From an uncultured Pseudomonadota bacterium (GTDB taxonomy: Bacteria; Pseudomonadota; Alphaproteobacteria; Rs-D84): 64,000 nt of DNA. How positions within the stretch are numbered: position 1 is the first letter of the stretch; every line of letters begins with the position of its first letter. Shown piece after piece: positions 1-64,000 of the stretch. Position numbers and translations under genes: made by a program. Below the pieces are notes generated by a model, which searched no databases, was not told where the DNA came from, and saw nothing but the letters and a program-made list of their open reading frames with translations. The stretch is taken from NCBI GenBank assembly GCA_949296475.1, contig CASFOK010000007.1, positions 9,448-73,447 of the forward strand. The letters run 5' to 3'.

Positions 1-369
1 AGATTTAATCGGACTGCCCAACAAGACTTGTGCGGATTCTATGTTTACGTTTGCAACTTCTTTCAACATACGTGCAATGTCGCGCGTTGAAACAGAACCG
101 TACAATTGACCGGTATCACCAGCCTGACGAATCATATACAGTTTCGCGTTTTTCACAGCATCAACATTGGATTCTGCCGTTTTCTTTGCCGCGTCTTGCC
201 GCGCCTGCAGTTCTGCTTTCTTGGCTTCAAACAAAGCGACGTTTTCACGCGTCCAGCGCATTGCTTTGCCGTTTGGTAACAAGTAATTACGCGCGAAACC
301 GGTTTTTACTTCTACCGTATCGCCGATGTTACCCAGTTTAGTAATTTTTTCTGTTAAAATAACTTTCAT
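1..369 (-). CDS. rplI: 50S ribosomal protein L9 (3' end runs off the window edge)
   Basis: My own translation from the ATG at 367-369 (minus) reads MKVILTEKITKLGNIGDTVEVKTGFARNYLLPNGKAMRWTREN..., the L9 N-terminal domain. It lies directly downstream of rpsF-rpsR. It is absent from the ORF track because it is truncated. Confidence 0.9.
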   Translation of the reverse strand, partial: MKVILTEKITKLGNIGDTVEVKTGFARNYLLPNGKAMRWTRENVALFEAKKAELQARQDAAKKTAESNVDAVKNAKLYMIRQAGDTGQLYGSVSTRDIARMLKEVANVNIESAQVLLGSPIKS

Positions 370-417
370 AATCTGTCCTTTTTCAAGTTAGGGTTATACC
401 CAAATATTTTTCTGTAA

Positions 418-645
418 TTATCCTAAGTTGTTTCGTACGAAAGGCAACAAACCCAAATGACGCGCGCGTTTAATTGCGATGGCCAACTTGCGTTGATCTT
501 TCTGTGAAACGCCACTAATACGACTTGGAACGATTTTTCCGCGTTCGGTTATATAGTGAGATAAAGTTTTTATATCTTTGTAATCAATTACCTTGTCTTT
601 CAAGGGGTTAGATTTTTTACGATAAATTGCTGCGCGAACTGCCAT
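418..645 (-). CDS. rpsR: 30S ribosomal protein S18
   Basis: 75 aa with ...[38 protein letters not shown], the S18 signature. Its start overlaps the rpsF stop (TAATG). Confidence 0.95.
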
Positions 646-983
646 TATTCAACCTCTTCGTTATTCTTTTTCATCATTATGGATGGTGCCGTCGCCAATT
701 CTTTGACGCGAACGTTCAAGAATCTGATAACGTCTTCATCAATACGTGAACGACGTTCTAATTCTGCGATTTTATCACCCGGCAACTCTATGTTTAACAT
801 GACATAATGAGCCTTGCGATTTTTACGAATAACATAGGCCAAATTTTTCAATCCCCAGAATTCTGTAGATTTTACATCGCCGCCCATTTCTTTGATAATT
901 TCCGTAAATTTTGCCGCTTTTTCTTTTACTTGCGGTTCTGTTAAGTCCTGGCGAAAAACCAAGACGCTTTCATAATAAGCCAT
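645..983 (-). CDS. rpsF: 30S ribosomal protein S6
   Basis: [14 protein letters not shown]... is a typical S6 N-terminus. I chose the internal ATG at 981-983, which follows an AAAGGAAA Shine-Dalgarno, rather than the longer ORF. Confidence 0.92.
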
Positions 984-1167
984 TTTATTTCCTTTGGTCT
1001 TAACAGCTGACGACCCCATGTCATCAGCAGGAACGCCAACAATTATGCAAGAAATTTATATAAAATCAAGTATTTTCTTACTTTTATAAAATGTCGCCGA
1101 TGAATGAATTTATGTTGACTTGGTTCTGTAAAATTTACTATCATTTAAATAATTAAAGAGAGATTGC

Positions 1168-1947
1168 ATGACAAATCAGTTTCATAGAACGCTTAACAGA
1201 ATGGCTTTTTTCACGGCATTGTTGATTGCGGGCTTGTTCTTATTTTACGAACCGTTTTTACGCGTTGCATCGGCCAACGTCATATTAAACGGCATAATCA
1301 TAGGCACAATTGTTTTTGGCATAACATTGTGTTTTTTTGAAATATTTAAACTGTTACCAGAATATAGATGGGCGCGTGCATATTTCCAAGGACAAAAAAA
1401 TGCCCCCCTGCCCCCAAGACTTTTGCGTCCTGTTGCCCTGCTTTTAAGGTCACGTCCAACCAGAATAACTGTTTCCAGCCTGCAAGGAATGTTGGACATG
1501 ATTTTATTACGATTTGAAGATTCGCGCGAATCAATACGTTATATTACGAACACTTTGATATTTTTAGGGCTATTAGGAACTTTTTGGGGGTTAATTATAA
1601 CTGTTGGCGGTTTTTCCGAATTAATCGGCAACCTTAATTTTGAGAATGAAGGGGTACTGGTTGCCATGCAACAAGGTCTGTCAAAACCGTTATCGGGTAT
1701 GGCAACGGCATTTACAAGTTCTTTGATGGGATTGGCAGGCAGTTTAATAATAGGATTTTTAGGCTTGCAGGTACAACTGGCCCAGAATGCGATATTTCGT
1801 GAACTGGAAGACTACCTATCGGCGCACACCAGCCCCGTGTCCATAGACGCTGTTATCAGTGACACACTGCCAGAAATCAAATCGGTTGCCCAAGCGTTGA
1901 ATAAAAACGTTCAGCAATTACAAAACACGGTATCAGAAATAATATGA
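1168..1947 (+). CDS. MotA/TolQ/ExbB-family proton-channel protein
   Basis: Four predicted TM segments. Family-typical motifs LIFLGLLGTFWGLI and GMATAFTSSLMGLAGSLIIGF are present. It is followed 36 nt later by a MotB-like gene. Confidence 0.75.
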   Translation: MTNQFHRTLNRMAFFTALLIAGLFLFYEPFLRVASANVILNGIIIGTIVFGITLCFFEIFKLLPEYRWARAYFQGQKNAPLPPRLLRPVALLLRSRPTRITVSSLQGMLDMILLRFEDSRESIRYITNTLIFLGLLGTFWGLIITVGGFSELIGNLNFENEGVLVAMQQGLSKPLSGMATAFTSSLMGLAGSLIIGFLGLQVQLAQNAIFRELEDYLSAHTSPVSIDAVISDTLPEIKSVAQALNKNVQQLQNTVSEII

Positions 1948-1983
1948 CAAATATTAACCGTATAACGAGAGAGGGAAAATAAA

Positions 1984-3096
1984 ATGCTAAATATTCGTTT
2001 TCGTGAAAAGACAAATACTTGGCCCGCGTTCGTAGATTTATTTTCGAACCTTGTGATTATTCTTATATTTTTATTAATAGTCTTTGTATTTTTATGGATT
2101 ACTACAACCGTGTTTAACAAAGACACTGGGGCACAAACAGTCGCGGAATTAAAACGCGCCAACGCAGAACAAAGTGAAAAAATTATGCAAATGACCGCCG
2201 ATGAAGAAGAAGCGAAAAGGTTACTTATATTGGCGCGGGCAGAACTAGAAAACCTAGAAAAAAATAATGCGCAACTGTCAAACTCATTACAAGAGGTCAA
2301 TGTCAGCGTTGACGAATTAATTACAGAATACGAAAACAAAGTTGCAGAATTACAAAACCAGGGCATTGATTTACAAGCGCAAGTTGCGGCACTAACCCAA
2401 CAACTAAATCAAGCGACATTGGACAAGCAAAGAACCGCGGAACTGGAACAAGAAAGACGTGATTTGCAATCTCAGATGGAACAACAGCGCGCGTCACTGG
2501 CAGAACAATTAACAAAATTACAAGCCGCCCTTGATGCCGCCGAAGAAAAGGCGCACGAAAAAGACATTCAATATGTAGAAATGTCAACCCGTCTTAATAA
2601 AGCACTTGCAGACAAAGTTGCTGAATTAAACAGCGTTGCCCAATATCAATCTGAATTTTATAAAGCGATAAAGAACGCACTGGGCGGCGATTCTTATATA
2701 CAACCGGACGGTGACAGATTTATAGTATCCAGCGACATTTTGTTCAGCAGCGGTTCTTATACATTATCACCCGAAGGTAAAAATCAAATAAGGTTAATCG
2801 CCAATGTAATCAAAAACTTAGAAAATCAAATACCTACAAACATAGATTGGATAATTCGTGTTGACGGTCATACCGACAAACACAAGGTTGTTCCTGGGAC
2901 GAAGGATTATAAAGACAATATGGAATTATCGTTGTTACGTGCAAATGCCGTTGCGAACGCATTAGCAGAAAACGGCGTGTCTAAACGTCGCTTGGTTCCC
3001 AGTGGTTTTGGTGATTTACATCCCGTTGCATTGGGGACTGATGCGGACAGCCTGCAACAAAACAGACGTATAGAATTACAACTAACTAACAGATAA
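1984..3096 (+). CDS. MotB-like protein: N-terminal TM plug, about 200-aa coiled coil, OmpA-like peptidoglycan-binding domain
   Basis: The N-terminus WPAFVDLFSNLVIILIFLL carries the conserved Asp in the TM, as in MotB. A long Q/E/L/A-rich heptad region follows. The C-terminus reads VDGHTDKHKV...NMELSLLRANAVANALAENGV...NRRIEL, the OmpA C-like motif. Confidence 0.75.
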   Translation: MLNIRFREKTNTWPAFVDLFSNLVIILIFLLIVFVFLWITTTVFNKDTGAQTVAELKRANAEQSEKIMQMTADEEEAKRLLILARAELENLEKNNAQLSNSLQEVNVSVDELITEYENKVAELQNQGIDLQAQVAALTQQLNQATLDKQRTAELEQERRDLQSQMEQQRASLAEQLTKLQAALDAAEEKAHEKDIQYVEMSTRLNKALADKVAELNSVAQYQSEFYKAIKNALGGDSYIQPDGDRFIVSSDILFSSGSYTLSPEGKNQIRLIANVIKNLENQIPTNIDWIIRVDGHTDKHKVVPGTKDYKDNMELSLLRANAVANALAENGVSKRRLVPSGFGDLHPVALGTDADSLQQNRRIELQLTNR

Positions 3097-3112
3097 TAAA
3101 AGAACAAACAAT

Positions 3113-3142
3113 AAAAAACGCACTAAGTTGTGCGTTTTTTTT
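3113..3142. terminator. Bidirectional rho-independent terminator
   Basis: A-run, then ACGCAC/GTGCGT stem (3118-3135), then T8 run. It lies between the convergent MotB-like and ygiW-like genes. Confidence 0.7.
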
Positions 3143-3176
3143 ATAAATCAAAAATTTATTTTATGATTATAATTGA

Positions 3177-3557
3177 TTATAATTTTTCTACATAGTCAAC
3201 GTCAATTTCTGTTTTGAACAAGCCTGCATCAACTTCGCCATATAACTTTACATCATCAGAAGGTGTGACTGTCTGACCACGCCAATCATCGTCATCAATT
3301 TCAACAGTAATTGAACCGGTAGAATCCTTGAATAAATATTTTTCGTCACCCATGCGTTGAACGATGTTACCTTTGACAATGACAGGGACATCATCGCGCA
3401 TTTCTTTCACTTGATTTACATTGATGATTGTTTCTGTTCCGCCGACAAAACCGCCTTTTGCGTTTGGTTGTTGTGCATTAGTACCAGGCTGGAAACCGGC
3501 GGTTGCAGTCCCTGCAACCAAAGTACAAGCCAAGGCCAAGATATAACTTTTTTTCAT
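3177..3557 (-). CDS. YgiW/YdeI-family periplasmic OB-fold (BOF) protein
   Basis: Signal peptide MKKSYILALACTLVAGTATA. The body VIVKGNIVQRMGDEKYLFKDSTGSITVEIDDDDW...LYGEVD matches the BOF family. Start chosen at 3555-3557, after a GGGGTG Shine-Dalgarno. Confidence 0.75.
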   Translation of the reverse strand: MKKSYILALACTLVAGTATAGFQPGTNAQQPNAKGGFVGGTETIINVNQVKEMRDDVPVIVKGNIVQRMGDEKYLFKDSTGSITVEIDDDDWRGQTVTPSDDVKLYGEVDAGLFKTEIDVDYVEKL

Positions 3558-3624
3558 GAATTCACCCCTTTTGTTTAATTTTACAATGTTCATTATATCA
3601 CAAATTTCCATACAAATGTCTAGG

Positions 3625-3659
3625 AATAAAAATATTTTTATCCCCGCTTATCGCGGGGA
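3625..3659 (-). terminator. Probable terminator after Cys-rich gene P1
   Basis: TCCCCGC/GCGGGGA stem (3641-3659) lies just after the P1 stop. On the minus strand a T/A-rich tract follows it. Confidence 0.5.
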
Positions 3660-3662
3660 ACA

Positions 3663-6155
3663 TTACATAACGATATCTTCACATACAGGATCCGACACTT
3701 CTGTTGTACATTCTGTATTCCGGCTGTTATGGAACCAACTGCTACTACCTGTTGTCTTACAATTTTCTTTTGATATCGTTGTACATATATGGCAAGTTCT
3801 TGTATCACGACTAAATATCGCAGTTACTTCTTTAGTCATTCCACCACCGCTTAAACTTGAGCCCCCCAAATATCCGCTATTAGAAAACTTTATACCACCC
3901 GATTTGACAACTCCTGTTCCACCATTCGTTAAATCTTCAACAGACAATCCAGCACCGACATCATAACTGATAGAATATGGCGGAGTTAATGGTGTTGTTG
4001 CACCAGTACTTATACCCAAATCACTGCCACCATTTTCTGCAATCTTTTGACACATATACTGCGCCAAATCTACAGAAGCATTTTTGGTAGCATCCGCAAT
4101 CGCCGTATTTAATTTTTCGTTATAATTATCCTGGGCCTGACGCAACGCGGCAACCGCAATTTGCATTTTTACTTGATTCAATAGATTTGGAAAACGTCCC
4201 GTTGTTTTTGCACCGGATTTACCTGTTATTTGCGATAAATCACGACCGTTTACACAGAATTGAATTTCGGGGTCTTCTTCTATCATCGCAATTGTGCGAT
4301 TGATTGTTCCTGCGATATTATTCAATTCTTCTTCTATGGACGATATGATACCGTCTGCATTTGCGACAGTTGCGTTTTTCTCGCGGATTTTGGCAATGTA
4401 TTCTTGGACGCCGATTTCACCTGGTCCCAATTTTACATTTCCGTCGTCGCCAGAATCAACCGTTTTACCAGACGAATCACCCATTTTTATGCTGCCAAAA
4501 GAAATCATACCTGTTACGCGATATATATTGCCGTCTTTTTGAGAACGTAAAGAACCCGTTCCCAACGTATCATCGGCAGCAAACTTGTTACAATCGGTTG
4601 TACTGCCACAAACCTCGGTCATCTTTTGATCAACTAAATTCTGACACTGTTCAATTGCGGCATTATCAATATTCAAATACAACCCCATTAACATGCCATC
4701 CAAATCGTCCATAGAGAAATTTGGATTATTTGCCTTGCATACGACCAAAGAATCTAACGGACAAATGTCATGAATATAGTCATAGTCCATACCAATGCAA
4801 TTTTCAAAGTTAGTACCACAACGCGTATCCGCAGTAAAGCAGTCTTTTACTTCTTGGGTACAAGCATCTACACGCATTGCCGCCAACTTATCTTCAACAT
4901 ATCCCCAAATAAGCGGTTCCATTCTTTCACAAGGGTCTATTTCAACCTTACAAAAACTGCGCGCCATATCGGGACGCGATAAACAGGCGTCCATTGTTGC
5001 GACTCCCTTGCCCGCGATATCGTCTTTACACGCCTGTTGAATACAATTAGAAATGTTGGTCAAACAAGACTGACGGAACTTTGATTCTGCCTGGCTTTCG
5101 GCAAGTCTAATGGTTGGCGCAGCTTCGCGCAAGAAATTTGGCCAAACCATATCACGAACTGCAACGCAGTTATCTAACACATTTTCACAGATTACTCGTT
5201 TTGAATTTAAAACGTCCATCGTAGAAGCAGTTATGTCATATGTTTCAACGCTTTGAACCTTTGTTCCAGCAGTACTTACTGTTTCATTATTTTGCATATT
5301 TTCTGACGCAACAATAGAAACGCAGTTTTCCCAGTTTTCACCACAAGCATCATTTGTCAACATACACTTCTTAAATTCTACCATGCATTGACCCAAATCA
5401 TATTTATTTGATTCTTCAAAGCTGTCTTGCAATGCCTGTCTGACTGCGGATTCCGCGCTTGCCAATTCAGCCTCGGCTTCGGATTTCTTTTTAGTCAACG
5501 TATTTTTAAAACCTAAACAATCGGATGTTATTTGTCTGGAATACAACTGTTCCAAGAAAGGCAAATCCCCAGAACAAGATTCTGGTAACTGGGCGTTACA
5601 TAAATCTTTGGCGGCTTTGTATAATTCATTACCAGTTTTATCCGCAAGACTTGTAACCCCGCTTTCTTCGTCATCATCATAAGTATCATTTTCAAACAAA
5701 GCCAATAAACTTGCACGTTCTTGCGCTTTTTTTTCTTCCGCCGTCATTTCTGTATCAGACATTATGTTTCCATCTGCGTCGTACCTGCGTTCACCAGTAA
5801 AAATAATGTCTGCATTTGCCCCGGCTTTTACGCGTTCAACCTCTACCGTTTTGATACGATTCGCCTCGGTCAACATATCCTGAATTTCTGCAAAATCCTT
5901 TTCATATTGAATGCTGTCATCGCTGCAAGTACAACTGCCACCATTAGAATTATCTGTTATACAAAACTGATCCATACAACCAAAATAAGCATTATAACAT
6001 TCTTGGTCATATAACCCTGTGGTTTCTGTACGTGTACGGACGGTTGTTCCCTGCTGAATTGCAGATTGTTTCTTGGCAGTCGTTGCCGCATAAACTGCGC
6101 CAATAAACATACACATTACACATGATACAGGAACAATCGTTTTTCTTAGTTTCAT
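3663..6155 (-). CDS. Large secreted cysteine-rich coiled-coil protein, uncharacterised paralog family (P1)
   Basis: Signal peptide MKLRKTIVPVSCVMCMFIGAVYA. Head motif ECYNAYFGCMDQFCITDNSNGGSCTCS. I count about 36 Cys in the mature part. It is collinear with the protein at 37255-40332. Start trimmed to the ATG at 6153-6155. Confidence 0.85.
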   Translation of the reverse strand: MKLRKTIVPVSCVMCMFIGAVYAATTAKKQSAIQQGTTVRTRTETTGLYDQECYNAYFGCMDQFCITDNSNGGSCTCSDDSIQYEKDFAEIQDMLTEANRIKTVEVERVKAGANADIIFTGERRYDADGNIMSDTEMTAEEKKAQERASLLALFENDTYDDDEESGVTSLADKTGNELYKAAKDLCNAQLPESCSGDLPFLEQLYSRQITSDCLGFKNTLTKKKSEAEAELASAESAVRQALQDSFEESNKYDLGQCMVEFKKCMLTNDACGENWENCVSIVASENMQNNETVSTAGTKVQSVETYDITASTMDVLNSKRVICENVLDNCVAVRDMVWPNFLREAAPTIRLAESQAESKFRQSCLTNISNCIQQACKDDIAGKGVATMDACLSRPDMARSFCKVEIDPCERMEPLIWGYVEDKLAAMRVDACTQEVKDCFTADTRCGTNFENCIGMDYDYIHDICPLDSLVVCKANNPNFSMDDLDGMLMGLYLNIDNAAIEQCQNLVDQKMTEVCGSTTDCNKFAADDTLGTGSLRSQKDGNIYRVTGMISFGSIKMGDSSGKTVDSGDDGNVKLGPGEIGVQEYIAKIREKNATVANADGIISSIEEELNNIAGTINRTIAMIEEDPEIQFCVNGRDLSQITGKSGAKTTGRFPNLLNQVKMQIAVAALRQAQDNYNEKLNTAIADATKNASVDLAQYMCQKIAENGGSDLGISTGATTPLTPPYSISYDVGAGLSVEDLTNGGTGVVKSGGIKFSNSGYLGGSSLSGGGMTKEVTAIFSRDTRTCHICTTISKENCKTTGSSSWFHNSRNTECTTEVSDPVCEDIVM

Positions 6156-6171
6156 TTTTCCCCCACATACT

Positions 6172-6222
6172 TTTGTACATATGTTGTACAAACAAACATG
6201 TAATTCGCTGACGAATTACATG
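6172..6222 (-). terminator. Two adjacent hairpins at the P2/P1 junction (possible attenuator or terminator)
   Basis: Perfect 11-bp stem CATGTAATTCG/CGAATTACATG (6197-6222) spans the P2 stop and is followed on the minus strand by TTTGTTTGT. An 8-bp stem TTTGTACA/TGTACAAA follows at 6172-6192. Confidence 0.4.
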
Positions 6223-8381
6223 TTAACGTCTTCGCAAGATTCAATTTCTTGACAGAATTCTTCCTCGCCCGCGGCACTACGTCCTGCGAAGAAACCGCCA
6301 ACTGCACCGACGACACCACCGATTGCAGTACCCCAACCTGGCGTAACAATTGTACCGGCAGCCGCGCCAGCAGACAGACCGCCTGCCAACCCCTTTAATC
6401 CGGCAGTCCCCTTGCTTTCACCGCCTACCTCGCAAACCTGCTGCATGCGACATACATGGCAGTTTCGCAAATCCGGTTCAAAAGAAACGCTTCTTATGTA
6501 ACTGTAATTACCGCTTTTAGAACTCGGCGTTTCAACTTTATATGTATTATAGCAATTTTTTTCTGCTTCTTCTAAATCCTGCTGACGTGATAGTTCGGCA
6601 ATTTTTGTTTCCAGTTCACGCATAGCACGGTTTTCTGCATTTATCTGCGCAATCATTTTTGCGCTATTAAATACGGTACTTCCCAAACTTTTACGATCGG
6701 CTGGTTTTTGACTATCTTGACAAGCAGCCACTGTTATATCTTGTTCAAACTGTTTAAAGAATTCATTTACGGTGTTTTCTGTATTTGCGCGAACCGTTTC
6801 ACGCAACTCCGCCAAACCTTGTTCTGTATCTGGAACGGAAACCAAAGATACGATTTTTGTATCGGTCGGCAAGCAAGACATATCCGTACCGCAAACAGCA
6901 CCCAATTGTTCACCAAAATAATTCAAGCACCCCTGCAACATCTGATAATCCATCTGCAATAACGCCGCTTGCACAATGATATCAAACTGTGTTTCATTTT
7001 TACAAGACGGGAACATAGTCTGCGGACATAATTGCGCTATTTCATTTGCGCTTTTCCCAACACATTCCGGCGCTGTGAAGTTTTCACCACACCTGTCGCG
7101 TAAACATTGGTCAATATCATTTTGACAAAACTGAGTACGCAAATACCCCAACTTATCATTTACAACTGTCTTTATACCCGGGATCATGGCCTCGCATTCA
7201 TCAATCACAGGGCATATCCCAGCCGCAACATTAACATCTGTTAAGCAAGCTGAATTTGTATCCGTAGAACAACTATCTTCTAAGCAAACTTGTATTCTTG
7301 CCAAACATGTTCCACGTGCATTTTTATCTGCATACTTTGCAGCATCTGCCAATATACTTTTAGATTCTGCTTCCCAATCTTGTAACACATATTCGCGTAC
7401 CGCCATACATTGATCCAAAACATTTTCGCACGCATTTGCACGTCTTCCCAACAAGTCGGCGTCTAAGCAATTTTCAAAATTAACACCGCATCCGCCTTTA
7501 TCGGCAATACAAGCACGATACGCCAACAAACATTCACCACGATTATACTTATTAGTCGTATCCAACATTTCAAGACGCGCTTGACGAACTGCAGCCTCGG
7601 CCGTACGTTTATTAGACGTTGCGATAGATTTCTGGTCATTTAAATAAGACTCAAAAGCCTTACAATCTTGCACTATTTGACGCGCATACAACATTTCTTC
7701 CATTTCGGCACTACTGCCACAAGCATCTAACTGACTGGCACAGAAATCGGCCGCCATAGAATACAAACCGTCACCTATCAAATCATCTGCGCCAAGACTG
7801 GCCTCTGTTTCAGTACCGCTGTTAATCCAATCAGCAAAACTTATTCCTGACGCCTTTGAACTTTTTTGCGCCTGCGCACTTTCACCGAACACCAATTTTG
7901 CCTGCGCACCAAGTTGTTCACGCTCTACCCCTTCGGTATAAAGCAAGTCAGCCTCTTCTTGTAAATCTTGAATTTCTTGAATCAACGACTTTGACTGACG
8001 AATATTGTCCGAACAAGCGCACCTGCTTCCTTCTGATTCATCAAGCAAACAAAACTCATCCATACAAGCACGATATGCATCCCTACAACTTGTACTTGTT
8101 GCGGTGCCGTCACCGTTATCACTACCGTTCGTCGTGCCGTTGTTGGTTGTACCCCCGCTTGAACTGCCACCACCGCTTGTACCACCAGGATTAGTAGACA
8201 CCGTCGGATTAGTTGGTATTGAATTATTAGCGCTGGTTATGTTTGTTGCCATATTAGGCGTCCGAGCCCCAGCCTGCGACATACGCGTTACACCAACCCT
8301 TACACTGGAATCACTGCGATCTGCACCAAAAGCTAATCCTGGCACAGTCATAAGAAACGCTAAAAACAAACCTAATTTCAT
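6216..8381 (-). CDS. Large secreted cysteine-rich protein with C-terminal glycine zipper, uncharacterised paralog family (P2)
   Basis: Signal peptide MKLGLFLAFLMTVPGLAFGA. S/G/T/N-rich linker. Head motif SCRDAYRACMDEFCLLDESEGSRCACS. C-terminus GWGTAIGGVVGAVGGFFAG...CQEIESCEDVNM. Confidence 0.85.
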   Translation of the reverse strand: MKLGLFLAFLMTVPGLAFGADRSDSSVRVGVTRMSQAGARTPNMATNITSANNSIPTNPTVSTNPGGTSGGGSSSGGTTNNGTTNGSDNGDGTATSTSCRDAYRACMDEFCLLDESEGSRCACSDNIRQSKSLIQEIQDLQEEADLLYTEGVEREQLGAQAKLVFGESAQAQKSSKASGISFADWINSGTETEASLGADDLIGDGLYSMAADFCASQLDACGSSAEMEEMLYARQIVQDCKAFESYLNDQKSIATSNKRTAEAAVRQARLEMLDTTNKYNRGECLLAYRACIADKGGCGVNFENCLDADLLGRRANACENVLDQCMAVREYVLQDWEAESKSILADAAKYADKNARGTCLARIQVCLEDSCSTDTNSACLTDVNVAAGICPVIDECEAMIPGIKTVVNDKLGYLRTQFCQNDIDQCLRDRCGENFTAPECVGKSANEIAQLCPQTMFPSCKNETQFDIIVQAALLQMDYQMLQGCLNYFGEQLGAVCGTDMSCLPTDTKIVSLVSVPDTEQGLAELRETVRANTENTVNEFFKQFEQDITVAACQDSQKPADRKSLGSTVFNSAKMIAQINAENRAMRELETKIAELSRQQDLEEAEKNCYNTYKVETPSSKSGNYSYIRSVSFEPDLRNCHVCRMQQVCEVGGESKGTAGLKGLAGGLSAGAAAGTIVTPGWGTAIGGVVGAVGGFFAGRSAAGEEEFCQEIESCEDVNM

Positions 8382-8510
8382 TTTAATCCCACCCTACAAT
8401 TGATATAATTTTACCAAAATAAGTTCTCTGGTGCAAGCAGATAAAAACAACTTGATTTTTTATGTTTAAAACAGTACCATTCAACGCATAAAATTTGAAT
8501 AAGGTTACAT

Positions 8511-8762
8511 ATGGCAAAAGACGACGTAATTGTTTTTAGCGGTACCGTAGAAGATAAACTGCCGAACACCATGTTTCGCGTAAAATTGGAAAACGGTCAT
8601 GAAATTTTAGCAACTGTTTGCGGTAAAATGCGCAAGGCGCGCATCTGGGTTAACGTTGGCGAAAAAGTTCGCGTTGAAATGACCCCTTATGATTTAGACA
8701 AAGGACGTATAACTTTCGTTGAGCGCACCCGTCAAACAGGTGATCAAAATACATCTATGTAA
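8511..8762 (+). CDS. infA: Translation initiation factor IF-1
   Basis: [69 protein letters not shown] is an S1-like IF-1 fold with a short C-terminal extension. Confidence 0.93.
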
Positions 8763-8763
8763 A

Positions 8764-8790
8764 GCCAACAAAGTTGGTGACTTTTTTATT
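8764..8790 (+). terminator. Weak terminator after infA
   Basis: GCCAAC/GTTGGT stem followed by a T6 run at 8782-8787. Confidence 0.4.
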
Positions 8791-8852
8791 GTAATCGGCG
8801 TAAATACTTCTTTCATTAAAAATACATTTTTGATATCATTATTAAGATAGTA

Positions 8853-11306
8853 ATGAAAAAGAATTTACTTTTTATACTTATGTGTCTTTTATGCATTGAC
8901 AACGTCAATGCTGCTGTTCGTAATGAAACAGCAATAAGCCGTACCACCAGCGATAACGTAACAACGAATGCAATCGTCGCAAGAACAGCAACACCACAAA
9001 CGACAAGAACAAACAATTCACAAACGACTACGCGCACATCAGGTTCATCAACTGCACGTAATGCAGGGAACACCGTTAACCGCAGTGCAACTAATAGGAC
9101 AACTGTACAACAAAATGTTTCACGCAGTGCGACTAATCCGCGCAGCAACGCAACTACGTCTTCCGCTGCCAGAACCGCGACGAACGCATCGGTTGTACGC
9201 AGTGCTACGAACGCCAGAAAAACAGTCGCGAATATATCACAAGAATTTTCCAAGGCATCTATCGCACGCGCAACAACGCAGGCAACAAATACATTTGGTA
9301 CTGGATATAACATTTGTCGCGACGCTTACTTTACATGTATGGATCAGTTTTGTGCAAATGCAAATACCACATATCGCAGATGTGTATGTTCATCACGCTT
9401 AACAGATATACAAGATAAAGAACGCGCATTATCCCAAGCATCCACACAACTGCAAGATTTCAAAGATTTAAATATAGAGGTTATCCCAAAAACCGCTGCG
9501 GAAGTAAACGCAATGATATCCGCAAGCGAAGGTGAAAGTTCACTTTCTATGACCAAAAATACAACATCGGAAACATTGGCAGGCATCAGTGAAATATTAA
9601 GTTCAAACAAATCCAAATCTTTATCAACGCTTGGGACACTGGACATAGCAGGCGACATAAATCAAATTTGGGCAACAACTGATTTAGCATCAGGTCAGGC
9701 AATTTCTAGCCTAATGGGTGAATCGTTGTACAACGCAGTTCATGCGCAATGCTCGGAATTGGTAAAGACGAACTGCGGTGACAACACAACGCTACAAATG
9801 GTTGTATCGGCATATGGAATGTACATAGAAAACGATTGCACTACTTTGTTAAATACGTTGGATTCACAATTACAAAAAGCAAACAGCACCATACGTGAGA
9901 CAGAACGTGAAATGAATCTAGCAAGGCTAGAAAATTATAATGCGCACAACTCTACTGCTATAAACGATTGCATTGCACAGGTACGCAAAGACATAACAGC
10001 CGATACCGCATGCGGTACAGATTATGTCCACTGCTTGGATATCACAGGCAGATATCTTAACCATGACACCGGTGAACCGATTTATTCAAGGGATTTTTAT
10101 CAATTACAGAATCAAACTTCTTTGGACGGCGACGTATTGACGAACCCAACGAATCGCATGCTGGTAGCAGAATTAAACCGCAAGCGCGCGTTTGCAGAAA
10201 AAGGTCTGTCAACGTGCCAAGACATTGCTGACGAGGTATGGGACGAATTCATGCGCCAAGCAATTACAGAAATATACCAAGGGCAACAGGCAAAAATCAG
10301 AGACGTCAAAAATGATTGCCTTGATACTGTTAACTTATGCTACGACGAACAGAGTGAATCTTTGAAAGACTTTAGTAATATCAAAGAAGAATTATTATTG
10401 GGTTCCAGATTGGAATTATCAGAAGAACTATGCCAAGAAAAACTGTATGCATGCAGTAATTTATACGGTGATCCCAACGGTGATGGCCTTGATTTGTTGA
10501 TATCTGCGATGCACGACATAACAGACCAAAAGATTGCCAAAGAATGTCGGACACTATTGGAAGAATATGCCCAAGATTTGTGTACCGTGCCCAGCAACGA
10601 CAGCCTGCATTCTTATCCGTACGCCTGTCGCGTTTATGCACCTGGCGACCAAATTTACGCATCAAATTGGTATTGCAATCAATTACAATGGTCTACAAAC
10701 ACAGGCGGCACAACAGACGATTCAATTGGCCCCGCGCCCGCCAATGGTTATAACTGTCCGACATTCAAAAGGTACAAATCGTGTAATTTTGGATATTACC
10801 TTGCCACACTACAAACAGACGGAAATTGGATATACACATCAACGCCAATGTTTAATAACGCATGTATCAGATGTCCGTCTAACGCGCAATGCGCCGGTGG
10901 AACGACGGGCCCCGTATACGGCGATGAAAGCGGTGACGGTTCAGGTGCACCAGACTGCGGGACAGACTATGCGGGCAGTTTATATCAAAAGGTTGTAAAA
11001 TACGCAACCCAGGTATGCATACGTCCATCGGAACTAGAAAACATCATATCAGGGAAAACACAACTGCCCACAAATATATTAGAAGACGTAAATGTGGTAA
11101 TGGATTCAATTCGTGTATCCATGTCACAGTCTTTATCGGCAGAATGTGACAGGCTTGGTGGCACATGGGTAAACACACCATGGGTAGAGGGCTCAACCGG
11201 CGGTACAACGTTATTTAAAGCGTTCTATGATGAAACAGGCGCAAATACTAAGTGGGGATATTGTGCAGACCCCAGCAGCATTTCAACATTAAATTCTGGT
11301 AACTAG
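8853..11306 (+). CDS. Large secreted cysteine-rich protein, uncharacterised paralog family (P3)
   Basis: Signal peptide MKKNLLFILMCLLCIDNVNA. RSAT(N)-type repeat linker. Head motif ICRDAYFTCMDQFCANANTTYRRCVCS. Many paired Cys. CxxC-rich C-terminal module. Confidence 0.85.
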   Translation: MKKNLLFILMCLLCIDNVNAAVRNETAISRTTSDNVTTNAIVARTATPQTTRTNNSQTTTRTSGSSTARNAGNTVNRSATNRTTVQQNVSRSATNPRSNATTSSAARTATNASVVRSATNARKTVANISQEFSKASIARATTQATNTFGTGYNICRDAYFTCMDQFCANANTTYRRCVCSSRLTDIQDKERALSQASTQLQDFKDLNIEVIPKTAAEVNAMISASEGESSLSMTKNTTSETLAGISEILSSNKSKSLSTLGTLDIAGDINQIWATTDLASGQAISSLMGESLYNAVHAQCSELVKTNCGDNTTLQMVVSAYGMYIENDCTTLLNTLDSQLQKANSTIRETEREMNLARLENYNAHNSTAINDCIAQVRKDITADTACGTDYVHCLDITGRYLNHDTGEPIYSRDFYQLQNQTSLDGDVLTNPTNRMLVAELNRKRAFAEKGLSTCQDIADEVWDEFMRQAITEIYQGQQAKIRDVKNDCLDTVNLCYDEQSESLKDFSNIKEELLLGSRLELSEELCQEKLYACSNLYGDPNGDGLDLLISAMHDITDQKIAKECRTLLEEYAQDLCTVPSNDSLHSYPYACRVYAPGDQIYASNWYCNQLQWSTNTGGTTDDSIGPAPANGYNCPTFKRYKSCNFGYYLATLQTDGNWIYTSTPMFNNACIRCPSNAQCAGGTTGPVYGDESGDGSGAPDCGTDYAGSLYQKVVKYATQVCIRPSELENIISGKTQLPTNILEDVNVVMDSIRVSMSQSLSAECDRLGGTWVNTPWVEGSTGGTTLFKAFYDETGANTKWGYCADPSSISTLNSGN

Positions 11307-11388
11307 AAAAATTTTTATAAACCGTGATGAAAGGAATCTTGCGATAAAAAAAACTTTTTGATACAATACAAATTATAAAGAGTAAAGA

Positions 11389-12093
11389 ATGAGGAAAATT
11401 TTTACAGTTTCTTTTATAAGTTTACTTATTGCAAGCCCCGCCGTTTCCGCAACGCCGTGGTGGCAACAACCGACCGTATGTCGTCTTGACCCGACAAATT
11501 GTTATACCAGTATGGGCATCGGGTACGATAGTGAATTGTGGGATACTAACGGCGGTTGTTGGGGTATGAAATTAATCTGTCCCGAAGCATTGATAAGCAC
11601 ATCGGAAAGTCAACCCATACCTATGGGCAAATCAGACATCGCAAAAAGTAAAAATATAAAACAAGATTTTGATACGAATAAACTAAACGGCGATTGTTTC
11701 GGCGTTCGCAAGACTATTTCTGACGGCGCAATGGCGTCCGTTAACGGTCAATACGTAAAGGTTTGGTGTAACGGCGTTTTGAATAACCCAGATGAATTCT
11801 TACCAAACGGTGAAATAACATTCGGTGAACAACCCAGTTGTTCTGAATTGGCGGACTATGGTTATGTCGCCGTTGTAGATAATAATTGCTATGGGAAATA
11901 TTATGACCCTTCAGAATACCGTATTGAATGTGACAGCGATGATGTATTACCGTCTCGTTTGGTGATATTAAACGGCGCGGATTATTCTACTACATCGGGA
12001 AAATTCCCTGCCGACGTATCTGCTGCGAACAAAATATTTGACGCAATGGAAAACGTATCTGAAAATCAACGTTCAAAATACTATAAAAACTAA
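11389..12093 (+). CDS. Secreted Cys-containing hypothetical protein
   Basis: Signal peptide MRKIFTVSFISLLIASPAVSA. I count 10 Cys in the mature part. Same strand as P3 and 82 nt downstream of it. No recognisable domain. Confidence 0.7.
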   Translation: MRKIFTVSFISLLIASPAVSATPWWQQPTVCRLDPTNCYTSMGIGYDSELWDTNGGCWGMKLICPEALISTSESQPIPMGKSDIAKSKNIKQDFDTNKLNGDCFGVRKTISDGAMASVNGQYVKVWCNGVLNNPDEFLPNGEITFGEQPSCSELADYGYVAVVDNNCYGKYYDPSEYRIECDSDDVLPSRLVILNGADYSTTSGKFPADVSAANKIFDAMENVSENQRSKYYKN

Positions 12094-12130
12094 ATTCAAA
12101 TTTTGAAATTTATTTATCATGCACAAAAAC

Positions 12131-12164
12131 AAAAAAATCCCCATCATAAAATGGGGATTTTTTA
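12131..12164. terminator. Bidirectional rho-independent terminator
   Basis: A7 run, then AATCCCCAT/ATGGGGATT stem (12136-12159), then T6. It lies between convergent genes. Confidence 0.75.
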
Positions 12165-12175
12165 TAGCCTTGGAC

Positions 12176-15100
12176 TTAGAAATCATATCTGAATTTCAAC
12201 ATACCTGTTTGCGAGGTATAATCTTCGTGCAAATCCAAGTCATAGTTTACAGATATTTCTAAACCTTTGTATTCTGCGGTTAAACCTATGCCGAACTCGC
12301 CCCCCAAGCGTGACAGACGATTGCTGTTGACCATATAAGAAACAGCACCCGGCATCACAACTGTTGCAACCGCTTCGTCAGACAAGAAATCATACGTTGC
12401 AGCTGCACGTAATTCCGGACGGAATTTTAAAGTGTATTCCGTATCAATTCCGAAACCGTACTTTATGCCGGCAACGCCTGTTACATAGTCGGTATCACCA
12501 ACCTTTATATCTGCCAAGCCGTTATTATACTCATCTTGGGAGATATGCAAGTATCTGACACCTGCCTCTGGCGTAAATCCGATTGGGAGATCATATCCGC
12601 CCATAAACTGACCGCCAAAAGAGGTTACGTCATATTCTGAATCAATACCGATACCAAAAGCGCTTGTTTTTTCAGTATAATCCGCCATTGTGTAATTCAA
12701 CGCAGCGTTTACATACCACGCAGCAGGCTTGTACTGCGCATAAGCAAATATACTGTTGCTTTCAATATCTGTATCGCGTGCATTATCGGCATGAACATCT
12801 GTTGTGTTATAAGCATATCCAACACCGATTGTATAAGCACGATTAATCAATGTATCTGCCCCGACAGCAACACCGCGGGTATAACCATGGAACTGCCCAT
12901 TTAGTTTAGACTTATTGAATAACCCTTGGGCCCATACACCATAATCTGCTGTTACTGCATCACCACCGCTGCGCCCCGTCGCGCCACCAGACATACGTCC
13001 AGACGCCAAAGACAATACTTGGTTCTGAACTGATGTTGCAACAGAATGAGCAACAGGTTTATCATCTGCTTTTAATTTTGCAGATTCTGCTTCTACGTAT
13101 TCGGTATTACCTTCTGCCAAAGCCTGTTGCGCATTCAGTGCGGCAATGCCCATATCATAACTATCACTGTTTGCCAATCCGGCCAATACACTTGCGGAAC
13201 CCACAGACAGATTTGTTGCTGCGACAATTTCTTCAACGGCTTTTGTATTAACCACGATTTCATTATTTTGGTTGACAGATACATCATATAAAGCATCGTT
13301 TGCGTTTATGTTCAAACCGTCAACATCCGCCAAGGTACCATTTGCAAAGATATCGTATACACCCACGGCACCTATGTTTAACGTCAACGACTTGTCCCCA
13401 TTTATTTCAACGTTTTCACCTACAATCTTTCCATAAGATTGCGAGTTTATGATAGACACAGCCAAATTACCGTTTAAATTAATATTACTTTGTTCAACTG
13501 TTGCCGTACCTATATCCAAGGTTGCACCGCTATCAAGATTTAAAGTCCCGGTTCCTGTTATGCCACCGCCAATAGAAGTGGAACCGTCAGAAATTGTCAA
13601 TGTACCAAGATTATAAATATCGTTACTTACATCACCCGTCATATTACCCGAGAACAGGTTTGTACCCTTGAAATTTATGACACCAGATTTATCGTTATAA
13701 ATTGCACCGCCTTGAATACTTACGTCATTTTTTCTGACTGTTGCGGAATTTCCGATAAATTGCGTATTAGAAATTTCCGAAATGGTGCCCTCGTTCCACA
13801 AAGCCCCGCCGTTTGTACCCATATTGTTTTGAAACGTAGAGCCTGTTATTGACGCTATTGTGCCCTGATTTTTTATTGCACCACCTTGTGACGCGATATT
13901 CCCGTTAAATACAGAATCAGATATATTGTTTATCTGTCCTGATGCATCTGTATTATTAATCGCACCGCCCTGTTGCGAGATATTATTAAAGAAGTTCATC
14001 CCTTGTAAAGAATCTATTGTACCATTGTTATAAATGGCACCCCCAGCATACCCCGCCCTATTTCCATAGAACGTTAAACCGTCTGCAAGATTCAAGTTTC
14101 CAGAATTAAATATCGCACCCCCGGCAGAACCAGATTCATGTGTGTCACTTTCTGCTGCGACATTGTTATTAGTAAAGTGCCCGTTTATTGTTGCCGTGCC
14201 AGAATTATATAACGCGCCACCATTCGCTGTTCCACCAACAGAAGAAGCAAAATTATTAATAAAGTTCCCTTCGGCAGAAAAAGTACCCTCGTTATAAACA
14301 GCACCGCCAAACGCATCTGTTGCATTTGTCGTCACACCATTACCCCCAAACATGCCCTTTACATTAACTTCGGCACCCGTGACACCAGACTTAACATTCT
14401 TAATGGAAATAGCACCGCCTGTTGACGTTTTTTTATAATCAGGATTTTCAAACATGTTGTTTGAAGCCTTTGCAATTACCCTGTTATTTATAAAATTACC
14501 GTTTATTTGGTCAATGTTTGCATCATATCCTGTCTGCCCTTCTCTGTCGGCACCGCCTTTAAGATATATCGCGCCACCATTTGCATAAGCGTCACCAGTC
14601 GCACTGTTACCTATAAAATTACCATTTATTGTTCCAATACTTGCAGGTCCGCCATTTCCATTATTATATTGACCTTCTATATGAATGGCGCCACCACCAG
14701 CAGATACTTGTGATTTATTGTCTGTGTATTTTGAAGCGCCATCTGCACCTACATAAGTAGAAGAAATACTATTATTCGTAAAATCACCATTTATTTCATT
14801 TATGTTGGAACCCGCATACAACGCAAACACAGCACCATTTGCAGTAGCCTTGGACGCTGTTTCAGAAGTATTTGTGACAGAATTATTACTGAATGTACCG
14901 TTTATAGTACCTAAACTGCCTTTACTATAAAGAACAGACCCCTGTCCGACAACTTCACTGCCTGTTCCATTTTTAGATACGATAATTTTATTACCGTCAA
15001 CTTTTCCCGCATCAATTACAACATCTGCATAATCATCACCTGATATATTCAAAATTCCACCGGTAACAGATGTATTTCCATCGGGTTTAACAACAACGCC

Positions 15101-15217
15101 GCTCCAACTTTCAACGTTTTCAGGATTGGTAGCCGCGGCAAAAGAGCCCGTTGAAATCATGCCACACACCGCAAACACAGGCAGTACAGAACATGCTTTA
15201 AGTAGTTTATTAGACAT
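12176..15217 (-). CDS. Autotransporter with polymorphic-membrane-protein (Pmp) type repeats
   Basis: Signal peptide. More than 10 alternating GGA[ILV] (GGAIY, GGAIS, GGAVY, GGALY, GGAIF...) and FxxN (FSNN, FTNN, FINN, FIGN...) motifs. The C-terminal beta-barrel domain ends ...LKFRYDF. Confidence 0.85.
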   Translation of the reverse strand: MSNKLLKACSVLPVFAVCGMISTGSFAAATNPENVESWSGVVVKPDGNTSVTGGILNISGDDYADVVIDAGKVDGNKIIVSKNGTGSEVVGQGSVLYSKGSLGTINGTFSNNSVTNTSETASKATANGAVFALYAGSNINEINGDFTNNSISSTYVGADGASKYTDNKSQVSAGGGAIHIEGQYNNGNGGPASIGTINGNFIGNSATGDAYANGGAIYLKGGADREGQTGYDANIDQINGNFINNRVIAKASNNMFENPDYKKTSTGGAISIKNVKSGVTGAEVNVKGMFGGNGVTTNATDAFGGAVYNEGTFSAEGNFINNFASSVGGTANGGALYNSGTATINGHFTNNNVAAESDTHESGSAGGAIFNSGNLNLADGLTFYGNRAGYAGGAIYNNGTIDSLQGMNFFNNISQQGGAINNTDASGQINNISDSVFNGNIASQGGAIKNQGTIASITGSTFQNNMGTNGGALWNEGTISEISNTQFIGNSATVRKNDVSIQGGAIYNDKSGVINFKGTNLFSGNMTGDVSNDIYNLGTLTISDGSTSIGGGITGTGTLNLDSGATLDIGTATVEQSNINLNGNLAVSIINSQSYGKIVGENVEINGDKSLTLNIGAVGVYDIFANGTLADVDGLNINANDALYDVSVNQNNEIVVNTKAVEEIVAATNLSVGSASVLAGLANSDSYDMGIAALNAQQALAEGNTEYVEAESAKLKADDKPVAHSVATSVQNQVLSLASGRMSGGATGRSGGDAVTADYGVWAQGLFNKSKLNGQFHGYTRGVAVGADTLINRAYTIGVGYAYNTTDVHADNARDTDIESNSIFAYAQYKPAAWYVNAALNYTMADYTEKTSAFGIGIDSEYDVTSFGGQFMGGYDLPIGFTPEAGVRYLHISQDEYNNGLADIKVGDTDYVTGVAGIKYGFGIDTEYTLKFRPELRAAATYDFLSDEAVATVVMPGAVSYMVNSNRLSRLGGEFGIGLTAEYKGLEISVNYDLDLHEDYTSQTGMLKFRYDF

Positions 15218-15334
15218 ACTTTCTCCTTTTTATTTTTTATTATCCTTCCTGATACTTATAAAAGTATCACACGGATAACAAAATTCAATAAAAATATAAT
15301 CGGATTTTTTTCTTTATATGTAAATTAACGACAC

Positions 15335-17161
15335 TTATTCTTGCAAGAAACCGCCTGACTGCATATTCCACAAGCGCCAATATTCCCCGTGTTTTCTTAA
15401 CAAGGCTTTATGAGTCCCCTGCTCAACAATTCGCCCATTTTTCATAACAACGATTTTATCCATATTTCGCAACGTTGATAAACGATGCGCAATCGCAAGA
15501 GTTGTACGTCCACGTGCCAAAACATCAAATGACTTTTGAATTGCTACCTCGGTTTCACTATCCAGTGCCGACGTAGCCTCATCCAAAATTAATATCGGTG
15601 AATTTTTCAAAAACGCGCGTGCAATAGCAACTCTTTGTCTTTGACCGCCAGATAATTTAATTCCCCTATCCCCGACCATTGAATCATACTTTTTTTCTGT
15701 TCCCATTATAAAATCATGTGCAGACGCTTCTTTGGCCGCAGAAATAATTTCTTTCTTTGTCGCGCCAGGTTTACCATATTCAATATTTTCACGCAACGTA
15801 CGATTAAACATTGTTGGCTCTTGAGGAATAAATGAAATGTTTTTGCGTAACGAATCTTGGGACACATCACGAATGTTTTGCCCGTCAATTAAGATGTCGC
15901 CCTTGTTAGGATCATAAAAGCGCATCAACAAATTAACCAAGGTCGTTTTCCCTGCCCCTGACGGTCCAACCAGTCCGACACGTTCGCCCGGCTTTATTGT
16001 CAAATTAAAGTCTTTCAATATCCATTTCTTTTTATACTTAAAGAACAAATGTTTGATTTCAATTTTACCATTTTTAACAACTAAATCAGGAGCATCGTCT
16101 ATATCAGTAATATCAACTGGGACAACCAATTCACTATAAGCCTTGGATGCAGAACCCAACGCTTCTACTATTGGTGGTATAGTATTAACAATTTGCGCGA
16201 TTAACCCCATAACGCTGAAAAATACCGATGTTGTAAATACTATATCTGACAACAGCATTTCACCATTCATATATAACACGATACACAACACCAAGGTACA
16301 ACCAAAGGCAATATCCCAAACTATATTCGGCACGCTCCAGAACAACCGAGATAAAAATAATGACTTTACAGTATCTTTTATGCTTTTCTTTCTTGGCGCG
16401 TCCAGATGTTGATGTTCTATTTTTGCGCCGGCAAACAGTTTCACAACAGAAAAGTTTGAAACGCTGTCAACGATCTTACCGGATAAAAAACTTTTTGATG
16501 AACTTGCCGCTTTGGCGGCGTTTTGCATTGGTTTCAACATTGCAATGCCGAAAATTAATCTAAACACAAAAACGCACGCAAATATAATCGCCACCCACTT
16601 GTTAATTCCTAGAATCAGAACAACATTAATCGCTATTACGCCGATAGAGAAGAACATTCGCAAAAAATGTTCTATACAATTTAAACCTTGGGATACATAA
16701 TTTATCTGTGAATTAATAGAGCCCGCCATCCGCCCCGTCCAAAAAGACATAGATTGCGCATGAGAATAATCAGTTAAAAATTCCGAAATTTTTTGTTCAA
16801 TCTGTGGTTTCCAATGGGCGAAAACCGTAGTACGCAGATAAAAGCACACATCCCACAAAATAAACATCAACACAAACAAAAATATCGTCGGCATTGCGAA
16901 CTCTAAAAAAGACATGTTTGCAGGGACGGTTTTCTCAAACAAAGCGATAAACGCCTTTTGCAACATTGGATACAAAACAGCATCGGACATAGTAATTGCG
17001 AATAAAACGGTGTATAAAAACAACCTCCACCAATATCCACGAAAAGCATATTTGAAATAAAAACGCCACAACGAATCAGGTAAAATTTGTTTGCCATTTT
17101 TTTGTATTTTGGGATTTTTTTGTTTGTTACTTTTCATAATTTGCACCGATTTTCTGCCCAT
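15335..17161 (-). CDS. ABC transporter, fused permease/ATP-binding (MsbA/ABCB-like exporter)
   Basis: Six-TM N-terminal half. Walker A GPSGAGKTT, signature LSGGQRQRVAIARA, Walker B ILILDEATSALD. The exact start is uncertain. Confidence 0.88.
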   Translation of the reverse strand: MGRKSVQIMKSNKQKNPKIQKNGKQILPDSLWRFYFKYAFRGYWWRLFLYTVLFAITMSDAVLYPMLQKAFIALFEKTVPANMSFLEFAMPTIFLFVLMFILWDVCFYLRTTVFAHWKPQIEQKISEFLTDYSHAQSMSFWTGRMAGSINSQINYVSQGLNCIEHFLRMFFSIGVIAINVVLILGINKWVAIIFACVFVFRLIFGIAMLKPMQNAAKAASSSKSFLSGKIVDSVSNFSVVKLFAGAKIEHQHLDAPRKKSIKDTVKSLFLSRLFWSVPNIVWDIAFGCTLVLCIVLYMNGEMLLSDIVFTTSVFFSVMGLIAQIVNTIPPIVEALGSASKAYSELVVPVDITDIDDAPDLVVKNGKIEIKHLFFKYKKKWILKDFNLTIKPGERVGLVGPSGAGKTTLVNLLMRFYDPNKGDILIDGQNIRDVSQDSLRKNISFIPQEPTMFNRTLRENIEYGKPGATKKEIISAAKEASAHDFIMGTEKKYDSMVGDRGIKLSGGQRQRVAIARAFLKNSPILILDEATSALDSETEVAIQKSFDVLARGRTTLAIAHRLSTLRNMDKIVVMKNGRIVEQGTHKALLRKHGEYWRLWNMQSGGFLQE

Positions 17162-17231
17162 AATGCGAAAAATACTGTTTACTTACGATATCAAACAAAC
17201 ATGCATAAAACAAGGAAAAACAAATTTAGAC

Positions 17232-17260
17232 TTGCAAAATTATATAAAAGCCCCTATAAT
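17232..17260 (+). promoter_or_regulatory. Sigma70-type promoter for tRNA-Gln
   Basis: TTGCAA (17232-17237), 17-nt spacer, TATAAT (17255-17260). It ends 11 nt upstream of the tRNA 5' end. Confidence 0.6.
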
Positions 17261-17271
17261 CTGCGTCACAT

Positions 17272-17345
17272 TGGGGCATAGTTTAATGGTAGAACTCCGG
17301 ACTCTGACTCCGTTGGTATTGGTTCGAATCCAGTTGCCCCAACCA
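17272..17345 (+). tRNA. tRNA-Gln (anticodon CUG)
   Basis: Hand-folded cloverleaf. 7-bp acceptor stem TGGGGCA/TGCCCCA. D stem GTTT/GAAC. Anticodon loop CTCTGAC with CTG at 17304-17306. T arm ATTGG-TTCGAAT-CCAGT. Encoded ACCA tail. There is one C-U mismatch at the base of the anticodon stem. Confidence 0.85.
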
Positions 17346-17389
17346 AGAATTTAACCCGCCTTGTGCGGGTTTAATTATTGGTCTTGTGG
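17343..17389 (+). repeat. 47-bp direct repeat, copy 1 (includes the tRNA CCA end and a terminator hairpin)
   Basis: CCAAGAATTTAACCCGCCTTGTGCGGGTTTAATTATTGGTCTTGTGG is identical to 17523-17569. The internal AACCCGC/GCGGGTT hairpin (17353-17371) plus T-rich tail looks like the tRNA terminator. Confidence 0.85.
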
Positions 17390-17505
17390 TGTTGGTTCAA
17401 TCACACAACGAAGTTGTTTGGTTCAACAATGAGTAGATTTGATAAGCCAGCGCAATCAAATCGTCACGAATGCCCCGCAGGACATATATTTATATATGCC
17501 CGAGG

Positions 17506-17525
17506 GAATCAGTTGCGACCCGCCA
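17506..17525 (+). pseudogene. Degenerate tRNA-Gln 3'-end fragment
   Basis: GAATCAGTTGCGACCCGCCA compared with the genuine 3' end GAATCCAGTTGCCCCAACCA (17326-17345). The GAATC, AGTTGC and CCA blocks are shared. The 47-bp repeat follows immediately. Confidence 0.45.
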
Positions 17526-17569
17526 AGAATTTAACCCGCCTTGTGCGGGTTTAATTATTGGTCTTGTGG
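17523..17569 (+). repeat. 47-bp direct repeat, copy 2
   Basis: Perfect copy of 17343-17389, 180 bp downstream. Confidence 0.85.
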
Positions 17570-17627
17570 CTTTCGCAAAAACGCAACAATGTTTTACTTA
17601 TCAAATACATTATGCTATAATCACGAT

Positions 17628-18380
17628 ATGAAAAAAACTAAACAAGAGAGAGAACAAATGACACTAAACAAAACACACTATATCATACTTATCGCACTTG
17701 GCATAACATTGGCAGGTTTTTTCCCGGGATATTTTTATTATTCATCACACATAAATAACAGAACGGTCACTGTAAAAGGCTTGGCAGAAAAAGATGTAAA
17801 AGCAGACTTGGCGTTTTGGAAAATAAAGTTTAAAACCACAGGCAATGATTTAAATGTTGCACAAAAGAAACTTGAATCAGACCTAAACCTGATTAAAAGT
17901 TTTTTAAGCGAACAGGGTTTTGCAGACACGGAAATTTCTGTTGAAAGAATAAACACAAACGATTTGATGACGGACCCGTATCGTTCATCGCAACCGATTG
18001 ATTCCAGATACATTCTTGACCAAACGATTACCGTACGTACGGACAAAGTTGATTTAGTAGAATCAACATTAAGCAAAATTAGTACACTGGTTTCCCAAGG
18101 GGTCATCTTTGATAACCAAAGTTATATGTCACCTGTATCGTACTTATTTACCGGGCTGAACGAAATAAAACCGGCAATGCTAGAAGAAGCAACACAAAAC
18201 GCAAAAATCGCTGCCCAACAATTTGCGGAAAGTTCTAACAGTAAGGTTGGCAATATTAAAACAGCGAACCAAGGTGTATTCTCTGTATTACCACGCGAAC
18301 AAATTCCTGGTACAAACGAAAGCGAACAAATAAACAAAACCGTTCGTGTGGTTTCTACAGTTGTGTATTATCTGAATTAA
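17628..18380 (+). CDS. SIMPL-domain (DUF541) protein
   Basis: N-terminal TM anchor. VTVKGLAEKDVKADLAFWKIKF... and the C-terminal ...KTVRVVSTVVYYL resemble the SIMPL/YggE family. Start trimmed to the ATG at 17628, because the longer ORF starts inside the repeat. Confidence 0.65.
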   Translation: MKKTKQEREQMTLNKTHYIILIALGITLAGFFPGYFYYSSHINNRTVTVKGLAEKDVKADLAFWKIKFKTTGNDLNVAQKKLESDLNLIKSFLSEQGFADTEISVERINTNDLMTDPYRSSQPIDSRYILDQTITVRTDKVDLVESTLSKISTLVSQGVIFDNQSYMSPVSYLFTGLNEIKPAMLEEATQNAKIAAQQFAESSNSKVGNIKTANQGVFSVLPREQIPGTNESEQINKTVRVVSTVVYYLN

Positions 18381-18406
18381 AAAATCGCCATCTTGGCGAT
18401 TTTTTA
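18379..18406 (+). terminator. Rho-independent terminator
   Basis: ATCGCCA/TGGCGAT stem (18384-18400) followed by T5. Confidence 0.7.
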
Positions 18407-18471
18407 TTTATTCTTTCCTATGGTTTTATTTTCCTTTTCTATCATAATATATTCATAAAAAGGAGAGAAGT

Positions 18472-19581
18472 ATGAATATAAAACCTTACTTTACGCCATT
18501 TTTATTGACTACGCTTGCGATTGTGCAATCTGCTGACGCCTGTACGGGAATCACACTGAAAGCGAAAGATGATTCTATGGTGGTTGCCAGAACCATTGAA
18601 TGGGGCGAATCAGAAATAGACAACCAATATGTAATCGTCCCAAGAAACCATCTGCAAAAATCCTTATTACCTGACGGTACAAACGAAGGGCTAGAATTTA
18701 CATCTGTATACGGTTTTGCCGGCTTATCTGTTGTTCAACCTGAATTTGTAGTAGACGGTACAAACGAAGCGGGATTGTCAGCCGGTTTATTTTACTTCCC
18801 AAACTATGGTGAATATCAAAAATTTAATCCGGAAAATAAATCTAACACAATCGCAGATTTACAAGTCGTTTCATGGATGCTTTCTAACTTTTCCACGATT
18901 GACCAAGTAAAAGCCGCGATAAATGACATACAAATTGTACAACTGGATCCCCGCGCGTCTACTGTGCATTGGCGAATAACAGACAGCACCGGTAAACAGG
19001 TTATATTGGAAATAATTAATGGCAAGCCGACTTTTTACGACAGCGAACTGGGTGTTTTAACAAATTCTCCGGGGTATGATTGGCAAATTAAAAATCTAAA
19101 TAATTATGTAAACCTTATTCCCGGGACGGCGGGTCCGATAAAGTTTGGCAACATAACATTATCTGCGTTTGGCGCCGGCAGCGGTTTATTGGGGTTGCCC
19201 GGTGATTTTACGCCTCCTTCACGATTCGTTAGGGCGGCATTCTTCCAAACATATTCTCTGCAACAAGCAACAGGATATGACGCGGTAACGGACGCTTTTC
19301 ATATATTGAATAATTTTGACGTGCCACTGGGTACAGAATTCCCTGTTGGCAAAGCGCCGGTTAACATGCCTTCTGCCACCCAATGGACGATTGCCACCGA
19401 TTTAAAAAGTAAGAAAATTTACTATCACACAATGTATAATCGTACAATTCGTTTAATAGATATGAACGCGATTGATTTTGCAACCGTAAAATATCAATAT
19501 TACCCATTGGACAAAACAAAGGCAGAAACGATAATACCAGTTGAAATATCGCAAGAAAAAACGAACGTAACAGAAAGTTAA
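18472..19581 (+). CDS. Secreted Ntn hydrolase, choloylglycine hydrolase / linear amide C-N hydrolase family
   Basis: The signal peptide ends ...SADA and is immediately followed by CTGITLKAKDDSMVVARTIEW, the N-terminal nucleophile Cys motif of the CBAH/penicillin V acylase family. Confidence 0.8.
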   Translation: MNIKPYFTPFLLTTLAIVQSADACTGITLKAKDDSMVVARTIEWGESEIDNQYVIVPRNHLQKSLLPDGTNEGLEFTSVYGFAGLSVVQPEFVVDGTNEAGLSAGLFYFPNYGEYQKFNPENKSNTIADLQVVSWMLSNFSTIDQVKAAINDIQIVQLDPRASTVHWRITDSTGKQVILEIINGKPTFYDSELGVLTNSPGYDWQIKNLNNYVNLIPGTAGPIKFGNITLSAFGAGSGLLGLPGDFTPPSRFVRAAFFQTYSLQQATGYDAVTDAFHILNNFDVPLGTEFPVGKAPVNMPSATQWTIATDLKSKKIYYHTMYNRTIRLIDMNAIDFATVKYQYYPLDKTKAETIIPVEISQEKTNVTES

Positions 19582-19585
19582 TACG

Positions 19586-19616
19586 GCCACCTGTAAAGGT
19601 GGCTTTATAATATTTT
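19586..19616 (+). terminator. Rho-independent terminator
   Basis: GCCACCT/AGGTGGC stem (19586-19603) followed by TTTATAATATTTT. Confidence 0.6.
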
Positions 19617-19684
19617 CCGACCTTATAATTTGCCTTTTGAAATCTTTAAGGTATAATTTCTTTTATACAAATAAGGAGCAAAAT

Positions 19685-20923
19685 ATGAAAATCAAACCTT
19701 TTGCCGGCGTTCGTCCACCAAAAGAAATCGCAGACCAAGTCGCTTCACGTCCATATGACGTACTAAACTCCATAGAAGCAAAAGCGGAAGCGGGTGAAAA
19801 ATCTCTGTTACATATAATCAAGCCAGAAATTGACTTTGACCCGATTGCCGACGAACATAGTCAACCTGTATACGACAAAGCGGTTGAAAATTTCAAATTA
19901 TGGCAAGAAAAGGGTTGGTTGGTCCAAGATCCAAAAGAAATGTACTACATATACGCGCAAACGATGGACGGCCGTACGCAATACGGTTTGGTTGCCGCCG
20001 CTAATGTAGAAGACTATATGACCGGGAAAATCAAAAAGCATGAATTGACACGTAAAGATAAAGAAGAAGATCGTATGATTCATGTCAGAATTCAGAACGC
20101 AAACATTGAACCTGTGTTCTTTGCATACCCAGACGTAGAAGAAATGAACAAAATCATTTCCGACTATGTCGCAAACCACGCACCAGAATATGATTTTGTT
20201 GCCCCAGACGGTTTTGGTCATACTTTTTGGAAAATAGATGACGATAAAATAATCAATCGTATAACAGAAATATTCAAAGAAATTCCTGCATTATATGTGG
20301 CGGACGGTCATCACAGAACCGCTGCGGCTGCGCTGGTTGGCGAAGAAAAACGTAAAGCAAATCCGAATCATACTGGCACCGAAGAATATAATTATTTCTT
20401 GGCGGTAATATTCCCAGAAAGCCAATTAAAAGTCATTGATTATAATCGCGTTGTCAAAGATTTAAACGGTTTAACCCCAGCGGAATTTCTGAACAAATTG
20501 TCCGAGTCTTTTGACGTTGAAGAAAAAGGCACAGAAATTTACAAACCAACCAAATTACATAACTTTGCAATGTACCTGGGTGGTAAATGGTATTCTTTGA
20601 CAGCGAAAGAAGGCACATATAACGACAACGACCCAATTGGTGTCTTGGACGTAACGGTTTTATCAAACTTGGTTTTTGACAAGATATTAAATCTGGGCGA
20701 TTTGCGCACCAGCAAACGAATTGATTTCGTTGGCGGCATTCGCGGTCTTGGCGAATTGCAAAAACGCGTAGATTCTGGTGAAATGGTTGTGGCATTTGCG
20801 CTGTATCCTGTAACCATGCGTCAAATTATTGATATTGCAGATACAGGTAATATCATGCCACCAAAGACAACTTGGTTTGAACCTAAATTACGTAGTGGTT
20901 TGGTTATACATAAATTGTCTTAA
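19685..20923 (+). CDS. DUF1015-family protein
   Basis: MKIKPFAGVRPPKEIADQVASRPYDVLNS... and LYVADGHHR are typical of DUF1015. Start at 19685, after an AAGGAG Shine-Dalgarno. Confidence 0.75.
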   Translation: MKIKPFAGVRPPKEIADQVASRPYDVLNSIEAKAEAGEKSLLHIIKPEIDFDPIADEHSQPVYDKAVENFKLWQEKGWLVQDPKEMYYIYAQTMDGRTQYGLVAAANVEDYMTGKIKKHELTRKDKEEDRMIHVRIQNANIEPVFFAYPDVEEMNKIISDYVANHAPEYDFVAPDGFGHTFWKIDDDKIINRITEIFKEIPALYVADGHHRTAAAALVGEEKRKANPNHTGTEEYNYFLAVIFPESQLKVIDYNRVVKDLNGLTPAEFLNKLSESFDVEEKGTEIYKPTKLHNFAMYLGGKWYSLTAKEGTYNDNDPIGVLDVTVLSNLVFDKILNLGDLRTSKRIDFVGGIRGLGELQKRVDSGEMVVAFALYPVTMRQIIDIADTGNIMPPKTTWFEPKLRSGLVIHKLS

Positions 20924-20953
20924 AAAAATCCGCCAAATTGGCGGATTTTTTTT
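20922..20953. terminator. Bidirectional rho-independent terminator
   Basis: A7 run, then AATCCGCCA/TGGCGGATT stem (20927-20947), then T8. It lies between convergent genes. Confidence 0.75.
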
Positions 20954-22364
20954 ATTTTGCAAAGAAACGATTAAAAACTTTTTCGTTTACTTTCACAGGA
21001 TATTCACGAATCAAAAATGCATTATAGTCATCCATAATTTCCAGCGCCGACATGTTCTGCATTTCTTTTTTCAAAGCAGCTTTTTGTGTCGCGTCTTGTT
21101 TTGGCGCTATTTCTTTTTCTATATGCAAAACATAAAAAGCATCACTGCCTGGGACAATAGAATTCGTACCAATCTCGGAATTAAACGCGGCGACCAAGAC
21201 ATCCGTTGGCGCGCCCTTAGTCCGAGATACTGTTGCCGTTTGTTTATCTTTTAGCGCTTCACCTTTATTCAGGTCAACCAAAACAGAATTTGCTTTCACA
21301 TAAGCCTGTTTTCTTTGTTCTTCGCGCTTCCAATCAGATACTAAACTTTGTTTAACAGAATCAAATTCAGCGTTATGTGACGGAATTACTTTGTCAACGC
21401 GAACAATCACAAATCCCTTTTTTGTTTCAATGATTTCGCTTTCCAACCCTTCGTCCATATTAAAGATGTTTGACATCATAGCGTCCGTCAATATTGCATC
21501 AACAGGTCTATGTTCAGCGTCAAAAGTTCCCAACGATATAAACTTTGCCTTGTTCTTGCTTGCTGCGGCAGACAACGAATCGCCGGCAATTATATCATCT
21601 TCCACCTTTATTGCTTTTTCATAACCTTCGTCATAACTGTCTGGCTTATCCATATCAGCAGACACCAAGACATAAGAAACAGTTCTTTTTTCCGGCACAA
21701 CATGTGGATTTTTAGCATAAAACTCTTTCAACTGATCATCGGTTGGATTATCAACGGTAAAATCACTAAATTTTACCGTGGAATAATCAATCTGACGCTG
21801 ACCGTATCTTGCGTCATATGCGGCCGTCACAACAAAATCTGGTATATTAACCGGCACAGACATTGCACCTAAAACATACGAACGCAAAATTTGACTGCGC
21901 AACACGTTTGCAAAGTCTTCTTCTGTATAGCCGGAATTCCTCAAAACCGAATCGAATAAATAAGTAGAAAAACGTCCGTTTAATTGAAATTCTGGGAAAT
22001 CACGAATTTCACTGGCGATTCGCGCATCAGTAACAACGAACCCCAAATCGTTTGCACGATTTTCTGCCATCGCCTGCGTAGTCAATGTACTAAGCACCTT
22101 GTCGTTTAACGCCTGCCCTGTTGCAGCATCTGCGTATACAGCCCTTTGCTGCTCGCGGGTCATACTGGCCATCTCACGCGATTTTTCTAAATTAAATTGT
22201 TGCATCGTAATTTCTTTATCGCCGACCTTGACCAAAGTATTGTCACCTGCAACACCGCCGAAAATCCATTCTGCGACCCCCCATCCAACGAACGAGAAAG
22301 TCAAAATACCTATCAAAATTTTTGCAACCGGTTTATCCGCTGCGTTACGTAAATATTCTAGCAT
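20952..22364 (-). CDS. PpiD-like periplasmic chaperone (SurA N-terminal-domain protein)
   Basis: The N-terminus MLEYLRNAADKPVAKILIGILTFSFVGWGVAEW is the typical PpiD membrane anchor. The gene is divergent from tpiA. Confidence 0.7.
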   Translation of the reverse strand: MLEYLRNAADKPVAKILIGILTFSFVGWGVAEWIFGGVAGDNTLVKVGDKEITMQQFNLEKSREMASMTREQQRAVYADAATGQALNDKVLSTLTTQAMAENRANDLGFVVTDARIASEIRDFPEFQLNGRFSTYLFDSVLRNSGYTEEDFANVLRSQILRSYVLGAMSVPVNIPDFVVTAAYDARYGQRQIDYSTVKFSDFTVDNPTDDQLKEFYAKNPHVVPEKRTVSYVLVSADMDKPDSYDEGYEKAIKVEDDIIAGDSLSAAASKNKAKFISLGTFDAEHRPVDAILTDAMMSNIFNMDEGLESEIIETKKGFVIVRVDKVIPSHNAEFDSVKQSLVSDWKREEQRKQAYVKANSVLVDLNKGEALKDKQTATVSRTKGAPTDVLVAAFNSEIGTNSIVPGSDAFYVLHIEKEIAPKQDATQKAALKKEMQNMSALEIMDDYNAFLIREYPVKVNEKVFNRFFAK

Positions 22365-22431
22365 TTAATCCCCTTTTGCGTTACCATAGCAAAACAAGAC
22401 TAATAAAATCAACGAAAAAGGTAAAAAATTC

Positions 22432-23133
22432 ATGAAAATCATAGCAGGAAATTGGAAAATGAACGGTTCTTGTACTCAGTTACAGGAAATGGACCAAGCG
22501 TTACAAGACTTACAAACACAAAACAAAGTGATTTTATGCGTTCCTTTTACAATGCTGTGTTTTAAGGTCAAAAATATAAGTCTTGGTGCCCAAGACGTCA
22601 GCACACATGATAAAGGTGCTTACACAGGCGAAGTGTCTGCCAAAATGATCGCCGACACAGGTGCCAGATATGTCATCGTCGGTCACAGCGAACGTCGCCA
22701 GTATCACCAAGAAACTAACGAAATCGTTCACCAAAAGGCGTTACAAGCAATAAGCGCCGGTCTAATTCCTATTATTTGCATTGGCGAAACCATGTCTGAA
22801 AAGCAAGCGGGACTGACAAGGCAAATAATACAATCGGGACTACAAGAATCCGTTCCCAGCGACGCATCACAAAAAATCATTATCGCATATGAGCCCAGAT
22901 GGGCGATTGGCGCCGGTATAACCCCGACACACGAAGAAATTACCCAAACACACAAACTGATTGCGGACACATTAAAAACAATGGGAATAGACGCACCGAT
23001 TTTATATGGTGCCAGTGTTAACGCCGGTAACGCGGCAGATATTATGAACTTACCAAATGTTGACGGTGTATTGGTCGGCGGCGCGTCCTTGAAAACGGAC
23101 GATTTCATACCTATAATAACAAGTATAAAATAA
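22432..23133 (+). CDS. tpiA: Triosephosphate isomerase
   Basis: IAGNWKMNGS, VIVGHSERRQYH, YEPRWAIGAG and GGASLK motifs. Confidence 0.93.
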   Translation: MKIIAGNWKMNGSCTQLQEMDQALQDLQTQNKVILCVPFTMLCFKVKNISLGAQDVSTHDKGAYTGEVSAKMIADTGARYVIVGHSERRQYHQETNEIVHQKALQAISAGLIPIICIGETMSEKQAGLTRQIIQSGLQESVPSDASQKIIIAYEPRWAIGAGITPTHEEITQTHKLIADTLKTMGIDAPILYGASVNAGNAADIMNLPNVDGVLVGGASLKTDDFIPIITSIK

Positions 23134-23187
23134 ATATATAGTTTTACCGGGGGTGAAATCCGCCGCCCCCAAACATAAAATAAGCGA

Positions 23188-23736
23188 GTGTATATCATGG
23201 AAGAAAAAGACGTAAAAATAGAAGAAGTATCAATAACAGAAAACGCAAATACACCAAATGGGCCGACATCAAACAAAAAAACAGAAACCGACACGACAGA
23301 GATAGAAACACTAAATAACCAACTTGCCGAACTGCAAGATAAATATTTGCGTCTGGCGGCGGAACTAGAAAACACGCGTAGGCGTGCCGCAATTGATGCG
23401 GAATCAAGCGCAAAAAACCGTGCAATGTCTGTTGCACAAAAATTCTTGCCAGTTATGGACGCAATACAATCAGCATTAAATCATAACCCAAACGATGAGG
23501 GAATAAAGTCAATGGCGTTGGCAATGGAAAACGCCTTTGCACAAATAGGAATTACAAAGATTGAATCGGTTGGTCAAACACTTAATCCGAAACTGCATAA
23601 TGCAATACAAGTTATAGAGTCACCAAATAATGCCAACAAAAAAACACAACCGAATACGATTGTTGAAGAAATGCAAACGGGATATATGTTTGGTGATACC
23701 GTATTACGAACCGCTATGGTTGTTGTCAGTAAATAA
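23188..23736 (+). CDS. grpE: Nucleotide exchange factor GrpE
   Basis: LAELQDKYLRLAAELENTRRR coiled coil and the C-terminal GYMFGDTVLRTAMVVVSK beta domain. The start may be the ATG at 23197. Confidence 0.9.
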   Translation: MYIMEEKDVKIEEVSITENANTPNGPTSNKKTETDTTEIETLNNQLAELQDKYLRLAAELENTRRRAAIDAESSAKNRAMSVAQKFLPVMDAIQSALNHNPNDEGIKSMALAMENAFAQIGITKIESVGQTLNPKLHNAIQVIESPNNANKKTQPNTIVEEMQTGYMFGDTVLRTAMVVVSK

Positions 23737-23761
23737 AAAATCGCCATTTTGGCGATTTTTA
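23735..23761. terminator. Bidirectional rho-independent terminator
   Basis: AATCGCCA/TGGCGATT stem (23739-23757) flanked by A and T runs. The hairpin is near-identical to the one at 18384-18400. Confidence 0.7.
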
Positions 23762-24178
23762 TCTGCTTTTACTTAACTGTTTATTAAAAAAATCTTCTGT
23801 ACTTAGAACGTTGTTATTTATTTTCTTGATAAAATCTATACATTCGGGTTTTGTATCAACATCTTTTACCAAAACACGTAAAACCGTTCTTTTAACCATA
23901 AAGAAATTACTTTTATGAACTTTTGGATGTAAACCGTTACGCTTCATTAATAATTTTGCCCGCTCTATATCATTGACATCTAATGGACGATAATAATAAT
24001 ACAATTTACCGTTTGATGCACGAATCTTAGAGATTTTTTCAGCGCTTAACGCCCATAATTCTTTCGCGTCTTGATCTACATTAATTTCAACATCTTGCGC
24101 GTCTTTCTTAGACGATTCCAAAAAATTTTTTATTATTTGCACATTTTTATATAATTTCATACTACATATCCTCTTCAA
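23759..24178 (-). CDS. Hypothetical basic protein
   Basis: 139-aa ORF with no signal peptide and no recognisable motif. It is bounded by terminators on both sides. Confidence 0.45.
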   Translation of the reverse strand: MKRICSMKLYKNVQIIKNFLESSKKDAQDVEINVDQDAKELWALSAEKISKIRASNGKLYYYYRPLDVNDIERAKLLMKRNGLHPKVHKSNFFMVKRTVLRVLVKDVDTKPECIDFIKKINNNVLSTEDFFNKQLSKSR

Positions 24179-24234
24179 GGATTCTATATTGTAACTATAA
24201 ATTTTGCCTTGTCAACACACGTTTAGATAAACAA

Positions 24235-24277
24235 ATTTTTTTGTAAATAATACCCATAATAATCATATGGGTATTAT
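24235..24277 (-). terminator. Terminator after the ankyrin autotransporter-like gene
   Basis: 12-bp stem ATAATACCCATA/TATGGGTATTAT (24247-24277), 20 nt after the stop. A T/A-rich tail follows on the minus strand. Confidence 0.5.
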
Positions 24278-24297
24278 GCGCCGGACAAAATTTAGTA

Positions 24298-27200
24298 TTA
24301 TATGCCTAACCTATGTGTCATTTTCAGCATAAATATGGATTCGTTACCGAAATAATCTGTATTATTGGGATTTATGCGATATATAAAACCTATTGCCCCG
24401 TCGGTCCAAGGTCCGAAGTTATGACGATACGCGGCAGACAAACGGACTTCGCGATGTTCCGGCGATAAATCAACATCTTTTACATAAGCATCGTTTACAA
24501 CCAAGTCATATTTTCCGTCCGCTGTTTCAACGATACCGTAATCGGCATACGCATATTGCAAAGTACCGCGATTGACCGCCAACGGTTGTGAAACCGAGAA
24601 ACTAAAATTATCAGTATCCATCCCGAAAGCAAAAGCATTAGAATATATATCAGACAAACCTAATATAAAATCGCCGCTTGCATCAGACGTAGTATACGCA
24701 AATGTTGAACGCAATTTAAACTTTATGTTTTCCCAAGGCTCATAACGCAGTTCTGTGTCAACATAAGTTGTATTCCCCTGCCCTATGTTTAACAAGCCCC
24801 CCGTCAAAGCACCCAATAAAGTATCTGTTTCATGCGCGGTACCAACCGCAGATGTGAACCCAAACTTTTCACTGTTCCAAGAAATGTCAGACTGTGCACC
24901 TTGCATCAACCCCAACCTTGCGGGCATATATTGCGACGATACAGTCGGATCTGTATCTAACATTTCTTCATCTGTGATATCACCGGAAAAAGCGCGTGCC
25001 CCAAATGTCCATTTGCCCAAAGTATACGCAACATCAGAAACCAGCGCATTTGACATCATATTTAATACAGGATTAGACAAGCCATCAAATCTTGATGCAC
25101 CGTCTGTAAAATGCCTTTGAAATCCGGCTGATAAATTCCAATTATCTGCTGCATAATCCAATTGCATATTATCTAAACCGTTTAAATTATCTGCGTACGG
25201 CTTTTCTGACATAGACATAGAGAAACCAAAGTCACCGAATTGCACTTTATTCGCTGTTGCGTTCCGCGTTTTCAATTCGCCTAATACATCCCCCATATAA
25301 AGTCCGCGTTTATCTTGTACCCCCAGCGCAAACTCATTTTTCCAAATACGAGGCAAAGACAATTCACCGTCAAAACTTTCTAACCTGTCAAAGAAAGGTG
25401 CACTTATTGTAGCGACTCTGGGATTAAATGCCGACGACGACCTAAATATAGTATTACTTGCCGCACGCCAATACGCGTTACCAGACGCGGACACGATATC
25501 TGTACCATTATAATAATATACAGCATGCCCAGGCGTCGTTGCCCTTTCAAGATTTATCAAACCGTAACCAAAAACCTCTTTGAACACATCCAGATAGTTT
25601 TCACCGCCATTTTGCCAACGATATTCGTATTCATTCGGCATCTGATACATACTTTGTAAATAAGCTATCAAACTGGATTCCGAAAAAGTATTTCCGCTGG
25701 AATCCGTCCCCAGATAAGCACCGTCAGCAGTCAAAGCCATCAAAGCAAACAATTGTTGGTTTGTCATATCTGGGAATGCAGACTTCAAAGCCCCAGATGC
25801 GCCCGCGGCACTGGCAACCGCCAATTCATCGGTTACGCCGACAGACGCAAAACACCACGGGTCAATACCATTGGCACCGTTACCAGAAATACCACATACG
25901 CGTGCCTTAAAGTATGTATCATCGTCTGTTGTATCTGGGGTATTGTTTGTATTTTGCCACTGTGAAACTATGTACTTATGTTGTGGCGTATACCCACTGA
26001 CACTTTCGGTACCGTTGGTTCCCGTACCGCTTTGGATGACCGCAACAACAGACATAAATAAATGTTCCAGATTATCAAATACAAGCGGTGCCGAGTTTTC
26101 AAAAGAAGCCGTTAAAGTCTTGCCCGACCAAGTACTATCTGTTTCAAACGCCCCCGTTGAAAATATAACCAAAGGAGTATACGAAGACCCTAAATTATTA
26201 AAAAATGTCGTCGCATTTGCCCCTGGTAACGCATCTGTTTGACTGTCACCGTCCGTTGTGTTTTGGTTATAATAGTCGTTTACAAACGACGCGAATCCTG
26301 TTTGCATGGCATTATTCGCACTGCCAAAGGCCAAAACGTCGTCAATTGTTGCGGATGTTACTTGATGTAACGGTGATATTACAGACGCATTTGCCAGTAT
26401 AAAAGGAGTAGAACGACCACCCGCTAAATCCCCCGACGTAATACGACTTGCCGCATCTAATAAAGCCTTATAATTATAATAATCCAAAGTTTCTGCTTCT
26501 TGCTTTACCAGCGTTAAATTATTATTAGACATTTGATAAGCCTGATTTACGCTGCCCCCAGATGTACTTGGCAGATACAGCAAACCGTCCGCCCCAATAT
26601 ATCCCGTGTACGTAGAATCAGAATCAGACGCCACAATTGTATTTCCCGTTCTTGTCACTGTTAAAGTCTGGTCAAATAAATTCAATGTATCACCAGTTGC
26701 AAGGCTTGCACCGGCCATAGTATAAGTCCCGGTTGCAGATTGCCCTGTAACAGTAACCAATCCCTGCCCCCCGCCAGTTCTGTATATCAACATCTGACCG
26801 TTTGGCATAAACCCCATAAAGTCCGCAGAACTATAACCCGCGTCGTTACCGCCAACGACCTTGGCCAACAAATTATCATCTGATGTTGCGGACGTATTAT
26901 TTACAGCCGTACCAAAACCAGATAAATCAAAATTATTTACCAGCGTTCCATCTTCTGACGTTGTAGCGTTTGTAACTTGGTTATCTTCAGAAGACCCCAA
27001 TGTTATCACATTATTATAATATTTACTTGATAACATACTAACTTCTGCGGGTGCGGGCGTAGCACCATTCATATCCGTCCACGCAATCAACTTATCATCC
27101 AAAGAATTAACCCCCGCAGTAGATTCCCCGGCAGGTTTAGACGCAGCGTTTATGCCGTTTGTAGTAATTAACGCAACTGTTACCGGTCGTCCACCACCAA

Positions 27201-27978
27201 CAATCAGTCCGCCAACCGAATAATTTCCCAAGACGCTAGAAGGGATCGGTGCCCCCGCATAACGCAACGTTCTTTGTCCCATATAACCGCGCGCCAATGG
27301 CGAATAACCGTGCATCATCAATAAATAATTTTGATTATAGGTATTTGTCATAAGTGCAAAGTTATCTTGCAATATTCCAGACGTAGAAGGACTGTAATAA
27401 TTCAAATTAGAAACATAATTTGCCGCCTCTGACGCACTGTTTGGCATTGCCGGACCATATGGTATTTCAAATGCGGCCGTTGCGTTGCCCGAAGTACCGC
27501 CATCGCCCCCAGGTCTTGTACCACCGCTGACCGACCCGCTGGAGTTATCATTTCCAGGATCCAACACGTCTGTTAATAAAAACAGTCCCCCTACAACAAC
27601 GGCGGCACCCGCCGCCGCCAGTGTTATACCGTGGGCGGTAGACAGCCCGCTAAACAGCCCCCCACTACTTTGTGGTTTGTTTTTATTATTATATTGCTTT
27701 ATCTGTTGGTCGCATTTTGACGCATCTGCGCCATACATCTGCAATATTTGCGCCGCCTTGATATCATTATTCATCAACGCAGTACAAACAATTGATAAAC
27801 CTGTGCTATCAACATAATTAATATTTGCACCATTATTTATCAATATCTGTACCTGTTGAATATCACCGTTTTTTGCGGCGGACAATAATTGCGCCGCAAC
27901 AGTAAATTCATTCGTTGCAGCAAATAACGCCCCAGGAATAAAAAATAAAGAAAGTAATAAAAATCTGATGTATTTCAT
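24298..27978 (-). CDS. Giant surface protein: signal peptide, ankyrin repeats, hydrophobic/Gly-rich segment, degenerate subtilase-like region, C-terminal beta-barrel-like domain
   Basis: Signal MKYIRFLLLSLFFIPGALFA. ANK consensus LLSAAKNGDIQQVQILINNGANINYVD..TALMNNDIKAAQILQMYGADA. AVASAAGASGALKSAFPDMTNQQLFALMALTA...GYGLINLERA resembles the Ser-region of S8 peptidases. The last 300 aa or so show an alternating beta-strand pattern. Confidence 0.75.
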   Translation of the reverse strand: MKYIRFLLLSLFFIPGALFAATNEFTVAAQLLSAAKNGDIQQVQILINNGANINYVDSTGLSIVCTALMNNDIKAAQILQMYGADASKCDQQIKQYNNKNKPQSSGGLFSGLSTAHGITLAAAGAAVVVGGLFLLTDVLDPGNDNSSGSVSGGTRPGGDGGTSGNATAAFEIPYGPAMPNSASEAANYVSNLNYYSPSTSGILQDNFALMTNTYNQNYLLMMHGYSPLARGYMGQRTLRYAGAPIPSSVLGNYSVGGLIVGGGRPVTVALITTNGINAASKPAGESTAGVNSLDDKLIAWTDMNGATPAPAEVSMLSSKYYNNVITLGSSEDNQVTNATTSEDGTLVNNFDLSGFGTAVNNTSATSDDNLLAKVVGGNDAGYSSADFMGFMPNGQMLIYRTGGGQGLVTVTGQSATGTYTMAGASLATGDTLNLFDQTLTVTRTGNTIVASDSDSTYTGYIGADGLLYLPSTSGGSVNQAYQMSNNNLTLVKQEAETLDYYNYKALLDAASRITSGDLAGGRSTPFILANASVISPLHQVTSATIDDVLAFGSANNAMQTGFASFVNDYYNQNTTDGDSQTDALPGANATTFFNNLGSSYTPLVIFSTGAFETDSTWSGKTLTASFENSAPLVFDNLEHLFMSVVAVIQSGTGTNGTESVSGYTPQHKYIVSQWQNTNNTPDTTDDDTYFKARVCGISGNGANGIDPWCFASVGVTDELAVASAAGASGALKSAFPDMTNQQLFALMALTADGAYLGTDSSGNTFSESSLIAYLQSMYQMPNEYEYRWQNGGENYLDVFKEVFGYGLINLERATTPGHAVYYYNGTDIVSASGNAYWRAASNTIFRSSSAFNPRVATISAPFFDRLESFDGELSLPRIWKNEFALGVQDKRGLYMGDVLGELKTRNATANKVQFGDFGFSMSMSEKPYADNLNGLDNMQLDYAADNWNLSAGFQRHFTDGASRFDGLSNPVLNMMSNALVSDVAYTLGKWTFGARAFSGDITDEEMLDTDPTVSSQYMPARLGLMQGAQSDISWNSEKFGFTSAVGTAHETDTLLGALTGGLLNIGQGNTTYVDTELRYEPWENIKFKLRSTFAYTTSDASGDFILGLSDIYSNAFAFGMDTDNFSFSVSQPLAVNRGTLQYAYADYGIVETADGKYDLVVNDAYVKDVDLSPEHREVRLSAAYRHNFGPWTDGAIGFIYRINPNNTDYFGNESIFMLKMTHRLGI

Positions 27979-28044
27979 GTGATATTCTCTCTTACTAAAA
28001 ATATATTAACACACATCAGAATTATATGTCTAGAAAAAACTTTC

Positions 28045-28084
28045 ATAAAACAACAAATAAAGGGTTCGTTTAAACACGAACCCT
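28045..28084 (-). terminator. Terminator after the 204-aa membrane protein gene
   Basis: AGGGTTCG/CGAACCCT stem (28061-28084), followed on the minus strand by TTATTTGTTGTTTTA. Confidence 0.5.
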
Positions 28085-28106
28085 ATTACTGCAACATCGC
28101 ATATAA

Positions 28107-28721
28107 TTAACGCGAGTTCACTTTTTGTTTCGTAACTATGATATAACCATTTATTTCATAAGTTTTACATTTTTTCTTTTTATCTTGAACCTTTACTTCT
28201 ACTTTACCGCAATCCGAACAACCGTTGTTAACATATATAGTCCCATTGTTAACAGCACCCTGCTCCAATGTTATTCTTGTATTATTGCTTCCACCGCAAG
28301 AATTACCAACAATTATTTTTCCCTCATTGTCGGCCTTAGTTTTCAAAGTTATTTCTGTATTGTTATTGACATGTTTTTGTGCTTTTGGCTGTACAACGCG
28401 ACGAGCATTTGAAGTACGTTTTACAGAACGACTTTTATTAACCTTGGAGTTTTCGCAATCTTCTAAACGAGAATTTACATCGTTTAAAGAATCACGCAAC
28501 ATAAATATTCTTTCTGCCGCCTTCAAACGTTTTTCTTGCAAGTTATCTATTTTACGTATGGCGTCTTTATAAGCGTCACAGTCTTTATCATTATCTTTCA
28601 TACAATTACCAACACCCAAACCAACGCCTAATCCCATCAACAAAATCACCAATCCCCATACACTATAAGGGATTTTAGCCAACTTTTTATTACTATTTTT
28701 GTTTTCAAAATTTTTATCCAT
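28107..28721 (-). CDS. Single-pass membrane protein with coiled coil and Cys pairs (hypothetical)
   Basis: TM segment VWGLVILLMGLGVGLGVG, then a coiled coil (IRKIDNLQEKRLKAAERIFMLRDSLNDVNSRLEDCE), then Cys-containing C-terminal repeats (NSCGG, NGCSDCG). Confidence 0.6.
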   Translation of the reverse strand: MDKNFENKNSNKKLAKIPYSVWGLVILLMGLGVGLGVGNCMKDNDKDCDAYKDAIRKIDNLQEKRLKAAERIFMLRDSLNDVNSRLEDCENSKVNKSRSVKRTSNARRVVQPKAQKHVNNNTEITLKTKADNEGKIIVGNSCGGSNNTRITLEQGAVNNGTIYVNNGCSDCGKVEVKVQDKKKKCKTYEINGYIIVTKQKVNSR

Positions 28722-28782
28722 TTTGCTCTCCTTGCATTATCTTTGATAGAAATATAATACAAAAATACAAATTTGTCAAGGG

Positions 28783-28805
28783 TTTTTTTATTTTTTTGTT
28801 TTTTT
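28783..28805. repeat. Triple T7 homopolymer tract (T7-A-T7-G-T7) in a divergent promoter region
   Basis: TTTTTTTATTTTTTTGTTTTTTT lies between the divergent 204-aa gene and the P6-P7-P8 operon. Confidence 0.8.
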
Positions 28806-28853
28806 GCTTTTATGGGAATACATTTTTTGATATAGTTACAGATAAAGAGAGAA

Positions 28854-29720
28854 ATGGTAAAAAAAATCGCGTTTTTAATATCTGGTATATTATTATACCC
28901 TGGTTTATCGCTTGCTGCGACTTGTTCGCAAGCAAATTTGACGCGTTGCCTTGATTCTGTATGTGCGATAAACGTATCGTCTAACCCTGCGGCTCGTTGC
29001 CAATATTGTGGTACGTCCAGTGCCGGCAGTCCAGACACAAAAAACGCCATGCGCAGTTTATCGCTTGGGCAATCTGCGAAATATACACTTAGTGAAAAAG
29101 AATTGGACAAGGCGCCCACCGACCCGGGCAAGCGTTATATATGGGCAACGGAACAATGTATAAAAAAGATAGAGGGTTGCACCGCCGAAGACGTATCCGA
29201 CACATATGATAAATTAATAGAACAATCTTGCAAGGCCGCCGGTATAAACGCCCAAATGGCCGCATTGCGTGCCGACGCAAACAAGACGGTCAGTAAGACG
29301 ACCTGTTCTACGGACATAACGTCATGTATGGTTGACAGCAAACGTTGCGGTCCTGATTATCGTTCTTGTGCAAACGATTCGGAATTTAATAATTTCTTTG
29401 CCTATTGTTCTGTAGAGGCCAAGGGTTGCGACGAATACATATCTGACATTCGTTCTGATTTAATATCGCTTCGCGATAACACCATCAAAAACGCGGACTT
29501 GGCCATAGACAATATTGTGTCTGCATATCAAAATGCACGTACTAAAAAAGTATCAGACGCGCAAGATTCTTGTACAAATAACGCTGCACGCGACAGTTGC
29601 GTCAAGACGGTATGCGAACGCAACATGCCAAACAAATGTGGCGAAGGTTACGAATCAGAAAAAAGCGCGGCGACACAATTCTGTAAATTTTATGAATTGG
29701 CCTGCGACGTATTAAAATAG
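28854..29720 (+). CDS. Secreted cysteine-rich protein, short member of the family (P6)
   Basis: Signal MVKKIAFLISGILLYPGLSLA. Degenerate head motif CSQANLTRCLDSVCAINVSSNPAARCQYC. Paired Cys throughout. Confidence 0.8.
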   Translation: MVKKIAFLISGILLYPGLSLAATCSQANLTRCLDSVCAINVSSNPAARCQYCGTSSAGSPDTKNAMRSLSLGQSAKYTLSEKELDKAPTDPGKRYIWATEQCIKKIEGCTAEDVSDTYDKLIEQSCKAAGINAQMAALRADANKTVSKTTCSTDITSCMVDSKRCGPDYRSCANDSEFNNFFAYCSVEAKGCDEYISDIRSDLISLRDNTIKNADLAIDNIVSAYQNARTKKVSDAQDSCTNNAARDSCVKTVCERNMPNKCGEGYESEKSAATQFCKFYELACDVLK

Positions 29721-29727
29721 AAAAGAT

Positions 29728-31338
29728 ATGACGATACGAAGAAAAACTTTTAACGACAAAAAAACAAACGCTTGGTACAAGTCAAGTGGTGTGGTATGTA
29801 TGGCGGTTATATGTTTATACAGCATGCATGCTAGCGGTGCCTCGGTTGTTCAGCGCGAAGTTGCGGCCAGACCGACAGCGGTATCAAATCGTCCGAATAC
29901 GTCTGCACGTATGCCTACGATGGCGACACAAATAGCAGAGACAGTGACCACAACGGAAACAACAACAAACACAGATAATACAACAAGTTCAGAACTCGTT
30001 GATACATCTGACACGACAGAAGAAGAAATCGTCATAGAAAACAAATCGTCGCAATTTTCTGACGTTCTTGGCAACGCCAGCGTATCCAGCCAATCTGATA
30101 CAAGCGACACCGAATTAGCGGAAATGATTCGTCGTCAACGGGCGGCCTTGGACGCAGAATCCGCGGTTAGCACGGTAACGCAATCAACGCAGGCGTCACT
30201 ATCTACTGGTCAAAACGCATGCGACGTTGCATTACGTAAATGTATGCAGGGCAAATGCGGTAACGACTTTTCAAAGTGCAGTAGCGACACGGACACCGCA
30301 TGGGGCAACAAAATGGATTCTTGCCGTCTTGACACAGAATGCACGGGTACAGAGTACAGCAAATTTGCACCGGAAATAAAAGCGGACCGTGACACAAACG
30401 CCCAACTGGCACTATATAACTCTATACTTGATTGCGGTAACAGATATAACGATTGCATTGTCACCCAATGTGGCACGACGTTCAGCAAATGCCTTGGTAA
30501 ATCTGCCGGCGACGCTGCAATATCTGCATGTTCAACGATTGCGACTGAATGCAAATCCCAAGACAGTGGTTTGGCAAGTCGTGCAATGAGTTTATTTGCG
30601 ACATTACGCGTAGACGCCGAAGAACAAGTAAAACGCGACGAAGAACGTTTATATGCATTGCGCGACAAGATGGCAGAACAATGCAACATGTTGGGCGCAA
30701 TGTTTGACGAACGCACGTTTGATTGCGTTTACACGGTTGAATTCTATGCGGGCGACAACAATACTCTGTTTGCATCAAAGAAGGCATATGCAGGTTCTTC
30801 GTTTGACTGCACGCCGAATTGGTTTGGCATAGACATAACGACGTTTAAAGAAAACGCCTATCGTACTACGCGCGCGCAGCAATCTGCGACATCTGCCTTG
30901 TTAGGTTCTGGTCTTGGTGTTGCGGCGGGTGCAGTAACGTCTGGTGCGATAGATCGTGCGATTGACAGACAAAAGGCCGAAAACGCCCTTGACAAAGCAA
31001 AAGAAGAATACGAAGAAAATTATGGTGACGGGTCTAAGTCCACAACCACACAGACAACGGTAACGACGACTAAACCGACACAGAATACATCACCAAATAC
31101 ACCCCCACAACGCGAACAGGAACAACAAAAAAATAACACAATTACAACTGATAAAGAAGGCAGAAAGACCGCGCAAATAGGTGACACAACAGTGACAACC
31201 ATGCCTATGACAGAAGCGTTCAAGCAAGTAACCGGTACCAAAAGTTTCAATGAGAAAGCAGCCGACTATCTTAATAACAACAATTCAAATGGTTTTGCCA
31301 GCAAATTATCACAAAATATTAATACAGACACAAAATGA
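29728..31338 (+). CDS. Secreted cysteine-rich protein with glycine-zipper segment (P7)
   Basis: Hydrophobic N-terminus. RMPTM linker motif. Degenerate head CDVALRKCMQGKCGNDFSKCS. ALLGSGLGVAAGAVTSGAI segment. T/Q/N-rich tail. Confidence 0.8.
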   Translation: MTIRRKTFNDKKTNAWYKSSGVVCMAVICLYSMHASGASVVQREVAARPTAVSNRPNTSARMPTMATQIAETVTTTETTTNTDNTTSSELVDTSDTTEEEIVIENKSSQFSDVLGNASVSSQSDTSDTELAEMIRRQRAALDAESAVSTVTQSTQASLSTGQNACDVALRKCMQGKCGNDFSKCSSDTDTAWGNKMDSCRLDTECTGTEYSKFAPEIKADRDTNAQLALYNSILDCGNRYNDCIVTQCGTTFSKCLGKSAGDAAISACSTIATECKSQDSGLASRAMSLFATLRVDAEEQVKRDEERLYALRDKMAEQCNMLGAMFDERTFDCVYTVEFYAGDNNTLFASKKAYAGSSFDCTPNWFGIDITTFKENAYRTTRAQQSATSALLGSGLGVAAGAVTSGAIDRAIDRQKAENALDKAKEEYEENYGDGSKSTTTQTTVTTTKPTQNTSPNTPPQREQEQQKNNTITTDKEGRKTAQIGDTTVTTMPMTEAFKQVTGTKSFNEKAADYLNNNNSNGFASKLSQNINTDTK

Positions 31339-33515
31339 AAAAGATATTAAATATAATTTTTACGCTATGTATATCGTTCCCCACCTTCGCGGACACTATC
31401 AAGGGAACCATAACAGGTAACCATTCACCACTATCAAACGCCACTATTGTGGCTTTAAACCAACAAAGACAGAATTTCACGCCAATTGCATCGGCCACAA
31501 CAGATAACCAAGGTAATTTTTCATTAACAATTCCGAAAGATACAAAATATCTACAATTTTCAGCAAACAATTACATTACAGCTACTCAAGAGTATAGTGG
31601 TATACCAACATACAAAATAAATTTAGCATCTTCAACACAAAACACCACCAACACAAACCCTCCAACAGAAAGCGCAAATGCCGATCAAACAATTACTATT
31701 TCCGGGACAGTAACAGATGAACAAAACATTCCAATACAAAATGCGAACATAGTCGCATTAAACGATTCAGGAAACGCATTACCAATCGGATGCGCAACCG
31801 ATGAACAAGGCAATTTTACATGCATAAAAATCCCAATTAACACACAAAAATTAAGAGTATCTTATGGAAATGCCCAAAAAGACATTGATATTAACAAATC
31901 ACAAACATATTATGATATAAAACTAAACACAACTGTTGAACTGGAACCAGTAAATGTTACAGGAACCCCTATCTCAATAACCGACAAAGAAGACAAACCG
32001 GTTGCAACGGGTATAGATACATCCAAACTAAAAATAGAATATCCAGATTATGAATGCACAGATAACAAACCTGCAAACGCATTAAAAGTACATTATGACA
32101 CAGAATCTGGGACCTGCATTGTTGATGAATGCGAAGAAGGTTTTACAAGAACGCCCGACAAACTGGCATGCGCAAAAAAAACTCTATCCAAAGAAGACGC
32201 AGAAAAGCAAATTGCTGAACTGCAGCAAAACGCCGACGCCATGAAAGAAAAAGAACAATCCACTGCAAACAAATTATTGGGGGCCGCGTCTATGGGTGCA
32301 ATGGGCATTGGCGGAATGCAGGCTTTATCCGCACTATCAGAACAAAGCGCAGACGCCGCCGCAGAACAAGATATGACCGCATACTTGGCAACTTTCCGTT
32401 GCGATTACGGACAAGGACAAAATATTCATGGTGGCGATACCGACATAATACTGCCTGGCGGTAACGAATTAATATCTTTGTATACTGAATACATTCAACT
32501 TGCCTCGGACTTGAAAACCAGAAAAGAATCATTGGGCATGTCACCCGGCATAGAATCAGAAATGCTGTTGGATAAAGCAGACACAGGTTTGTATGACGAC
32601 GTAGGAACTGGTATAACCACAGGTACGTTTGCGTCTTTGGCGCGTGCATTATCTGACCCGAACAGTGCCGATGCTGCTTTATGGGCGCAACAACAGGCAG
32701 ACACAGCCAGCAAGTTAAAAACCGGTTTAATTACCGCAGGTGCTGGCGCGGTCATAGGCGTTGTGGGAAATATCGCGATAAATAAAAACGCACCAAAAGA
32801 AAATTCGGAACAAATACTTGCCAGTTACGAGTCATTAAAGAAACTTGAATATGAAATCAGCCAACTGCCAGACCAAACGGCAAGCGCAACCTGCCCAACA
32901 GGCACAACGGGGACTGTTCCAAATTGCAAACCCACAAAAACGGGAATTGAGTATAATTCAAACACCAATCAAACAGAAGTAGCATCGGATAAGGATGACT
33001 CACAATCACAAAATAAAAGAATAGACGCAACTGAACTAGAACAGATAACCACTGTTACAAGCGTAGATAGTATCATATCAACCATTGCAAATACTGACGC
33101 AGAAAATAAAAACGATGAAAATACCATTTCTTTATCAGCACGCAATTTGTTTAAGTTAAATGAATATACGTTAGTACCGACATCAAAAACAATAATTGCA
33201 ACATTCGCAACCAACATGTTAAGCACCAATAAGGACAACACAGAATATTGTCTGATTGTTACTGGCAATACTGATAAAACAGGAAACGACCGTATAAATC
33301 AGCCATTATCAGAAAAACGTGCAAAAGCCGTTACAGCCCAACTTAGCTTATTCGGAATTCCAGAAGCCAACATACTATCTAAGGGGGCAGGCTCGCAAAA
33401 CTGTACAGATGCTTTTCGTAAGGAAAAAAATTGCAACGGCAATAATTGCGAAGCGTGCAGAAATGTAACAATAGAATATGAACCTTCATCATGTGCAGCA
33501 TTGAGCGCAAAATAA
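31335..33515 (+). CDS. Multidomain envelope protein: two CarboxypepD_reg-like domains, Cys module, coiled coil, glycine zippers, OmpA-like peptidoglycan-binding domain (P8)
   Basis: The start overlaps the P7 stop (ATGA). GTITGNHSPLSNATIVALN...DNQGNFSL and GTVTDEQNIPIQNANIVALN...DEQGNFTC repeats. The C-terminus IVTGNTDKTGNDRINQPLSEKRAKAVTAQLSLFGI...GAG matches the OmpA C-like pattern. Confidence 0.8.
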   Translation: MKKILNIIFTLCISFPTFADTIKGTITGNHSPLSNATIVALNQQRQNFTPIASATTDNQGNFSLTIPKDTKYLQFSANNYITATQEYSGIPTYKINLASSTQNTTNTNPPTESANADQTITISGTVTDEQNIPIQNANIVALNDSGNALPIGCATDEQGNFTCIKIPINTQKLRVSYGNAQKDIDINKSQTYYDIKLNTTVELEPVNVTGTPISITDKEDKPVATGIDTSKLKIEYPDYECTDNKPANALKVHYDTESGTCIVDECEEGFTRTPDKLACAKKTLSKEDAEKQIAELQQNADAMKEKEQSTANKLLGAASMGAMGIGGMQALSALSEQSADAAAEQDMTAYLATFRCDYGQGQNIHGGDTDIILPGGNELISLYTEYIQLASDLKTRKESLGMSPGIESEMLLDKADTGLYDDVGTGITTGTFASLARALSDPNSADAALWAQQQADTASKLKTGLITAGAGAVIGVVGNIAINKNAPKENSEQILASYESLKKLEYEISQLPDQTASATCPTGTTGTVPNCKPTKTGIEYNSNTNQTEVASDKDDSQSQNKRIDATELEQITTVTSVDSIISTIANTDAENKNDENTISLSARNLFKLNEYTLVPTSKTIIATFATNMLSTNKDNTEYCLIVTGNTDKTGNDRINQPLSEKRAKAVTAQLSLFGIPEANILSKGAGSQNCTDAFRKEKNCNGNNCEACRNVTIEYEPSSCAALSAK

Positions 33516-33911
33516 CGAACACATATGCTTAGAAAGATTTTCCAATCAGGCTGTCAAATATATTAAAAATATATCAATATTATAACATATAACCGCAATC
33601 GTTTAGAATAAAAGATTTTTCCGAACGTTTATATGATAATACTTTTTATTTAACATCAACGACAACCAAACGCGGTTCTATATAAAACTAATTACATATA
33701 CGCCCAATTATCGCAATTAGAATATACAAGTTACGTCCGCCACGGACTTCACAACCATTTCATCATGTGATATAAATCAAAACATATAAATTCGCATATT
33801 CAACAACACCGAAATATACCCAGAGCCTTTATATTTACCCTGCCCTTTGATTCATATCATTTATGCACATTTAATGTCTTTGGATATTAAATCATTTTAG
33901 ATTTATACATA

Positions 33912-33940
33912 CAACAAACAAAAACCGCCCGTTTGGGCGG
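33912..33940 (-). terminator. Rho-independent terminator after P9
   Basis: CCGCCC/GGGCGG stem (33925-33940), followed on the minus strand by TTTTTGTTTGTTG. Confidence 0.65.
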
Positions 33941-33962
33941 CTTGTATAAAAAGCACTCAGAT

Positions 33963-36053
33963 TTACTCGCATGCACCGTATGATTTTGCCACCGGATAAT
34001 TTTCTGTGCATACACTGCCCGCTACTGCGCACGCCGAAGATACCAACGTAGACGTAACTGCACCGGCTGGCTTATAATTTATTTGTGCGATTTTGCATTG
34101 ATTCAAATCCGTCAAGGTACCGCAAGTACGACGCCAAGACTCGCAATCTGTTGCCGTTCCTGTTGGTAAAATGTTATCTGGCAAACGCAAATTCCACTTT
34201 ACATAAAAGTCTTTTAACGAACCTATGGAATAAGATTTACCCAATCCAACCTGTGCCAAACCGTCACCAACCCGACAGTTAATATTACTGCGTTCTACAA
34301 AGGCGGTAATTGCGGTTGCCAATCCACCTGCCCCGGCACCGATACCGGCACCAATGGCGATACTTTGTGCCATATTAGACTTTTCACCGTTTTGGATTAA
34401 ATCCACCATATTATCGGTATAAATCTTTGCCAAGACTTTCATATCAGGTTCCAACTGTTCTGGTGTTTTGCAATCTAGCCCGTCACCTTCACAAAATATC
34501 CCAGTACCCGATTTACGTGCCTGATTTATCGCCTTGAATAAACAAGCGGAATCTTTTGCGAGCAACTTATTAACATCATCAGAATTAAGCGCTATCATCA
34601 GTTTGTTTCTTATATCTGGAGCTATATTATTAATATCAATTGTCTGTAAGTCTACATCCCCGCTTGCAGAAGCATTTTTCTTCACATTTTCGCAAACTGC
34701 ATTGTATCCATCTGTCTCACAAACATTTACAACAGCGTTAAATTTATACACCAATGTTTCAGAGGTTACGCTTGTACTACATCTGGCCAATTCTGCCTGT
34801 AACTGACTATAAGTATCATACAACGTAACTATTTCTTCGCATTGAGCCTGGGTTATAACTTTATCATTTGCCCCTATTGGCGATGACATATATTGACTAA
34901 TCCGACCAAAATTGCCGTTTGAACGCAATTCTGTCGTCATCATTTCACGATGCTTTTCATTACTACAATCCAACAAACGTGAACCATGACCAACAGCCGC
35001 GCCGATACCACCGCCAACCAAAGTACCACCACCAATTCCAACAACAGCAACCGTGGCAGTATCATTTAATAATGAAAACCCAAATAAATCTTTGTTACAG
35101 GTAAACGTATCACCCGCCAGTTTCCATACCTCTGCCGGTTCATCGTCACCCAAGGCACCAAACAACCAACTGTTTGTAATATGTTCGTCCTTGTTATAAG
35201 CCGCAACACGTATCCAGCATTCTGCTGTAACCGGATCCCAACGCGCATAGTGTCCACGTTGTCCGTCAACACCATTACTGCTGTTTACATTAACGCCTTG
35301 GGGTTGCGTTTTAATCAGCGCGTTTCCGTTTTGGCTGTTATAAGCGCCAATAGAAATGTTGTATTCCGCCGTCACAGAACCAGAATTAGAAACCGCACCA
35401 AACGAAGAACCATAAGTATTCCTGTCTAACAACAAACAAGTATTTTCCGCCTGATTTGGCGTTAAGCCCGTTTTACGCAAGACAAAATTATAATATTCCG
35501 GTTGAACGATACGCGCATTAAAGTCTAACCATACATCAGCCGAACTTCTGTATATATTTCTGCAATCCCTGCGAACTTCACTTATACATCTTTCAACCTG
35601 TACTGTACACAGCCCCATACCGTTAACAATGGAATTACGTAATTCTTCGCTGAACAAGTCGTTTAATCCGTTTGGCAAAGCCCCATTATTAACGCAAGCC
35701 AAAACATCGTTCATACAATTATCAATTGTATATTCGGAATTTCTTACGCCGCCATCTGGGCAATCTGTTTCTGGTTTTGGTTCTGGATCAATATCACCGC
35801 CACCGCCATTGCCGTCATCACCGCCATCACCACTTGGTAAATTAGGGGACAAGTTCCCAGTTGCAGAACCCGGTAACGTCGGCATAGTCGGCATACGTTG
35901 CGTTGAAGTATTCTGCATTTCCCCAGAGCGATTCAAAGAACGCACATTATACGTAGCCCGCCCTGCAGAATCAGCCGCATAAACGGTACCAATAAACACA
36001 AACAGTCCTAATCCTGCAATAGAAGCACTGACAACGTTACGCATATTTGGCAT
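33963..36053 (-). CDS. Secreted cysteine-rich protein with two glycine-zipper segments (P9)
   Basis: Start at 36051-36053, after a GGGGGAG Shine-Dalgarno. Signal ...GLFVFIGTVYA. RMPTM linker motif. CMNDVLAC head variant. VAVVGIGGGTLVGGGIGAAVG and IAIGAGIGAGAGGLATAI segments. Cys-rich C-terminus. Confidence 0.8.
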   Translation of the reverse strand: MPNMRNVVSASIAGLGLFVFIGTVYAADSAGRATYNVRSLNRSGEMQNTSTQRMPTMPTLPGSATGNLSPNLPSGDGGDDGNGGGGDIDPEPKPETDCPDGGVRNSEYTIDNCMNDVLACVNNGALPNGLNDLFSEELRNSIVNGMGLCTVQVERCISEVRRDCRNIYRSSADVWLDFNARIVQPEYYNFVLRKTGLTPNQAENTCLLLDRNTYGSSFGAVSNSGSVTAEYNISIGAYNSQNGNALIKTQPQGVNVNSSNGVDGQRGHYARWDPVTAECWIRVAAYNKDEHITNSWLFGALGDDEPAEVWKLAGDTFTCNKDLFGFSLLNDTATVAVVGIGGGTLVGGGIGAAVGHGSRLLDCSNEKHREMMTTELRSNGNFGRISQYMSSPIGANDKVITQAQCEEIVTLYDTYSQLQAELARCSTSVTSETLVYKFNAVVNVCETDGYNAVCENVKKNASASGDVDLQTIDINNIAPDIRNKLMIALNSDDVNKLLAKDSACLFKAINQARKSGTGIFCEGDGLDCKTPEQLEPDMKVLAKIYTDNMVDLIQNGEKSNMAQSIAIGAGIGAGAGGLATAITAFVERSNINCRVGDGLAQVGLGKSYSIGSLKDFYVKWNLRLPDNILPTGTATDCESWRRTCGTLTDLNQCKIAQINYKPAGAVTSTLVSSACAVAGSVCTENYPVAKSYGACE

Positions 36054-36189
36054 AAAAACTCCCCCTTGTTTATCTTTGTAATTATACCCTAAAAACACAT
36101 TAAAAAAAAGCCTTTTTTGATAAATCTGTAATTAAATATAAAACATTAAAAAACTTGACAAAATACACATACTGTCTATTATATAAATT

Positions 36190-37233
36190 ATGAGCAAGAT
36201 TTTTAACCTTATCACCACGCACAAAAACGCTATCATATGGTCAGCGTGCTATTGCGTTGTGATATGGGTGATATTGCTTTGGCTGTTCAATTTTGACATA
36301 TTTTCGTTAAACGCTTGGGCACAGTTACCCAAAGCCAACCTAAATAACTTTCCGGGTCTTGTGTTTGTTATATTATTACTCGCAGCAATACCCTTGTACA
36401 TTGCGACAACGACGTTAATAATCAGAACCAAGAAGCCCTTATTTACAATACCGATACCAAAATTTCTGTATCCGGTACCAGAAAAAGAAGAAAGTACCGA
36501 ATCGAAAAAAGAAACCAAAGACAACCCCGAAACAAATCAACCAATCGCAGAGACATTACCTGCGGGCATTCCTGCCGAGTTGCGCACGCCGTTTTTACGC
36601 GCCCGCGAACACATTCGCGCAGGTATAACGACGCCCCCCGTCGTTAATAAGTACAACGAAATCGCATCTGCGGCGAACATGACTGATACAGTTTCAAGCG
36701 CCCCAAGTCCAACAACTAACAACGACGAAAAACGCGACACAACAAGCAGCGTCACAGATACAAACCTGCCTATTCCTGACGACTTTGATTTTGAGGTTCC
36801 AGACACAGACGATTCGGAATACGCCGATGAATCCATGCCGCATTTTTCGCCTGTATTTACAGACATAGACTTTGATGAAAAAGACGGGGACAGCGACGAT
36901 GACGCGACGACAGAGTCCCAAGAAACAGTGATAAAATTCCTGCAATCGCGTAAAGAGAGTTTTGAACAAGACCAAGACATAATAATCAGCGACAATTTTG
37001 TCATAGGCATTCATTCAGACCCGGACTTTTGGATAGCGGACGAAGAACTATGGTTTGCGGCTGGCAAGCAGAAAGAATCACCGATAAAGAAGATACAAGA
37101 CATTGCCTTGTCCAAGCAATTACAAGGTGTATTATATCTTGCTGAAACGAACATAATGGACCTAGATACCAAGATATCAGAATGGTCAGAATCAGGAATT
37201 AAAGTAATCAGGTCTATATCTGAACTGGGATAA
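36190..37233 (+). CDS. Membrane protein with acidic C-terminal region (hypothetical)
   Basis: Two to three N-terminal TM segments (AIIWSACYCVVIWVILLWLF, GLVFVILLLAAIPLYIATTTLII), then a D/E/T/S-rich region. No recognisable domain. Confidence 0.6.
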   Translation: MSKIFNLITTHKNAIIWSACYCVVIWVILLWLFNFDIFSLNAWAQLPKANLNNFPGLVFVILLLAAIPLYIATTTLIIRTKKPLFTIPIPKFLYPVPEKEESTESKKETKDNPETNQPIAETLPAGIPAELRTPFLRAREHIRAGITTPPVVNKYNEIASAANMTDTVSSAPSPTTNNDEKRDTTSSVTDTNLPIPDDFDFEVPDTDDSEYADESMPHFSPVFTDIDFDEKDGDSDDDATTESQETVIKFLQSRKESFEQDQDIIISDNFVIGIHSDPDFWIADEELWFAAGKQKESPIKKIQDIALSKQLQGVLYLAETNIMDLDTKISEWSESGIKVIRSISELG

Positions 37234-37254
37234 ATCAAACATAAATAAACATTA

Positions 37255-40200
37255 TTAACTTCCAAATCCTTTCGATTGTCCCAACGTACGTCTACCATAA
37301 GGATTTGAAGACTCTAAACTTGGTTGAGACAATGTACTAGATCCACCGCCTGTCGACGTATTACTACTACTCCCACTAGAAGTACTTTTTGTGCTTACAG
37401 GACTAGCAGAAGAAGATGACCCACTGTTACCAATATTGCTGATATCGCCTGTACTAATACCAAGCGAAAATCCGCCCCCATTTTTCTCTGTTACATTACT
37501 GACCGAAGATTGATCATTATAATAAGACTGTAAATTACTACGTGTAGTTAAACCAAACGACTGTTGCGACCCAACCGCAAAACTTACCAACTGCTCGGTA
37601 ATAACCGGTTCAGCATAAGTACTACAGAAATTCCCCTGATATGTATCCGAGGCTTTGGATTGAGAATATCCGGCACTTCCACCAAAAGGCCCAACCTGAG
37701 CCCCCACCTCACCACTATAACTTGCAGATTTATAATTATATATCGCCTCAAACCCTGTACATGGATATGTAGTTGTGGTTATCCTGCATGTGCTGGTACC
37801 TGGCTCATATATACCGGTAATTGTTTGTTTGCCAATCATACGACCACTAAATAACCCCTTAGATTCCACTATTACCTTTTCTACCCCTTTACTTTCCAAC
37901 AATACATTTAACATTTCATCATCTGTTACACCGTTTATAATAACAGACCAATCATTTGATTCTTTAATTCCACTGTTTTTGTTAGACAATCTTGTTGAAG
38001 CATATTCTTCACCTTGCACCAAAGCATTGCAATATATCTGATTTTTATATTCATCTGCTGTACTGATTGCCTGTGCAAACAAATTTGCGTATTGTGCGTC
38101 ATAATTTGACTTTGCCGAATCCAAAACGGCATTAGCTATCACATTCGTATAAGAATCCAACAAATGCGGGAAACGCGCAGTTGTTCTATCTACTACGTTA
38201 CGCGATGTAACACCGCGAATCTGACTCATATCACGACCGCTAACACACATTGTTATTTCTGGATCTGATGCCAATATATCTATCCGTCTTTGAATTTCAT
38301 TCTGAATACCCGTCAAAGCGGTACGGATTCTTTCCTTTGATTCATCGTTAGCATCGGCAATTTGCGACATGTATTTATTAATATCCAAATTATACTGACC
38401 ATTTGAATTTTGACCCAAAGTTAAATTGCTATATAAAATAACACCGTCTATAACATAATCACCACTGGAATTTTTATAACTTACCAAACTGTTTTTTCCT
38501 ATATTAGCATCCTGAGAAAAAATATCACAACTTGTCAAATCTCCGCACAAGGACAGCATTTTTTCATTAACTATATTTTGACACTGTTCTAGCATGGCAT
38601 TATCTATACCCAAATAAATACCTTGTAACATATAATCAATATCAACCATACTTGTTAATTCACCATTTTGTTGACATGCGACAAGTTTTTCTAAAGGACA
38701 CATTTGACGTATTGACGCCAAATCCAATCCGATACATTGTGTATAATCCTTTCCGCATCTATCATCTGCTTGCAGACATTCTTTAACAGCAGTCGTACAA
38801 GAATCCACTCTCATAGAAGCCAATCTAGCGACAACGAAATCCCAAATCTGAGATTCTTCAGCCTTTGCGACAGAAGAAGCATCAATACCGCAAGCATTTA
38901 AAGGGACCTTGCACAAATTCAACATAGTCTCTGGTCTTGTTAAACACATGTCATAAGAACCATCAGGGTCATTAGGATCAATGTTATCTTTACAAGCCTT
39001 TTGGAAGCAATCAGAAATAGATCCGATACAATTTTGTCTTGCATCGTTTTCAGCGATTAATTCTGCGGATTTTATTTGAGGTGCAATGTCTTTCAAGAAA
39101 GTGTCCCAAACTTTATCGGCGACAGCGACACAAGATTTAGTAACGCCTTCGCATAAAGGTTTTTTTGCCAATAAAGTATCATAAGTAGAAGCATAGATTT
39201 CTATGCCAGTAACAGTACCTTGAATAGTATAAGTAGCAGGTTTTCTGTTAGCTCTTTGACTGGCATTAGTATTATCAAAAGCAGCGACAGAAGCACATTT
39301 TGAAAAATCGTCGCCGCAACCAGCGGTAGTAATCATACAGTTTTTAAACTCTACGGCACATTGTCCTAAATCATACTTATTAGCAGATTGATATTGCTCT
39401 AACGCTGCACTCCTTAATGCTTGTTCTGCGGCGTACAATTTTTGCGCGCTTGAATTTTTTTGCTGTTTCAGACTATTTTCATATGCACTGCAATCCGACT
39501 TTATTTGTTGCGAATACATCAACTGTAACATTGACAATTCTGATTGACACTCTGGCACTTGTGCGACGCAAATATCATTAGCTGCCTGATACAACGCATC
39601 GCCCTCTTTGCCTTCTATGGGGTTATTAGACGCGTTTTCACCAAAGATATCATCTTCTTCATCTTCTTCGTCAACGTTCATATTCCAAAGCGACAAATCC
39701 AAAGTACGCTTTTGTTCTTCTTGACCTGCTTTTAGTATGGATTCCGCAACAGCATTTGCGTTTGCGATTGCCGCATCGGCCGCATCGCCCATTTCTATTC
39801 TTTCAACGCCAACCGTGGCCATTTGATAACTTTGTTGGTCCAGTTTTTCTATTTCCGCCAACACGGTATCCAATTCAGCGTTTTTATCACTGCAAATACA
39901 GCGACCACCGTTATCGTTATCTAACATACAGAAAGAATCCATACAACCCATGTATTTCTGACGACACGCTTCGCTAACGATTACGTTTTCCGTTGCCGAT
40001 GCAACCTTGGTTCCCGTAGAAATTACCTTTTGCGTTGTTCCAGCACGCGCAACAACACCCGTTGTCGCGGGGGCAGTTGACGCCGGCGTCGCGCTTCTTG
40101 AAACGGTTGTTCTGCCCGTGGTTGCCGACCTGGCCGGTGCAGTTGTTCTGGTACTGGTCGCACTGCGCGCAGTCGTTGCACTGCGTGCAGAAACAGCATT

Positions 40201-40332
40201 TGTCCGCGAAGATGTCGCAGCAGTTGTCCCTTCTTCTGCAGCGGCCTGACCCCGCCGTTGCTGGGGCACCGCAGCATTTGCAGACGTAATAAGCAAACCC
40301 AAAAACGCAAAAAATACAACGAAACGTTTCAT
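37255..40332 (-). CDS. Large secreted cysteine-rich coiled-coil protein, uncharacterised paralog family (P5)
   Basis: Signal MKRFVVFFAFLGLLITSANA. (A)RSAT repeat linker. Head motif ACRQKYMGCMDSFCMLDNDNGGRCICS. Collinear with P1 over most of its length (e.g. KYDLGQCAVEFKNCM vs KYDLGQCMVEFKKCM). S/G-rich tail. Confidence 0.85.
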   Translation of the reverse strand: MKRFVVFFAFLGLLITSANAAVPQQRRGQAAAEEGTTAATSSRTNAVSARSATTARSATSTRTTAPARSATTGRTTVSRSATPASTAPATTGVVARAGTTQKVISTGTKVASATENVIVSEACRQKYMGCMDSFCMLDNDNGGRCICSDKNAELDTVLAEIEKLDQQSYQMATVGVERIEMGDAADAAIANANAVAESILKAGQEEQKRTLDLSLWNMNVDEEDEEDDIFGENASNNPIEGKEGDALYQAANDICVAQVPECQSELSMLQLMYSQQIKSDCSAYENSLKQQKNSSAQKLYAAEQALRSAALEQYQSANKYDLGQCAVEFKNCMITTAGCGDDFSKCASVAAFDNTNASQRANRKPATYTIQGTVTGIEIYASTYDTLLAKKPLCEGVTKSCVAVADKVWDTFLKDIAPQIKSAELIAENDARQNCIGSISDCFQKACKDNIDPNDPDGSYDMCLTRPETMLNLCKVPLNACGIDASSVAKAEESQIWDFVVARLASMRVDSCTTAVKECLQADDRCGKDYTQCIGLDLASIRQMCPLEKLVACQQNGELTSMVDIDYMLQGIYLGIDNAMLEQCQNIVNEKMLSLCGDLTSCDIFSQDANIGKNSLVSYKNSSGDYVIDGVILYSNLTLGQNSNGQYNLDINKYMSQIADANDESKERIRTALTGIQNEIQRRIDILASDPEITMCVSGRDMSQIRGVTSRNVVDRTTARFPHLLDSYTNVIANAVLDSAKSNYDAQYANLFAQAISTADEYKNQIYCNALVQGEEYASTRLSNKNSGIKESNDWSVIINGVTDDEMLNVLLESKGVEKVIVESKGLFSGRMIGKQTITGIYEPGTSTCRITTTTYPCTGFEAIYNYKSASYSGEVGAQVGPFGGSAGYSQSKASDTYQGNFCSTYAEPVITEQLVSFAVGSQQSFGLTTRSNLQSYYNDQSSVSNVTEKNGGGFSLGISTGDISNIGNSGSSSSASPVSTKSTSSGSSSNTSTGGGSSTLSQPSLESSNPYGRRTLGQSKGFGS

Positions 40333-40482
40333 AGAAAAGCCCTCAACATTTAATGTATTTTATCATAATTACAAAAATCACACAAGAACCTTTTAACATA
40401 ATAATAAAAAATATTCAACAAGCGTATTGACAAATATATATATAGTGGTATAATAACCATATAACAAAAAAGGATAATTAAT

Positions 40483-41328
40483 ATGTCTATAAAATCTTAT
40501 GAACCAGATATCAACGTTGCAAAATCCTATTACTTCACATACAAATCTGGATTTCGCAAATATCTAAACCCAAATAAAAAAATGTTTAACGAATATTCTC
40601 CTGCCTATATAAAGACCAATGAACCGCTTAGGAAAATAACAGGTGCCACCGCTTCATTCGCAAAAGATGTTTTAACAACTGCGGCCAGTGGTGACCATCC
40701 TATTTTTTACAAATTAAATGCCGCCGAAAACATTGATACGTTTGATGTATCTTTTTGCGCCAAAGCAATCATGGACATCAAGGTTGCTGCGTTGCAAAAC
40801 GACCTATCTCTTGATCAATATACGTATCTGTTGTCACGCTTGTACAAAACAAACGACATAAAAAGCATTCCATATATGGCAGATATAATTACAAAACTGC
40901 CAAACGATACAAAACAATTCGTGACCGCAATGAACGACTATAACATATTTGGCAGCGGGAATAATATTTCTGATTCTAACAAACACACCCTGCCAACGGA
41001 ACAAGAATTTGAACTTATGAAAAAATCTATTACCAAACCGTTTAATTTTATCTGGTCTGATATCATGTCACTACATACGCACTTAACAAAGCAGTACGAT
41101 GTAATAAATCTGTCAAATATTCCAGAATATTTAACCGCCGAAAGCATTTTACAGTTATTAACCGATTTAAAGAACAACCTTAAAATCAACGGTTATTTTG
41201 TATCAGACGCGCCTTCATTTGCCGAAGATAACACAAGAAGCAAAATGATAAAGATTTTACCAGAGATTAATTCTTGGGCGATTGCCAGAATGCCGAAAGA
41301 AATTTTGTTTGTTCAAAAAATACGCTAA
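40483..41328 (+). CDS. Hypothetical protein, possibly DUF3419/BtaA-like SAM-binding fold
   Basis: VLTTAASGDHPIFYKLNAAENIDTFDVSFCAKAIMDIKVAAL loosely resembles the N-terminal nucleotide-binding motif of DUF3419 proteins. This is a weak call. Confidence 0.35.
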   Translation: MSIKSYEPDINVAKSYYFTYKSGFRKYLNPNKKMFNEYSPAYIKTNEPLRKITGATASFAKDVLTTAASGDHPIFYKLNAAENIDTFDVSFCAKAIMDIKVAALQNDLSLDQYTYLLSRLYKTNDIKSIPYMADIITKLPNDTKQFVTAMNDYNIFGSGNNISDSNKHTLPTEQEFELMKKSITKPFNFIWSDIMSLHTHLTKQYDVINLSNIPEYLTAESILQLLTDLKNNLKINGYFVSDAPSFAEDNTRSKMIKILPEINSWAIARMPKEILFVQKIR

Positions 41329-41359
41329 ATAAAAAATGCGCCGTCGGCGCATTTTTTAT
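41329..41359. terminator. Bidirectional rho-independent terminator
   Basis: A6 run, then AATGCGCC/GGCGCATT stem (41335-41353), then T5. It ends both the plus-strand gene and the ribosomal superoperon (rplQ). Confidence 0.75.
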
Positions 41360-41913
41360 TTACTTTTTGTAGTACGACTTTTTGTAGTTGTCGCCTTTTT
41401 AGCGTCTGTTTTCTTTGTAGCAGTTTTTGCTTCCTTGACATCTTTATCATCGGATGCGTTTGCTTTCTTTGTTACTTTTTCTTTTTTATCTGCCTTGTCT
41501 GCTTTATTTTCTTCTGTTGTCGCAGGCTTTGTGGCTTTCTTTGCGTTTACATCGCGATCAACCAATTCAATAATCGCCATAGGTGCCGCATCGCCATAAC
41601 GGAAACCCGCTTTTAAAACGCGCGTATAACCGCCAGGACGCTTTGCATAACGAGGTCCCAAAACCGTAAATAATTTCTTTACGGTTTCAGCCGAAGAATT
41701 CCCCAATTCACTTGCAACCAAGCGACGATTTGCAACAGTATCAACTTTTGCGCGGGTAATCAATTTTTCCACTACGCCACGCAAATCTTTGGCCTTTGGC
41801 AAAGTCGTTTTGATTTGTTCTTTCTCAATTAAGTTTTTCGCCAGACCTATAAATAAAGCCTTGCGTGCATTTGTATCGCGATTAAAAGTGCGACCTGATT
41901 TCATATGTCTCAT
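41356..41913 (-). CDS. rplQ: 50S ribosomal protein L17 with Lys/Thr/Ala-rich C-terminal extension
   Basis: [29 protein letters not shown]... is an L17 core. An extra tail of about 60 aa ([22 protein letters not shown]...) follows. Confidence 0.93.
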
Positions 41914-42043
41914 TGATTACTCCTTTATGTTCTTCAGCCTCTACCCCGAGGATTGTTTGAGACGCCCTGACCTGAAACCACTAATTTCAGAACCAAGGAT
42001 TTTTTCGTGCCGGCGACAAACGCTTATCGCCGACACAGAATTA

Positions 42044-43072
42044 TTATTTATATGGGTCTTCGTATTTTTTTGCCAATTCAGCAATGTTTTCTGGTGGCCA
42101 ACCTGGCACGTCCATACCCAAACTTAAACCCATCGCTTCCAATTGAACTTTGATTTCGTTCAAAGACTTGCGACCAAAGTTAGGCGTTTTTAACATGTCT
42201 GCTTCTGTCTTTTGGACCAATTCACCCAACCAATTAATCTTATCGTTCTTTAAGCAATTATTTGCACGAACAGACAATTCCAATTCATCAACGTGCTTTA
42301 ATAATTTCGGATCAAACGGTAAAGTATCTTTTGCTTTTTCTTCTTCGTTCTTGGTGCTGATTTGTGCTGGATCTTCAAAATTAATAAATACAACCAGTTG
42401 ATCAGTTAAAATGCGGGCAGCAAAAGCAATTGCATCTTCTGGCGATACAGAACCATTTGTTTTAACAGTCAGTTCTAATTTGTCATAATCCGTAGATTGA
42501 CCAACGCGCGTTTCAGAAACATCAAACGCAACGTTTAAAATAGGCGAGAATATAGAATCAACAGGAATAACACCCAATGGCAAACCATTTGCATGCGAAC
42601 TGGCCGGCACATAACCACGACCCGTATCCAAAGTTATTTCCATATCAAAACTTGCGCCGTTATCCAAGGTACAAATTTCAGCGTCTTTATTCATAACCTC
42701 AACGCCACCGGAAGTTTCAATCATTCCAGCAGTAACAATCGCTGGTCCTTTAACTTTTATATAAGCCTTGTGTTGACCTTCTGTTAAAGCCTTGAAATAA
42801 ACACCTTTTAAGTTCAAGATGATGTCTGTTACATCTTCACGAACGCCAGATATGCTAGAAAATTCATGTTGAACACCATCAATTTTCACATAAACAGGCG
42901 CGCAACCTTGTAACGAAGACAACAACACGCGACGCAACGCCGTCCCCAACGTACGACCAAAACCCTTTTCCAAAGGTTCCGCAATTAAAGTAGCAATATT
43001 TGGGTTATGTTCATCAACTTTGATATTTAATTTTTTCGGTTTAATCAAAGTCATCCAATTTTTTTCAATCAT
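42044..43072 (-). CDS. rpoA: DNA-directed RNA polymerase subunit alpha
   Basis: 342 aa with N-terminal dimerisation domain and C-terminal ...[23 protein letters not shown] (alpha-CTD HhH). Confidence 0.95.
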
Positions 43073-43141
43073 GAATTTTTCCTTTTGGCTTAGTTTATCA
43101 TTTTCACCATTTGGTACGTATAAACCTTTATACGCCCGCGA

Positions 43142-43170
43142 ATTTTATATCACAAACTAAAAAAAGTCAA
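43142..43170 (-). promoter_or_regulatory. Sigma70-type promoter for rpoA-rplQ
   Basis: On the minus strand: TTGACT (43165-43170), 17-nt spacer, TAAAAT (43142-43147). It lies about 70 nt upstream of the rpoA start. Confidence 0.5.
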
Positions 43171-43239
43171 ACAATTATTACAAAAAACAACAATATGTAT
43201 AGCAAATAAACGCAACCAATAAAAACACCGTTTTAAAAA

Positions 43240-43267
43240 TTGACATTTTGTTTTATTGTACTAATAT
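43240..43267 (+). promoter_or_regulatory. Sigma70-type promoter for the inserted small Cys-rich gene
   Basis: TTGACA (43240-43245), 16-nt spacer, TAATAT (43262-43267). It lies 25 nt upstream of the ATG at 43293. Confidence 0.5.
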
Positions 43268-43292
43268 ACAACAAAACCTAAAGGACAAAAAA

Positions 43293-43649
43293 ATGAAAAA
43301 AACACTATTTTTATCTTTTACAGCCCTATTCATTTGTGGTGTCGCATATGCTGGAACATATCGTGAAACAGAAACATACACATCAAGGGAAAATATAACT
43401 ATTGATACCGTCAGATATAATGGCGTTTCTAAACCTTCTTGCAATTATCGCAAATGTAACGAATGTAACAAGTGCAATCATGTTGCATCTTCACTTGATC
43501 TAAGCCGTCCATGCAAAGTATCAAAATGCAATCAACAGCCTGTCAAAGTAAAAACACACACAGAAGTCATAGATCATTATCAAATATACCAACCTGTTAC
43601 TGTTTATAAACCGGCAGGCACATGTACAACTCGTAGAATAATCAAATAA
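43293..43649 (+). CDS. Small secreted cysteine-rich protein (hypothetical)
   Basis: Signal MKKTLFLSFTALFICGVAYA. CNYRKCNECNKCNH and CKVSKCNQ motifs. It has its own promoter, an AAAGGA Shine-Dalgarno and a downstream terminator. It is antisense to the surrounding ribosomal operon. Confidence 0.6.
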   Translation: MKKTLFLSFTALFICGVAYAGTYRETETYTSRENITIDTVRYNGVSKPSCNYRKCNECNKCNHVASSLDLSRPCKVSKCNQQPVKVKTHTEVIDHYQIYQPVTVYKPAGTCTTRRIIK

Positions 43650-43663
43650 AAAAAATCAAAGAA

Positions 43664-43696
43664 TAAAAATCCCGTTAAAACGGGATTTTTATTTTT
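43664..43696. terminator. Bidirectional rho-independent terminator between rpsK and the inserted gene
   Basis: A5 run, then AATCCCG/CGGGATT stem (43668-43688), then T5ATTTTT. Confidence 0.7.
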
Positions 43697-43708
43697 CTAA
43701 ATCAATCG

Positions 43709-44092
43709 TTATACACGACGAACTTTCTTTGGACGGCAACCGTTGTGTGGGATACGTGTAGTATCAGTAATAGATTGAACAATCAAACCAGCGTTTGCCA
43801 ATCCACGTACAGCAGATTCGCGACCTTGCCCAATACCGCGCATCAAAACATCAACTGTTTTCATACCCATTTCTGCAACTTTTTTACCAACAGCATCTGC
43901 AACAACCGTCGCTGCATATGGTGTAGATTTTTTTGCACCTTTAAAATTATTTGCCCCAGCGGTTGCCCATGTCAAAACAGCACCTGACTGGTCTGTGATT
44001 GTAATACGAGTATTGTTATTAGTCGCAACCACATGCGCAATACCATGTGATACTTTTTTTACGACTTTCTTTTTTGCTTTTGTAACTGCCAT
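43709..44092 (-). CDS. rpsK: 30S ribosomal protein S11
   Basis: GIAHVVATNNNTRITITDQSGAVLTWATAG...RIPHNGCRPKKVRRV. Confidence 0.96.
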   Translation of the reverse strand: MAVTKAKKKVVKKVSHGIAHVVATNNNTRITITDQSGAVLTWATAGANNFKGAKKSTPYAATVVADAVGKKVAEMGMKTVDVLMRGIGQGRESAVRGLANAGLIVQSITDTTRIPHNGCRPKKVRRV

Positions 44093-44153
44093 TTTTTTAA
44101 TACCTTTTTAGATGTCTTCAATTAACTATCGTGTTAATCTCTACCTGTTAAAA

Positions 44154-44531
44154 TTATTTACCCTTTACAGCGGACCCCGCAACGACAACGCGCTTTCCCT
44201 TACGAGTACGGGCATTTGTTTGCGTACGTTGACCGCGAACTGGTAAACGGTTACGATGACGAATACCGCGATAAGTTTTCAAATCTTGCAAACGTTTAAT
44301 ATTCATTGCAACTTCACGGCGAACATCACCTTCTACTTTAAAGTTTTCTTCTATATACTTAGAAATTTTAACAACATCCTCGTCAGTCAAGTCTTTCGCA
44401 CGCAATCCATCTTTTAATTTCAAAGCCTTGCAAATTTGCGCGGACTTTGCCGGTCCGATACCATGGATGTACTGCAACGCGATTTCAATGCGCTTTTCCG
44501 TAGGAATGTTAACACCTGCTATACGTGCCAT
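44154..44531 (-). CDS. rpsM: 30S ribosomal protein S13
   Basis: [30 protein letters not shown]... Confidence 0.96.
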
Positions 44532-44632
44532 TTTTCGTTTTCCTTTTTATTTGTTCCAGTGTACTAAATGCACCCTGATATTTTCTCTGTAAAACCGTTT
44601 TCAGATTTACAAGAGTTTTTATTTGTCGCCTT

Positions 44633-44660
44633 ATTTTATACAATATGCAACAAAAGTCAA
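44633..44660 (-). promoter_or_regulatory. Candidate internal sigma70-type promoter upstream of rpsM
   Basis: On the minus strand: TTGACT (44655-44660), 16-nt spacer, TAAAAT (44633-44638). It sits in the 162-nt secY-rpsM spacer. Confidence 0.4.
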
Positions 44661-44693
44661 ACTTTGTTTCCAATAAAAATATACAATATACCT

Positions 44694-46010
44694 TTAACGG
44701 AAACGACCTTTTTTCTGCGCCGTTTTAATAACGCTTTTATATTTACCTGCAACCAAGTAAGACTGTACTTGATTAACGGTATCTAAAACCACACCCGCCA
44801 CGATTAATACGCTTGTTCCACCTATGACAAGTGGCATACCCATATGAGTATTTAAAATGATTGGTATAACACATACAACAACCAAATACATCACACCAAT
44901 TGCGGTTGTACGTGATACGACAGCATCTAAATAATGCATAGTCTGTTCCCCCGGACGAACGCCCGGTACGTATCCGCCCGCGTTTTTCAAATTAGTACTT
45001 GTTTCTTCGGAATTAAAAACAACCGCCGTTTGAAAGTACGCAAAGAACGCAATCAAAACGGTATACGTAATAATATAAGACCAAGTACCATAAGTAAAGA
45101 ATCCCATAATGTTTTGAACAATCAAATTTTCACTTTGAACGAAACGTTGAATAAATGCTGGTAACATCATGATACTTGCTGCAAAAACGGGTCCCATAAC
45201 ACCGGACATATTGACCTTGATTGGTAAATACGAAGCGTTTGTATTTGCGACGCCGTTTGCTGTTACTTGTCTTGGATACAATATTTGTATACGGCGTTGC
45301 GCCTGTTCAAACAAAGCGATTAACGCAACAATACCTACAACGAACGCAACAATTAAAGCAATCATAGCAGGTGATATTTGCCCGACCGAGCCCAAAGAGA
45401 ATAACTTTGCTATTCCCCCTGGAACCTCTGCGATGATACCAGCAAAAATCAACAACGAAGCCCCCTGCCCTATACCGCGTGCGGTAATTTGTTCCGCCAA
45501 CCACATGACAAACACGGTTCCGCCTACCAACGCGATTATTGCGGACAATTCAAACGCGAACCCAGGATTAACAACCGCCGCAACGCCATTAACTGGTGCC
45601 ATAGATTCTAAACCACGAACAACGGCCCAACCTTGAACGACCGCCAAAAATACCGCTAGATATCTAGTATATTGATTTATTTTGATACGTCCAGATTCAC
45701 CTTCCTTGCGCAATTCATTCAAAGATTTACTGGTTGCAGTTAACAATTGCAAAACGATAGATGCAGAAATGTACGGGAATATATTCAAGGCCAATACAGA
45801 CATACGGGACAAAGAACCGCCTGCGAACATATCAAACATACCCATCATTCCGCTACCTTCGCCGCTGAACAAATGCAGCACAGCCGATGCGTTAACACCT
45901 GGTAATGGAATAAAAGATCCTATACGATAAACAATCAACGCCCCAATAGTAAACAATATACGTTTTTGTAAATCTGATAAGTTTCCAAAAAAATCTTTCA
46001 AGAATTTCAT
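44694..46010 (-). CDS. secY: Preprotein translocase subunit SecY
   Basis: 438 aa, 10 TM segments, typical motifs (LFTIGALIVYRIGSFIPLPG, GIMPYISASI-like). Confidence 0.95.
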   Translation of the reverse strand: MKFLKDFFGNLSDLQKRILFTIGALIVYRIGSFIPLPGVNASAVLHLFSGEGSGMMGMFDMFAGGSLSRMSVLALNIFPYISASIVLQLLTATSKSLNELRKEGESGRIKINQYTRYLAVFLAVVQGWAVVRGLESMAPVNGVAAVVNPGFAFELSAIIALVGGTVFVMWLAEQITARGIGQGASLLIFAGIIAEVPGGIAKLFSLGSVGQISPAMIALIVAFVVGIVALIALFEQAQRRIQILYPRQVTANGVANTNASYLPIKVNMSGVMGPVFAASIMMLPAFIQRFVQSENLIVQNIMGFFTYGTWSYIITYTVLIAFFAYFQTAVVFNSEETSTNLKNAGGYVPGVRPGEQTMHYLDAVVSRTTAIGVMYLVVVCVIPIILNTHMGMPLVIGGTSVLIVAGVVLDTVNQVQSYLVAGKYKSVIKTAQKKGRFR

Positions 46011-46030
46011 GCGAACGAACTTTTATTTAT

Positions 46031-46062
46031 ATATTTGCATCTGGCGCACCAGATGCAAATAT
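46031..46062. repeat. Perfect 14-bp inverted repeat with 4-nt loop in the rplO-secY spacer
   Basis: ATATTTGCATCTGG-CGCA-CCAGATGCAAATAT. No T-run follows on the transcribed strand. Confidence 0.85.
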
Positions 46063-46068
46063 CAAAGG

Positions 46069-46527
46069 TTATTTGTTTTTGATTGATCCACCAGCCTTTA
46101 CAATTGCTTCTTCGGCGGACTTTGACCATTTATCTGCAACAATATTTACAGCAGATTTAATTTCGCCTTTTGCCAAAACTTTTAAACCAGACTTTTTACG
46201 ATTAATAATCTTGGCATTTAACAAAGAATCAATTGTAATTGTTGACTTTGCGTCAATTTTACCAGATGCGATGAATTTTTCAATGTCACCTAAGTTAATA
46301 GTAACATATTCTTTTGCAAATGGGTTATTAAAACCAAATTTTGGGAAGCGACGTAAAATCGGCATTTGACCGCCCTGGAAAGTAGCCTGTTTACGAGAAC
46401 CGCTACGTGCTTTTTGACCTTTATTACCGCGGCCAGAAGTCTTACCCATACCAGAACCGATACCACGACCAACGCGTTTAGCATTCGCACGGGCACCGAA
46501 ATTATCCATCAAAGCATTAAGTTTCAT
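46069..46527 (-). CDS. rplO: 50S ribosomal protein L15
   Basis: MKLNALMDNFGARANAKRVGRGIGSGMGKTSGRGNKGQKARSG. Start trimmed to the ATG at 46525-46527, after an AAAGGAAAA Shine-Dalgarno. Confidence 0.94.
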   Translation of the reverse strand: MKLNALMDNFGARANAKRVGRGIGSGMGKTSGRGNKGQKARSGSRKQATFQGGQMPILRRFPKFGFNNPFAKEYVTINLGDIEKFIASGKIDAKSTITIDSLLNAKIINRKKSGLKVLAKGEIKSAVNIVADKWSKSAEEAIVKAGGSIKNK

Positions 46528-46606
46528 TTTGTTTTCCTTTTTCCTGCGAACTATTTTTAAGTATAGTTCTTTTTTCGCACACAAACAAGTGTACTCGGTT
46601 TAAAAT

Positions 46607-46786
46607 TTATTTTTCAACGATTTCTACTAAATGAGAAACCTTTGCAACCATGCCGCGAACGGCAGGCGTATCACCCAGTTCTTTTGTTTTACCGATACGT
46701 CCCAAACCTAGTGCGGCGATAACCTTGCGTTGATCTTCTGGGCGCCCGATAACACTTTTAACCTGTTTAACAATTATCTTTGCCAT
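46607..46786 (-). CDS. rpmD: 50S ribosomal protein L30
   Basis: Not in the ORF track because it is only 59 aa. My own translation reads [59 protein letters not shown]. Confidence 0.9.
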
Positions 46787-46816
46787 GATTCATTACTCCG
46801 TTTTTATTATCAGAAA

Positions 46817-47371
46817 TTATTTATCTTGTGTTTGAGGTTCCAATTTTTTCCCATCACGCCCAGCGATAATTTCTGCAACAGTTTTACCACGACGCGCTGC
46901 AACGGTTTTCGGCGAATTCATTTTTGCAAAAGCCAAGAACGCTGCACGAATCATATTATTAGGATTATTTGACCCTTGCGATTTTACAACCACGTCTTGA
47001 ACGCCCAAGCATTCAAACACAGCACGCAAAGCACCACCAGCAATGATACCAGTACCTGGAACCGCGCTACGAACGACCAACTTACTTGCGCCATATTTTG
47101 CTGCGCTATCATGATGCAAGGTGCGACCTTCTTTCAAAGGAACGCGTATCATTTTCGCCTTTGCTGCTTTTGTTGCTTTTTGAACAGCCGCTTGTACTTC
47201 CAAAGCTTTACCTTTACCGAAACCAACTCTACCTGCCTTATCGCCGACCACAACCAAGGCCGAGAAAGACATATTGCGACCACCCTTTACAGTCTTAGAT
47301 ACGCGATTGATAGAAACTAATTTGTCTACCAAGTTATCTGTCTGTAATTTTTTATCATCAAAACGTGCCAT
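46817..47371 (-). CDS. rpsE: 30S ribosomal protein S5
   Basis: [39 protein letters not shown]... Confidence 0.96.
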
Positions 47372-47393
47372 TTATAAACTCCGTATTTCACAA

Positions 47394-47750
47394 TTAAATT
47401 CTAACGCCACCAGCACGAATTGCTTCGCACAGTGCTTTTACGCGACCATGATAACGATAACCACCACGATCAAAATAACAATTATCAGCAATTTTTGCCT
47501 TAACTGCGCGTTCTGCAAAAGCCTTACCGACTAATTCAGCCCCGGCAACATTCCAGCCCTTACCCTTAAAGTCTTTTTCTTTTGAGGACGCAGCACAAAC
47601 TGTATGACCTTTTACGTCATCAATAGCCTGGATTTCTATATGACGACCAGAACGGAAAACCGACAGACGAATTTTTCCTGGATTTTTTCTTTTTAACGCA
47701 GCGCGATTTGCTAACTTACGTCTTTCTTCAGTAGACAAATGTTTTAACAT
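47394..47750 (-). CDS. rplR: 50S ribosomal protein L18
   Basis: [18 protein letters not shown]...[23 protein letters not shown]. Confidence 0.95.
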
Positions 47751-47768
47751 TTCGTTTCCTTTTTTCTA

Positions 47769-47786
47769 TTCCCGTAACAGCGGGAA
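47769..47786. repeat. Spacer hairpin family A, copy 1 (rplF-rplR spacer)
   Basis: TTCCCG-TAACAG-CGGGAA. It shares the 12-nt core CCGTAACAGCGG with 49732-49743. Confidence 0.8.
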
Positions 47787-47800
47787 CTAAACCTTATTTA

Positions 47801-48352
47801 TTATTTCTTTTTACCTTCTTTGCGACGAATTCTTTCGCCCTTAAAGAAAATGCCTTTACCTTTATATGGGTCTGCTTTACGAACTTTGCGGATTTTATCA
47901 GCGAACTGCCCGACCAAGCACTTATCAATACCCATAACTGTAAATTCTGTTGGTGTATCGCCCATTTTCACGCTTAAACCTTCTGGAATTTCCATTATAA
48001 CGTCATGGGAATAACCGGCAACCAATACCAACTTGTTACCGTTTACAGAAGCCTTATAACCAACGCCGTTCATATACATTGGTTTTGAAAAACCTTCTGA
48101 TACCCCCTGAACAGCAGCGCGAATGTTGCGAGCCATTGTTCCCCACATAGTACGTGAAGTCTTTTCTTCCGCGTCTTTTGGAGTAACAATAACATGTTCT
48201 GCATCAATCTTTATATCAACCAAACCAGCATGTTTTGTATCCAAAGATATTTTTATTTCACCTTTTGGGCCTTTAACCGTCAAGACGTTCCCAGCAATTA
48301 CCGCAGATACGCCTTCTGTTAATTTTATTGGATATTTTCCTGCACGAGACAT
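47801..48352 (-). CDS. rplF: 50S ribosomal protein L6
   Basis: MSRAGKYPIKLTEGVSAVIAGNVLTVKGPKGE... Confidence 0.96.
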   Translation of the reverse strand: MSRAGKYPIKLTEGVSAVIAGNVLTVKGPKGEIKISLDTKHAGLVDIKIDAEHVIVTPKDAEEKTSRTMWGTMARNIRAAVQGVSEGFSKPMYMNGVGYKASVNGNKLVLVAGYSHDVIMEIPEGLSVKMGDTPTEFTVMGIDKCLVGQFADKIRKVRKADPYKGKGIFFKGERIRRKEGKKK

Positions 48353-48371
48353 AACTAAATCCTTACTTTAA

Positions 48372-48770
48372 TTAGATAACCTTGCACAATACTTCGCCAC
48401 CGACATTCATCAAGCGCGCCTTGTGGTCGGTCATAACGCCGTTTGGTGTAGAAACAATCGCAATGCCCAAGCCGTTTAATACTTTCGGCATCTTTGCGCT
48501 GCCAGAATATACACGACGACCTGGCTTTGAAACAACTGAAATTTCTTGGATTGCACCGTTTCCGCCCACATACTTTAATTCAATTACCAAATTAGCGCGA
48601 TGTTCGTCAATCTGTTCTTTGCGGAAATCAGTGATGAAACCTTCATCTTTCAAAACAGTTAAAACTGCTGCACGCAATTTGCTGTTTGGAACAGTTACAA
48701 ATTCTTTACCGGCATTCTGACCGTTACGAATACGAGTCAGCATATCTCCGATTGGGTGTGATAATGACAT
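48372..48770 (-). CDS. rpsH: 30S ribosomal protein S8
   Basis: MSLSHPIGDMLTRIRNGQNAGKEFV... Confidence 0.96.
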   Translation of the reverse strand: MSLSHPIGDMLTRIRNGQNAGKEFVTVPNSKLRAAVLTVLKDEGFITDFRKEQIDEHRANLVIELKYVGGNGAIQEISVVSKPGRRVYSGSAKMPKVLNGLGIAIVSTPNGVMTDHKARLMNVGGEVLCKVI

Positions 48771-48843
48771 CTTTTACTCCTTCTAAGCGACGATATTTTC
48801 GTCCTTGTTTCCAGCTGCATTGTCCACAACTGGCGTTTAAAAT

Positions 48844-49146
48844 TTACCAACTAGATTTACGTACGCCCGGCAATTTCCCTTCAGAAGCCATTGTACGAAC
48901 CTGTTGACGACACAAACCGAACAAACGTGAAAAACCGCGCGCACGACCGGTCACAGAACAACGATTGCGCAAACGTGTTGGATTTGCGTTACGTGGCAGT
49001 TTTGCAGCCTTCAACATTGCTTCCTGACGTTCTTCTGGTTTAGCGTTTCTGGACATTTTTGCTTTATTTGCTTCGCGCTTTTTTGCATATTGCGCGACCA
49101 ACTTTTCGCGTTTTTTCTGTTTATTTATTAATGCTAACTTTGCCAT
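48844..49146 (-). CDS. rpsN: 30S ribosomal protein S14 (long, non-zinc form)
   Basis: MAKLALINKQKKREKLVAQYAKKR...RNRCSVTGRARGF...LPGVRKSSW. Confidence 0.95.
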   Translation of the reverse strand: MAKLALINKQKKREKLVAQYAKKREANKAKMSRNAKPEERQEAMLKAAKLPRNANPTRLRNRCSVTGRARGFSRLFGLCRQQVRTMASEGKLPGVRKSSW

Positions 49147-49161
49147 TTTTATACCTTTTTA

Positions 49162-49707
49162 TTATTTTAAAACCAACGGCAAGCCGATTTTTGTCAGCAA
49201 AGCACGTGCTTCATCGTCTGTTTTTGCGGTTGTTGCGATAACTATATCCATACCACGGATTGAATCAATTTTATCAACCGAGATTTCTGGGAATATCAAG
49301 TGTTCTTTAATACCAAAAGCATAGTTACCACGACCGTCAAATTTAGACTTTGATAAACCACGAAAGTCTTTTACACGTGGCAAGGCAACTGTAATTAATT
49401 TGTCCAAGAAATCATACATTCTTTTACCACGCAATGTAACCTTTGTACCAATGGCTTGACCTTCACGTAAACGATACGTTGCGATTGACTTTCTGGCCTT
49501 TGTTACGACTGGCTTTTGTGCGGCAATAGCGGTCAAATCTGCAACTGCAGAATCCAATTTCTTTTTATCAGATACAGCTTCGCCGACCCCCATGTTCAAA
49601 ACAATTTTTGACAATTTAGGAACTGCCAATGGGTTCGTGTACCCGAATTCTTTAATTAATTCAGGAACGATTTCTTTTTCATAAATTTCACGCAATCTGC
49701 TTTGCAT
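49162..49707 (-). CDS. rplE: 50S ribosomal protein L5
   Basis: [40 protein letters not shown]. Confidence 0.96.
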
Positions 49708-49727
49708 TTTTTATTCCTTAACGTTTT

Positions 49728-49747
49728 GTTTCCGTAACAGCGGAAAC
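49728..49747. repeat. Spacer hairpin family A, copy 2 (rplX-rplE spacer)
   Basis: GTTTCCG-TAACAG-CGGAAAC. Same loop and core as 47769-47786. Confidence 0.8.
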
Positions 49748-49754
49748 CGGTTAT

Positions 49755-50057
49755 TTATAATTCTGCGCCTGACTTTTTAGCAACGCGAACTTTCTTATCG
49801 CCATCCATTTTGTAACCAACGCGTGTTGCCTTTTTTGTTTTTGGATCAACCAAAGCAACGTTAGAAACATGGATAGGTGCTTCACGGTCAATGATATGAC
49901 CTGCTTTTTCTTGCGTTGGTTTGATGTGCCATTTATGACGATTAACACCTTCAACAACAACGCGTGATTCGGACGGGCGTGCCTCCAAGACTTTGCCTTT
50001 GACGCCTTTATATTTTCCCGAAATAACTACGACTTCATCGCCTTTTTTAATTTTCAT
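49755..50057 (-). CDS. rplX: 50S ribosomal protein L24
   Basis: [26 protein letters not shown] (KOW motif). Confidence 0.95.
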
Positions 50058-50111
50058 TTCGTAACCTTTTATCTAACTTCTGGACTAAACTTATTGTTTT
50101 CAACCCATTTG

Positions 50112-50486
50112 TTATATTACTTCTGGTGCCAAAGACACGATTTTTTGAACGTCATATTTACGACGAACTTCACGCGCGATTGGTCCAAAGATACGCGTAC
50201 CAATAGGTTCAAAATTATTTTTGTTTATCAGAACAACAGCGTTGTCATCAAAACGAATGATAGAACCGTCTGGACGTTTAACAGGAAACTTTGTACGAAC
50301 GATGATAGCACGTTGTACAGTACCTTTTTGAACTTTACCGCGTGGAATTGCTTCTTTAATTGCAACGACAATCTTGTCGCCCACAGTTGCATAACGACGG
50401 TGTGACCCACCTAAAACCTTGATGCACATAGCCTTACGCGCACCAGAATTATCAGCAACTGTCATAACTGTTTCATTTTGTATCAT
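50112..50486 (-). CDS. rplN: 50S ribosomal protein L14
   Basis: [33 protein letters not shown]... Confidence 0.96.
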
Positions 50487-50592
50487 AACTTCACCTTTTT
50501 ACTGCGAGTCGGGCCATCCCCAACTGCTTTGTTATAGGTTCCGACTGTCTGTCAGTATACGCTGTACCCGACCTCAAAGAACCTGTTGTGAC

Positions 50593-50862
50593 TTAGTCAA
50601 CGATTTCAACCGCATCGTCTTTAGAGACACCAACGCGCCCCTTAACAATCCAAGACTTTGTCTTAGAGATTGGACGATGTTCTTCAATGGCAACGATATC
50701 ACCAACTTTATATTCGTTGTTTTCATCGTGTGCCTTGTACTTTTTGTTCTGCTTCACGAACTTACCATACAACGGATGACGGAAACGGCGTTCTACTTCT
50801 ACGACGACTGTTTTGTCATTTGCTGTACTTTTAACTGTTCCTTGCAGTATACGTCTTGGCAT
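50593..50862 (-). CDS. rpsQ: 30S ribosomal protein S17
   Basis: [32 protein letters not shown]... Confidence 0.95.
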
Positions 50863-50898
50863 AACTATAATCCCTTACATTTTCTTTTTCGTTTTCCG

Positions 50899-50916
50899 TT
50901 TGTATGGCCATACAAA
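50899..50916. repeat. Perfect 18-bp palindrome in the rpsQ-rpmC spacer
   Basis: TTTGTATGGCCATACAAA. A second palindrome, TCTAAAATTTTAGA, lies at 50963-50976. Confidence 0.8.
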
Positions 50917-51000
50917 ACCGTCAAACGAACACCCTTTTTATCTAAGATTTCGGCATATGATATCTAAAATTTTAGAAATCTCAACAAAAATCTACAATTT

Positions 51001-51195
51001 TTATTTTTTTGCAGCGTTTAATTTTGTCTTTACGCGTGCAATTTCGCGACGGGTTTGACGCATAACGTGCGTTTTTGGCATCTGCCCCGCAGCATGTTGA
51101 AAGCGCTGATTAAATTGATCTTTCTTCAAATTATCCAGTTTGCTTTGCAATGCTTCCAACGTCAAAGATTCTTTTTCCACTTTCTTTTCTGCCAT
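51001..51195 (-). CDS. rpmC: 50S ribosomal protein L29
   Basis: LEALQSKLDNLKKDQFNQRFQHAAGQMPKTHVMRQTRREIARVKT. Confidence 0.93.
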   Translation of the reverse strand: MAEKKVEKESLTLEALQSKLDNLKKDQFNQRFQHAAGQMPKTHVMRQTRREIARVKTKLNAAKK

Positions 51196-51246
51196 TTTTT
51201 TAACCTTTTTGCCTTGCTCCGTATTAAACGGCGTACGAATTATAAC

Positions 51247-51660
51247 TTAGTTAACCTTACGTTCAACAATTTTTGTTTTAACTGGCAATTTTGCTGCCGC
51301 CAAAGCGAACGCTTCGTATGCAACTTCCGGTTTAACTCCGTCTAATTCAAACAAGATACGACCAGGTTTAACACGACAAATCCAGTATTCAACTGCACCT
51401 TTACCTTTACCCATACGAACTTCGGCAGGTTTCTTTGTAACAGGTACGTCTGGGAATACACGAATCCACAATTTACCCATACGCCTCATATGACGAGTGA
51501 TTGCACGACGCGCGGCTTCTATTTGACGCGCAGTTATACGTTCAGGTGTCATGGCTTTCAAACCAAAAGAACCGAACGCCAATTCGCTACCACCTTTGGC
51601 AACGCCATGAATGCGGCCTTTGTGCTGTTTGCGAAATTTTGTTTTATTTGGCATTAACAT
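51247..51660 (-). CDS. rplP: 50S ribosomal protein L16
   Basis: [36 protein letters not shown]. Confidence 0.96.
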
Positions 51661-51691
51661 AATAACTACCTTTTAATTTTGCTCTTAATTT

Positions 51692-51725
51692 TTGACGTCC
51701 CCGGCACCATATAGATGACCGTCAA
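51692..51725. repeat. Spacer hairpin family B, copy 1 (rpsC-rplP spacer)
   Basis: TTGACG...CGTCAA outer stem encloses CCGGCACCATATAGATGACCG. The 15-nt core CACCATATAGATGAC (51705-51719) is identical to 53272-53286. Confidence 0.8.
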
Positions 51726-51729
51726 AAAA

Positions 51730-52431
51730 TTATTTACCTTTTCTTTCGCTACTGCCGGCGTATTCAGCGGGACGAGCCATTTCAGACGCCAACTTTTCTT
51801 TATTTACAACGTCACCAGTATAAATCCAAACTTTTACGCCGATAACGCCATAAGTGGTTTTTGCTTGAATTGACGCATAGTCAATATCAGCACGTAATGT
51901 ATGCAAAGGAATGCGACCTTCACGAATTTGTTCGCTACGCGCAATTTCAGCACCGTTAAGACGACCAGAGCACATAACCTTGATACCCTGCGCCCCCGCT
52001 TTCAAAGCGTTTTGAACCGCCTTTTTCATTGCACGTTTGAAAGACACACGGCCTTCAATTTGTTGTGCGATGCTCTGCGCGACCAATTGAGCATTTAAGT
52101 CTGGTCGGCGAACTTCATAAATATTCACAACTACCTGATCGTTTTTAACCAACTTTTTGATATCGTTACGTAACGCTTCAATATCGGCACCGTTCTTACC
52201 GATAATCATACCAGGACGAGACGTATGAACTGTTACCACTACTTTTTTTGCAAAGCGTTCAATAACGACCTTGGCCAAGCCTGCTTTTTTAAGTTTCTTT
52301 TCAATGAACTTGCGAATTTTGATATCTTCCGCCAACAAATTCGCATAGTCTTTTTTACCTGCAATCCAACGTGAATCTGTTACTTTATTAATGAACTCAC
52401 GTAATGAGATTGGTGATACTTTTTGTCCCAT
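51730..52431 (-). CDS. rpsC: 30S ribosomal protein S3
   Basis: [11 protein letters not shown]...KH domain...[12 protein letters not shown]. Confidence 0.96.
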
Positions 52432-52517
52432 TTTCTTACTTCCTTATTTTATCACAAGTGTTCTTGAAACCTTTCGGTTTTATTCAGGATAAAAATCCAT
52501 ACCACTTGTGTTTTACC

Positions 52518-52940
52518 TTATTTAGCCTTTTCCTTTTTGGCTGCTTTTTCTTTTTTTACGGTTTTCTTAGCAGGCGCCACCCCAGATTCTAAAATGATTG
52601 TCAAATTAGAAAAAGGTTTCAGAATTGGTCTTGCACTGCCGCGCGGTCCCGGCATGATACGCTTCATTGTCAAAGCCTTGCCACACCAAATTTCTTTGAC
52701 GAACAAGCTATCTGCAGGCAGATTTTTATTATTTTCTGCGTTTGCAACTGCTGACAATAAAGTTTTCAACACTTCACCAGCCACACGTTTCTTTGAAAAC
52801 TTCAAGACATCAATAGCCCTTTCTACTGGCAACCCGCGAACAGTGTCGCAAACCAAACCAAGTTTTTGATGGCTGACGCGAATTAATTTATTAAACGCGC
52901 GCGCTTGATTATCTTTTATTCCATATCTTGTCGTTGTCAT
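52518..52940 (-). CDS. rplV: 50S ribosomal protein L22 with Lys-rich C-terminal tail
   Basis: IRVSHQKLGLVCDTVRGLPVERAIDVLKFSKKRVAGEV... plus the tail KKTVKKEKAAKKEKAK. Confidence 0.95.
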   Translation of the reverse strand: MTTTRYGIKDNQARAFNKLIRVSHQKLGLVCDTVRGLPVERAIDVLKFSKKRVAGEVLKTLLSAVANAENNKNLPADSLFVKEIWCGKALTMKRIMPGPRGSARPILKPFSNLTIILESGVAPAKKTVKKEKAAKKEKAK

Positions 52941-52956
52941 AACTACTTACCCTATT

Positions 52957-53244
52957 TTATTTTTTGGCGGCCGCAGCTTTTTTATTTGCTGCATGACCTT
53001 TAAATGTACGTGTCGGTGCAAATTCACCCAATTTATGTCCAATCATATCTTCTACGATAGAAACAGGAATGAACTTGTTACCATTATGAACTTCAAAAGT
53101 CAAACCAACCATTGAAGGTACAATCGTGCTGCCACGAGACCAAGTTTTAATTGGTTTATGGTCGTTTTTTTCGTTCGCCGCCGCCGCTTTCTTTAAAACG
53201 GAAGGATGAACATAAGGACCTTTCCATACTGACCGAGACATCAA
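52957..53244 (-). CDS. rpsS: 30S ribosomal protein S19
   Basis: [17 protein letters not shown]...[36 protein letters not shown]. Confidence 0.96.
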
Positions 53245-53266
53245 TTACTCCGTTTTTTCTTTTTTC

Positions 53267-53289
53267 TCCGTCACCATATAGATGACGGA
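53267..53289. repeat. Spacer hairpin family B, copy 2 (rplB-rpsS spacer)
   Basis: TCCGTCA-CCATATAGA-TGACGGA is a perfect 7-bp stem with the same core as 51705-51719. Confidence 0.8.
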
Positions 53290-53296
53290 CTATTTA

Positions 53297-54130
<834 letters not shown>

Positions 54131-54202
54131 TTTTTCTTACCTTTATTTATATTCTGACAATAACATCCCGAACGCTTCGGATTCTCTGCCAGAATTGTTT
54201 AC

Positions 54203-54535
54203 CTATATATTTGCCGACAAATCCAATTTTGCATCTTTCGGCAAAGATACATACGCTTTTTTAACAGCGCGTTGCGTGCCCTTACCACGACCGCGGAAAG
54301 ATTTTTCCTTTCCCTTTACCACTATAATATTAACCTTGGTCGGTTTTATATTATAGATGGCTTCTACAGCACGGGCAACGTCTTCCTTGGTAGCATCTGC
54401 CGCAACTTCAAAAGCAACGCCGTTACTTTCGGACAGCTTTGCCGCCTTTTCTGAGATTATCGGACGACGCAGTATATCATAAATACCAGCAGTCGCAACG
54501 ATTTTTTTCTCTGCATTAACTTTCTTTTCTGCCAT
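54203..54535 (-). CDS. rplW: 50S ribosomal protein L23
   Basis: IYDILRRPIISEKAAKLSESNGVAFEVAADATKEDVARAVE. Confidence 0.94.
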   Translation of the reverse strand: MAEKKVNAEKKIVATAGIYDILRRPIISEKAAKLSESNGVAFEVAADATKEDVARAVEAIYNIKPTKVNIIVVKGKEKSFRGRGKGTQRAVKKAYVSLPKDAKLDLSANI

Positions 54536-54573
54536 TTTTTTACCTTTTCGTCATCACTTAACAAATCATTTAA

Positions 54574-55194
54574 TTATGCCAAGCGTGCTTCCACCGCTTT
54601 GACCGCATCTGCTGTCAAAACTAACTTTTCATGTTTCAAAATATCCAAAACGTTCAAACCAATAGTTGGCAAGACATCAATGTTTGGAATATTAGCCGCC
54701 GACTTCTTAAAGTTTCCATCTATATCAGTTGCCGCAACAAACAAAGCAGAAGAAATTCCCAACTTTTTCAACTGTTTTGCAAAAGCCCCTGTTTTAGCAG
54801 CAGATAACTTTTCAGAATCAATGACAACTAAACAGCCATCTTTAACCTTTGAAGACAAGGCCATTTTCAAACCTAATGCGCGAACTTTCTTTGGCAAGTC
54901 AATAGAGTGATCACGAACAACAGGTCCATGAACTACGCCACCGCCACGCATATGAACATTGTATCTTTCACCCTGACGAGCATTACCTGTTTTCTTCTGT
55001 TTGAAAGCTTTTTTACCGCTACCTTTTACATCAGAAACGGTTTTAACAGCATGTGTCCCTGCGCGGGATTTTGCACGTTGCCAAGTAACAACACGATGCA
55101 AAATATCTGCACGTGGATCCAAGCCGAAAATTTGATCAGCCAAATCTACTTTGCCGACCGCTTTACCATCAAAATTTATAATATCTACTTGCAT
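54574..55194 (-). CDS. rplD: 50S ribosomal protein L4
   Basis: MQVDIINFDGKAVGKVDLADQIFG... Start trimmed to the ATG at 55194, because the longer ORF would overlap rplC. Confidence 0.93.
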   Translation of the reverse strand: MQVDIINFDGKAVGKVDLADQIFGLDPRADILHRVVTWQRAKSRAGTHAVKTVSDVKGSGKKAFKQKKTGNARQGERYNVHMRGGGVVHGPVVRDHSIDLPKKVRALGLKMALSSKVKDGCLVVIDSEKLSAAKTGAFAKQLKKLGISSALFVAATDIDGNFKKSAANIPNIDVLPTIGLNVLDILKHEKLVLTADAVKAVEARLA

Positions 55195-55225
55195 TTTTTT
55201 CACCTTACTCTTCTGTCGCCTTATA

Positions 55226-55963
55226 TTATTCCGCAACAGTTTCTGTTTCGGTTGTTTCTGTTACTTGTTCCGTACCAGATTCAACTGCAGTTTCAGTAAC
55301 TTTTGTTGGAACTGGCAAATCTTTCTGTTCTTTTTTCACCGCATCAAAGACTAATACGAAAGTGCCGTTTGCACCTGGTACTGCGCCTTCTACGAAGATT
55401 AAGTTTTCTGCGTCGTCTGTACCAAATACTTTCAAGTTCTGTACTGTAACAGTTTCATTGCCCATTTGACCGGCCATCTTTTTACCTTTCAAAACACGAC
55501 CTGGCCATTCACGCATACCTGTACCACCAATAGAACGATGCGCTTTCAAAACACCGTGTGACGCTTCCTTACCACCGAAGTTATGGCGTTTCATTGCCCC
55601 TTGAAAGCCTTTACCCTTACTTGTCGCTTGTACATCAACGAATTGACCGGCAACGAAATGAGACGCAGACAACGCTGTACCTGCTGGGATAACGCAATCG
55701 TCAGAAACGCGGAATTCAACAACTTTGCGATATGGTTTAACCCCTGCTTTTTCAGCAGCAACCGCCTGCGGTTTTGCCACGTGTTTTGCTTTTGCTTCGC
55801 GCATACCTAAGATATTCGCGACATAACCATTTTTTTCCTGCGTACGATTTCCAATGACAGTACAATCCCCAACAGACAAAACCGTTACAGGATGCGCAAC
55901 ACCGCCATCATCATACAAACGCGTCATTCCTATTTTTGTTGTAATTAATCCGCTACGTTTCAT
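55226..55963 (-). CDS. rplC: 50S ribosomal protein L3 with acidic Thr/Glu-rich C-terminal extension
   Basis: MKRSGLITTKIGMTRLYDDGG... L3 core, plus the tail PVPTKVTETAVESGTEQVTETTETETVAE. Confidence 0.95.
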   Translation of the reverse strand: MKRSGLITTKIGMTRLYDDGGVAHPVTVLSVGDCTVIGNRTQEKNGYVANILGMREAKAKHVAKPQAVAAEKAGVKPYRKVVEFRVSDDCVIPAGTALSASHFVAGQFVDVQATSKGKGFQGAMKRHNFGGKEASHGVLKAHRSIGGTGMREWPGRVLKGKKMAGQMGNETVTVQNLKVFGTDDAENLIFVEGAVPGANGTFVLVFDAVKKEQKDLPVPTKVTETAVESGTEQVTETTETETVAE

Positions 55964-56034
55964 TTTTTTTGCCTTTTTCTTTTGTTAGTAGGTTAGTGCC
56001 TGTACACACTTTTTAGCAGCACTAACACAAACAA

Positions 56035-56346
56035 TTATAACTTAATTTTTACGTCAACACCGGACGCCAAATCCAACTTCATCAAAGCATCTACTGTCTG
56101 AGGGGTTGGATTAACAATATCTACGACCGCCTTATGATTGCGGATTTCAAATTGTTCACGCGATTTTTTATCAACGTGTGGTGAACGGTTTACAGTAAAT
56201 TTCTTAATCAACGTCGGCAAGCGAACGGGACCGACCACATCAGCGCCTGTGCGCTTTGCGGTTTTAACAATTTCTTCCACTGATTCCATCAAGACTCTGT
56301 GGTCAAACGCAGTCAATTTGATGCGAATTTTAGATGCTGGTACCAT
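56035..56346 (-). CDS. rpsJ: 30S ribosomal protein S10
   Basis: [40 protein letters not shown]. Start trimmed to the ATG at 56346. Confidence 0.95.
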
Positions 56347-56423
56347 TTGTTCGTTTTCCTTATTGTTACCCGGGCCGGTAATCACTGGCGTTTCATCCAG
56401 TTACACCGACCCGCTTATTTTCA

Positions 56424-57611
56424 TTATTTAATTATTTTTGATACAACCCCTGCGCCAACTGTGCGTCCGCCTTCACGGATAGCAAAGCGACGACCTTCGT
56501 CCATAGCAATCGGTGCAATCAATTGCACTGTGATACGAACGTTATCGCCTGGCAAGACCATTTCTTTGTCTGCTGGCAAAGTAATTGTACCTGTTACGTC
56601 TGTCGTGCTGAAATAGAACTGTGGACGATAGTTAGAGAAGAATGCTGTATGACGGCCACCTTCTTCTTTCGTCAAGATATAAACTTCAGCTTCAAATTCT
56701 GTGTGTGGTGTAATAGAACCTGGTTTGCAGATAATCTGACCACGTTCTACATCTTCTTTCTTTGTACCACGCAACAACAAACCTACGTTATCACCGGCTT
56801 CACCCTGATCCAACAATTTACGGAACATTTCAACGCCTGTAACTGTTGTTTTCTGAGTTGGGCGTAAACCAACGATTTCGCATTCGTCGCCAACCTTAAT
56901 CGTACCAGATTCAATACGACCTGTTACCACCGTACCACGACCCGTGATAGAGAACACGTCTTCTATTGGCATCAAGAAAGGTTTATCAACTGGACGTTCT
57001 GGTAATGGGATGTATTCATCACACGCTTTCAACAAAGCATCAATGGATTCTTTACCCAAACCATCTTTTTTGTCTTCCAACGCCGAAATAGCAGAACCAC
57101 GAATGATTGGAGCGTTATCACCGTCAAATTCATTAGCAGACAACAATTCACGGATTTCCATTTCAACCAATTCCAACAATTCCGGGTCGTTTGCCAAATC
57201 GCACTTGTTCAAATAAACAACGATTTTTGGAATACCAACTTGACGTGCCAACAAAATGTGTTCGCGTGTCTGTGGCATAGGACCGTCAGTTGCTGCAACA
57301 ACCAAAATCGCACCGTCCATCTGTGCAGCACCGGTAATCATGTTTTTAACATAGTCCGCGTGCCCTGGGCAGTCAACGTGAGCATAGTGACGATTTTCTG
57401 TTTCATATTCTACGTGTGCGGTATTAATTGTTATACCACGTGCTTTTTCTTCTGGTGCATTATCAATCTGATCAACGCCCTTTGCTTGATCGGCACCAAC
57501 ACCATAGTAGTGAACAATAGCGGCTGTTAACGTTGTTTTACCATGGTCAACGTGACCAATAGTACCGATATTAACATGCGGCTTGGTTCTTACATATTTT
57601 TCTTTTGCCAT
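56424..57611 (-). CDS. tuf: Elongation factor Tu
   Basis: [34 protein letters not shown]-motifs. 395 aa. Confidence 0.98.
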
Positions 57612-57722
57612 AGTTTTCTCCTTAGGCTTGGCTGTTAATTTGATTTCTGAAATCTGACTTCCGATTCATACATCTGCATTCAATCATAAACCAGAAATCA
57701 AAAATCACAATCTTTTTTTAAT

Positions 57723-59804
57723 TTATTTTGTTAATTTCTTTATAACCTCATCTGCAACGTTCTGTGGAACTTCGTCATAGTGTGACAATTCCATATAAGG
57801 ATTTGCACGACCTTGTGACAAAGAACGCAACGTTTTTACGTACCCAAACAAGTTCGCCAATGGGACAAACGCAGAAATAACCTGATTACCAAACTGAGTT
57901 TCAATGCCGTTTATCTGACCACGACGACTGTTTAAGTCCCCGATGATGTCACCGACGTATTCTTCCGGCGTCGTGACCGAAAGTTTCATAATCGGTTCCA
58001 GCAATTTCGGCGATGCTTTTTTCATTGCTTCGCGGAAGCAAGCACGCGCCGCTATTTCAAAGCACAATACATTAGAGTCAACTTCGTGATATTTACCATC
58101 TACCAATGTTGCTTTGAAATCCACTGTTGGATAGCCAATCAGAACACCCGTCTGTTGCGCTATCTTCAAACCTTTTTCTACGCCGGGGATGTATTCTTTT
58201 GGAATCGCCCCACCAACAATCTTGTTTTCAAATTCATAGCCCTTGCCAGGTTCCAAAGGTTCAAATTCAATCTTTACCTGCGCATATTGACCAGAACCAC
58301 CAGACTGTTTCTTGTGTGTATATTCTTCTGTTACAGGTTTACGGAACGTTTCACGATATGCAATACGTGGTTCGCCAACATTAACGTCAACCTTGAATTC
58401 ACGTAACAAACGATCAACCAGAATTTCCAAGTGCAATTCGCCAACACCCGCCAAAATCGTTTGACCAGATTCTTCGTCAACAGATACACGGAACGAAGGG
58501 TCTTCTTTTGCCAGTGCTTGTAAACCCAAAGACATCTTTTCAATATCCGCCTTGGTTTTCGGTTCAACCGCGATACTGATAACAGGTTCTGGAACGTGTA
58601 TGTTTTCCAAGATAATCGGATTCGCTTCGTCACACAAAGTATCACCAGTAATCGTTTCTTTCATACCAACCAAAGTAACGATATCACCAGCAGACGCTTC
58701 TTTGATTTCTTCACGTTGATTAGAATGCATTAACAACATACGACCAACGCGTTCACGTTTGTCACGATTAGAATTGTAAATATAAGAACCAGATGACAGT
58801 TTACCAGAATAAATACGAATAAACATCAAGTTACCAACAAACGGATCGTTCGCAACCTTAAACGCCAAAGCACTGAAAGGTTCTTTTGGATCTGCATGAC
58901 GTTCAGCAACTGTTTCGCCATCCATTTTTGTACCCTTGATAGCAGGTATATCCAGTGGCGATGGTAAATAATCAACAATTGCATCCAACAACGGCTGAAC
59001 ACCTTTGTTTTTAAATGCGGTACCACACAAAACAGGATTAAAGTTTTGATTAATGGTACCCTTGCGAATCAATTGTTTGATAGTTGCAACATCAGGTTTT
59101 TTACCTTCCATGTATGCTTCCATAATTTCGTCATCTAATGTAACAACTTCTTCAATCAACTTATTATGCAGTTCTTCTGCTTTTTCTTTTAAGTCTTCTG
59201 GAATTTCAATAACTTGAGGTTCTTTACCCAAATCATCTTCCCAAACGATACCGCGCATTTCGATAACATCAACTACACCACGGAAATCAGATTCTGCGCC
59301 AATCGGGAAATTAACCACCAACGGATTTGCCCCCAAACGTTCACGAATCATATCAACGCAACGGAAGAAATTTCCACCAATACGATCCATTTTGTTAATA
59401 AAGCAAATACGTGGAACATTATAACGGTCCGCCTGACGCCATACTGTTTCAGTTTGTGGCTGTACACCAGACACAGATTCAAAAACAGCAACCGCACCGT
59501 CCAAAACGCGCAAGGAACGTTCTACTTCCATAGTAAAGTCAACGTGCCCTGGGGTATCAATCAAATTAATACGATGATCGCGCCAGAAACAAGTAGTTGC
59601 CGCAGATGTAATTGTAATACCACGTTCTTGTTCTTGTTCCATCCAGTCCATAGTGGCGCCACCGTCGTGAACCTCGCCGATTTTATATGTTTTACCGGTA
59701 TAGAAAAGAATACGTTCTGATGTAGTTGTTTTACCTGCGTCAATATGGGCCATAATACCGATATTGCGATACATATTTAAAGGTGCGGTTTTTCCGACTG
59801 ACAT
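57723..59804 (-). CDS. fusA: Elongation factor G
   Basis: [39 protein letters not shown]. 693 aa. Confidence 0.98.
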
Positions 59805-59865
59805 ATTATTCTTTCCTTATTTTTTCATTGTTAGTATGTTTGATTTCATATATTCCATTACTATA

Positions 59866-60339
59866 TTACCAACGGAAATGAGCAAACGCTTTATTTGCCT
59901 CTGCCATTTTATGAGTATCAATTTTCTTTTTGAACGCGCCACCTTGACCGTTCAAAGCGTCACGTAATTCACCAAACAACCTATCTTCCATTGAACGTTC
60001 ACCGCGTTTACGCGCGAACATAACCAACCAACGCAAAGCCAATGTCTGTTGACGTTCTGGTCTTACTTCAACAGGAACCTGATACGTAGCACCACCAACA
60101 CGACGACCTTTTACTTCAACCGAAGGTTTTAACGCATCAACTGCCTCTAAGAAAGCGGCCAATTCATTGCCGTCTTTTGCTATCTTTTTCAATTTATCTA
60201 ATGCACCATAAACGATATTTTCGGCAACCTCTTTTTTGCCGTCCCACATAACAACATTAATACATTTTGCAACAACCAGATTATTATATTTGGAATCTGG
60301 TAAGATTTCACGTTTTGCTGCGCTTTTACGTCTTGACAT
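59866..60339 (-). CDS. rpsG: 30S ribosomal protein S7
   Basis: [20 protein letters not shown]...[17 protein letters not shown]...AHFRW. Confidence 0.97.
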
Positions 60340-60423
60340 TTTACTTCCTTTTTTATTTCTTCATCTGGGACAAACCCAAATTACTCACACAGAACTAACT
60401 GCGTGTTTATGTTTATACTAAGC

Positions 60424-60795
60424 TTATTTACCAGCCTTTGCACCATACAAAGAACGTCCCTGCTTTCTGCTTTCAACACCCTTGGTATCCAATACGCCGC
60501 GAATGATGTGATACTTAACACCCGGCAAGTCCTTTACACGACCACCACGAATCATAACAACGCTGTGTTCTTGTAAGTTGTGACCTTCGCCTGGAATATA
60601 AGCAGTAACTTCACGACCATTAGCCAATTTAACACGGGCAACCTTACGTTGCGCAGAGTTAGGTTTCTTAGGCGTGGTTGTGTACACACGTGTGCAAACA
60701 CCACGTTTTTGCGGACACGCCACCATATCGGGCGCAGTACTTTTAACAGCGACCTTTTTACGTGGTTTCCGAATCAATTGATTTACTGTTGGCAT
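60424..60795 (-). CDS. rpsL: 30S ribosomal protein S12
   Basis: [14 protein letters not shown]...[14 protein letters not shown]...[14 protein letters not shown]. Confidence 0.98.
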
Positions 60796-60942
60796 TCAAA
60801 ATCTCTTTGTTTTTTGCTACTTTTTTTCTGCACAAACCCGTCTATCAGACTTATTTCAACGGCATGACCGCGATTATAAATCTGTCAAACAGTGCAGATT
60901 TCTGTGTTTTTTTCTTTCCTTGTTTACACGGAAAGCGAACAT

Positions 60943-60971
60943 ACTATAACCACGAACCCCAACATTGTCAA
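60943..60971 (-). promoter_or_regulatory. Sigma70-type promoter of the str/ribosomal superoperon
   Basis: On the minus strand: TTGACA (60966-60971), 17-nt spacer, TATAGT (60943-60948). It lies about 150 nt upstream of rpsL. The leader contains an AAATCTG/CAGATTT hairpin. Confidence 0.55.
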
Positions 60972-61121
60972 GAAAAATATGGGATTTTTTATCAAATAAG
61001 TGACTTGAAAACCTTGTAAATCTGGGAATAAAAACACAACCAATAATGACAACTTTTTTATCAGTACAAAAACCAAACTAGACAAACAAAAAATTCGGAC
61101 AATACAGTTCAAACAAACCAA

Positions 61122-61898
61122 TTAAAAGACCACGGAAAATTCGGCACCAATCTTCCAATTATCGTCCGGTTTTATATCGTTATGTTCGCTGTTTTTTGTT
61201 TTAAAGTGATATTTCACATAAGGGTGCACTGACGCATTTCGCGACATATTATATACAACCCCCAGTTTTATATCTCTATCATACAAAGTTACTGGTTCTT
61301 TTATTTCTTTAAAGGCGAAATTCACCTCTGTTTTCGCTGCAATAGCATCTGAAAAATAATACATCGCCTCTAAAGTCAAAGCGGTATTCCAGAAATTTTT
61401 CGGTTCTGCAAAAACGAACTGACCTGTTACTTTTGCCGCCCATTGAAACGCATCGCCCGCTATACCATGTATACGAACGCCGGCATCAAAGTTATTATTA
61501 CCAATTCGCTTGTCTGTTTGCGCATCTTTTGTCCATGCGATTCCATAATCAGCGGACAAATCTAGTTTAAAGCCGTTATGCGTCAAAACTTTATAACTTA
61601 AACCCACCTGAGAATCTGAATAATCATTTCCAGTGCTAAAAGAAACGGTCCAATCGCTTAAGAAAGTATAATCTAACTCAAACCCCAGTTCTTCTATGGT
61701 ACCAGATGAAAAATCATCACGCGCAGTACCTTCTTTATTCATACCAGTTTTAAAAGCCGCACCGAACGTTGCTGAAAATTCACCGTCTTCTGTTAAACGA
61801 CTGACATCCGATATCCCCCCTGCCCTGGCGCCACCATGCAAAAAAATCAAAGGAAAGACTAATAAGAAGATTAAATTATTTTTTACCATATCCGCCAA
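61122..61898 (-). CDS. Outer-membrane beta-barrel protein (hypothetical)
   Basis: Signal-like N-terminus. Alternating hydrophobic beta-strand pattern. Terminal ...IGAEFSVVF with C-terminal Phe. The start may be the ATG at 61889. Confidence 0.65.
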   Translation of the reverse strand: MADMVKNNLIFLLVFPLIFLHGGARAGGISDVSRLTEDGEFSATFGAAFKTGMNKEGTARDDFSSGTIEELGFELDYTFLSDWTVSFSTGNDYSDSQVGLSYKVLTHNGFKLDLSADYGIAWTKDAQTDKRIGNNNFDAGVRIHGIAGDAFQWAAKVTGQFVFAEPKNFWNTALTLEAMYYFSDAIAAKTEVNFAFKEIKEPVTLYDRDIKLGVVYNMSRNASVHPYVKYHFKTKNSEHNDIKPDDNWKIGAEFSVVF

Positions 61899-61963
61899 CC
61901 GTTTTTACACGATATATATTGACATACCAGCGCATAAAATTTCTACAGGAAGCAAATCACAAC

Positions 61964-62497
61964 CTAAAACAGCGTTCTGAAAGACAGCCTAAAACCATTC
62001 GTATCTGCTGATAAATTTACTTTTGTATCATAAGAATCAACAACGCCCCATGTCACTATTGCGCTTACCGCGGCACCAGCCAGAACGTCATGCCAATAAT
62101 GCGCCCTGACATGCACTCTTGTCCAACCCGTCAATACAGCCATAGCATAAGGAACAACGGCAGACCGCCAACCGTACCTTTTATGAACGAACATCGCACT
62201 AGAGAAAGCGCCCGCAGAATGCCCACTGGGGAAAGATAAATTATCACTACCATTTGGTCTTTCTTCACGGATTGTTCTTTTAAGAATTTCTGTAACTCCT
62301 TGTGACAAGACGACAGATTCTGCAAATTGTACTGTACCAATAAAATCTTTTGCTTGTACCGTCATCCCCAGCGCATATCCAGCCCCCATTGTCATCAATA
62401 AGTCCCCTAATTTATTTGGGTCTGTAAAAGGTCCAGCAACAGCAAATTTTGAACCAAACAATACCGCAATAAACGATATACAAACTTTTTTATTCAT
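61964..62497 (-). CDS. PAP2-family phosphatase with signal peptide
   Basis: The three PAP2 motifs are present: KRTIREERP, FPSGHS and TRVHVRAHYWHDV. Start chosen at MNKKVCISFIAVLF (ATG 62495-62497), after an AAAAGGGAAAAA Shine-Dalgarno. The 75 upstream codons of the track ORF overlie a structured leader. Confidence 0.8.
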   Translation of the reverse strand: MNKKVCISFIAVLFGSKFAVAGPFTDPNKLGDLLMTMGAGYALGMTVQAKDFIGTVQFAESVVLSQGVTEILKRTIREERPNGSDNLSFPSGHSAGAFSSAMFVHKRYGWRSAVVPYAMAVLTGWTRVHVRAHYWHDVLAGAAVSAIVTWGVVDSYDTKVNLSADTNGFRLSFRTLF

Positions 62498-62530
62498 TCT
62501 GTTTTTCCCTTTTTCTGCCAAAAAACGCAG

Positions 62531-62701
62531 CAAGAAAAACCACCAACAAAATTGGTGGTCGGGAGTTGAACAGTCAAATATACGATGACCTTGTTGCCTT
62601 CGGAATAAGTACCTATTGTATAGCAACAACATCCCGACCAGAATCGGGACATAAGTCAGTTCGTTTAGTATATTCGGGTGTTCAAGCCCTTCCTTACTAA
62701 C
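62531..62701 (-). promoter_or_regulatory. Structured 5' leader with intrinsic terminator and competing antiterminator (candidate riboswitch or attenuator) upstream of the PAP2 gene
   Basis: Coordinates are on the plus strand; sequences are read on the minus strand. Terminator ACCACCAA-TTTTG-TTGGTGGT plus TTTTT lies at 62535-62559. TGGTCGGGA (62632-62640) can pair locally with TCCCGA, or with TCCCGACCA (62556-64), which overlaps the terminator stem. The loop CTTGAACA of the GGG/CCC hairpin (62676-89) is complementary to TGTTCAA (62566-72). Confidence 0.45.
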
Positions 62702-62782
62702 CATTGTCTTTATAAAGAACATCTAAACCCACATCTAGATGCACTTTTATATAATAGCAAGTCAGTAAACTTTGTCTATAAA

Positions 62783-62810
62783 AATAATCCGACCAAACGG
62801 CCGGATTATT
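62783..62810 (-). terminator. Rho-independent terminator after the small OMP gene
   Basis: 12-bp stem with one mismatch, AATAATCCGACC/GGCCGGATTATT, followed on the minus strand by TTTTAT. Confidence 0.6.
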
Positions 62811-62832
62811 GTCTTTTTTGCTGTCGCATAAC

Positions 62833-63417
62833 TTAGAAGTTATACAAGAACCCAATCTGGAAAGCACCGGTATTGGCAACGTTTGAAGAATCTACGTTAA
62901 AGCCAAAAGACCAGTCTTCTGGTACATCCAAATCTTTGTTTTCAAAGTTATAACCAGCATACACACCCATAAAGTTCAGGTTAGCATACAATGTAAATGT
63001 TTCTGATATATCGTATGTTATCATTGGTACGACAGACGCTGACAAACCAATCGTTGTTTCGCCGTCGCGTACATCTACATCAGAAAACAGTGTTTGGAAG
63101 TTTGCACCAACCGAGGCTTTTGCCAACAGTTTAAAATCGCCAAACTGTGCTATTTTATAACGCGTGAATCCGTTAACGCCGTAATTAAACACATCATCGT
63201 TATGTTCATCATCATTATAAGTATAACCCAGATTAATACCCATACCAAAATCCCAGTTATCGTTATATTTCCAGCCGACTTCTGGTGCAACATTTACAAT
63301 ATTAGTATGTGTATCATCCATTGATAAGCCAGCAGAGCCGCCGACAAAGTAATTTGCCGCTTGCGCACTGGACACAGCAAAAACCGCCAACACAGAAGTT
63401 AAAACTATTTTTTTCAT
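62833..63417 (-). CDS. Small 8-stranded-type outer-membrane beta-barrel protein
   Basis: Signal MKKIVLTSVLAVFAVSSAQA. Alternating aromatic/hydrophobic strands. The C-terminus reads ...AFQIGFLYNF. Confidence 0.75.
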   Translation of the reverse strand: MKKIVLTSVLAVFAVSSAQAANYFVGGSAGLSMDDTHTNIVNVAPEVGWKYNDNWDFGMGINLGYTYNDDEHNDDVFNYGVNGFTRYKIAQFGDFKLLAKASVGANFQTLFSDVDVRDGETTIGLSASVVPMITYDISETFTLYANLNFMGVYAGYNFENKDLDVPEDWSFGFNVDSSNVANTGAFQIGFLYNF

Positions 63418-63675
63418 TTTCCATCCTTATGGTTTCTTTTTTTCCTAACTAGTTTTTATGCTAGTTATTACTATTTTAATCTGAAAACAAACGGATACGC
63501 AAGATTAAAGATTTTTGCAAAAATACAAAAAATATGATATGCTGTGGCAGTTATCCGAATCGGATACAAATCCTAGCAAGTTATTGAAAGTGTTGATTTC
63601 TTTGGCGTTCGCATTCTAACATAAGCGAATCGGTCTTAAAAAAAATTATTATAAAATATAATGAATGTCGTTTTT

Positions 63676-64000
63676 TTATTTTTTATTTCTATTTTTTTTA
63701 ATTGCGCGCCAGTCAGCGTGGTTTTTTAAATGTTCTTCATAAGACTTTGCGAAATTATGTCCGCCCTGTCCATCCGCAACAAAAAACAAGTAATTTGTGT
63801 CTGCCGGTTGTAACACAGCATATATCGCATCAATACCAACATTAGCAATGGGGGCCGGCGGTAATCCATAATGTACATAAGTATTATAAGGACTATCTAT
63901 TTTTAAATTTTCACGCAACAAAGGCGCCCCTTGCATATCACCAAGTTTATCTGTCAAAGCATATACAACCGTTGGATCCGCTTGCAATCGCATATTTTGT
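63676..64000 (-). CDS. mltG: Endolytic murein transglycosylase MltG/YceG (C-terminal part; 5' end beyond window)
   Basis: LQADPTVVYAL...SPYNTYVHYGLPPAPIANVGIDAIYAVLQPADTNYLFFVADGQGGHNFAKSYEEH matches the YceG catalytic region. The frame stays open to the window edge. Confidence 0.85.
   Translation of the reverse strand, partial: QNMRLQADPTVVYALTDKLGDMQGAPLLRENLKIDSPYNTYVHYGLPPAPIANVGIDAIYAVLQPADTNYLFFVADGQGGHNFAKSYEEHLKNHADWRAIKKNRNKK

Follow-up and report, generated by a model that had tools for sequence, protein, structure and literature searches.

Four genes for large, Cys-rich proteins with N-terminal signal peptides (P1, P2, P3 and P5), and one for a small partner (S4), lie in a 64,000-nt stretch of DNA (the window) from Candidatus Enterousia, a gut-dwelling alphaproteobacterium of order Rs-D84 whose genome is <1 Mb (roughly 0.9 Mb). 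Enterousia is uncultured and occurs widely in human, livestock, bird and termite guts. Peptidoglycan genes, including SLT, are kept. The lineage has been reported to be anaerobic and without a respiratory chain, and the streamlined genome suspected from the window is borne out by the same account (PMC12306168). The four paralogs cover 10.2 kb, or 16% of the window; S4 and four related Cys-rich genes bring the total to ~17.7 kb (28%), which puts figures on the 'large fraction' of the DNA that the original prediction assigned to the family and its neighbors. The features are listed in Table 1.

Table 1. Features of the Cys-rich protein family and its surroundings in the window
Feature	Position	Strand	Description (method)
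BOF gene	3177–3611	-	YgiW-like periplasmic OB-fold; downstream of P1 (Pfam BOF, 2.9e-29)
P1	3663–6155	-	830 aa; 36 Cys in mature protein (ORF)
P1 internal module, copy 2	4797–4862	-	C-x6-C-x6-CG-x2-[FYW]-x2-C (regex)
P1 internal module, copy 1	5322–5387	-	Same module (regex)
P1 head motif	5922–5999	-	C-x3-Y-x2-C-M-D-x-F-C-x9-C-x-C-S (six-frame regex)
P2	6216–8381	-	721-aa paralog; 36 Cys; directly upstream of P1, same strand
P2 glycine-zipper-like segment	6270–6425	-	Hydrophobic, aa 653–704 (hydropathy and GxxxG scan)
P2 internal modules	7467–7532 and 7062–7127	-	Same module as in P1 (regex)
P2 head motif	8010–8087	-	(six-frame regex)
infA	8511–8762	+	Translation initiation factor IF-1; flanked by P2 and P3; upstream of P3 and co-directional with it; shown for context, outside the family
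P3	8853–11306	+	817 aa; most divergent paralog; own Cys-rich C-terminal region
P3 linker	8913–9314	+	Six copies of short motif x-[AS/VN]-R-[ST/N]-A-[TG]
P3 head motif	9315–9392	+	(six-frame regex)
S4	11389–12093	+	234-aa secreted protein; 9 conserved Cys; immediately downstream of P3 (ORF)
C288	28854–29720	+	Smaller secreted Cys-rich protein with CX6C-CG module (regex)
C536	29728–31338	+	Smaller secreted Cys-rich protein with CX6C-CG module and Gly-zipper segment (regex, hydropathy)
C726	31335–33515	+	Two CarboxypepD_reg domains, Gly-rich hydrophobic segment, OmpA peptidoglycan-binding domain (Pfam, hydropathy)
C711	33963–36098	-	24 Cys; two Gly-zipper segments (Cys spacing, hydropathy)
P5	37255–40332	-	1025 aa; 34 Cys; collinear with P1 to ~aa 707, then Ser/Gly-rich C-terminal tail
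P5 internal modules	39295–39360 and 38734–38799	-	Same module as in P1 (regex)
P5 head motif	39889–39966	-	(six-frame regex)
P5 linker	39967–40272	-	Four copies of the x-[AS/VN]-R-[ST/N]-A-[TG] motif

The open reading frames proposed for P1, P2 and P3 are present where they were first placed. The longest frame for P1 opens at a TTG (6191), and the ATG at 6155 yields the signal peptide common to its orthologs. With P1 as the BLASTP query, P5 is matched at 1e-140 (37% over 717 aa), P2 at 3e-61 and P3 at 1e-19; on these scores the four are true paralogs, far beyond chance. The collinearity of P1 with P5 stands, and both peptide pairs quoted in its favor were found. P1 is laid out as a signal peptide, a short linker, the head motif, a helical Cys-rich core (aa 51–530), a helical/beta middle and a C-terminal beta domain (aa 730–830). 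S4 also proved real, with a signal peptide and 9 Cys kept in 59/59 orthologs. Two words of the original prediction were too strong: at 721–1025 aa (75–108 kDa mature) the paralogs are large rather than giant, and what was called coiled coil appears in the AlphaFold prediction as long helices packed into a helical domain.

The head motif is common to all four paralogs, as first described, but 9 residues separate F-C from C-x-C-S in every copy, not 7–8. Exactly four matches occur in the six-frame translation of the window, all of them in P1, P2, P3 and P5. The conserved Cys pattern survives proper alignment of 90 diverse family members, where all five head-motif Cys are invariant, 22 Cys columns are invariant and most others are at least 90% conserved. 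Cys density is 3.3–5% of residues, and the earlier count of about 36 Cys in mature P1 is exact. The pairing of cysteines is more precisely an i,i+7 spacing, seen 10 times in P1 versus 1.3 expected (~8-fold). All 9 window-wide matches to the internal module fall within secreted Cys-rich ORFs. In hhalign, the halves of the Cys-rich core align with each other over 27 columns at a probability of 94.7% and E = 5.8e-8; the core has only one duplicated module, of 27 residues, and no regular 36-residue repeat.

The signal peptides on all paralogs support the claim that these are exported proteins. In P1, P3, P5 and S4 the signal peptide is the only strongly hydrophobic segment, and the signal peptides lack a twin-arginine motif. 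A low-complexity linker was predicted for each protein; that of P3 is indeed 134 aa and Arg-rich, but that of P1 is only ~29 aa. The linker motif occurs far more often in P3 and P5 (6 and 4 copies) than in shuffles of the same linkers (0.6–0.7).

P2 carries a glycine-zipper segment inserted in the loop of a C-terminal Cys hairpin, a hairpin that is also found in P1, and the insert is kept in orthologs down to 47% identity. We propose that this segment may be a membrane anchor, based on its likeness to the glycine-zipper lipoproteins SlyB/PCP and the Rickettsia 17-kDa antigen, which have GxxxG-rich hydrophobic hairpins of similar style. Unlike those proteins, P2 presents the segment as an insertion in a Cys-bridged loop of a 721-aa protein, and its signal peptide ends in AFG, followed by AD, with no lipobox Cys. 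Membership in the outer-membrane lipoprotein families Gly-zipper_Omp and Rick_17kDa_Anti was rejected for the same lack of a lipobox Cys and for sub-threshold scores (E = 0.025 and 15.0 bits versus a cutoff of 25 for Gly-zipper_Omp). No outer-membrane or peptidoglycan-binding domain was found in P1, P3 or P5 themselves.

Further Cys-rich genes lie between the cluster at P1–S4 (cluster 1) and P5. C288 and C536 have weak BLASTP matches to P5 and P2 (3e-4 and 5e-4) and adjoin cluster 1 in loci L025, L029, L030 and L047. Judged by Pfam domains, Cys spacing, hydropathy and the shuffling of neighborhoods across genomes, C726 and C711 are further Cys-rich envelope proteins of the family neighborhood.

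The view that the family is uncharacterized, with no named domain, held throughout our searches: there was no significant match in Pfam, NCBIfam, PADLOC, PHROGs, PDB sequences or Foldseek, and every named homolog is annotated 'hypothetical protein'. P1, P3, P5 and S4 had no Pfam match at E ≤ 0.1 and nothing in PADLOC or PHROGs; the sole NCBIfam match was to P1 (E = 0.049, 13 bits versus a 172-bit cutoff). The 48 longest family members contain no Pfam domain or fusion, save one sub-threshold match to DUF7631. Profiles A2, A3 and A5 run against PDB sequences with hmmsearch gave no matches or E values of at least 0.24. AlphaFold produced a confident model of P1 (mean pLDDT 82.6), consisting mostly of long helices, and a weaker one of P3 (pLDDT 65.9). 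The best Foldseek matches of the P1 model were at E = 0.68 in the PDB and 0.06 in BFVD, the latter with a TM score <0.15, and the best for P3 was at E = 1.9. The family is new and resembles nothing characterized.

Several known architectures were considered and rejected. Autotransporters and trimeric autotransporters are excluded by the absence of Pfam Autotransporter or YadA-anchor matches and of a detectable C-terminal beta-barrel translocator; the C-terminal beta domain of P1 is polar and Cys-containing, without hydrophobic windows. CHCH proteins have CX9C/CX3C rather than the dominant CX6C spacing, and no CHCH Pfam match was found. Sel1-like repeats (PF08238) gave no Sel1 or TPR match at E < 0.1 and no Foldseek match.

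The matches that did appear for P2 are weak, lying over or next to its Gly-rich C-terminal segment: PADLOC LeoBC (1.1e-5), a phage tape-measure family (2.8e-4), phrog_18476 (0.0039) and, in Pfam at sub-threshold scores only, Bacteriocin_IIc (E = 0.007). Together with the appearance of gasdermin and actin-capping protein among the best Foldseek matches (E > 0.9), those to LeoBC and Bacteriocin_IIc could be read as signs of a toxin, a bacteriocin-like protein or an effector secreted against competitors or the host. We consider this highly improbable, since the matches are either compositional, reflecting the glycine zipper, or non-significant. The Bacteriocin_IIc match reaches 16.7 bits versus a cutoff of 27.1, covers only aa 653–696 and concerns a 721-aa protein with a Sec signal, so that assignment as a class II bacteriocin was rejected. 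A double-glycine leader and an adjacent immunity gene are also missing, and the genes form a syntenic, single-copy core set under strong purifying selection rather than variable accessory loci, with the family absent from plasmid and phage collections.

The block S4–P3–infA–P2–P1–BOF is syntenic across 80 species-level genomes, in which each paralog is a fixed single-copy ortholog. S4 adjoins P3 in 60/80 genomes, BOF adjoins P1 in most of the 80 loci, and infA keeps its position in all loci that cover it, with a Pfam eIF-1a match in L081. P1 has 76 orthologs at 56–96% identity. Diversification is greatest in the P5-type subfamily, which accounts for 94 of the best 150 cluster representatives. 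Relative to the closest relative, dN/dS is 0.059 for P1, 0.071 for P2 and 0.088 for P3, versus 0.226 for the autotransporter; median identities across loci are 68% for P1, 71% for P2, 74% for the MotA-like protein, 69% for BOF and 49% for the autotransporter. By these comparisons the family genes are real and under strong purifying selection.

These rates bear on the main rival to an envelope assembly, namely that the proteins are surface-exposed adhesins or attachment proteins that would pass to the cell surface after Sec export and bind a host or partner cell on which this metabolically dependent bacterium lives, with disulfides conferring resistance to proteases and bile. An obligately symbiotic or parasitic life, with many hypothetical membrane proteins serving cell–cell interaction, has been proposed for the lineage (PMC12306168). 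In the window, an autotransporter with PMP repeats and a secreted ankyrin protein (both from Pfam) are neighbors, and family genes, Cys-module genes and autotransporters repeatedly re-assort side by side across genomes. The proteins are also large, acidic and extended, with flexible linkers. However, their evolution is as slow as that of their housekeeping neighbors and far slower than that of the autotransporter next to them, their copy number and Cys count are fixed, and no translocator, lipobox, beta-solenoid, Ig or lectin domain, Pfam fusion (48 longest members) or outer-membrane export route was found. We regard the adhesin role as a serious but rather unlikely alternative, and favor a structural role in the envelope because of the slow, housekeeping-like evolution and the fixed single-copy orthologs.

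The proposal that the proteins are disulfide-rich is supported in sequence comparisons by pairwise loss of cysteines, fixed even counts, the enriched i,i+7 spacing and a DsbA-like gene nearby in relatives. In different sequence sets C364 and C409 are lost together in 5/5 cases, C376 and C391 in 7/7, C439 and C465 in 5/5, and C791 and C825 in 67/68, although these events are few and partly clade-linked. The AlphaFold model puts co-lost partners on separate helices, in antiparallel register (264+323 = 257+330; 364+409 = 371+402). Exactly 36 Cys are present in 72/74 P1 orthologs and 73/75 P2 orthologs, and these even, fixed counts suggest that the disulfides are mainly intramolecular. Extra Cys in P3 orthologs arrive in twos, and the count is odd in 60/71 of them; the odd numbers in P3 (29 after the signal peptide) and S4 (9) would permit a single intermolecular bond. 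A TM-anchored, CPYC-containing DsbA-family protein is encoded within 10 kb in 26/80 loci, including that of a 95%-identical relative. Neither DsbB nor VKOR turned up in the DNA examined.

Two other uses of the cysteines can be weighed against this evidence. The many invariant, closely spaced Cys (for example C-x-C, C-x4-C and C-x6-C in the head motif) might suggest arrays binding Zn, Cu or Fe–S clusters in an exported protein. Such arrays are a most improbable explanation: cysteines vanish in twos and not in threes or fours, ortholog counts are even, conserved His partners and matches to metalloprotein families are absent, and so is, from the signal peptides, the twin-arginine motif that serves cofactor-containing proteins. 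A periplasmic thiol/disulfide buffer or oxidant sink, in which cycling Cys pairs protect an anaerobe near oxygenated mucosa, would fit the very high Cys density, the strict pairing, the nearby DsbA-like gene and an organism without a respiratory chain. It would not call for four conserved paralogs of 75–108 kDa that have, besides conserved surfaces outside the Cys, a head motif, linkers and C-terminal domains; there is no conserved CXXC redox motif, and cysteines on packed helices look structural in the P1 model, making a buffer very unlikely. The family Cys behave as disulfides rather than metal sites, and from this behavior we infer that the bonds actually form.

The reading that we prefer, with a probability of roughly 45%, is that the family forms a Sec-exported, disulfide-stapled helical envelope assembly in which P2 provides anchoring through its glycine-zipper loop. 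Localization, hetero-assembly and structural role are what we infer from the features above. P1, P2, P3, P5 and S4 would be exported by Sec, and a membrane-anchored DsbA-like oxidoreductase would probably oxidize the family proteins in the periplasm, with as many as 18 intramolecular disulfides locking each into a rigid, mostly alpha-helical body. Many of the bonds would be 'twin CX6C' staples, in which two Cys seven residues apart on one helix are bonded to two on an antiparallel neighbor. Four ancient, non-redundant paralogs could then build a stable heteromeric structure in the periplasm or on the inner face of the outer membrane, with each family member probably acting as a rigid structural unit in the cell envelope. 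P2 might tether the assembly by the glycine-zipper hairpin in its C-terminal loop, the glycine zippers of C536, C711 and C726 and the OmpA domain of C726 may tie it to membrane and peptidoglycan, and the basic, motif-bearing N-terminal linkers could act as flexible tethers.

The closest functional analogy is with chlamydial OmcB/OmcA, which act with MOMP and are thought to stiffen the envelope via disulfides; in both cases, Cys-rich envelope proteins are exported in a host-dependent bacterium of reduced genome, with PMP-type autotransporters nearby. The Enterousia proteins differ in having no sequence similarity to them (Pfam, NCBIfam), a mainly alpha-helical predicted fold, no lipobox and disulfides that appear mainly intramolecular. 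Enterousia also retains peptidoglycan genes, and therefore a protein exoskeleton is not obviously needed. Helicobacter Hcp is Sec-exported and built from alpha-helix pairs, each bridged by one disulfide. The present family may share with it, and with other Sel1-like-repeat proteins (Legionella EnhC/LpnE), Sec export and putative disulfide bridges between predicted helices, but its proteins are much larger, have non-repeat head and C-terminal domains and lack a Foldseek PDB match at E < 0.6. The proposed staples also recall mitochondrial twin CX9C/CX3C (CHCH) proteins, where paired Cys at fixed spacing on one helix are bonded to an antiparallel helix. Here, however, many CX6C staples would be concatenated in an 800-aa bacterial periplasmic protein instead of forming a single ~10 kDa hairpin, there is no homology, and oxidation would be DsbA-like rather than by Mia40.

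A bolder version of the preferred assembly is doubtful: a previously unknown proteinaceous envelope layer of four twin-CX6C paralogs, with ~18 disulfides each, and glycine-zipper/OmpA-linked partners, forming a skeleton in the periplasm or outer membrane whose fold the PDB lacks, oxidized in a strict anaerobe without a respiratory chain. If true, it would imply an unrecognized driver of periplasmic disulfide formation. Re-oxidation of DsbA for so many disulfides, ~18 in each protein, is in any case an unexplained biochemical puzzle in an anaerobe that reportedly has no respiratory chain. The organism devotes ~1% of a ~0.9 Mb genome to four strictly conserved, slowly evolving exported proteins without known relatives, and the family thus probably has a central part in the construction of the cell or in its attachment to what it depends on. 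Concatenated twin-CX6C helix staples would be a compact structural principle that may interest protein design, and the proteins are targets for metaproteomics and possible antigens or markers with which to visualize and enrich Enterousia.

P1, P2, P3 and P5 are four paralogous exported Cys-rich proteins, and S4 is a small secreted Cys protein encoded 3′ of P3; their open reading frames lie where the original prediction placed them. In BLASTP comparisons, P1 is matched by P5 at 1e-140 (37% identity over 717 aa), by P2 at 3e-61 and by P3 at 1e-19. A six-frame translation of the whole window contains four matches to the head motif, confined to the P1, P2, P3 and P5 ORFs. The motif had been correctly recognized, but its true form is C-x3-Y-x2-C-M-D-x-F-C-x9-C-x-C-S, the earlier spacer of 7–8 residues being a small miscount. 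All four N-termini are classical signal peptides with an AxA-type cleavage site, in good support of the predicted export of the family, and the mature proteins are acidic (pI about 4.5) and, at 75–108 kDa, large rather than 'giant'. Apart from these minor corrections to spacer and size, the overall observation is confirmed. We rejected the P1 'VSC' sequence as a lipoprotein site because orthologs carry ordinary AxA cleavage sites. The P2 stop codon is overlapped by a hairpin, of 13-bp stem and T-rich tail, which lies immediately 5′ of the P1 start and might act as a terminator or attenuator separating P2 from P1. A scan for promoters and terminators gave counts that did not differ from those in shuffled sequences.

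Features of the window and two genes outside it (window positions unless a locus is named; identity is the median to the window protein)
Feature	Position	Strand	Description	Identity
MotA/ExbB-like and OmpA pair	1168–3096	+	259-aa protein, then 370-aa protein with OmpA domain	74% (MotA-like)
P1	3663–6155	−	830 aa from ATG	68%
BOF			YgiW-like periplasmic OB-fold gene beside P1	69%
Hairpin	6195–6224	−	Between P2 and P1
P2	6216–8381	−	721 aa	71%
P3	8853–11306	+	817 aa	55%
P3 linker	8913–9314	+	Six short-motif copies
S4	11389–12093	+	234 aa	54%
Autotransporter-like protein	12176–15217	−	Chlamydia PMP repeat	49%
Ankyrin protein	24298–27978	−	1226 aa, signal peptide
Second Cys-rich cluster	28854–36098		C288, C536, C726, C711
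C288	28854–29720		Secreted Cys-rich, one CX6C-CG module
C536	29728–31338		Secreted Cys-rich, two CX6C-CG modules, Gly-rich hydrophobic segment
C726	31335–33515		Secreted Cys-rich, Gly-rich hydrophobic segment, C-terminal OmpA peptidoglycan-binding domain
C711	33963–36098		Secreted Cys-rich, Gly-rich hydrophobic segment
Membrane protein	36190–37233	+	347 aa
P5	37255–40332	−	1025 aa
P5 linker	39967–40272	−	Four short-motif copies
DsbA-family gene, CPYC	L001:17043–17870		Outside window
DsbA-family gene, CPYC	L081:21629–22462		Outside window

The cysteines of the P family behave as disulfides. In 90 diverse family members, 22 Cys columns are invariant, and losses occur strictly in twos in differing sets of sequences: C364/C409 (5/5), C376/C391 (7/7), C439/C465 (5/5) and C791/C825 (67/68) are lost together, as are C264/C323 in P3. 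Exactly 36 cysteines are present in 72/74 P1 orthologs and 36 in 73/75 P2 orthologs; P3 orthologs mostly have 29, 31, 33 or 35, so the extra cysteines come in pairs. The predicted disulfide-rich character is thus well supported by the pairwise losses and fixed ortholog counts. An alternative is that the cysteines form metal-binding sites, but this is disfavored because they are lost pairwise, their counts are even and the signal peptides have no twin-arginine motif.

In P1, adjacent cysteines show i,i+7 spacing ten times, where chance would give 1.3, and P2 and P5 are enriched to a similar degree. Cysteines that are lost together lie in separate predicted helices, at positions consistent with an antiparallel register (264 + 323 = 257 + 330 = 587; 364 + 409 = 371 + 402 = 773). 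Together, spacing, co-loss and predicted register suggest 'twin CX6C' staples, akin in principle to the twin CX9C hairpins of mitochondria, though here many are strung together. A module of 22–27 residues, C-x6-C-x6-CG-x2-[FYW]-x2-C, is duplicated in the core (hhalign probability 94.7%, E = 5.8e-8) and has nine copies in the window, two each in P1, P2, P5 and C536 and one in C288.

P3 (29 cysteines) and S4 (nine, 59/59 orthologs) have odd counts, and their genes are adjacent on the same strand. Judging from these counts, there could be one P3–S4 intermolecular disulfide, or a P3 homodimer. Genomes with and without S4 next to P3 were compared: in one clade that lacks S4, P3 is missing a 5-Cys module and its counts are mostly even (24–26, with one ortholog at 25), and in another S4-less clade P3 counts stay odd, at 29 or 31.

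From an alignment of 90 sequences, AlphaFold2 gave a confident model of P1, with a mean pLDDT of 82.6 and 408 residues at 90 or above. The model comprises an all-helical domain (aa 51–530), short beta hairpins (537–576), a second helical region (584–707) and a beta domain (730–830). Foldseek returned no significant match for this model in the PDB (best E = 0.68) or BFVD (best E = 0.06, TM about 0.1), nor in the PDB for the weaker P3 model (pLDDT 65.9); CapZ, gasdermin and TNFR-like matches were rejected, with E above 0.9. Sequence searches agree with this picture. P1, P3, P5 and S4 have no match in Pfam or NCBIfam and nothing in PADLOC and PHROGs; for P2, Pfam and NCBIfam matches are sub-threshold and confined to its Gly-rich segment, and those in PADLOC and PHROGs lie only over or beside it. 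Across family members and neighbors, scans of these four libraries gave no above-threshold family match, the 48 longest family members have no fused Pfam domains, and PDB searches with P-family sequence profiles were empty. We found no description of the P family in the literature on Enterousia, Rs-D84 or CX6C. With library, PDB profile and Foldseek searches all lacking a significant match, the family is uncharacterized, as predicted, and is new in the sense that no sequence or structural relatives were found in the databases searched. As a general kind, Cys-rich exported proteins of the envelope and helical proteins stapled by disulfides are already known.

A HMMER search of 1.84 billion cluster representatives with a profile of the four cores recovered 871 clusters at E ≤ 1e-3 and 437 at E ≤ 1e-30, those with names, which come from MAGs of Alphaproteobacteria or 'Rickettsiales', being called 'hypothetical protein'. 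Some carry accession numbers and locus tags resembling those of termite-gut MAG series. The closest homologs are unnamed proteins of gut metagenomes, one of which (74% identity) is labelled Candidatus Enterousia intestinigallinarum. When one genome was scanned for each GTDB species, 246 loci encoded a relative, and the best 80 of these, over which synteny and orthologs were counted, are all from Enterousia or unclassified alphaproteobacterial MAGs. Collections of plasmids and phages gave no tblastn match to P1, and a mobile-element origin was therefore rejected. Enterousia, of the order Rs-D84, has genomes below 1 Mb, is without a respiratory chain and most biosynthesis, retains genes for rod shape and peptidoglycan and has been proposed to be dependent on other cells (PMC12306168).

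Outside the core, the linkers of P3 and P5 are basic (pI 12) and contain the motif x-[AS]-R-[ST]-A-T six and four times, respectively, versus 0.6–0.7 in shuffles; the original low-complexity label is therefore apt but incomplete for these two proteins. An 'ARAA ... QKVI..GTKV' element lies N-terminal to the head motif family-wide. P1 and P2 have in common a Cys-bridged C-terminal hairpin, F-x-x-x-x-R-x-C-H-[IV]-C ... C-E-D-[IV]-x-M, whose extreme end, C-E-D-[IV]-x-M, is kept in their orthologs; in many P5-type members the end is P-x(5-6)-[IVT]-x-M. A Met conserved at the terminus might signal sorting or assembly. In P2, a conserved glycine-zipper-like segment of about 45 residues takes the place of the hairpin loop; it is the only strongly hydrophobic stretch beyond the signal peptide in P1, P2, P3 and P5. 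Outer-membrane lipoproteins, among them SlyB and the 17-kDa antigen of Rickettsia, have glycine zippers of this style; the Pfam match of the P2 segment is sub-threshold. The Gly-rich hydrophobic segments of C536, C711 and C726 resemble that of P2.

The order S4-P3-infA-P2-P1-BOF is preserved in 80/80 species loci, with S4 itself detected in 60/80; the paralogs therefore form separate ortholog groups, each old and single-copy. The P-family ORFs are real genes under strong purifying selection, with dN/dS versus the closest relative of 0.059 (P1), 0.071 (P2) and 0.088 (P3), compared with 0.226 for the adjacent autotransporter. In this behavior the P family is unlike fast-evolving surface antigens. 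The autotransporter-like protein evolves much faster than its neighbors, with 45% identity where P1 of the same genome has 82%.

In most of the 80 loci, the gene after P1 is of the periplasmic BOF/YgiW type, and the C536, C711 and C726 genes, P5, the ankyrin protein and the autotransporter are repeatedly re-assorted directly beside cluster 1 (the P1/P2/P3/S4 block) across genomes. The second Cys-rich cluster has the CX6C-CG module and/or glycine-zipper segments in common with the P family and directly adjoins cluster 1 in several other genomes (L025, L029, L030 and L047). The ankyrin protein has N-terminal ankyrin repeats (Ank_4, 2.4e-5) and a C-terminal region that is beta-rich by eye, adjoins S4 in at least eight other genomes and may be a surface-displayed, eukaryote-type interaction domain. 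The 347-aa membrane protein between C711 and P5, which also adjoins C711 in L043, has a C-Y-C pair in its first TM segment, an acidic disordered middle and no family match. The MotA/ExbB-like and OmpA pair stays near cluster 1 in many genomes; its 370-aa member has a TM segment and a coiled-coil-like stretch of about 180 aa before the OmpA domain. Flagella are reportedly absent from the Enterousia lineage. We rejected the pair as a Zorya system as such, since PADLOC ZorA/ZorB match the MotA/MotB-like parts only.

From the P2 glycine zipper, the C726 OmpA domain, the gene neighbors and the BOF gene combined, we infer that the P family is located at the cell envelope, with the periplasmic side or an outer-membrane association favored. 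The main rival is a role as surface adhesin or in partner attachment, which fits the proposed lifestyle and is compatible with the neighboring genes; slow evolution argues against it, as does the fact that no outer-membrane export device was found. In our proposed mechanism for an envelope structure, P1, P2, P3 and P5 would be exported by Sec and oxidized by a DsbA-like enzyme. In 26/80 loci, including that of the 95%-identical relative, a DsbA-family protein that is membrane-anchored and has a CPYC site is encoded within 10 kb of P1; its gene falls just outside the window. No DsbB or VKOR was seen beside it in the DNA examined, and DsbA re-oxidation in a respiration-less anaerobe is the main difficulty for this mechanism. 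Oxidation would yield rigid, protease-resistant helical bodies, and the four non-redundant paralogs could then hetero-assemble; P2 would tether the assembly to the membrane, and the basic linkers would serve as flexible connections. The 'scaffold or adhesin layer' originally suggested is thus still hypothetical, and the evidence tilts towards a structural role in the cell envelope.

Follow-up and report, generated by a model that had tools for sequence, protein, structure and literature searches.

The window, the whole 64,000-nucleotide stretch of DNA analysed here, comes from an uncultured gut alphaproteobacterium of the order Rs-D84 (Candidatus Enterousia-like, genomes <1 Mb). The lineage is described as partner-dependent, encodes many membrane proteins without explanation, has been proposed to take metabolites from other cells, retains rod-shape and peptidoglycan genes and is reportedly without respiratory chains (PMC12306168). 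Cluster 2 comprises seven ORFs, all located where the preliminary description had placed them, and an independent public gene call on the identical contig has matching genes (536, 726, 711, 347, 1025 and 281 aa). Adjoining the cluster is a minus-strand gene for a large Ank protein of 1226 aa (24298-27978), with a signal peptide, Ank repeats, a long unassigned region and a Gly/Ala-rich hydrophobic segment at residues 117-135. M1 (28107-28721, minus strand) is a small, poorly conserved protein, found at ~10 related loci with 30-39% identity. It is followed on the plus strand by the operon of P6 (28854-29720; 288 aa), P7 (29728-31338) and P8 (31335-33515). The remaining genes of the cluster are P9 (33963-36053, minus), M2 (36190-37233, plus) and P5 (37255-40332, minus). 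Next to P5 lies X (40483-41328, plus), a cytoplasmic protein with weak likeness to SAM-dependent methyltransferases (DUF3419/CheR-like). M1 and M2 had been called membrane proteins, in agreement with the single N-terminal hydrophobic GxxxG-type segment of M1 and the two transmembrane helices of M2, which are accompanied by an acidic, probably cytoplasmic C-terminal domain. All five P proteins (P5-P9) have Sec-type signal peptides. The cleavage sites read from the sequences of P6, P8, P9 and P5 (...SLA/ATC, ...FA/DT, ...YA/AD and ...ANA/AV, respectively) are of the signal peptidase I type, and an L-x-x-C lipobox is absent from the N-termini of these four proteins. No relatives of P5, P6, P7 or P9 were found in Pfam, NCBIfam or PDB.

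The packing of the genes is as previously described. The P6 stop codon (TAG, 29718-29720) and the P7 start (ATG, 29728) are separated by 7 nt, P7 and P8 overlap in an ATGA (31335-31338), and P9 is convergent with P8. A strong GC-rich hairpin terminator (33922-33943) lies between the latter two in a 448-nt AT-rich spacer. We compared gene order at 78 loci from related MAGs, with protein identities of 45-70%. The order rpoA-L17-X-P5-M2-P9-P8-P7-P6-(M1)-large Ank protein recurs in dozens of related genomes, so that the neighbourhood is truly conserved, and is so throughout the order Rs-D84. Within this sample M2 and P9 are divergent neighbours in 60/60 loci, P6 is followed by P7 in 34/34 and P7 by P8 in 20. 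The large Ank protein, a divergent neighbour of P6, adjoins it directly or via M1 in 26 loci, and X is the divergent neighbour of P5 in most relatives (40 loci). Spacing across relatives ranges from -19 to +22 nt for P6-P7 and from -4 to +59 nt for P7-P8. P8 is absent beside P7 in ~14 loci, so the two need not be partners in cis. In some genomes, cluster-1 genes directly adjoin cluster-2 genes. The conserved order and spacing bear out the earlier view of a coordinated envelope neighbourhood, not scattered orphans. The accompanying statement that both clusters are flanked by autotransporters is correct for cluster 1 only. The cluster-1 neighbour (12176-15217) is a genuine type Va autotransporter, with a Pmp-like passenger and a PF03797 beta-domain (116 bits). 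The cluster-2 neighbour (24298-27978) differs from this type, since searches of Pfam, NCBIfam and PDB returned Ank repeats only and no PF03797 beta-domain was detected, even at E<=1 on the C-terminal 347 aa. None of P5-P9 is a type Va autotransporter.

P5 is a full member of the window's own Cys-rich family, which it forms together with the cluster-1 proteins A, B and C (P1-P4 of the preliminary description). It matches A with 36% identity over 737 aa (E=5e-140) and B with E=6e-50. The N-terminal 750 residues of P5 are conserved and the C-terminal third is variable. Helices make up most of its predicted structure, with a variable, beta-rich C-terminus and a tail rich in Ser; the AF2 model, of moderate confidence (mean pLDDT 54.5), is largely helical and puts the four-Cys module described below in a helix-loop-helix. 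P5 genes occur as tandem duplicates in many genomes. The claim that the cluster adds five members to this family therefore holds in full for P5, in part for P6 and P7, which share one ~22-aa four-Cys module with it, and not for P8 and P9, which have no significant relation to the cluster-1 family. None of P6, P7, P8 and P9 was found to resemble A, B or C along the greater part of its sequence.

The shared module reads C-x6-C-x4-6-C-G-x-[DNT]-[FYW]-x2-C (~22 residues) and is common to A, B, C, P5, P6 (one copy) and P7 (two copies). It is located at nt 39295-39360 and 38734-38799 in P5, at residues 151-172 of P6 (nt 29304-29369), and at nt 30220-30279 and 30433-30492 in P7. HMMs of the module match 21 P6 orthologues (best E=3.9e-7) and 13 P7 orthologues (best E=7.6e-5), but neither P8 nor P9 nor anything unrelated among the 3,192 ORFs of related loci. 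In a six-frame search of the window, 9/11 matches fall inside the genes for A, B, C, P5, P6 and P7, and hhalign of the module in P6 and P7 against the family gives probabilities of 60-80%. The family's head motif, C-x6-C-M-D-x-F-C-x9-C-x-C, lies at nt 39892-39966 in P5. The strings quoted earlier are present, with CLDSVC in P6, CMQGKC in P7, CMNDVLAC in P9 and GCMDSFC in P5. Their interpretation as degenerate heads in P6, P7 and P9 has no statistical backing, however. A head HMM built from P5 orthologues scored P6 at E=9.1 and did not match P7 or P9, and in sub-alignments hhalign places P6 weakly on the head (14 columns, E=0.019) and aligns other residues of P7 and P9.

P8 was proposed as a peptidoglycan-anchor partner, and its OmpA-type domain scores above the Pfam cut-off (46.3 bits vs 27.2), which supports a predicted role in peptidoglycan binding. 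The PF00691 match covers residues 605-690 (nt 33147-33404; segment TDKTGNDRINQPLSEKRAKAV), and this segment has the usual D...R pattern of ligand binding. P8 is like the OmpA/Pal/MotB family in this domain; unlike that family, P8 confines it to the final 120 of its 726 residues and is without a beta-barrel, a lipobox or a MotB-type N-terminal helix. P8 further has the signal peptide, two CarboxypepD_reg domains and an EGF-like Cys cluster. Two Gly-rich segments (nt 32274-32336 and 32724-32780) enclose a conserved core (residues 290-480) that matches no family, within which Cys356 (nt 32400-32402) is the single invariant core cysteine. The architecture is retained among the 120 homologues listed, with the OmpA domain in all but one, and the number of N-terminal modules varies.

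P9 belongs to a separate, highly conserved family that is lineage-restricted (159 relatives among 1.84 billion representatives). Orthologues favour an ATG start at 36053 (696 aa) over the upstream GTG at 36098. The signal peptide is followed by a conserved 9-Cys N-domain, Gly-rich segment 1 (nt 34995-35051), a variable middle, Gly-rich segment 2 (nt 34305-34361) and a conserved 7-Cys C-domain; the mean pLDDT of the predicted structure is 43.8. P9 has an RMPTMPT motif (nt 35877-35897) and P7 an RMPTMAT motif (nt 29908-29928). Residues 355-402 of P7 also align with 328-363 of P9 (E=2e-4) in a Cys-plus-helix unit that includes the cysteine. P7 is exported and has a conserved core and a variable tail, with a Gly-rich hydrophobic segment at nt 30895-30951. 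C361 (nt 30808-30810) is the candidate unpaired cysteine of its 15-Cys core. In other genomes the P7 tails carry EGF-like Cys repeats, charged spacer helices and CarboxypepD_reg-like modules.

The parity of the cysteine counts differs among these proteins, counted after removal of signal peptides at crude or alignment-based cuts. P5 has an even count in 70/74 locus orthologues and 100/119 database homologues, P6 has 20 cysteines in 33/33 orthologues, and P9 is even in 32/32 locus orthologues and 113/119 homologues (61 even/58 odd with the signal peptide included). P7 is odd in 32/34, with counts of 15, 17, 19, 21, 23, 33, 39 and 41, and P8 is odd in 23/27 locus orthologues and 96/112 homologues, with counts from 5 to 63. 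An adjacent pair in cluster 1 is likewise odd, C in 6/7 and D in 6/6. The cytoplasmic controls have random parity (X, 30 even/24 odd; M2, 29 even/32 odd). The pattern also holds by region: P9 has 9 cysteines (117/119), an even middle (115/119) and 7 cysteines (119/119); P8 is even (105/119), has exactly one in the core (119/119) and is even again (113/119); and P7 has 15 in its N region in 33/34, followed by a tail that is always even. The exported regions thus follow the even-count rule for cysteines in predicted disulfides, and the cytoplasmic proteins are free of such a constraint. Because orthologues are not independent samples, the counts overstate the statistical weight. Parity that is patterned in exported proteins and random in cytoplasmic ones argues that every cysteine is disulfide-paired, and we infer from it that P5-P9 probably reside in an oxidising extracytoplasmic compartment. 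P6-P7-P8 had been suggested to form a stoichiometric complex. The conserved odd counts lend indirect support to a link between P7 and P8, but not to the inclusion of P6 with its even, invariant 20. Homodimers or a free functional thiol would explain odd parity no less well than a P7-P8 bond would.

With about even confidence, we propose that cluster 2 encodes a lineage-specific, disulfide-bonded envelope scaffold that is anchored to peptidoglycan in Rs-D84 gut Alphaproteobacteria. P5 and its cluster-1 paralogues would be long, mostly helical, disulfide-stapled proteins, and P6 and P7 would reuse the family's four-Cys module, which could be a helix-loop-helix stapled by two disulfides. The proteins would assemble into the scaffold, the Gly-rich GxxxG-type hydrophobic helices of P7, P8 and P9 may fix it to a membrane, probably the outer one, and the OmpA-type domain of P8 may tie it to peptidoglycan. 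P7 and P8, encoded by adjacent, tightly packed genes, would each contribute one unpaired cysteine to an intermolecular disulfide, the candidates being C361 of P7 and C356 of P8. In P9 the equivalent link would be made within one chain, from the 9-Cys N-domain to the 7-Cys C-domain (candidate residues C334 and C608, numbered on the 711-aa form), and would pin the bases of both hydrophobic helices together. The parts that vary, namely the C-terminus of P5, the tail of P7, the N-terminal Ig-like modules of P8 and the middle of P9, may be adaptive, outward or partner-facing surfaces. Counting against the scaffold are the poor structure predictions for P5 and P9, the non-independence of the orthologues, the other readings of odd parity, the loci without P8 beside P7, the lack of Pfam glycine-zipper matches in P7, P8 and P9, and a lineage reported to be without respiratory chains (PMC12306168), set against the need to reoxidise a DsbB- or VKOR-type system.

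Those variable parts also suit a different primary role, in which the cluster chiefly supplies a repertoire of proteins for surface adhesion or for contact with partners, with the P5 family, P7 tails and Ig-like/EGF-like N-terminal modules of P8 as variable adhesins and the conserved parts as their anchor only. An obligately partner-dependent bacterium would use these to bind other cells or the host, and the idea overlaps with the scaffold. We regard it as possible but somewhat unlikely. The variable C-terminal third of P5 and its tandem duplicates, the composition of the P7 tails, the changing module number of P8, the nearby Ank-repeat protein and Pmp-type autotransporter, and a lineage proposed to draw metabolites from other cells (PMC12306168) are all consistent with it. 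However, no route across the outer membrane was found for the cluster-2 proteins, no adhesin family was matched in Pfam or NCBIfam, and P6 and P9 are too conserved for variable antigens.

Rather unlikely, in our estimation, is that the odd cysteines form no P7-P8 bridge, with P8 C356 in a cytoplasmic loop between two inner-membrane helices or acting as a catalytic or free thiol, or with P7 and P8 each as homodimers. C356 is indeed the only cysteine in the best-conserved stretch of P8 and is flanked by two hydrophobic segments, a setting expected of a catalytic residue or a cytoplasmic loop, and P7 occurs without an adjacent P8 at the loci noted above. The loop after segment 1 of P8 is acidic, however, and so ill-suited to the cytoplasm, and no enzyme family in Pfam or NCBIfam matches the C356 region. 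Even parity on both sides of the hydrophobic segments in P7 and P9 implies that those segments do not separate periplasm from cytoplasm, and the second adjacent odd-odd pair, C and D, hints that such pairing follows a general rule. We consider it highly improbable that the motifs bind metals (Zn or Fe-S clusters) and form no disulfides. The four-Cys modules look like metal-binding sites, and the habitat is anoxic and the lineage without the respiratory chains that normally reoxidise DsbB (PMC12306168), but the counts step by two and not by four (34, 36, 38; 20 to 28; 15 to 41), the parity pattern is kept within each region and is confined to exported ones, and many cysteines form isolated pairs that belong to no four-Cys module. 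Chance juxtaposition of unrelated orphan or spurious ORFs, to which the absence of annotation, Pfam family or database name for P5, P6, P7 and P9 might point, has a next to negligible probability and is already contradicted by the conservation data, namely hundreds of full-length homologues (931 for P5, 757 for P9 and 382 for P8), many invariant residues and conserved gene order.

In the chlamydial outer membrane complex, the cysteine-rich proteins OmcB and OmcA occur with Pmp autotransporters, and disulfides are thought to give structural cohesion. The proposed scaffold is similar in that several exported Cys-rich envelope proteins are encoded by a host- or partner-dependent, small-genome bacterium, with a Pmp-repeat autotransporter nearby (12176-15217). 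It differs in that genes for rod shape and peptidoglycan are retained in the Rs-D84 lineage (PMC12306168) and P8 is a predicted peptidoglycan binder, and in that the proteins here are predicted to be helical and have their own four-Cys module. No chlamydial OMP family in Pfam was matched at E<=1 by any window protein or by 13 P5 and 22 P9 homologues. The likeness is a functional analogy only. The outer two gaps of the module put cysteine pairs about two helical turns apart, as in twin CX9C/CHCH proteins and the Helicobacter cysteine-rich Sel1-repeat proteins; the spacing here is Cx6C rather than Cx9C, and no homology to either was detected.

A bolder form of the scaffold is that the Gly-rich helices of P7, P8 and P9 are alpha-helical outer-membrane spans with their bases pinned by disulfides (P9 C334-C608 and P7-P8 C361-C356), which we think quite unlikely. 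If true, this would be a class of complex not described before, alpha-helical, tethered to peptidoglycan and spanning the outer membrane, which would display variable modules for partner-cell contact in an obligately partner-dependent bacterium with hundreds of cysteines to oxidise without a respiratory quinone pool. SlyB, YfgH and YiaD of E. coli are described as outer-membrane transmembrane glycine-zipper lipoproteins (bioRxiv 10.64898/2025.12.22.696046), and the exported P7, P8 and P9 resemble them in their GxxxG-rich hydrophobic helices. In P8, as in YiaD, a GxxxG helix precedes the OmpA-like domain. Unlike the SlyB/YiaD type, P7, P8 and P9 are without a lipobox, are 3 to 5 times larger and have large Cys-rich domains, and the segments of P8 and P9 are 130-210 residues apart and form no tight hairpin. 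The isolated segments of P7, P8 and P9 matched no Pfam glycine-zipper model at E<=1. The NCBIfam YiaD match of P8 covers the OmpA part only, and only cluster-1 protein B has a Gly-zipper_Omp match, which is below the cut-off (20.7 bits vs 25).

The seven ORFs of the second cluster (28107-40332) lie where the preliminary description had placed them, and an independent gene call returned the same set on the identical public contig. The membrane protein M1 (28107-28721) is encoded on the minus strand. P6 (28854-29720), a 288-aa soluble exported protein, P7 (29728-31338) and P8 (31335-33515) are on the plus strand. P9 (33963-36053) is on the minus strand, M2 (36190-37233), a membrane protein with two transmembrane helices and an acidic tail, is on the plus strand, and P5 (37255-40332) is on the minus strand. 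P5 to P9 all bear signal peptides. P9 starts at an ATG; a GTG at 36098 is a possible upstream alternative, but orthologs begin at the ATG. The tight packing of the plus-strand genes was borne out, with 7 nt from the P6 stop to the P7 start and an ATGA overlap of P7 and P8. No terminator-like site was found on the plus strand within P6-P7-P8, and a strong hairpin (33922-33943) is located between the convergent P8 and P9. Rfam and tRNA scans of the cluster detected no RNA element. The 448 nt spacer between P8 and P9 (33516-33962) is AT-rich and non-coding, with no ORF of at least 50 aa, no Rfam match and the terminator hairpin as its sole feature. Gene X (40483-41328), beside P5, has a weak likeness to methyltransferases.

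A P5 profile recovered 78 related loci, in which genes were mapped by tblastn and ORF mapping, the ORFs being called by a simple custom script. The MAGs that contain these loci are labelled Candidatus Enterousia, uncultured Rickettsiales or uncultured Alphaproteobacteria, and were obtained from the guts of human, ruminant, horse, chicken and mouse, among others. EF-Tu, also encoded in the window, falls into a protein cluster that carries the name 'Alphaproteobacteria bacterium' MAG. The recurrent order across these loci is rpoA-L17-X-P5-M2-P9-P8-P7-P6-(M1)-large Ank protein, the last being an ankyrin-repeat protein, with 45-70% protein identity. M2 and P9 are divergent neighbors in 60/60 loci and P6 is directly followed by P7 in 34/34. 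P7 is followed by an adjacent P8 in 20 loci, P8 and P9 are convergent in 21, M2 adjoins P5 in 44 and P5 adjoins X in 40, while the Ank protein is beside P6 in 16 loci and in 10 others with M1 between them. Where loci are rearranged, P7-P6 with the Ank protein, X with P5, and M2 with P9 each move as one unit. Spacing is also kept, at −19 to +22 nt for P6-P7 (three larger negative values reflect ATG over-calling) and −4 to +59 nt for P7-P8. Several genomes (L028, L053, L073) have the genes of the first cluster, which are the Cys-rich A, B and C and their neighbor D, directly adjoining those of cluster 2 in the order D-C-B-A. The proposal of a conserved neighborhood thus stands: far from never occurring together in related genomes, the genes strongly co-occur across the 78 loci. 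Cluster 2 is a conserved system.

P5 to P9 had been called five members of one family. This is correct for P5, since A (3663-6191), B (6216-8381), C (8853-11306) and P5 are clear paralogs (BLASTP, E 1e-13 to 1e-140). P6 and P7 are mosaic relatives, linked to the family by a short module. They match single family sequences at only E~1e-3 in BLASTP, and their common ground with P5 in profile-profile comparison is one short stretch of 22-29 residues (60-80% probability). HMMs of the four-Cys module (C-x6-C-x4-6-C-G-x-[DNT]-[FYW]-x2-C) were built from two P5 modules, CAVEFKNCMITTAGCGDDFSKC and CTTAVKECLQADDRCGKDYTQC, and run on 3,192 ORFs. They match P6 residues 150-172 in 21 orthologs (best E=3.9e-7) and P7 residues 165-186 in 13 orthologs, with no match outside the family among the ORFs searched. 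Translated in all six frames, the window has 11 copies of the core pattern CG-x-[DNT]-[FYW]-x2-C, and nine lie within A, B, C, P5, P6 and P7. P8 and P9, in contrast, are different proteins with no significant relation to the family by BLASTP, profile-profile or HMM comparison. Degenerate forms of the CMDxFC-type N-terminal head motif, previously assigned to P6, P7 and P9, could not be substantiated. A P5 head-motif HMM reaches none of the three, and sub-alignments gave no link beyond a weak alignment of P6 CLDSVC with CMDSFC (E=0.019, 14 columns).

P7 and P9 show kinship to each other in two places. One is an N-terminal region with the motif R-M-P-T-M-[AP]-T (78% probability); a P9-derived HMM covering it also matches B orthologs (E=4e-5). 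The other is the alignment of AGSSFDC-TPNWFG and the following Gly-rich helix with AGDTFTC-NKDLFG and its Gly-rich helix (E=2e-4). The comparison of P8 with P9 was not significant, the likeness being confined to six residues, TF-x-C-[DN], around a lone Cys. The R-M-P-T-M-[AP]-T motif sits in a disordered stretch after the signal peptide (nt 29908-29928 in P7, nt 35877-35897 in P9). B has only a diverged form at residues ~33-47 (TRMSQAGARTPNMAT), and P5 and C have repeated ARSAT- or RSATN-like units at this position. The motif may act as a shared tag for docking or sorting.

P8 is made up of a signal peptide, two CarboxypepD_reg domains, an EGF-like Cys cluster, a conserved core (~residues 290-480) between two Gly-rich hydrophobic segments (segments 1 and 2), and an OmpA domain. 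The OmpA end is kept and the number of N-terminal modules varies among the 120 homologs listed. This domain architecture of P8 is new to the OmpA family. P9 is 54-65% identical across the order, with many invariant residues, and a variable middle separates its own two Gly-rich segments. When the P9 profile was run exhaustively with HMMER against 1.84 billion representatives, only 159 relatives came up, with no annotated distant family among them; the weakest matches form a sister family that shares the two-segment layout. Four distant P9-like proteins (P0452, P0453, P0459, P0460) have a signal peptide, SRARPGS and MPS-x-P-[ST]-L motifs and a pair of Gly-rich segments, the second of which is followed by a conserved Cys. 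This shared layout points to a wider superfamily beyond the close P9 orthologs.

The 931 homologs of P5 are all unnamed and none has a Pfam domain; conservation is concentrated at residues 100-750. The AF2 model of P5 (13 sequences; mean pLDDT 54.5) is of modest confidence and consists mainly of long helices, with a C-terminal part rich in beta structure. The P9 model (22 sequences) was poor (pLDDT 43.8), and Foldseek found no PDB match to it with E<0.97. The P5 and P9 profiles had no meaningful match to PDB sequences, and Pfam and NCBIfam scans of the single proteins and of all P5 and P9 alignment members (E<=1) gave no consistent family. We found no Pfam, NCBIfam or PDB sequence relative of P5, P6, P7 or P9, and no prior description of the cluster in the literature. 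Neither the P5/P6/P7 module family nor the P9 family has been described before, and both are restricted to an order that has received little study. P5-type genes are duplicated in tandem or divergently in many genomes (L007, L014-L016, L031, L033, L035, L036, L070-L072), which indicates that the P5 family expands and contracts locally. The P7 tail is long in loci where P8 is not adjacent (L053, L066, L018, L034, L038, L043), with highly charged K/E-rich spacers and then either EGF-like Cys repeats or modules resembling CarboxypepD_reg, types also present at the P8 N-terminus. A P7-P8 fusion was not found among the long P7 orthologs, the tails of which carry EGF-like or Ig-like modules instead.

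Cysteines were counted in locus orthologs and database homologs after removal of the signal peptide; the cuts are approximate and the counts come from phylogenetically dependent orthologs. The number is even in P5 (70/74 and 100/119, mostly 34, 36 or 38 Cys), P6 (20 Cys in 33/33, all positions invariant) and P9 (32/32 and 113/119), as it is in A and B with 36 each. It is odd in P7 (32/34; counts of 15, 17, 19, 21, 23, 33, 39 and 41) and in P8 (23/27 and 96/112; counts of 5 to 63). As an internal control, P9 with its signal peptide counted gave 61 even and 58 odd. The cytoplasmic control X gave 30 even and 24 odd, and M2, a control for cytoplasmic tails, 29 even and 32 odd. Parity also holds by region. 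The N-domain of P9 has nine Cys (117/119), the middle an even number from 4 to 12 (115/119) and the C-domain seven (119/119). In P8 the count is even ahead of segment 1 (105/119), exactly one between the segments (119/119) and even again after segment 2 (113/119). P7 has 15 Cys before its single hydrophobic segment (33/34) and a variable tail in which the count is always even, from 0 to 26.

Counts that change in steps of two, and do so only in exported proteins, are expected if every Cys is disulfide-bonded. The P proteins probably sit in an oxidizing compartment. Parity is obeyed on both sides of the Gly-rich segments of P7 and P9, which argues against these segments being inner-membrane helices that lead into the cytoplasm. 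In P9, the odd Cys counts of the N-domain and the C-domain imply one disulfide between the two domains, and the candidate pair is C334, 16 residues before segment 1, and C608, 10 residues after segment 2 (711-aa numbering). By the same reasoning one unpaired Cys would be left in each of P7 and P8. In P8 the candidate is C356, the only Cys that is invariant in the conserved core, and in P7 it is C361, after local pairing; C361 is homologous to P9 C334 in the alignment. As the P7 and P8 genes are adjacent and tightly packed, the simplest reading is an intermolecular P7-P8 disulfide, which would mimic between chains the pin that P9 makes within a single chain. The odd counts of P7 and P8 are equally compatible with homodimers or with a free functional thiol. 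In cluster 1, C (29-35 Cys, odd in 6/7) and D (11389-12093; nine Cys in 6/6) adjoin in the same orientation. This odd-odd pair suggests a second covalently linked pair, mirroring P7 and P8.

Our working model, which we hold at about even confidence, is that cluster 2 encodes a lineage-specific, disulfide-bonded envelope scaffold. Its Gly-rich helices would keep it at a membrane, and the P8 OmpA domain would tie it to peptidoglycan, with the P5 C-terminus, P7 tail, P8 N-terminal modules and P9 middle as its variable parts. A closely related alternative places the main emphasis on adhesion to partner cells, and is favored by the modular, variable P7 tails in other genomes, the tandem P5 duplications and a partner-dependent lifestyle (PMC12306168). 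The Cys motifs are unlikely to bind metal because the Cys counts shift two at a time. The conservation of the genes excludes a chance cluster.

Enterousia, placed in the order Rs-D84, and its relatives are widespread in human, livestock and rodent guts, have genomes of <1 Mb and are believed to live at the expense of other cells (PMC12306168). Clusters 1 and 2 together take up ~25 kb of such a genome. Given this share and the lack of annotated relatives for P5, P6, P7 and P9, these genes are leading candidates to encode the cell-surface or envelope machinery behind that lifestyle. The parity rule makes concrete predictions, cheap to test, of the covalent links between proteins and of the residues that form them, and region-wise Cys parity across orthologs is a reusable route to topology and covalent partners from sequence alone. 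The rule also raises the question of how a strictly fermentative organism without respiratory chains makes so many disulfides.

P8, with its Gly-rich segment and OmpA domain, recalls YiaD. SlyB and YfgH are described as outer-membrane lipoproteins with transmembrane glycine zippers (bioRxiv 10.64898/2025.12.22.696046). Unlike these three, the proteins here are without lipoboxes, and none of P7, P8 and P9 matches a Pfam model for glycine zippers.

In function, the closest analog is the outer membrane complex of Chlamydia, which contains cysteine-rich proteins and Pmp autotransporters. A Pmp-repeat autotransporter likewise flanks cluster 1, but the proteins here have no homology to the chlamydial ones. 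The preliminary description placed autotransporters beside both clusters, and only the one at cluster 1 was confirmed. This gene (12176-15217, minus strand) encodes a Pmp-like repeat passenger and a PF03797 autotransporter beta-domain, which scores 116 bits when the C-terminal 294 aa are scanned alone and is not listed in a full-length scan at E<=0.01. The gene beside cluster 2 (24298-27978, minus strand) encodes the large Ank protein, in which no autotransporter beta-domain was found, though its C-terminus looks beta. This exported protein of 1226 aa has ankyrin repeats directly after the signal peptide, followed by a Gly/Ala-rich hydrophobic segment. Ankyrin repeats are unusual in a Sec-exported protein. 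Upstream of cluster 1, a MotA/ExbB-like protein with a weak ZorA-like match (1168-1947, plus strand) is paired with a MotB/OmpA-like peptidoglycan-binding protein of the PRK09039 type (1984-3096, plus strand), a second peptidoglycan-binding partner near Cys-rich genes. The window also has a choloylglycine hydrolase family gene of the bile-salt-hydrolase type (18472-19581, plus strand; PF02275, E=8e-66), which is notable for a minimal-genome gut bacterium.

What the first reader, a model, noticed from the sequence alone, without database searches (positions are those of the whole stretch)
39889..39966. Signature head motif C-x3-Y-x2-C-M-D-x-F-C-x(7-8)-C-x-C-S conserved in four large paralogs
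The four instances are as follows. P5 has ACRQKYMGCMDSFCMLDNDNGGRCICS at 39889-39966. P1 has ECYNAYFGCMDQFCITDNSNGGSCTCS at 5922-5999. P2 has SCRDAYRACMDEFCLLDESEGSRCACS at 8010-8087. P3 has ICRDAYFTCMDQFCANANTTYRRCVCS at 9315-9392. Five Cys at fixed spacing plus the invariant Y, M, D and F survive although the surrounding sequence has diverged strongly. This is the most constrained element of the family. It always sits at the boundary between the low-complexity linker and a coiled-coil-like segment. That placement fits a small disulfide knot or metal-binding knob used for oligomerisation or anchoring. Degenerate versions occur in P6 (28923-29009), P7 (30220-30279) and P9 (35694-35717).
Basis: seen in the sequence. 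Interest (0 to 1): 0.7.

Follow-up and report, generated by a model that had tools for sequence, protein, structure and literature searches.

The report
Cysteine head motif of Enterousia proteins
The motif is real: it is the invariant N-terminal signature of an undescribed family of large, exported, cysteine-rich helical proteins found so far only in the reduced-genome gut bacteria Candidatus Enterousia (order Rs-D84), and it most likely forms half of a disulfide clamp, not a free-standing knob.

Summary
Four paralogs carry C-x3-Y-x2-C-M-D-x-F-C-x9-C-x-C-S at the stated coordinates. Three of them are on the minus strand. The loop is x9, not x7-8. The motif never arose in 50 shuffles of the window.

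A profile built from the four instances finds 538 protein clusters among 1.84 billion proteins. In all 150 listed hits the match lies near the N-terminus. Named relatives come from Alphaproteobacteria or Ca. Enterousia gut MAGs. Pfam, NCBIfam, PDB sequences and Foldseek give no match.

The motif is not autonomous. It opens a rigid cysteine framework: head, an 84-134 aa variable insert, a C-x6/7-C-x18-20-C triad, 42-44 aa, then a C-x6-C-x6-CG-x2-[FY]-x2-C module, and so on.

In downstream units cysteines are lost in pairs in natural variants (C435+C481, C519+C545; C332, C394, C447 and C463 together). This indicates disulfides that staple antiparallel C-x6-C helices.

By analogy, the head helix is stapled to the triad and clamps the base of a helical excursion. 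This pairing is inferred. Cellular function and location are unknown, and oligomerisation or anchoring is untested.

The P7 and P9 "degenerate heads" are other modules. The P6 case is uncertain.

The parts
37255..40332 (-). P5 gene, 1025 aa, 34 Cys. Layout: Sec signal peptide, low-complexity linker, Cys-framework helical region (aa 121 to ~610), mixed region, beta-rich region (789-931), Ser-rich tail.
   Evidence: ORF and translation. At least 931 homologs, none with a functional name. AF2 secondary structure.
40273..40332 (-). P5 signal peptide, aa 1-20 (MKRFVVFFAFLGLLITSANA). Sec type, with no twin-arginine and no lipobox.
   Evidence: Read from the sequence. Predicted helix at 5-13.
39967..40272 (-). 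P5 low-complexity linker, aa 21-122. It is 83% S/T/A/G/N/P/R/Q and carries four RSAT repeats.
   Evidence: Composition. AF2 pLDDT below 50 for residues 13-116.
39889..39966 (-). P5 head motif, C123-S148 (CRQKYMGCMDSFCMLDNDNGGRCICS). This is the element in the finding.
   Evidence: AF2 predicts helix 121-138, a loop at 139-147, and a helix starting at 148.
39727..39891 (-). Long helices that follow the head, aa 148-202 (the coiled-coil-like segment). An acidic, low-confidence loop at 204-236 comes next.
   Evidence: AF2 helices H148-181 and H183-202, with pLDDT below 50 for 204-236.
39490..39570 (-). P5 Cys triad, C255-x6-C262-x18-C281. Proposed partner of the head, completing an 8-Cys unit (U1).
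   Evidence: The triad follows the head in 87 of 87 representatives, 84-134 aa downstream. These Cys are invariant. The pairing itself is inferred.
39130..39360 (-). Unit U2: C325-x6-C332-x6-C339-x6-C346 followed by C394-x6-C401.
   Evidence: Spacing. C332, C394, C447 and C463 are all absent in the 8-member P3 clade; this is one clade-level event and does not by itself resolve the pairs. Homologous to U4 (hhalign E = 3.8e-7).
38890..39030 (-). Unit U3: C435-x6-C442-x4-C447-x15-C463-x10-C474-x6-C481. It starts with the same C-x6-C-x4-C spacing as the head.
   Evidence: C435 and C481 are lost together in 5 divergent representatives that keep C442 and C474. C447 and C463 are absent in the P3 clade.
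38674..38799 (-). Unit U4: C512-x6-C519-x6-C526-x6-C533-x11-C545-x7-C553.
   Evidence: C519 and C545 are lost together in 2 representatives that keep C512 and C553. Homologous to U2.
3663..6155 (-). P1 gene, about 830 aa counted from the ATG. Head motif at 5922-5999.
   Evidence: 37% identical to P5 over 717 aa.
5922..5999 (-). P1 head motif, CYNAYFGCMDQFCITDNSNGGSCTCS.
6216..8381 (-). P2 gene, 721 aa. Head motif at 8010-8087. A glycine-zipper-like segment lies near the C-terminus.
8010..8087 (-). P2 head motif, CRDAYRACMDEFCLLDESEGSRCACS.
8853..11306 (+). P3 gene, 817 aa, the most divergent head-bearing paralog. It lacks the equivalents of C332, C394, C447 and C463.
9315..9392 (+). P3 head motif, CRDAYFTCMDQFCANANTTYRRCVCS.
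28854..29720 (+). P6, 288 aa, 20 conserved Cys. A small relative of the framework. It has an N-terminal five-Cys cluster at 28923-29009 whose homology to the head is unproven.
   Evidence: At least 721 homologs. In 61 aligned sequences, 19 of the 20 Cys are invariant and C24 is replaced in one sequence that has a Cys three columns away. hhalign aligns P6 100-195 to P5 433-555, E = 2.7e-5. The head HMM gives no hit.
29728..31338 (+). P7, 536 aa. It has two C-x6-C-x4-CG-x2-F-x2-C modules (30220-30279 and 30433-30492), each followed by a Cys pair. It has no head motif.

Best explanation
The head motif is the N-terminal half of the first of four disulfide-stapled alpha-hairpin units. These units form the conserved core of a lineage-specific family of exported, mostly alpha-helical, cysteine-rich envelope proteins in Ca. 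Enterousia / order Rs-D84.

Shown:
- The proteins carry Sec-type signal peptides.
- The motif's invariant residues fall on helical stripes: C123, Y127, C130, F134 at i, i+4, i+7, i+11, and M131, C135, D138.
- AlphaFold2 predicts a helix, a 9-residue turn and then a long helix.
- The motif is always followed by a three-Cys triad at otherwise rigid spacing.
- In sister units cysteines are lost only in pairs, in the pattern outer-with-outer and inner-with-inner between two C-x6-C helices.

Inferred:
- C123 and C130 are stapled to the downstream C-x6/7-C helix, as C123-C262 and C130-C255.
- C135-C145 closes the D-N-x-x-G-G-R turn.
- C147 bonds C281.
- S148 N-caps the long helix.
- Together these links clamp the base of the only length-variable part of the framework. 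That part is a helical excursion tipped by an acidic disordered loop, plausibly the exposed, diversifying region.

The role of the motif is therefore structural: it sets and locks the fold of an elongated extracytoplasmic scaffold. What the scaffold does, for example envelope structure or contact with a partner cell, is not established.
For: - The motif is real and under protein-level selection.
- It is confined to one family and to the N-terminus: 538 clusters at E <= 1e-3, and all 146 new listed hits have C-x6-C-x4-C-x9-C-x-C.
- The framework is rigid. In 87 of 87 representatives the head is followed by an 84-134 aa gap, then the triad, then 42-44 aa, then the four-Cys module.
- Pairwise co-loss: C435+C481 in 5 divergent sequences, and C519+C545 in 2 sequences. 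C332, C394, C447 and C463 are all absent in the 8-member P3 clade.
- Helical prediction, with pLDDT 86/71/67 across the head.
- The signal peptides have no twin-arginine, so export of an unfolded chain is expected.
- Orthologs and gene order are conserved across Rs-D84 genomes down to about 42% identity.
- All 20 Cys positions of P6 are conserved across 61 aligned orthologs.
Against: - No head or triad cysteine is ever missing in the sequences examined, so the head pairing rests on analogy only.
- Model coordinates could not be inspected.
- The head HMM shows no significant similarity to the other units (at most 5.6 bits; hhalign of the head against U3 is non-significant).
- Mature P3 and P7 have odd Cys counts.
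- The organism is a gut anaerobe reported to lack respiratory chains (PMC12306168). The usual DsbB-quinone route for making disulfides may therefore be absent, and the presence of Dsb or VKOR genes could not be checked.
- The P3-clade co-losses are one evolutionary event and do not resolve individual pairs.
Confidence: 0.5

Rival explanations
1. The head is an inter-chain disulfide knot. It would covalently lock homo-oligomers, or hetero-oligomers of P1/P2/P3/P5, at the start of a coiled coil, or cross-link the proteins into an envelope lattice. Known parallels are the disulfide knots flanking the fibrinogen and laminin coiled coils and the chlamydial cysteine-rich outer-membrane complex.
For: - The head has an odd number of Cys (five) and lies directly before a long predicted helix.
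- It is the one segment kept near-identical across otherwise diverged paralogs, as expected for a shared interface.
- Mature P3 and P7 have odd Cys totals.
- A Chlamydia-PMP-repeat protein is encoded nearby.
Against: - Head plus triad gives an even eight Cys, and the two always co-occur.
- The sister units behave as intramolecular pairs.
- No multimer prediction or experiment is available.
- There is no homology to OmcA or OmcB.
Confidence: 0.2
2. The head is a conserved docking surface recognised by a common partner, such as an assembly or secretion factor, another cluster protein or a host ligand. The cysteines would only scaffold it.
For: - Non-cysteine residues (M131, D132, S148, D138-N139, G142-G143-R144) are invariant or nearly so across paralogs, unlike in the other units.
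- The head-bearing gene P5 sits in a syntenic cluster with other exported unknown proteins.
Against: - Each conserved residue has a plausible purely structural role: core stripe, turn glycines, helix caps. This is inference.
- No partner has been identified.
Confidence: 0.12
3. The head is a metal-binding cluster (Zn, Cu or Fe) rather than a set of disulfides.
For: - There are five closely spaced invariant Cys.
- The habitat is anoxic and the lineage is reported to lack respiratory chains, which makes oxidative folding less obvious.
- One sub-threshold zinc-finger match was found, in P6 only (zf-BED, E = 0.07).
Against: - No conserved His.
- Sec-type rather than Tat-type signal peptides.
- Cysteines in the same framework are lost two at a time in an antiparallel-staple pattern, which is typical of disulfides.
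- No metal-binding family matches.
Confidence: 0.1
4. The head is a divergent EGF-like domain.
For: The spacing C-x6-C-x4-C-x9-C-x-C resembles the first five Cys of EGF. Weak EGF-type Pfam matches were found (E = 0.03-0.2, 12-15 bits).
Against: - Scores are far below the 27-bit cut-offs.
- There is no sixth Cys within 84 aa.
- The conservation periodicity and the AF2 model are helical, not beta.
Confidence: 0.03

Closest known systems
CHCH / twin-CX9C (and twin-CX3C) proteins of the mitochondrial intermembrane space
   Same: Two helices each carry a pair of Cys at a fixed helical spacing. They are stapled antiparallel, outer with outer and inner with inner. Folding takes place in an extracytoplasmic-type compartment. 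The co-loss pattern here fits that logic.
   Different: The spacing is x6 (one heptad), not x9 or x3. The units are arrayed four times in proteins of 700-1100 aa and each carries an extra local loop disulfide. The first unit is split by an 84-134 aa insert. These are bacterial, Sec-exported proteins. There is no sequence or fold match.
Helicobacter cysteine-rich proteins (Hcp; Sel1-like repeat family)
   Same: Secreted bacterial alpha/alpha repeat proteins in which each helical hairpin is bridged by a disulfide (from general knowledge).
   Different: No Sel1 or other Pfam match. The Cys pattern, size and lineage all differ.
Chlamydial cysteine-rich outer-membrane complex proteins (OmcA/OmcB)
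   Same: Abundant Cys-rich exported envelope proteins in a reduced-genome, host-dependent bacterium. A PMP-repeat protein is encoded nearby.
   Different: No homology. The proteins here are predicted helical. Inter-protein cross-linking has not been shown here.
Disulfide knots flanking eukaryotic extracellular coiled coils (fibrinogen, laminin)
   Same: A Cys cluster sits exactly at the boundary of a long helical or coiled segment.
   Different: Those are inter-chain links in eukaryotic proteins with different motifs. Here intrachain pairing is favoured.
EGF-like domain
   Same: Similar spacing of the first five Cys.
   Different: Fails the HMM cut-offs, lacks the sixth Cys and is predicted helical.

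Membership tests
EGF-like domain (Pfam EGF families) | HMM match above the gathering score | tested here: not met
   Best matches are EGF_Mua-3 at 14.6 bits and EGF_Pikachurin at 12.1 bits, against cut-offs of 27.
EGF-like domain (Pfam EGF families) | Six Cys, with the sixth about 8 residues after C-x-C | tested here: not met
   The next Cys lies 84-134 residues downstream in 87 of 87 representatives.
EGF-like domain (Pfam EGF families) | Beta-hairpin fold | tested here: not met
   AF2 predicts helix 121-138, then a loop, then helix 148-181 (pLDDT 67-86). Invariant residues follow an i, i+4, i+7, i+11 pattern.
CHCH / twin-CX9C | Two CX9C motifs in a helix-turn-helix | tested here: not met
   The spacing is C-x6-C (or x7) throughout. 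No CHCH Pfam match.
CHCH / twin-CX9C | Antiparallel outer-outer and inner-inner disulfide pairing between the two helices | tested here: inconclusive
   Supported for units U3 and U4 by co-loss of C435+C481 and C519+C545. The absence of C332 and C394 in the P3 clade is consistent for U2 but is not resolved from other losses in that clade. For the head itself no variants exist, so the pairing is analogy only.
Sel1-like repeat / Helicobacter cysteine-rich proteins | Sel1 repeat HMM match | tested here: not met
   No Pfam family at E <= 0.1 for P1, P3 or P5, and none relevant for P2.
Chlamydial OmcA/OmcB cysteine-rich OMPs | Sequence family match | tested here: not met
   No Pfam or NCBIfam match.
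Chlamydial OmcA/OmcB cysteine-rich OMPs | Intermolecular disulfide cross-linking in the outer-membrane complex | not testable with these tools
   This needs non-reducing biochemistry on cells.
Copper storage proteins (Csp) and other Cys-lined metal-binding helical bundles | Family HMM match. For exported members, Tat export of a folded, metal-loaded protein (the Tat point is from general knowledge). | tested here: not met
   No Pfam match. The signal peptides lack a twin-arginine. Cys are lost in pairs.
Undescribed Rs-D84 'head-motif' family (defined here) | Sec signal peptide, then a low-complexity linker, then C-x3-[YFW]-x2-C-M-D-x-F-C-x9-C-x-C | tested here: met
   Met by P1, P2, P3 and P5. 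133 of 146 new representatives match the strict pattern and 146 of 146 match the Cys pattern.
Undescribed Rs-D84 'head-motif' family (defined here) | Triad C-x6/7-C-x18-20-C at 84-134 aa after the head, followed 42-44 aa later by the next Cys module (four Cys in most members, three in the P3 clade) | tested here: met
   87 of 87 representatives. P1, P2, P3 and P5 also comply.

The most novel reading that the evidence does not exclude
Rs-D84 / Ca. Enterousia bacteria have genomes under 1 Mb and are reported to lack respiratory chains. On this reading they build a disulfide-stapled, possibly cross-linked, proteinaceous envelope or attachment structure from a private family of 'twin-CX6C' helical proteins, with the head motif as the shared assembly or locking element.

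This would imply an unrecognised route for extracytoplasmic disulfide formation in a non-respiring gut anaerobe. It would also be a functional analogue of the chlamydial cysteine-rich outer-membrane complex, evolved independently.
Probability: 0.15. Interest if true: 0.75.

Novelty: new variant of a known kind. Interest (0 to 1): 0.5.

Why it matters
Seven cysteine-rich paralogs (P1, P2, P3, P5, P6, P7, P9) occupy about 15 kb, or 23% of this window. That is roughly 1.5-2% of a genome of 0.75-1.0 Mb (genome sizes from PMC12306168). P5, P9, P7 and P6, together with the OmpA-domain protein P8, are syntenic across the lineage.

In an organism that has lost most of its metabolism, keeping this much conserved exported protein suggests it is central to the envelope or to contact with a partner or host. 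The only genomic study found for the order says that how these bacteria obtain metabolites is unknown, and it points to "hypothetical membrane-bound proteins".

The head motif gives a sharp sequence signature for finding the family. The co-loss analysis gives a testable disulfide map. The combination of a disulfide-rich exoproteome with a non-respiring anaerobe raises a concrete question about oxidative folding. If the motif is only a structural staple, the result is a useful annotation of a new family and not a new mechanism.

Tried and rejected
- Pfam and NCBIfam on all paralogs found nothing relevant.
- Pfam on the head segments alone at E <= 10 found only sub-threshold EGF-like and zinc-finger matches.
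- A profile of the P5 alignment against PDB sequences gave no hit at E <= 1.
- Foldseek against PDB gave a best E of 0.27 for the P5 model and 3.4 for the P6 model, so there is no fold match.
- hhalign of the head region against the head-like unit U3 was not significant. Only U2 against U4 is.
- The head HMM against the other units and against P6, P7 and P9 gave at most 5.6 bits. The "degenerate heads" are therefore not supported statistically.
- hhalign of P6 against P5 aligns P6 100-195 with P5 433-555 and not with the head/triad region. My by-eye equation of the P6 triad with the P5 triad is unproven.
- Literature searches for the motif strings, for Rs-D84 with "cysteine-rich", and for CX6C found no description of this family.
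- Supplements of PMC12306168 are not held, so the Dsb gene content of the lineage could not be read.
- Cluster look-up for taxonomy returned one name, "Alphaproteobacteria bacterium".
- Even/odd Cys counting as a disulfide signature was inconclusive: P1, P2, P5, P6 and P9 are even and P3 and P7 are odd.
- The AlphaFold2 coordinates could not be inspected, so Cys-Cys distances were not measured.
- Direct-coupling or mutual-information analysis was considered and dropped. There are too few independent sequences and the paralog structure is strong.
Full report
**1. Observation**

The four quoted peptides are present at the stated nucleotide coordinates. P3 is on the + strand. P5, P1 and P2 are on the minus strand; the + strand translations are nonsense and the reverse-complement translations give the quoted peptides.

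A six-frame scan finds exactly these four strict matches in the window. Fifty shuffles of the window gave none, and a mean of 0.02 for a looser five-Cys pattern.

The written pattern needs one correction. The gap between F-C and C-x-C is 9 residues in all four window copies and in all 146 new database representatives. The motif is C-x3-[YFW]-x2-C-M-D-x-F-C-x9-C-x-C, usually followed by S.

The coding DNA of the four copies is only 47-67% identical, with different synonymous codons. The conservation is therefore selection on the protein, not gene conversion.

Across the four paralogs the 26-residue head has 10 invariant columns. That is twice the density of the next best window, and it is also the densest invariant window across 61 aligned family members. 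Among P5 orthologs alone several windows are equally conserved.

**2. Source organism and family**

P5 has at least 931 homologs in the 5.8-billion-protein collection. None has a functional name, and the few that are named are "hypothetical protein [Alphaproteobacteria bacterium]" from gut MAGs.

In species-representative genomes the gene is found in 33 loci. These are labelled uncultured Alphaproteobacteria, proteobacterium or Candidatus Enterousia, from human, sheep, deer, rabbit and other guts. One locus is 98% identical to the window. One is labelled Muribaculaceae but has the same alphaproteobacterial neighbours, so it is probably a binning error.

Ca. Enterousia belongs to order Rs-D84. 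Its genomes are mostly under 1 Mb. The lineage is reported to lack biosynthetic pathways, respiratory chains and standard transporters, and is thought to depend on a partner (PMC12306168; PMC13196213).

A profile built only from the four head segments, searched against 1.84 billion representative proteins, gave 538 hits at E <= 1e-3 and 219 at E <= 1e-10. In every one of the 150 listed hits the match starts within the first ~185 residues. The proteins are either 700-1170 aa long or are fragments, and all 146 new ones carry the five-Cys pattern.

Neither is met:
- Pfam and NCBIfam find nothing.
- With the head alone, only sub-threshold EGF-like matches appear, at 12-15 bits against a 27-bit cut-off.
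- PDB sequences give no hit.
- Foldseek with AlphaFold2 models of P5 and P6 gives no significant fold match.
- Literature searches found no description of the family.

**3. Anatomy**

Each head-bearing protein starts with a Sec-type signal peptide that has no twin-arginine and no lipobox. A linker of 29-134 aa follows. It is 69-85% S/T/A/G/N/P/R/Q and is predicted disordered in P5.

The head comes next. AlphaFold2 (mean pLDDT 68, and 86/71/67 across the head) predicts a helix at 121-138, a loop at 139-147 and then helices at 148-181 and 183-202.

The invariant residues C123, Y127, C130 and F134 lie at i, i+4, i+7, i+11. M131, C135 and D138 form a second stripe. This fits a helix buried on two faces. 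S148 sits at the N-cap position of the long helix, and G142-G143-R144 lie in the turn. These structural roles are inference.

The head is not a separate module. In 87 of 87 representatives with enough downstream sequence it is followed by these elements:
- 84-134 residues, the only variable gap in the framework;
- a triad, C-x6/7-C-x18-20-C;
- 42-44 residues;
- a further Cys module, which in 79 of the 87 is a four-Cys module of the type C-x6-C-x6-CG-x2-[FY]-x2-C; the 8 P3-clade members lack its second Cys.

The framework then continues with a C-x6-C pair, a C-x6-C-x4-C...C...C-x6-C unit, and a second four-Cys module plus a pair. The two four-Cys modules are an internal duplication (hhalign E = 3.8e-7).

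**4. Evidence for disulfides and their topology**

I aligned 81 diverse family members and asked which conserved cysteines are missing together:
- C435 and C481 are replaced together in five divergent sequences (39-63% identical to one another) that keep C442 and C474.
- C519 and C545 are replaced together in two sequences that keep C512 and C553.
- The P3 clade of 8 sequences lacks C332, C394, C447 and C463. It is further rearranged around C512-C526.

Loss in pairs is expected for disulfide partners and not for cysteines of a metal site. In the two independent cases the pairs join two C-x6-C helices outer-to-outer (435-481) or inner-to-inner (519-545). This is the antiparallel staple known from twin-CXnC helical hairpins. 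The P3-clade losses are consistent with this pattern: 332-394 would be an inner staple and 447-463 a local loop. However, they are a single clade-level event and do not resolve pairs on their own.

This gives a repeating unit: a C-x6-C helix, a short local loop closed by its own disulfide, and a returning C-x6-C helix. The units are:
- U2: 325, 332 | 339, 346 | 394, 401
- U3: 435, 442 | 447, 463 | 474, 481
- U4: 512, 519 | 526, 533 | 545, 553

The head plus the triad has the same layout (123, 130 | 135, 145 | ... 255, 262) with one additional pair (147, 281). It also has a large insertion between the loop and the returning helix.

I therefore propose C123-C262, C130-C255, C135-C145 and C147-C281. 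This is inference by analogy. No sequence examined lacks any head or triad cysteine. I could not inspect model coordinates. The head shows no statistically significant sequence similarity to the other units.

**5. Most likely mechanism**

The head is the N-terminal half of a split 8-Cys clamp. The clamp fixes the base of the only length-variable excursion of the scaffold, which consists of helices 148-202 plus an acidic disordered loop at 204-236 in P5. The clamp also starts a roughly 480-residue chain of disulfide-stapled helical hairpins.

Its exceptional cross-paralog conservation would then reflect tight packing of a small multi-disulfide core. It could also reflect a shared interaction surface.

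The rivals are:
- an inter-chain knot that locks oligomers or a lattice;
- a common docking site;
- a metal site;
- an EGF-like domain, which fails its defining features.

The main caveat for any disulfide model is the biology of the host. It is an anoxic habitat and the lineage is reported to lack respiratory chains. I could not check whether it encodes DsbA, DsbB or VKOR.

**6. The "degenerate versions"**

- P7 30220-30279 is a four-Cys module, not a head.
- P9 35694-35717 is just a C-x6-C pair.
- P6 28923-29009 is a five-Cys cluster with similar spacing, located directly after the signal peptide. The head HMM does not detect it.
- Profile comparison relates P6 to the U3-U4 part of P5 (E = 2.7e-5) and not to the head region. 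Homology of the P6 cluster to the head is therefore open.

P6 is a strongly conserved protein of about 288 aa with at least 721 homologs. All 20 of its Cys positions are conserved across 61 aligned orthologs.

**7. Context**

The gene order rpoA, L17, orf40483, P5, orf36190, P9, P8, P7, P6, orf28107 and a large ankyrin-containing protein recurs, wholly or in large part, in most of the 33 related loci, down to about 42% P5 identity.

P8 has two carboxypeptidase-regulatory-like domains and an OmpA-type peptidoglycan-binding domain. P2 has a sub-threshold glycine-zipper match, and P7, P8 and P9 contain glycine-rich zipper-like segments seen in the translations. A SurA-like chaperone, a PMP-repeat protein and a MotB/OmpA-like protein are nearby.

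All of this points to the cell envelope, but localisation and function remain unknown.

**8. Verdict**

This is a real, sharply defined signature of an undescribed, lineage-restricted protein family. Its likely chemistry, disulfide-stapled helical hairpins, is of a known kind in a new arrangement. The "autonomous knob for oligomerisation or anchoring" part is not shown.

Noticed in passing
window 37558-37626 (P5 aa 903-925 region); C-termini of P0254, P0257, P0269, P0270, P0282, P0288 and others: Many family members end in a shared C-terminal motif, roughly C-x2-[FWY]-x-[ED]-P-x4-8-[QED]-x-[IV]-x-[MFY]-COOH (for example ...VCKEFSEPQTQTQVIKM). It sits at the very end in 20 of 77 full-length representatives and in 41 of 103 P5 orthologs. 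In the window's P5 it is internal (CSTYAEPVITEQLVSF, aa 903-918) and is followed by an extra Ser-rich tail of about 105 aa. P1 and P2 end with a related C-E-D-[IV]-x-M. It could be a sorting or assembly signal.
   Followed up: partly
window 39967-40272 (P5 linker); 8913-9314 (P3 linker); also P2, P7 and P9 N-terminal regions: The low-complexity linkers contain a short repeated motif, R-[ST]-A-T. There are four RSAT in P5 and five RSAT/RTAT in P3, with a median of 2 per linker in P5 orthologs. P7, P9 and P2 share a related A/Q-R-[MT]-P-[TN]-M-[AP]-T. The function is unknown.
   Followed up: partly
window 28107-43072; loci L001-L033: The gene order rpoA, L17, orf40483, P5, orf36190 (a predicted membrane protein with an acidic linker), P9, P8, P7, P6, orf28107 and the large ankyrin-containing protein is conserved across Rs-D84 genomes. 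This suggests one functional envelope gene cluster next to the ribosomal protein operons.
   Followed up: partly
L008 10367/13228; L010 10361/13151; L023 461/3509; L024 952/3978: Some related genomes carry two head-motif genes in tandem, about 2.8-3 kb apart, at the P5 position. This indicates lineage-specific duplication of the family.
   Followed up: no
window 12176-15217 (-): A 1013-aa protein with a signal peptide and Chlamydia polymorphic-membrane-protein (GGAI-type) repeats (Pfam Chlam_PMP, E = 2.3e-5). It is probably an autotransporter-like surface protein. It contains only 2 Cys, both in the N-terminal leader.
   Followed up: no
window 24298-27978 (-): A 1226-aa exported protein with N-terminal ankyrin repeats (Ank_4, E = 2.4e-5) and a long C-terminal region with no family match. 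It is conserved in related loci.
   Followed up: no
window 6276-6425 (P2 C-terminus); also P7, P8 and P9: P2 has a glycine-zipper-like segment (G-x3-G runs) with a sub-threshold Gly-zipper_Omp match (E = 0.025). Similar G-x3-G runs are visible in the translations of P7, P8 and P9. They may be membrane-associating segments.
   Followed up: no
window 11389-12093 (+): A further small exported protein (234 aa, 9 Cys) lies directly downstream of P3. It has no family match.
   Followed up: no
window 18472-19581 (+): A choloylglycine hydrolase family (bile-salt-hydrolase type) gene (Pfam CBAH, E = 8e-66) is retained in a strongly reduced gut-symbiont genome.
   Followed up: no
window 1168-3096 (+): A gene pair: a membrane protein with a weak ZorA/MotA-like match, followed by a MotB/OmpA-like peptidoglycan-binding protein with a long coiled-coil region. 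This could be a stator-like or Tol/Exb-like envelope pair.
   Followed up: no
L025 (CAYJKO010000001.1): This contig is labelled 'uncultured Muribaculaceae bacterium'. It nevertheless carries the P5 family gene with the same rpoA/L17/P9/P8/P7/P6 neighbours as the alphaproteobacterial loci, so it is probably a binning or labelling error.
   Followed up: partly
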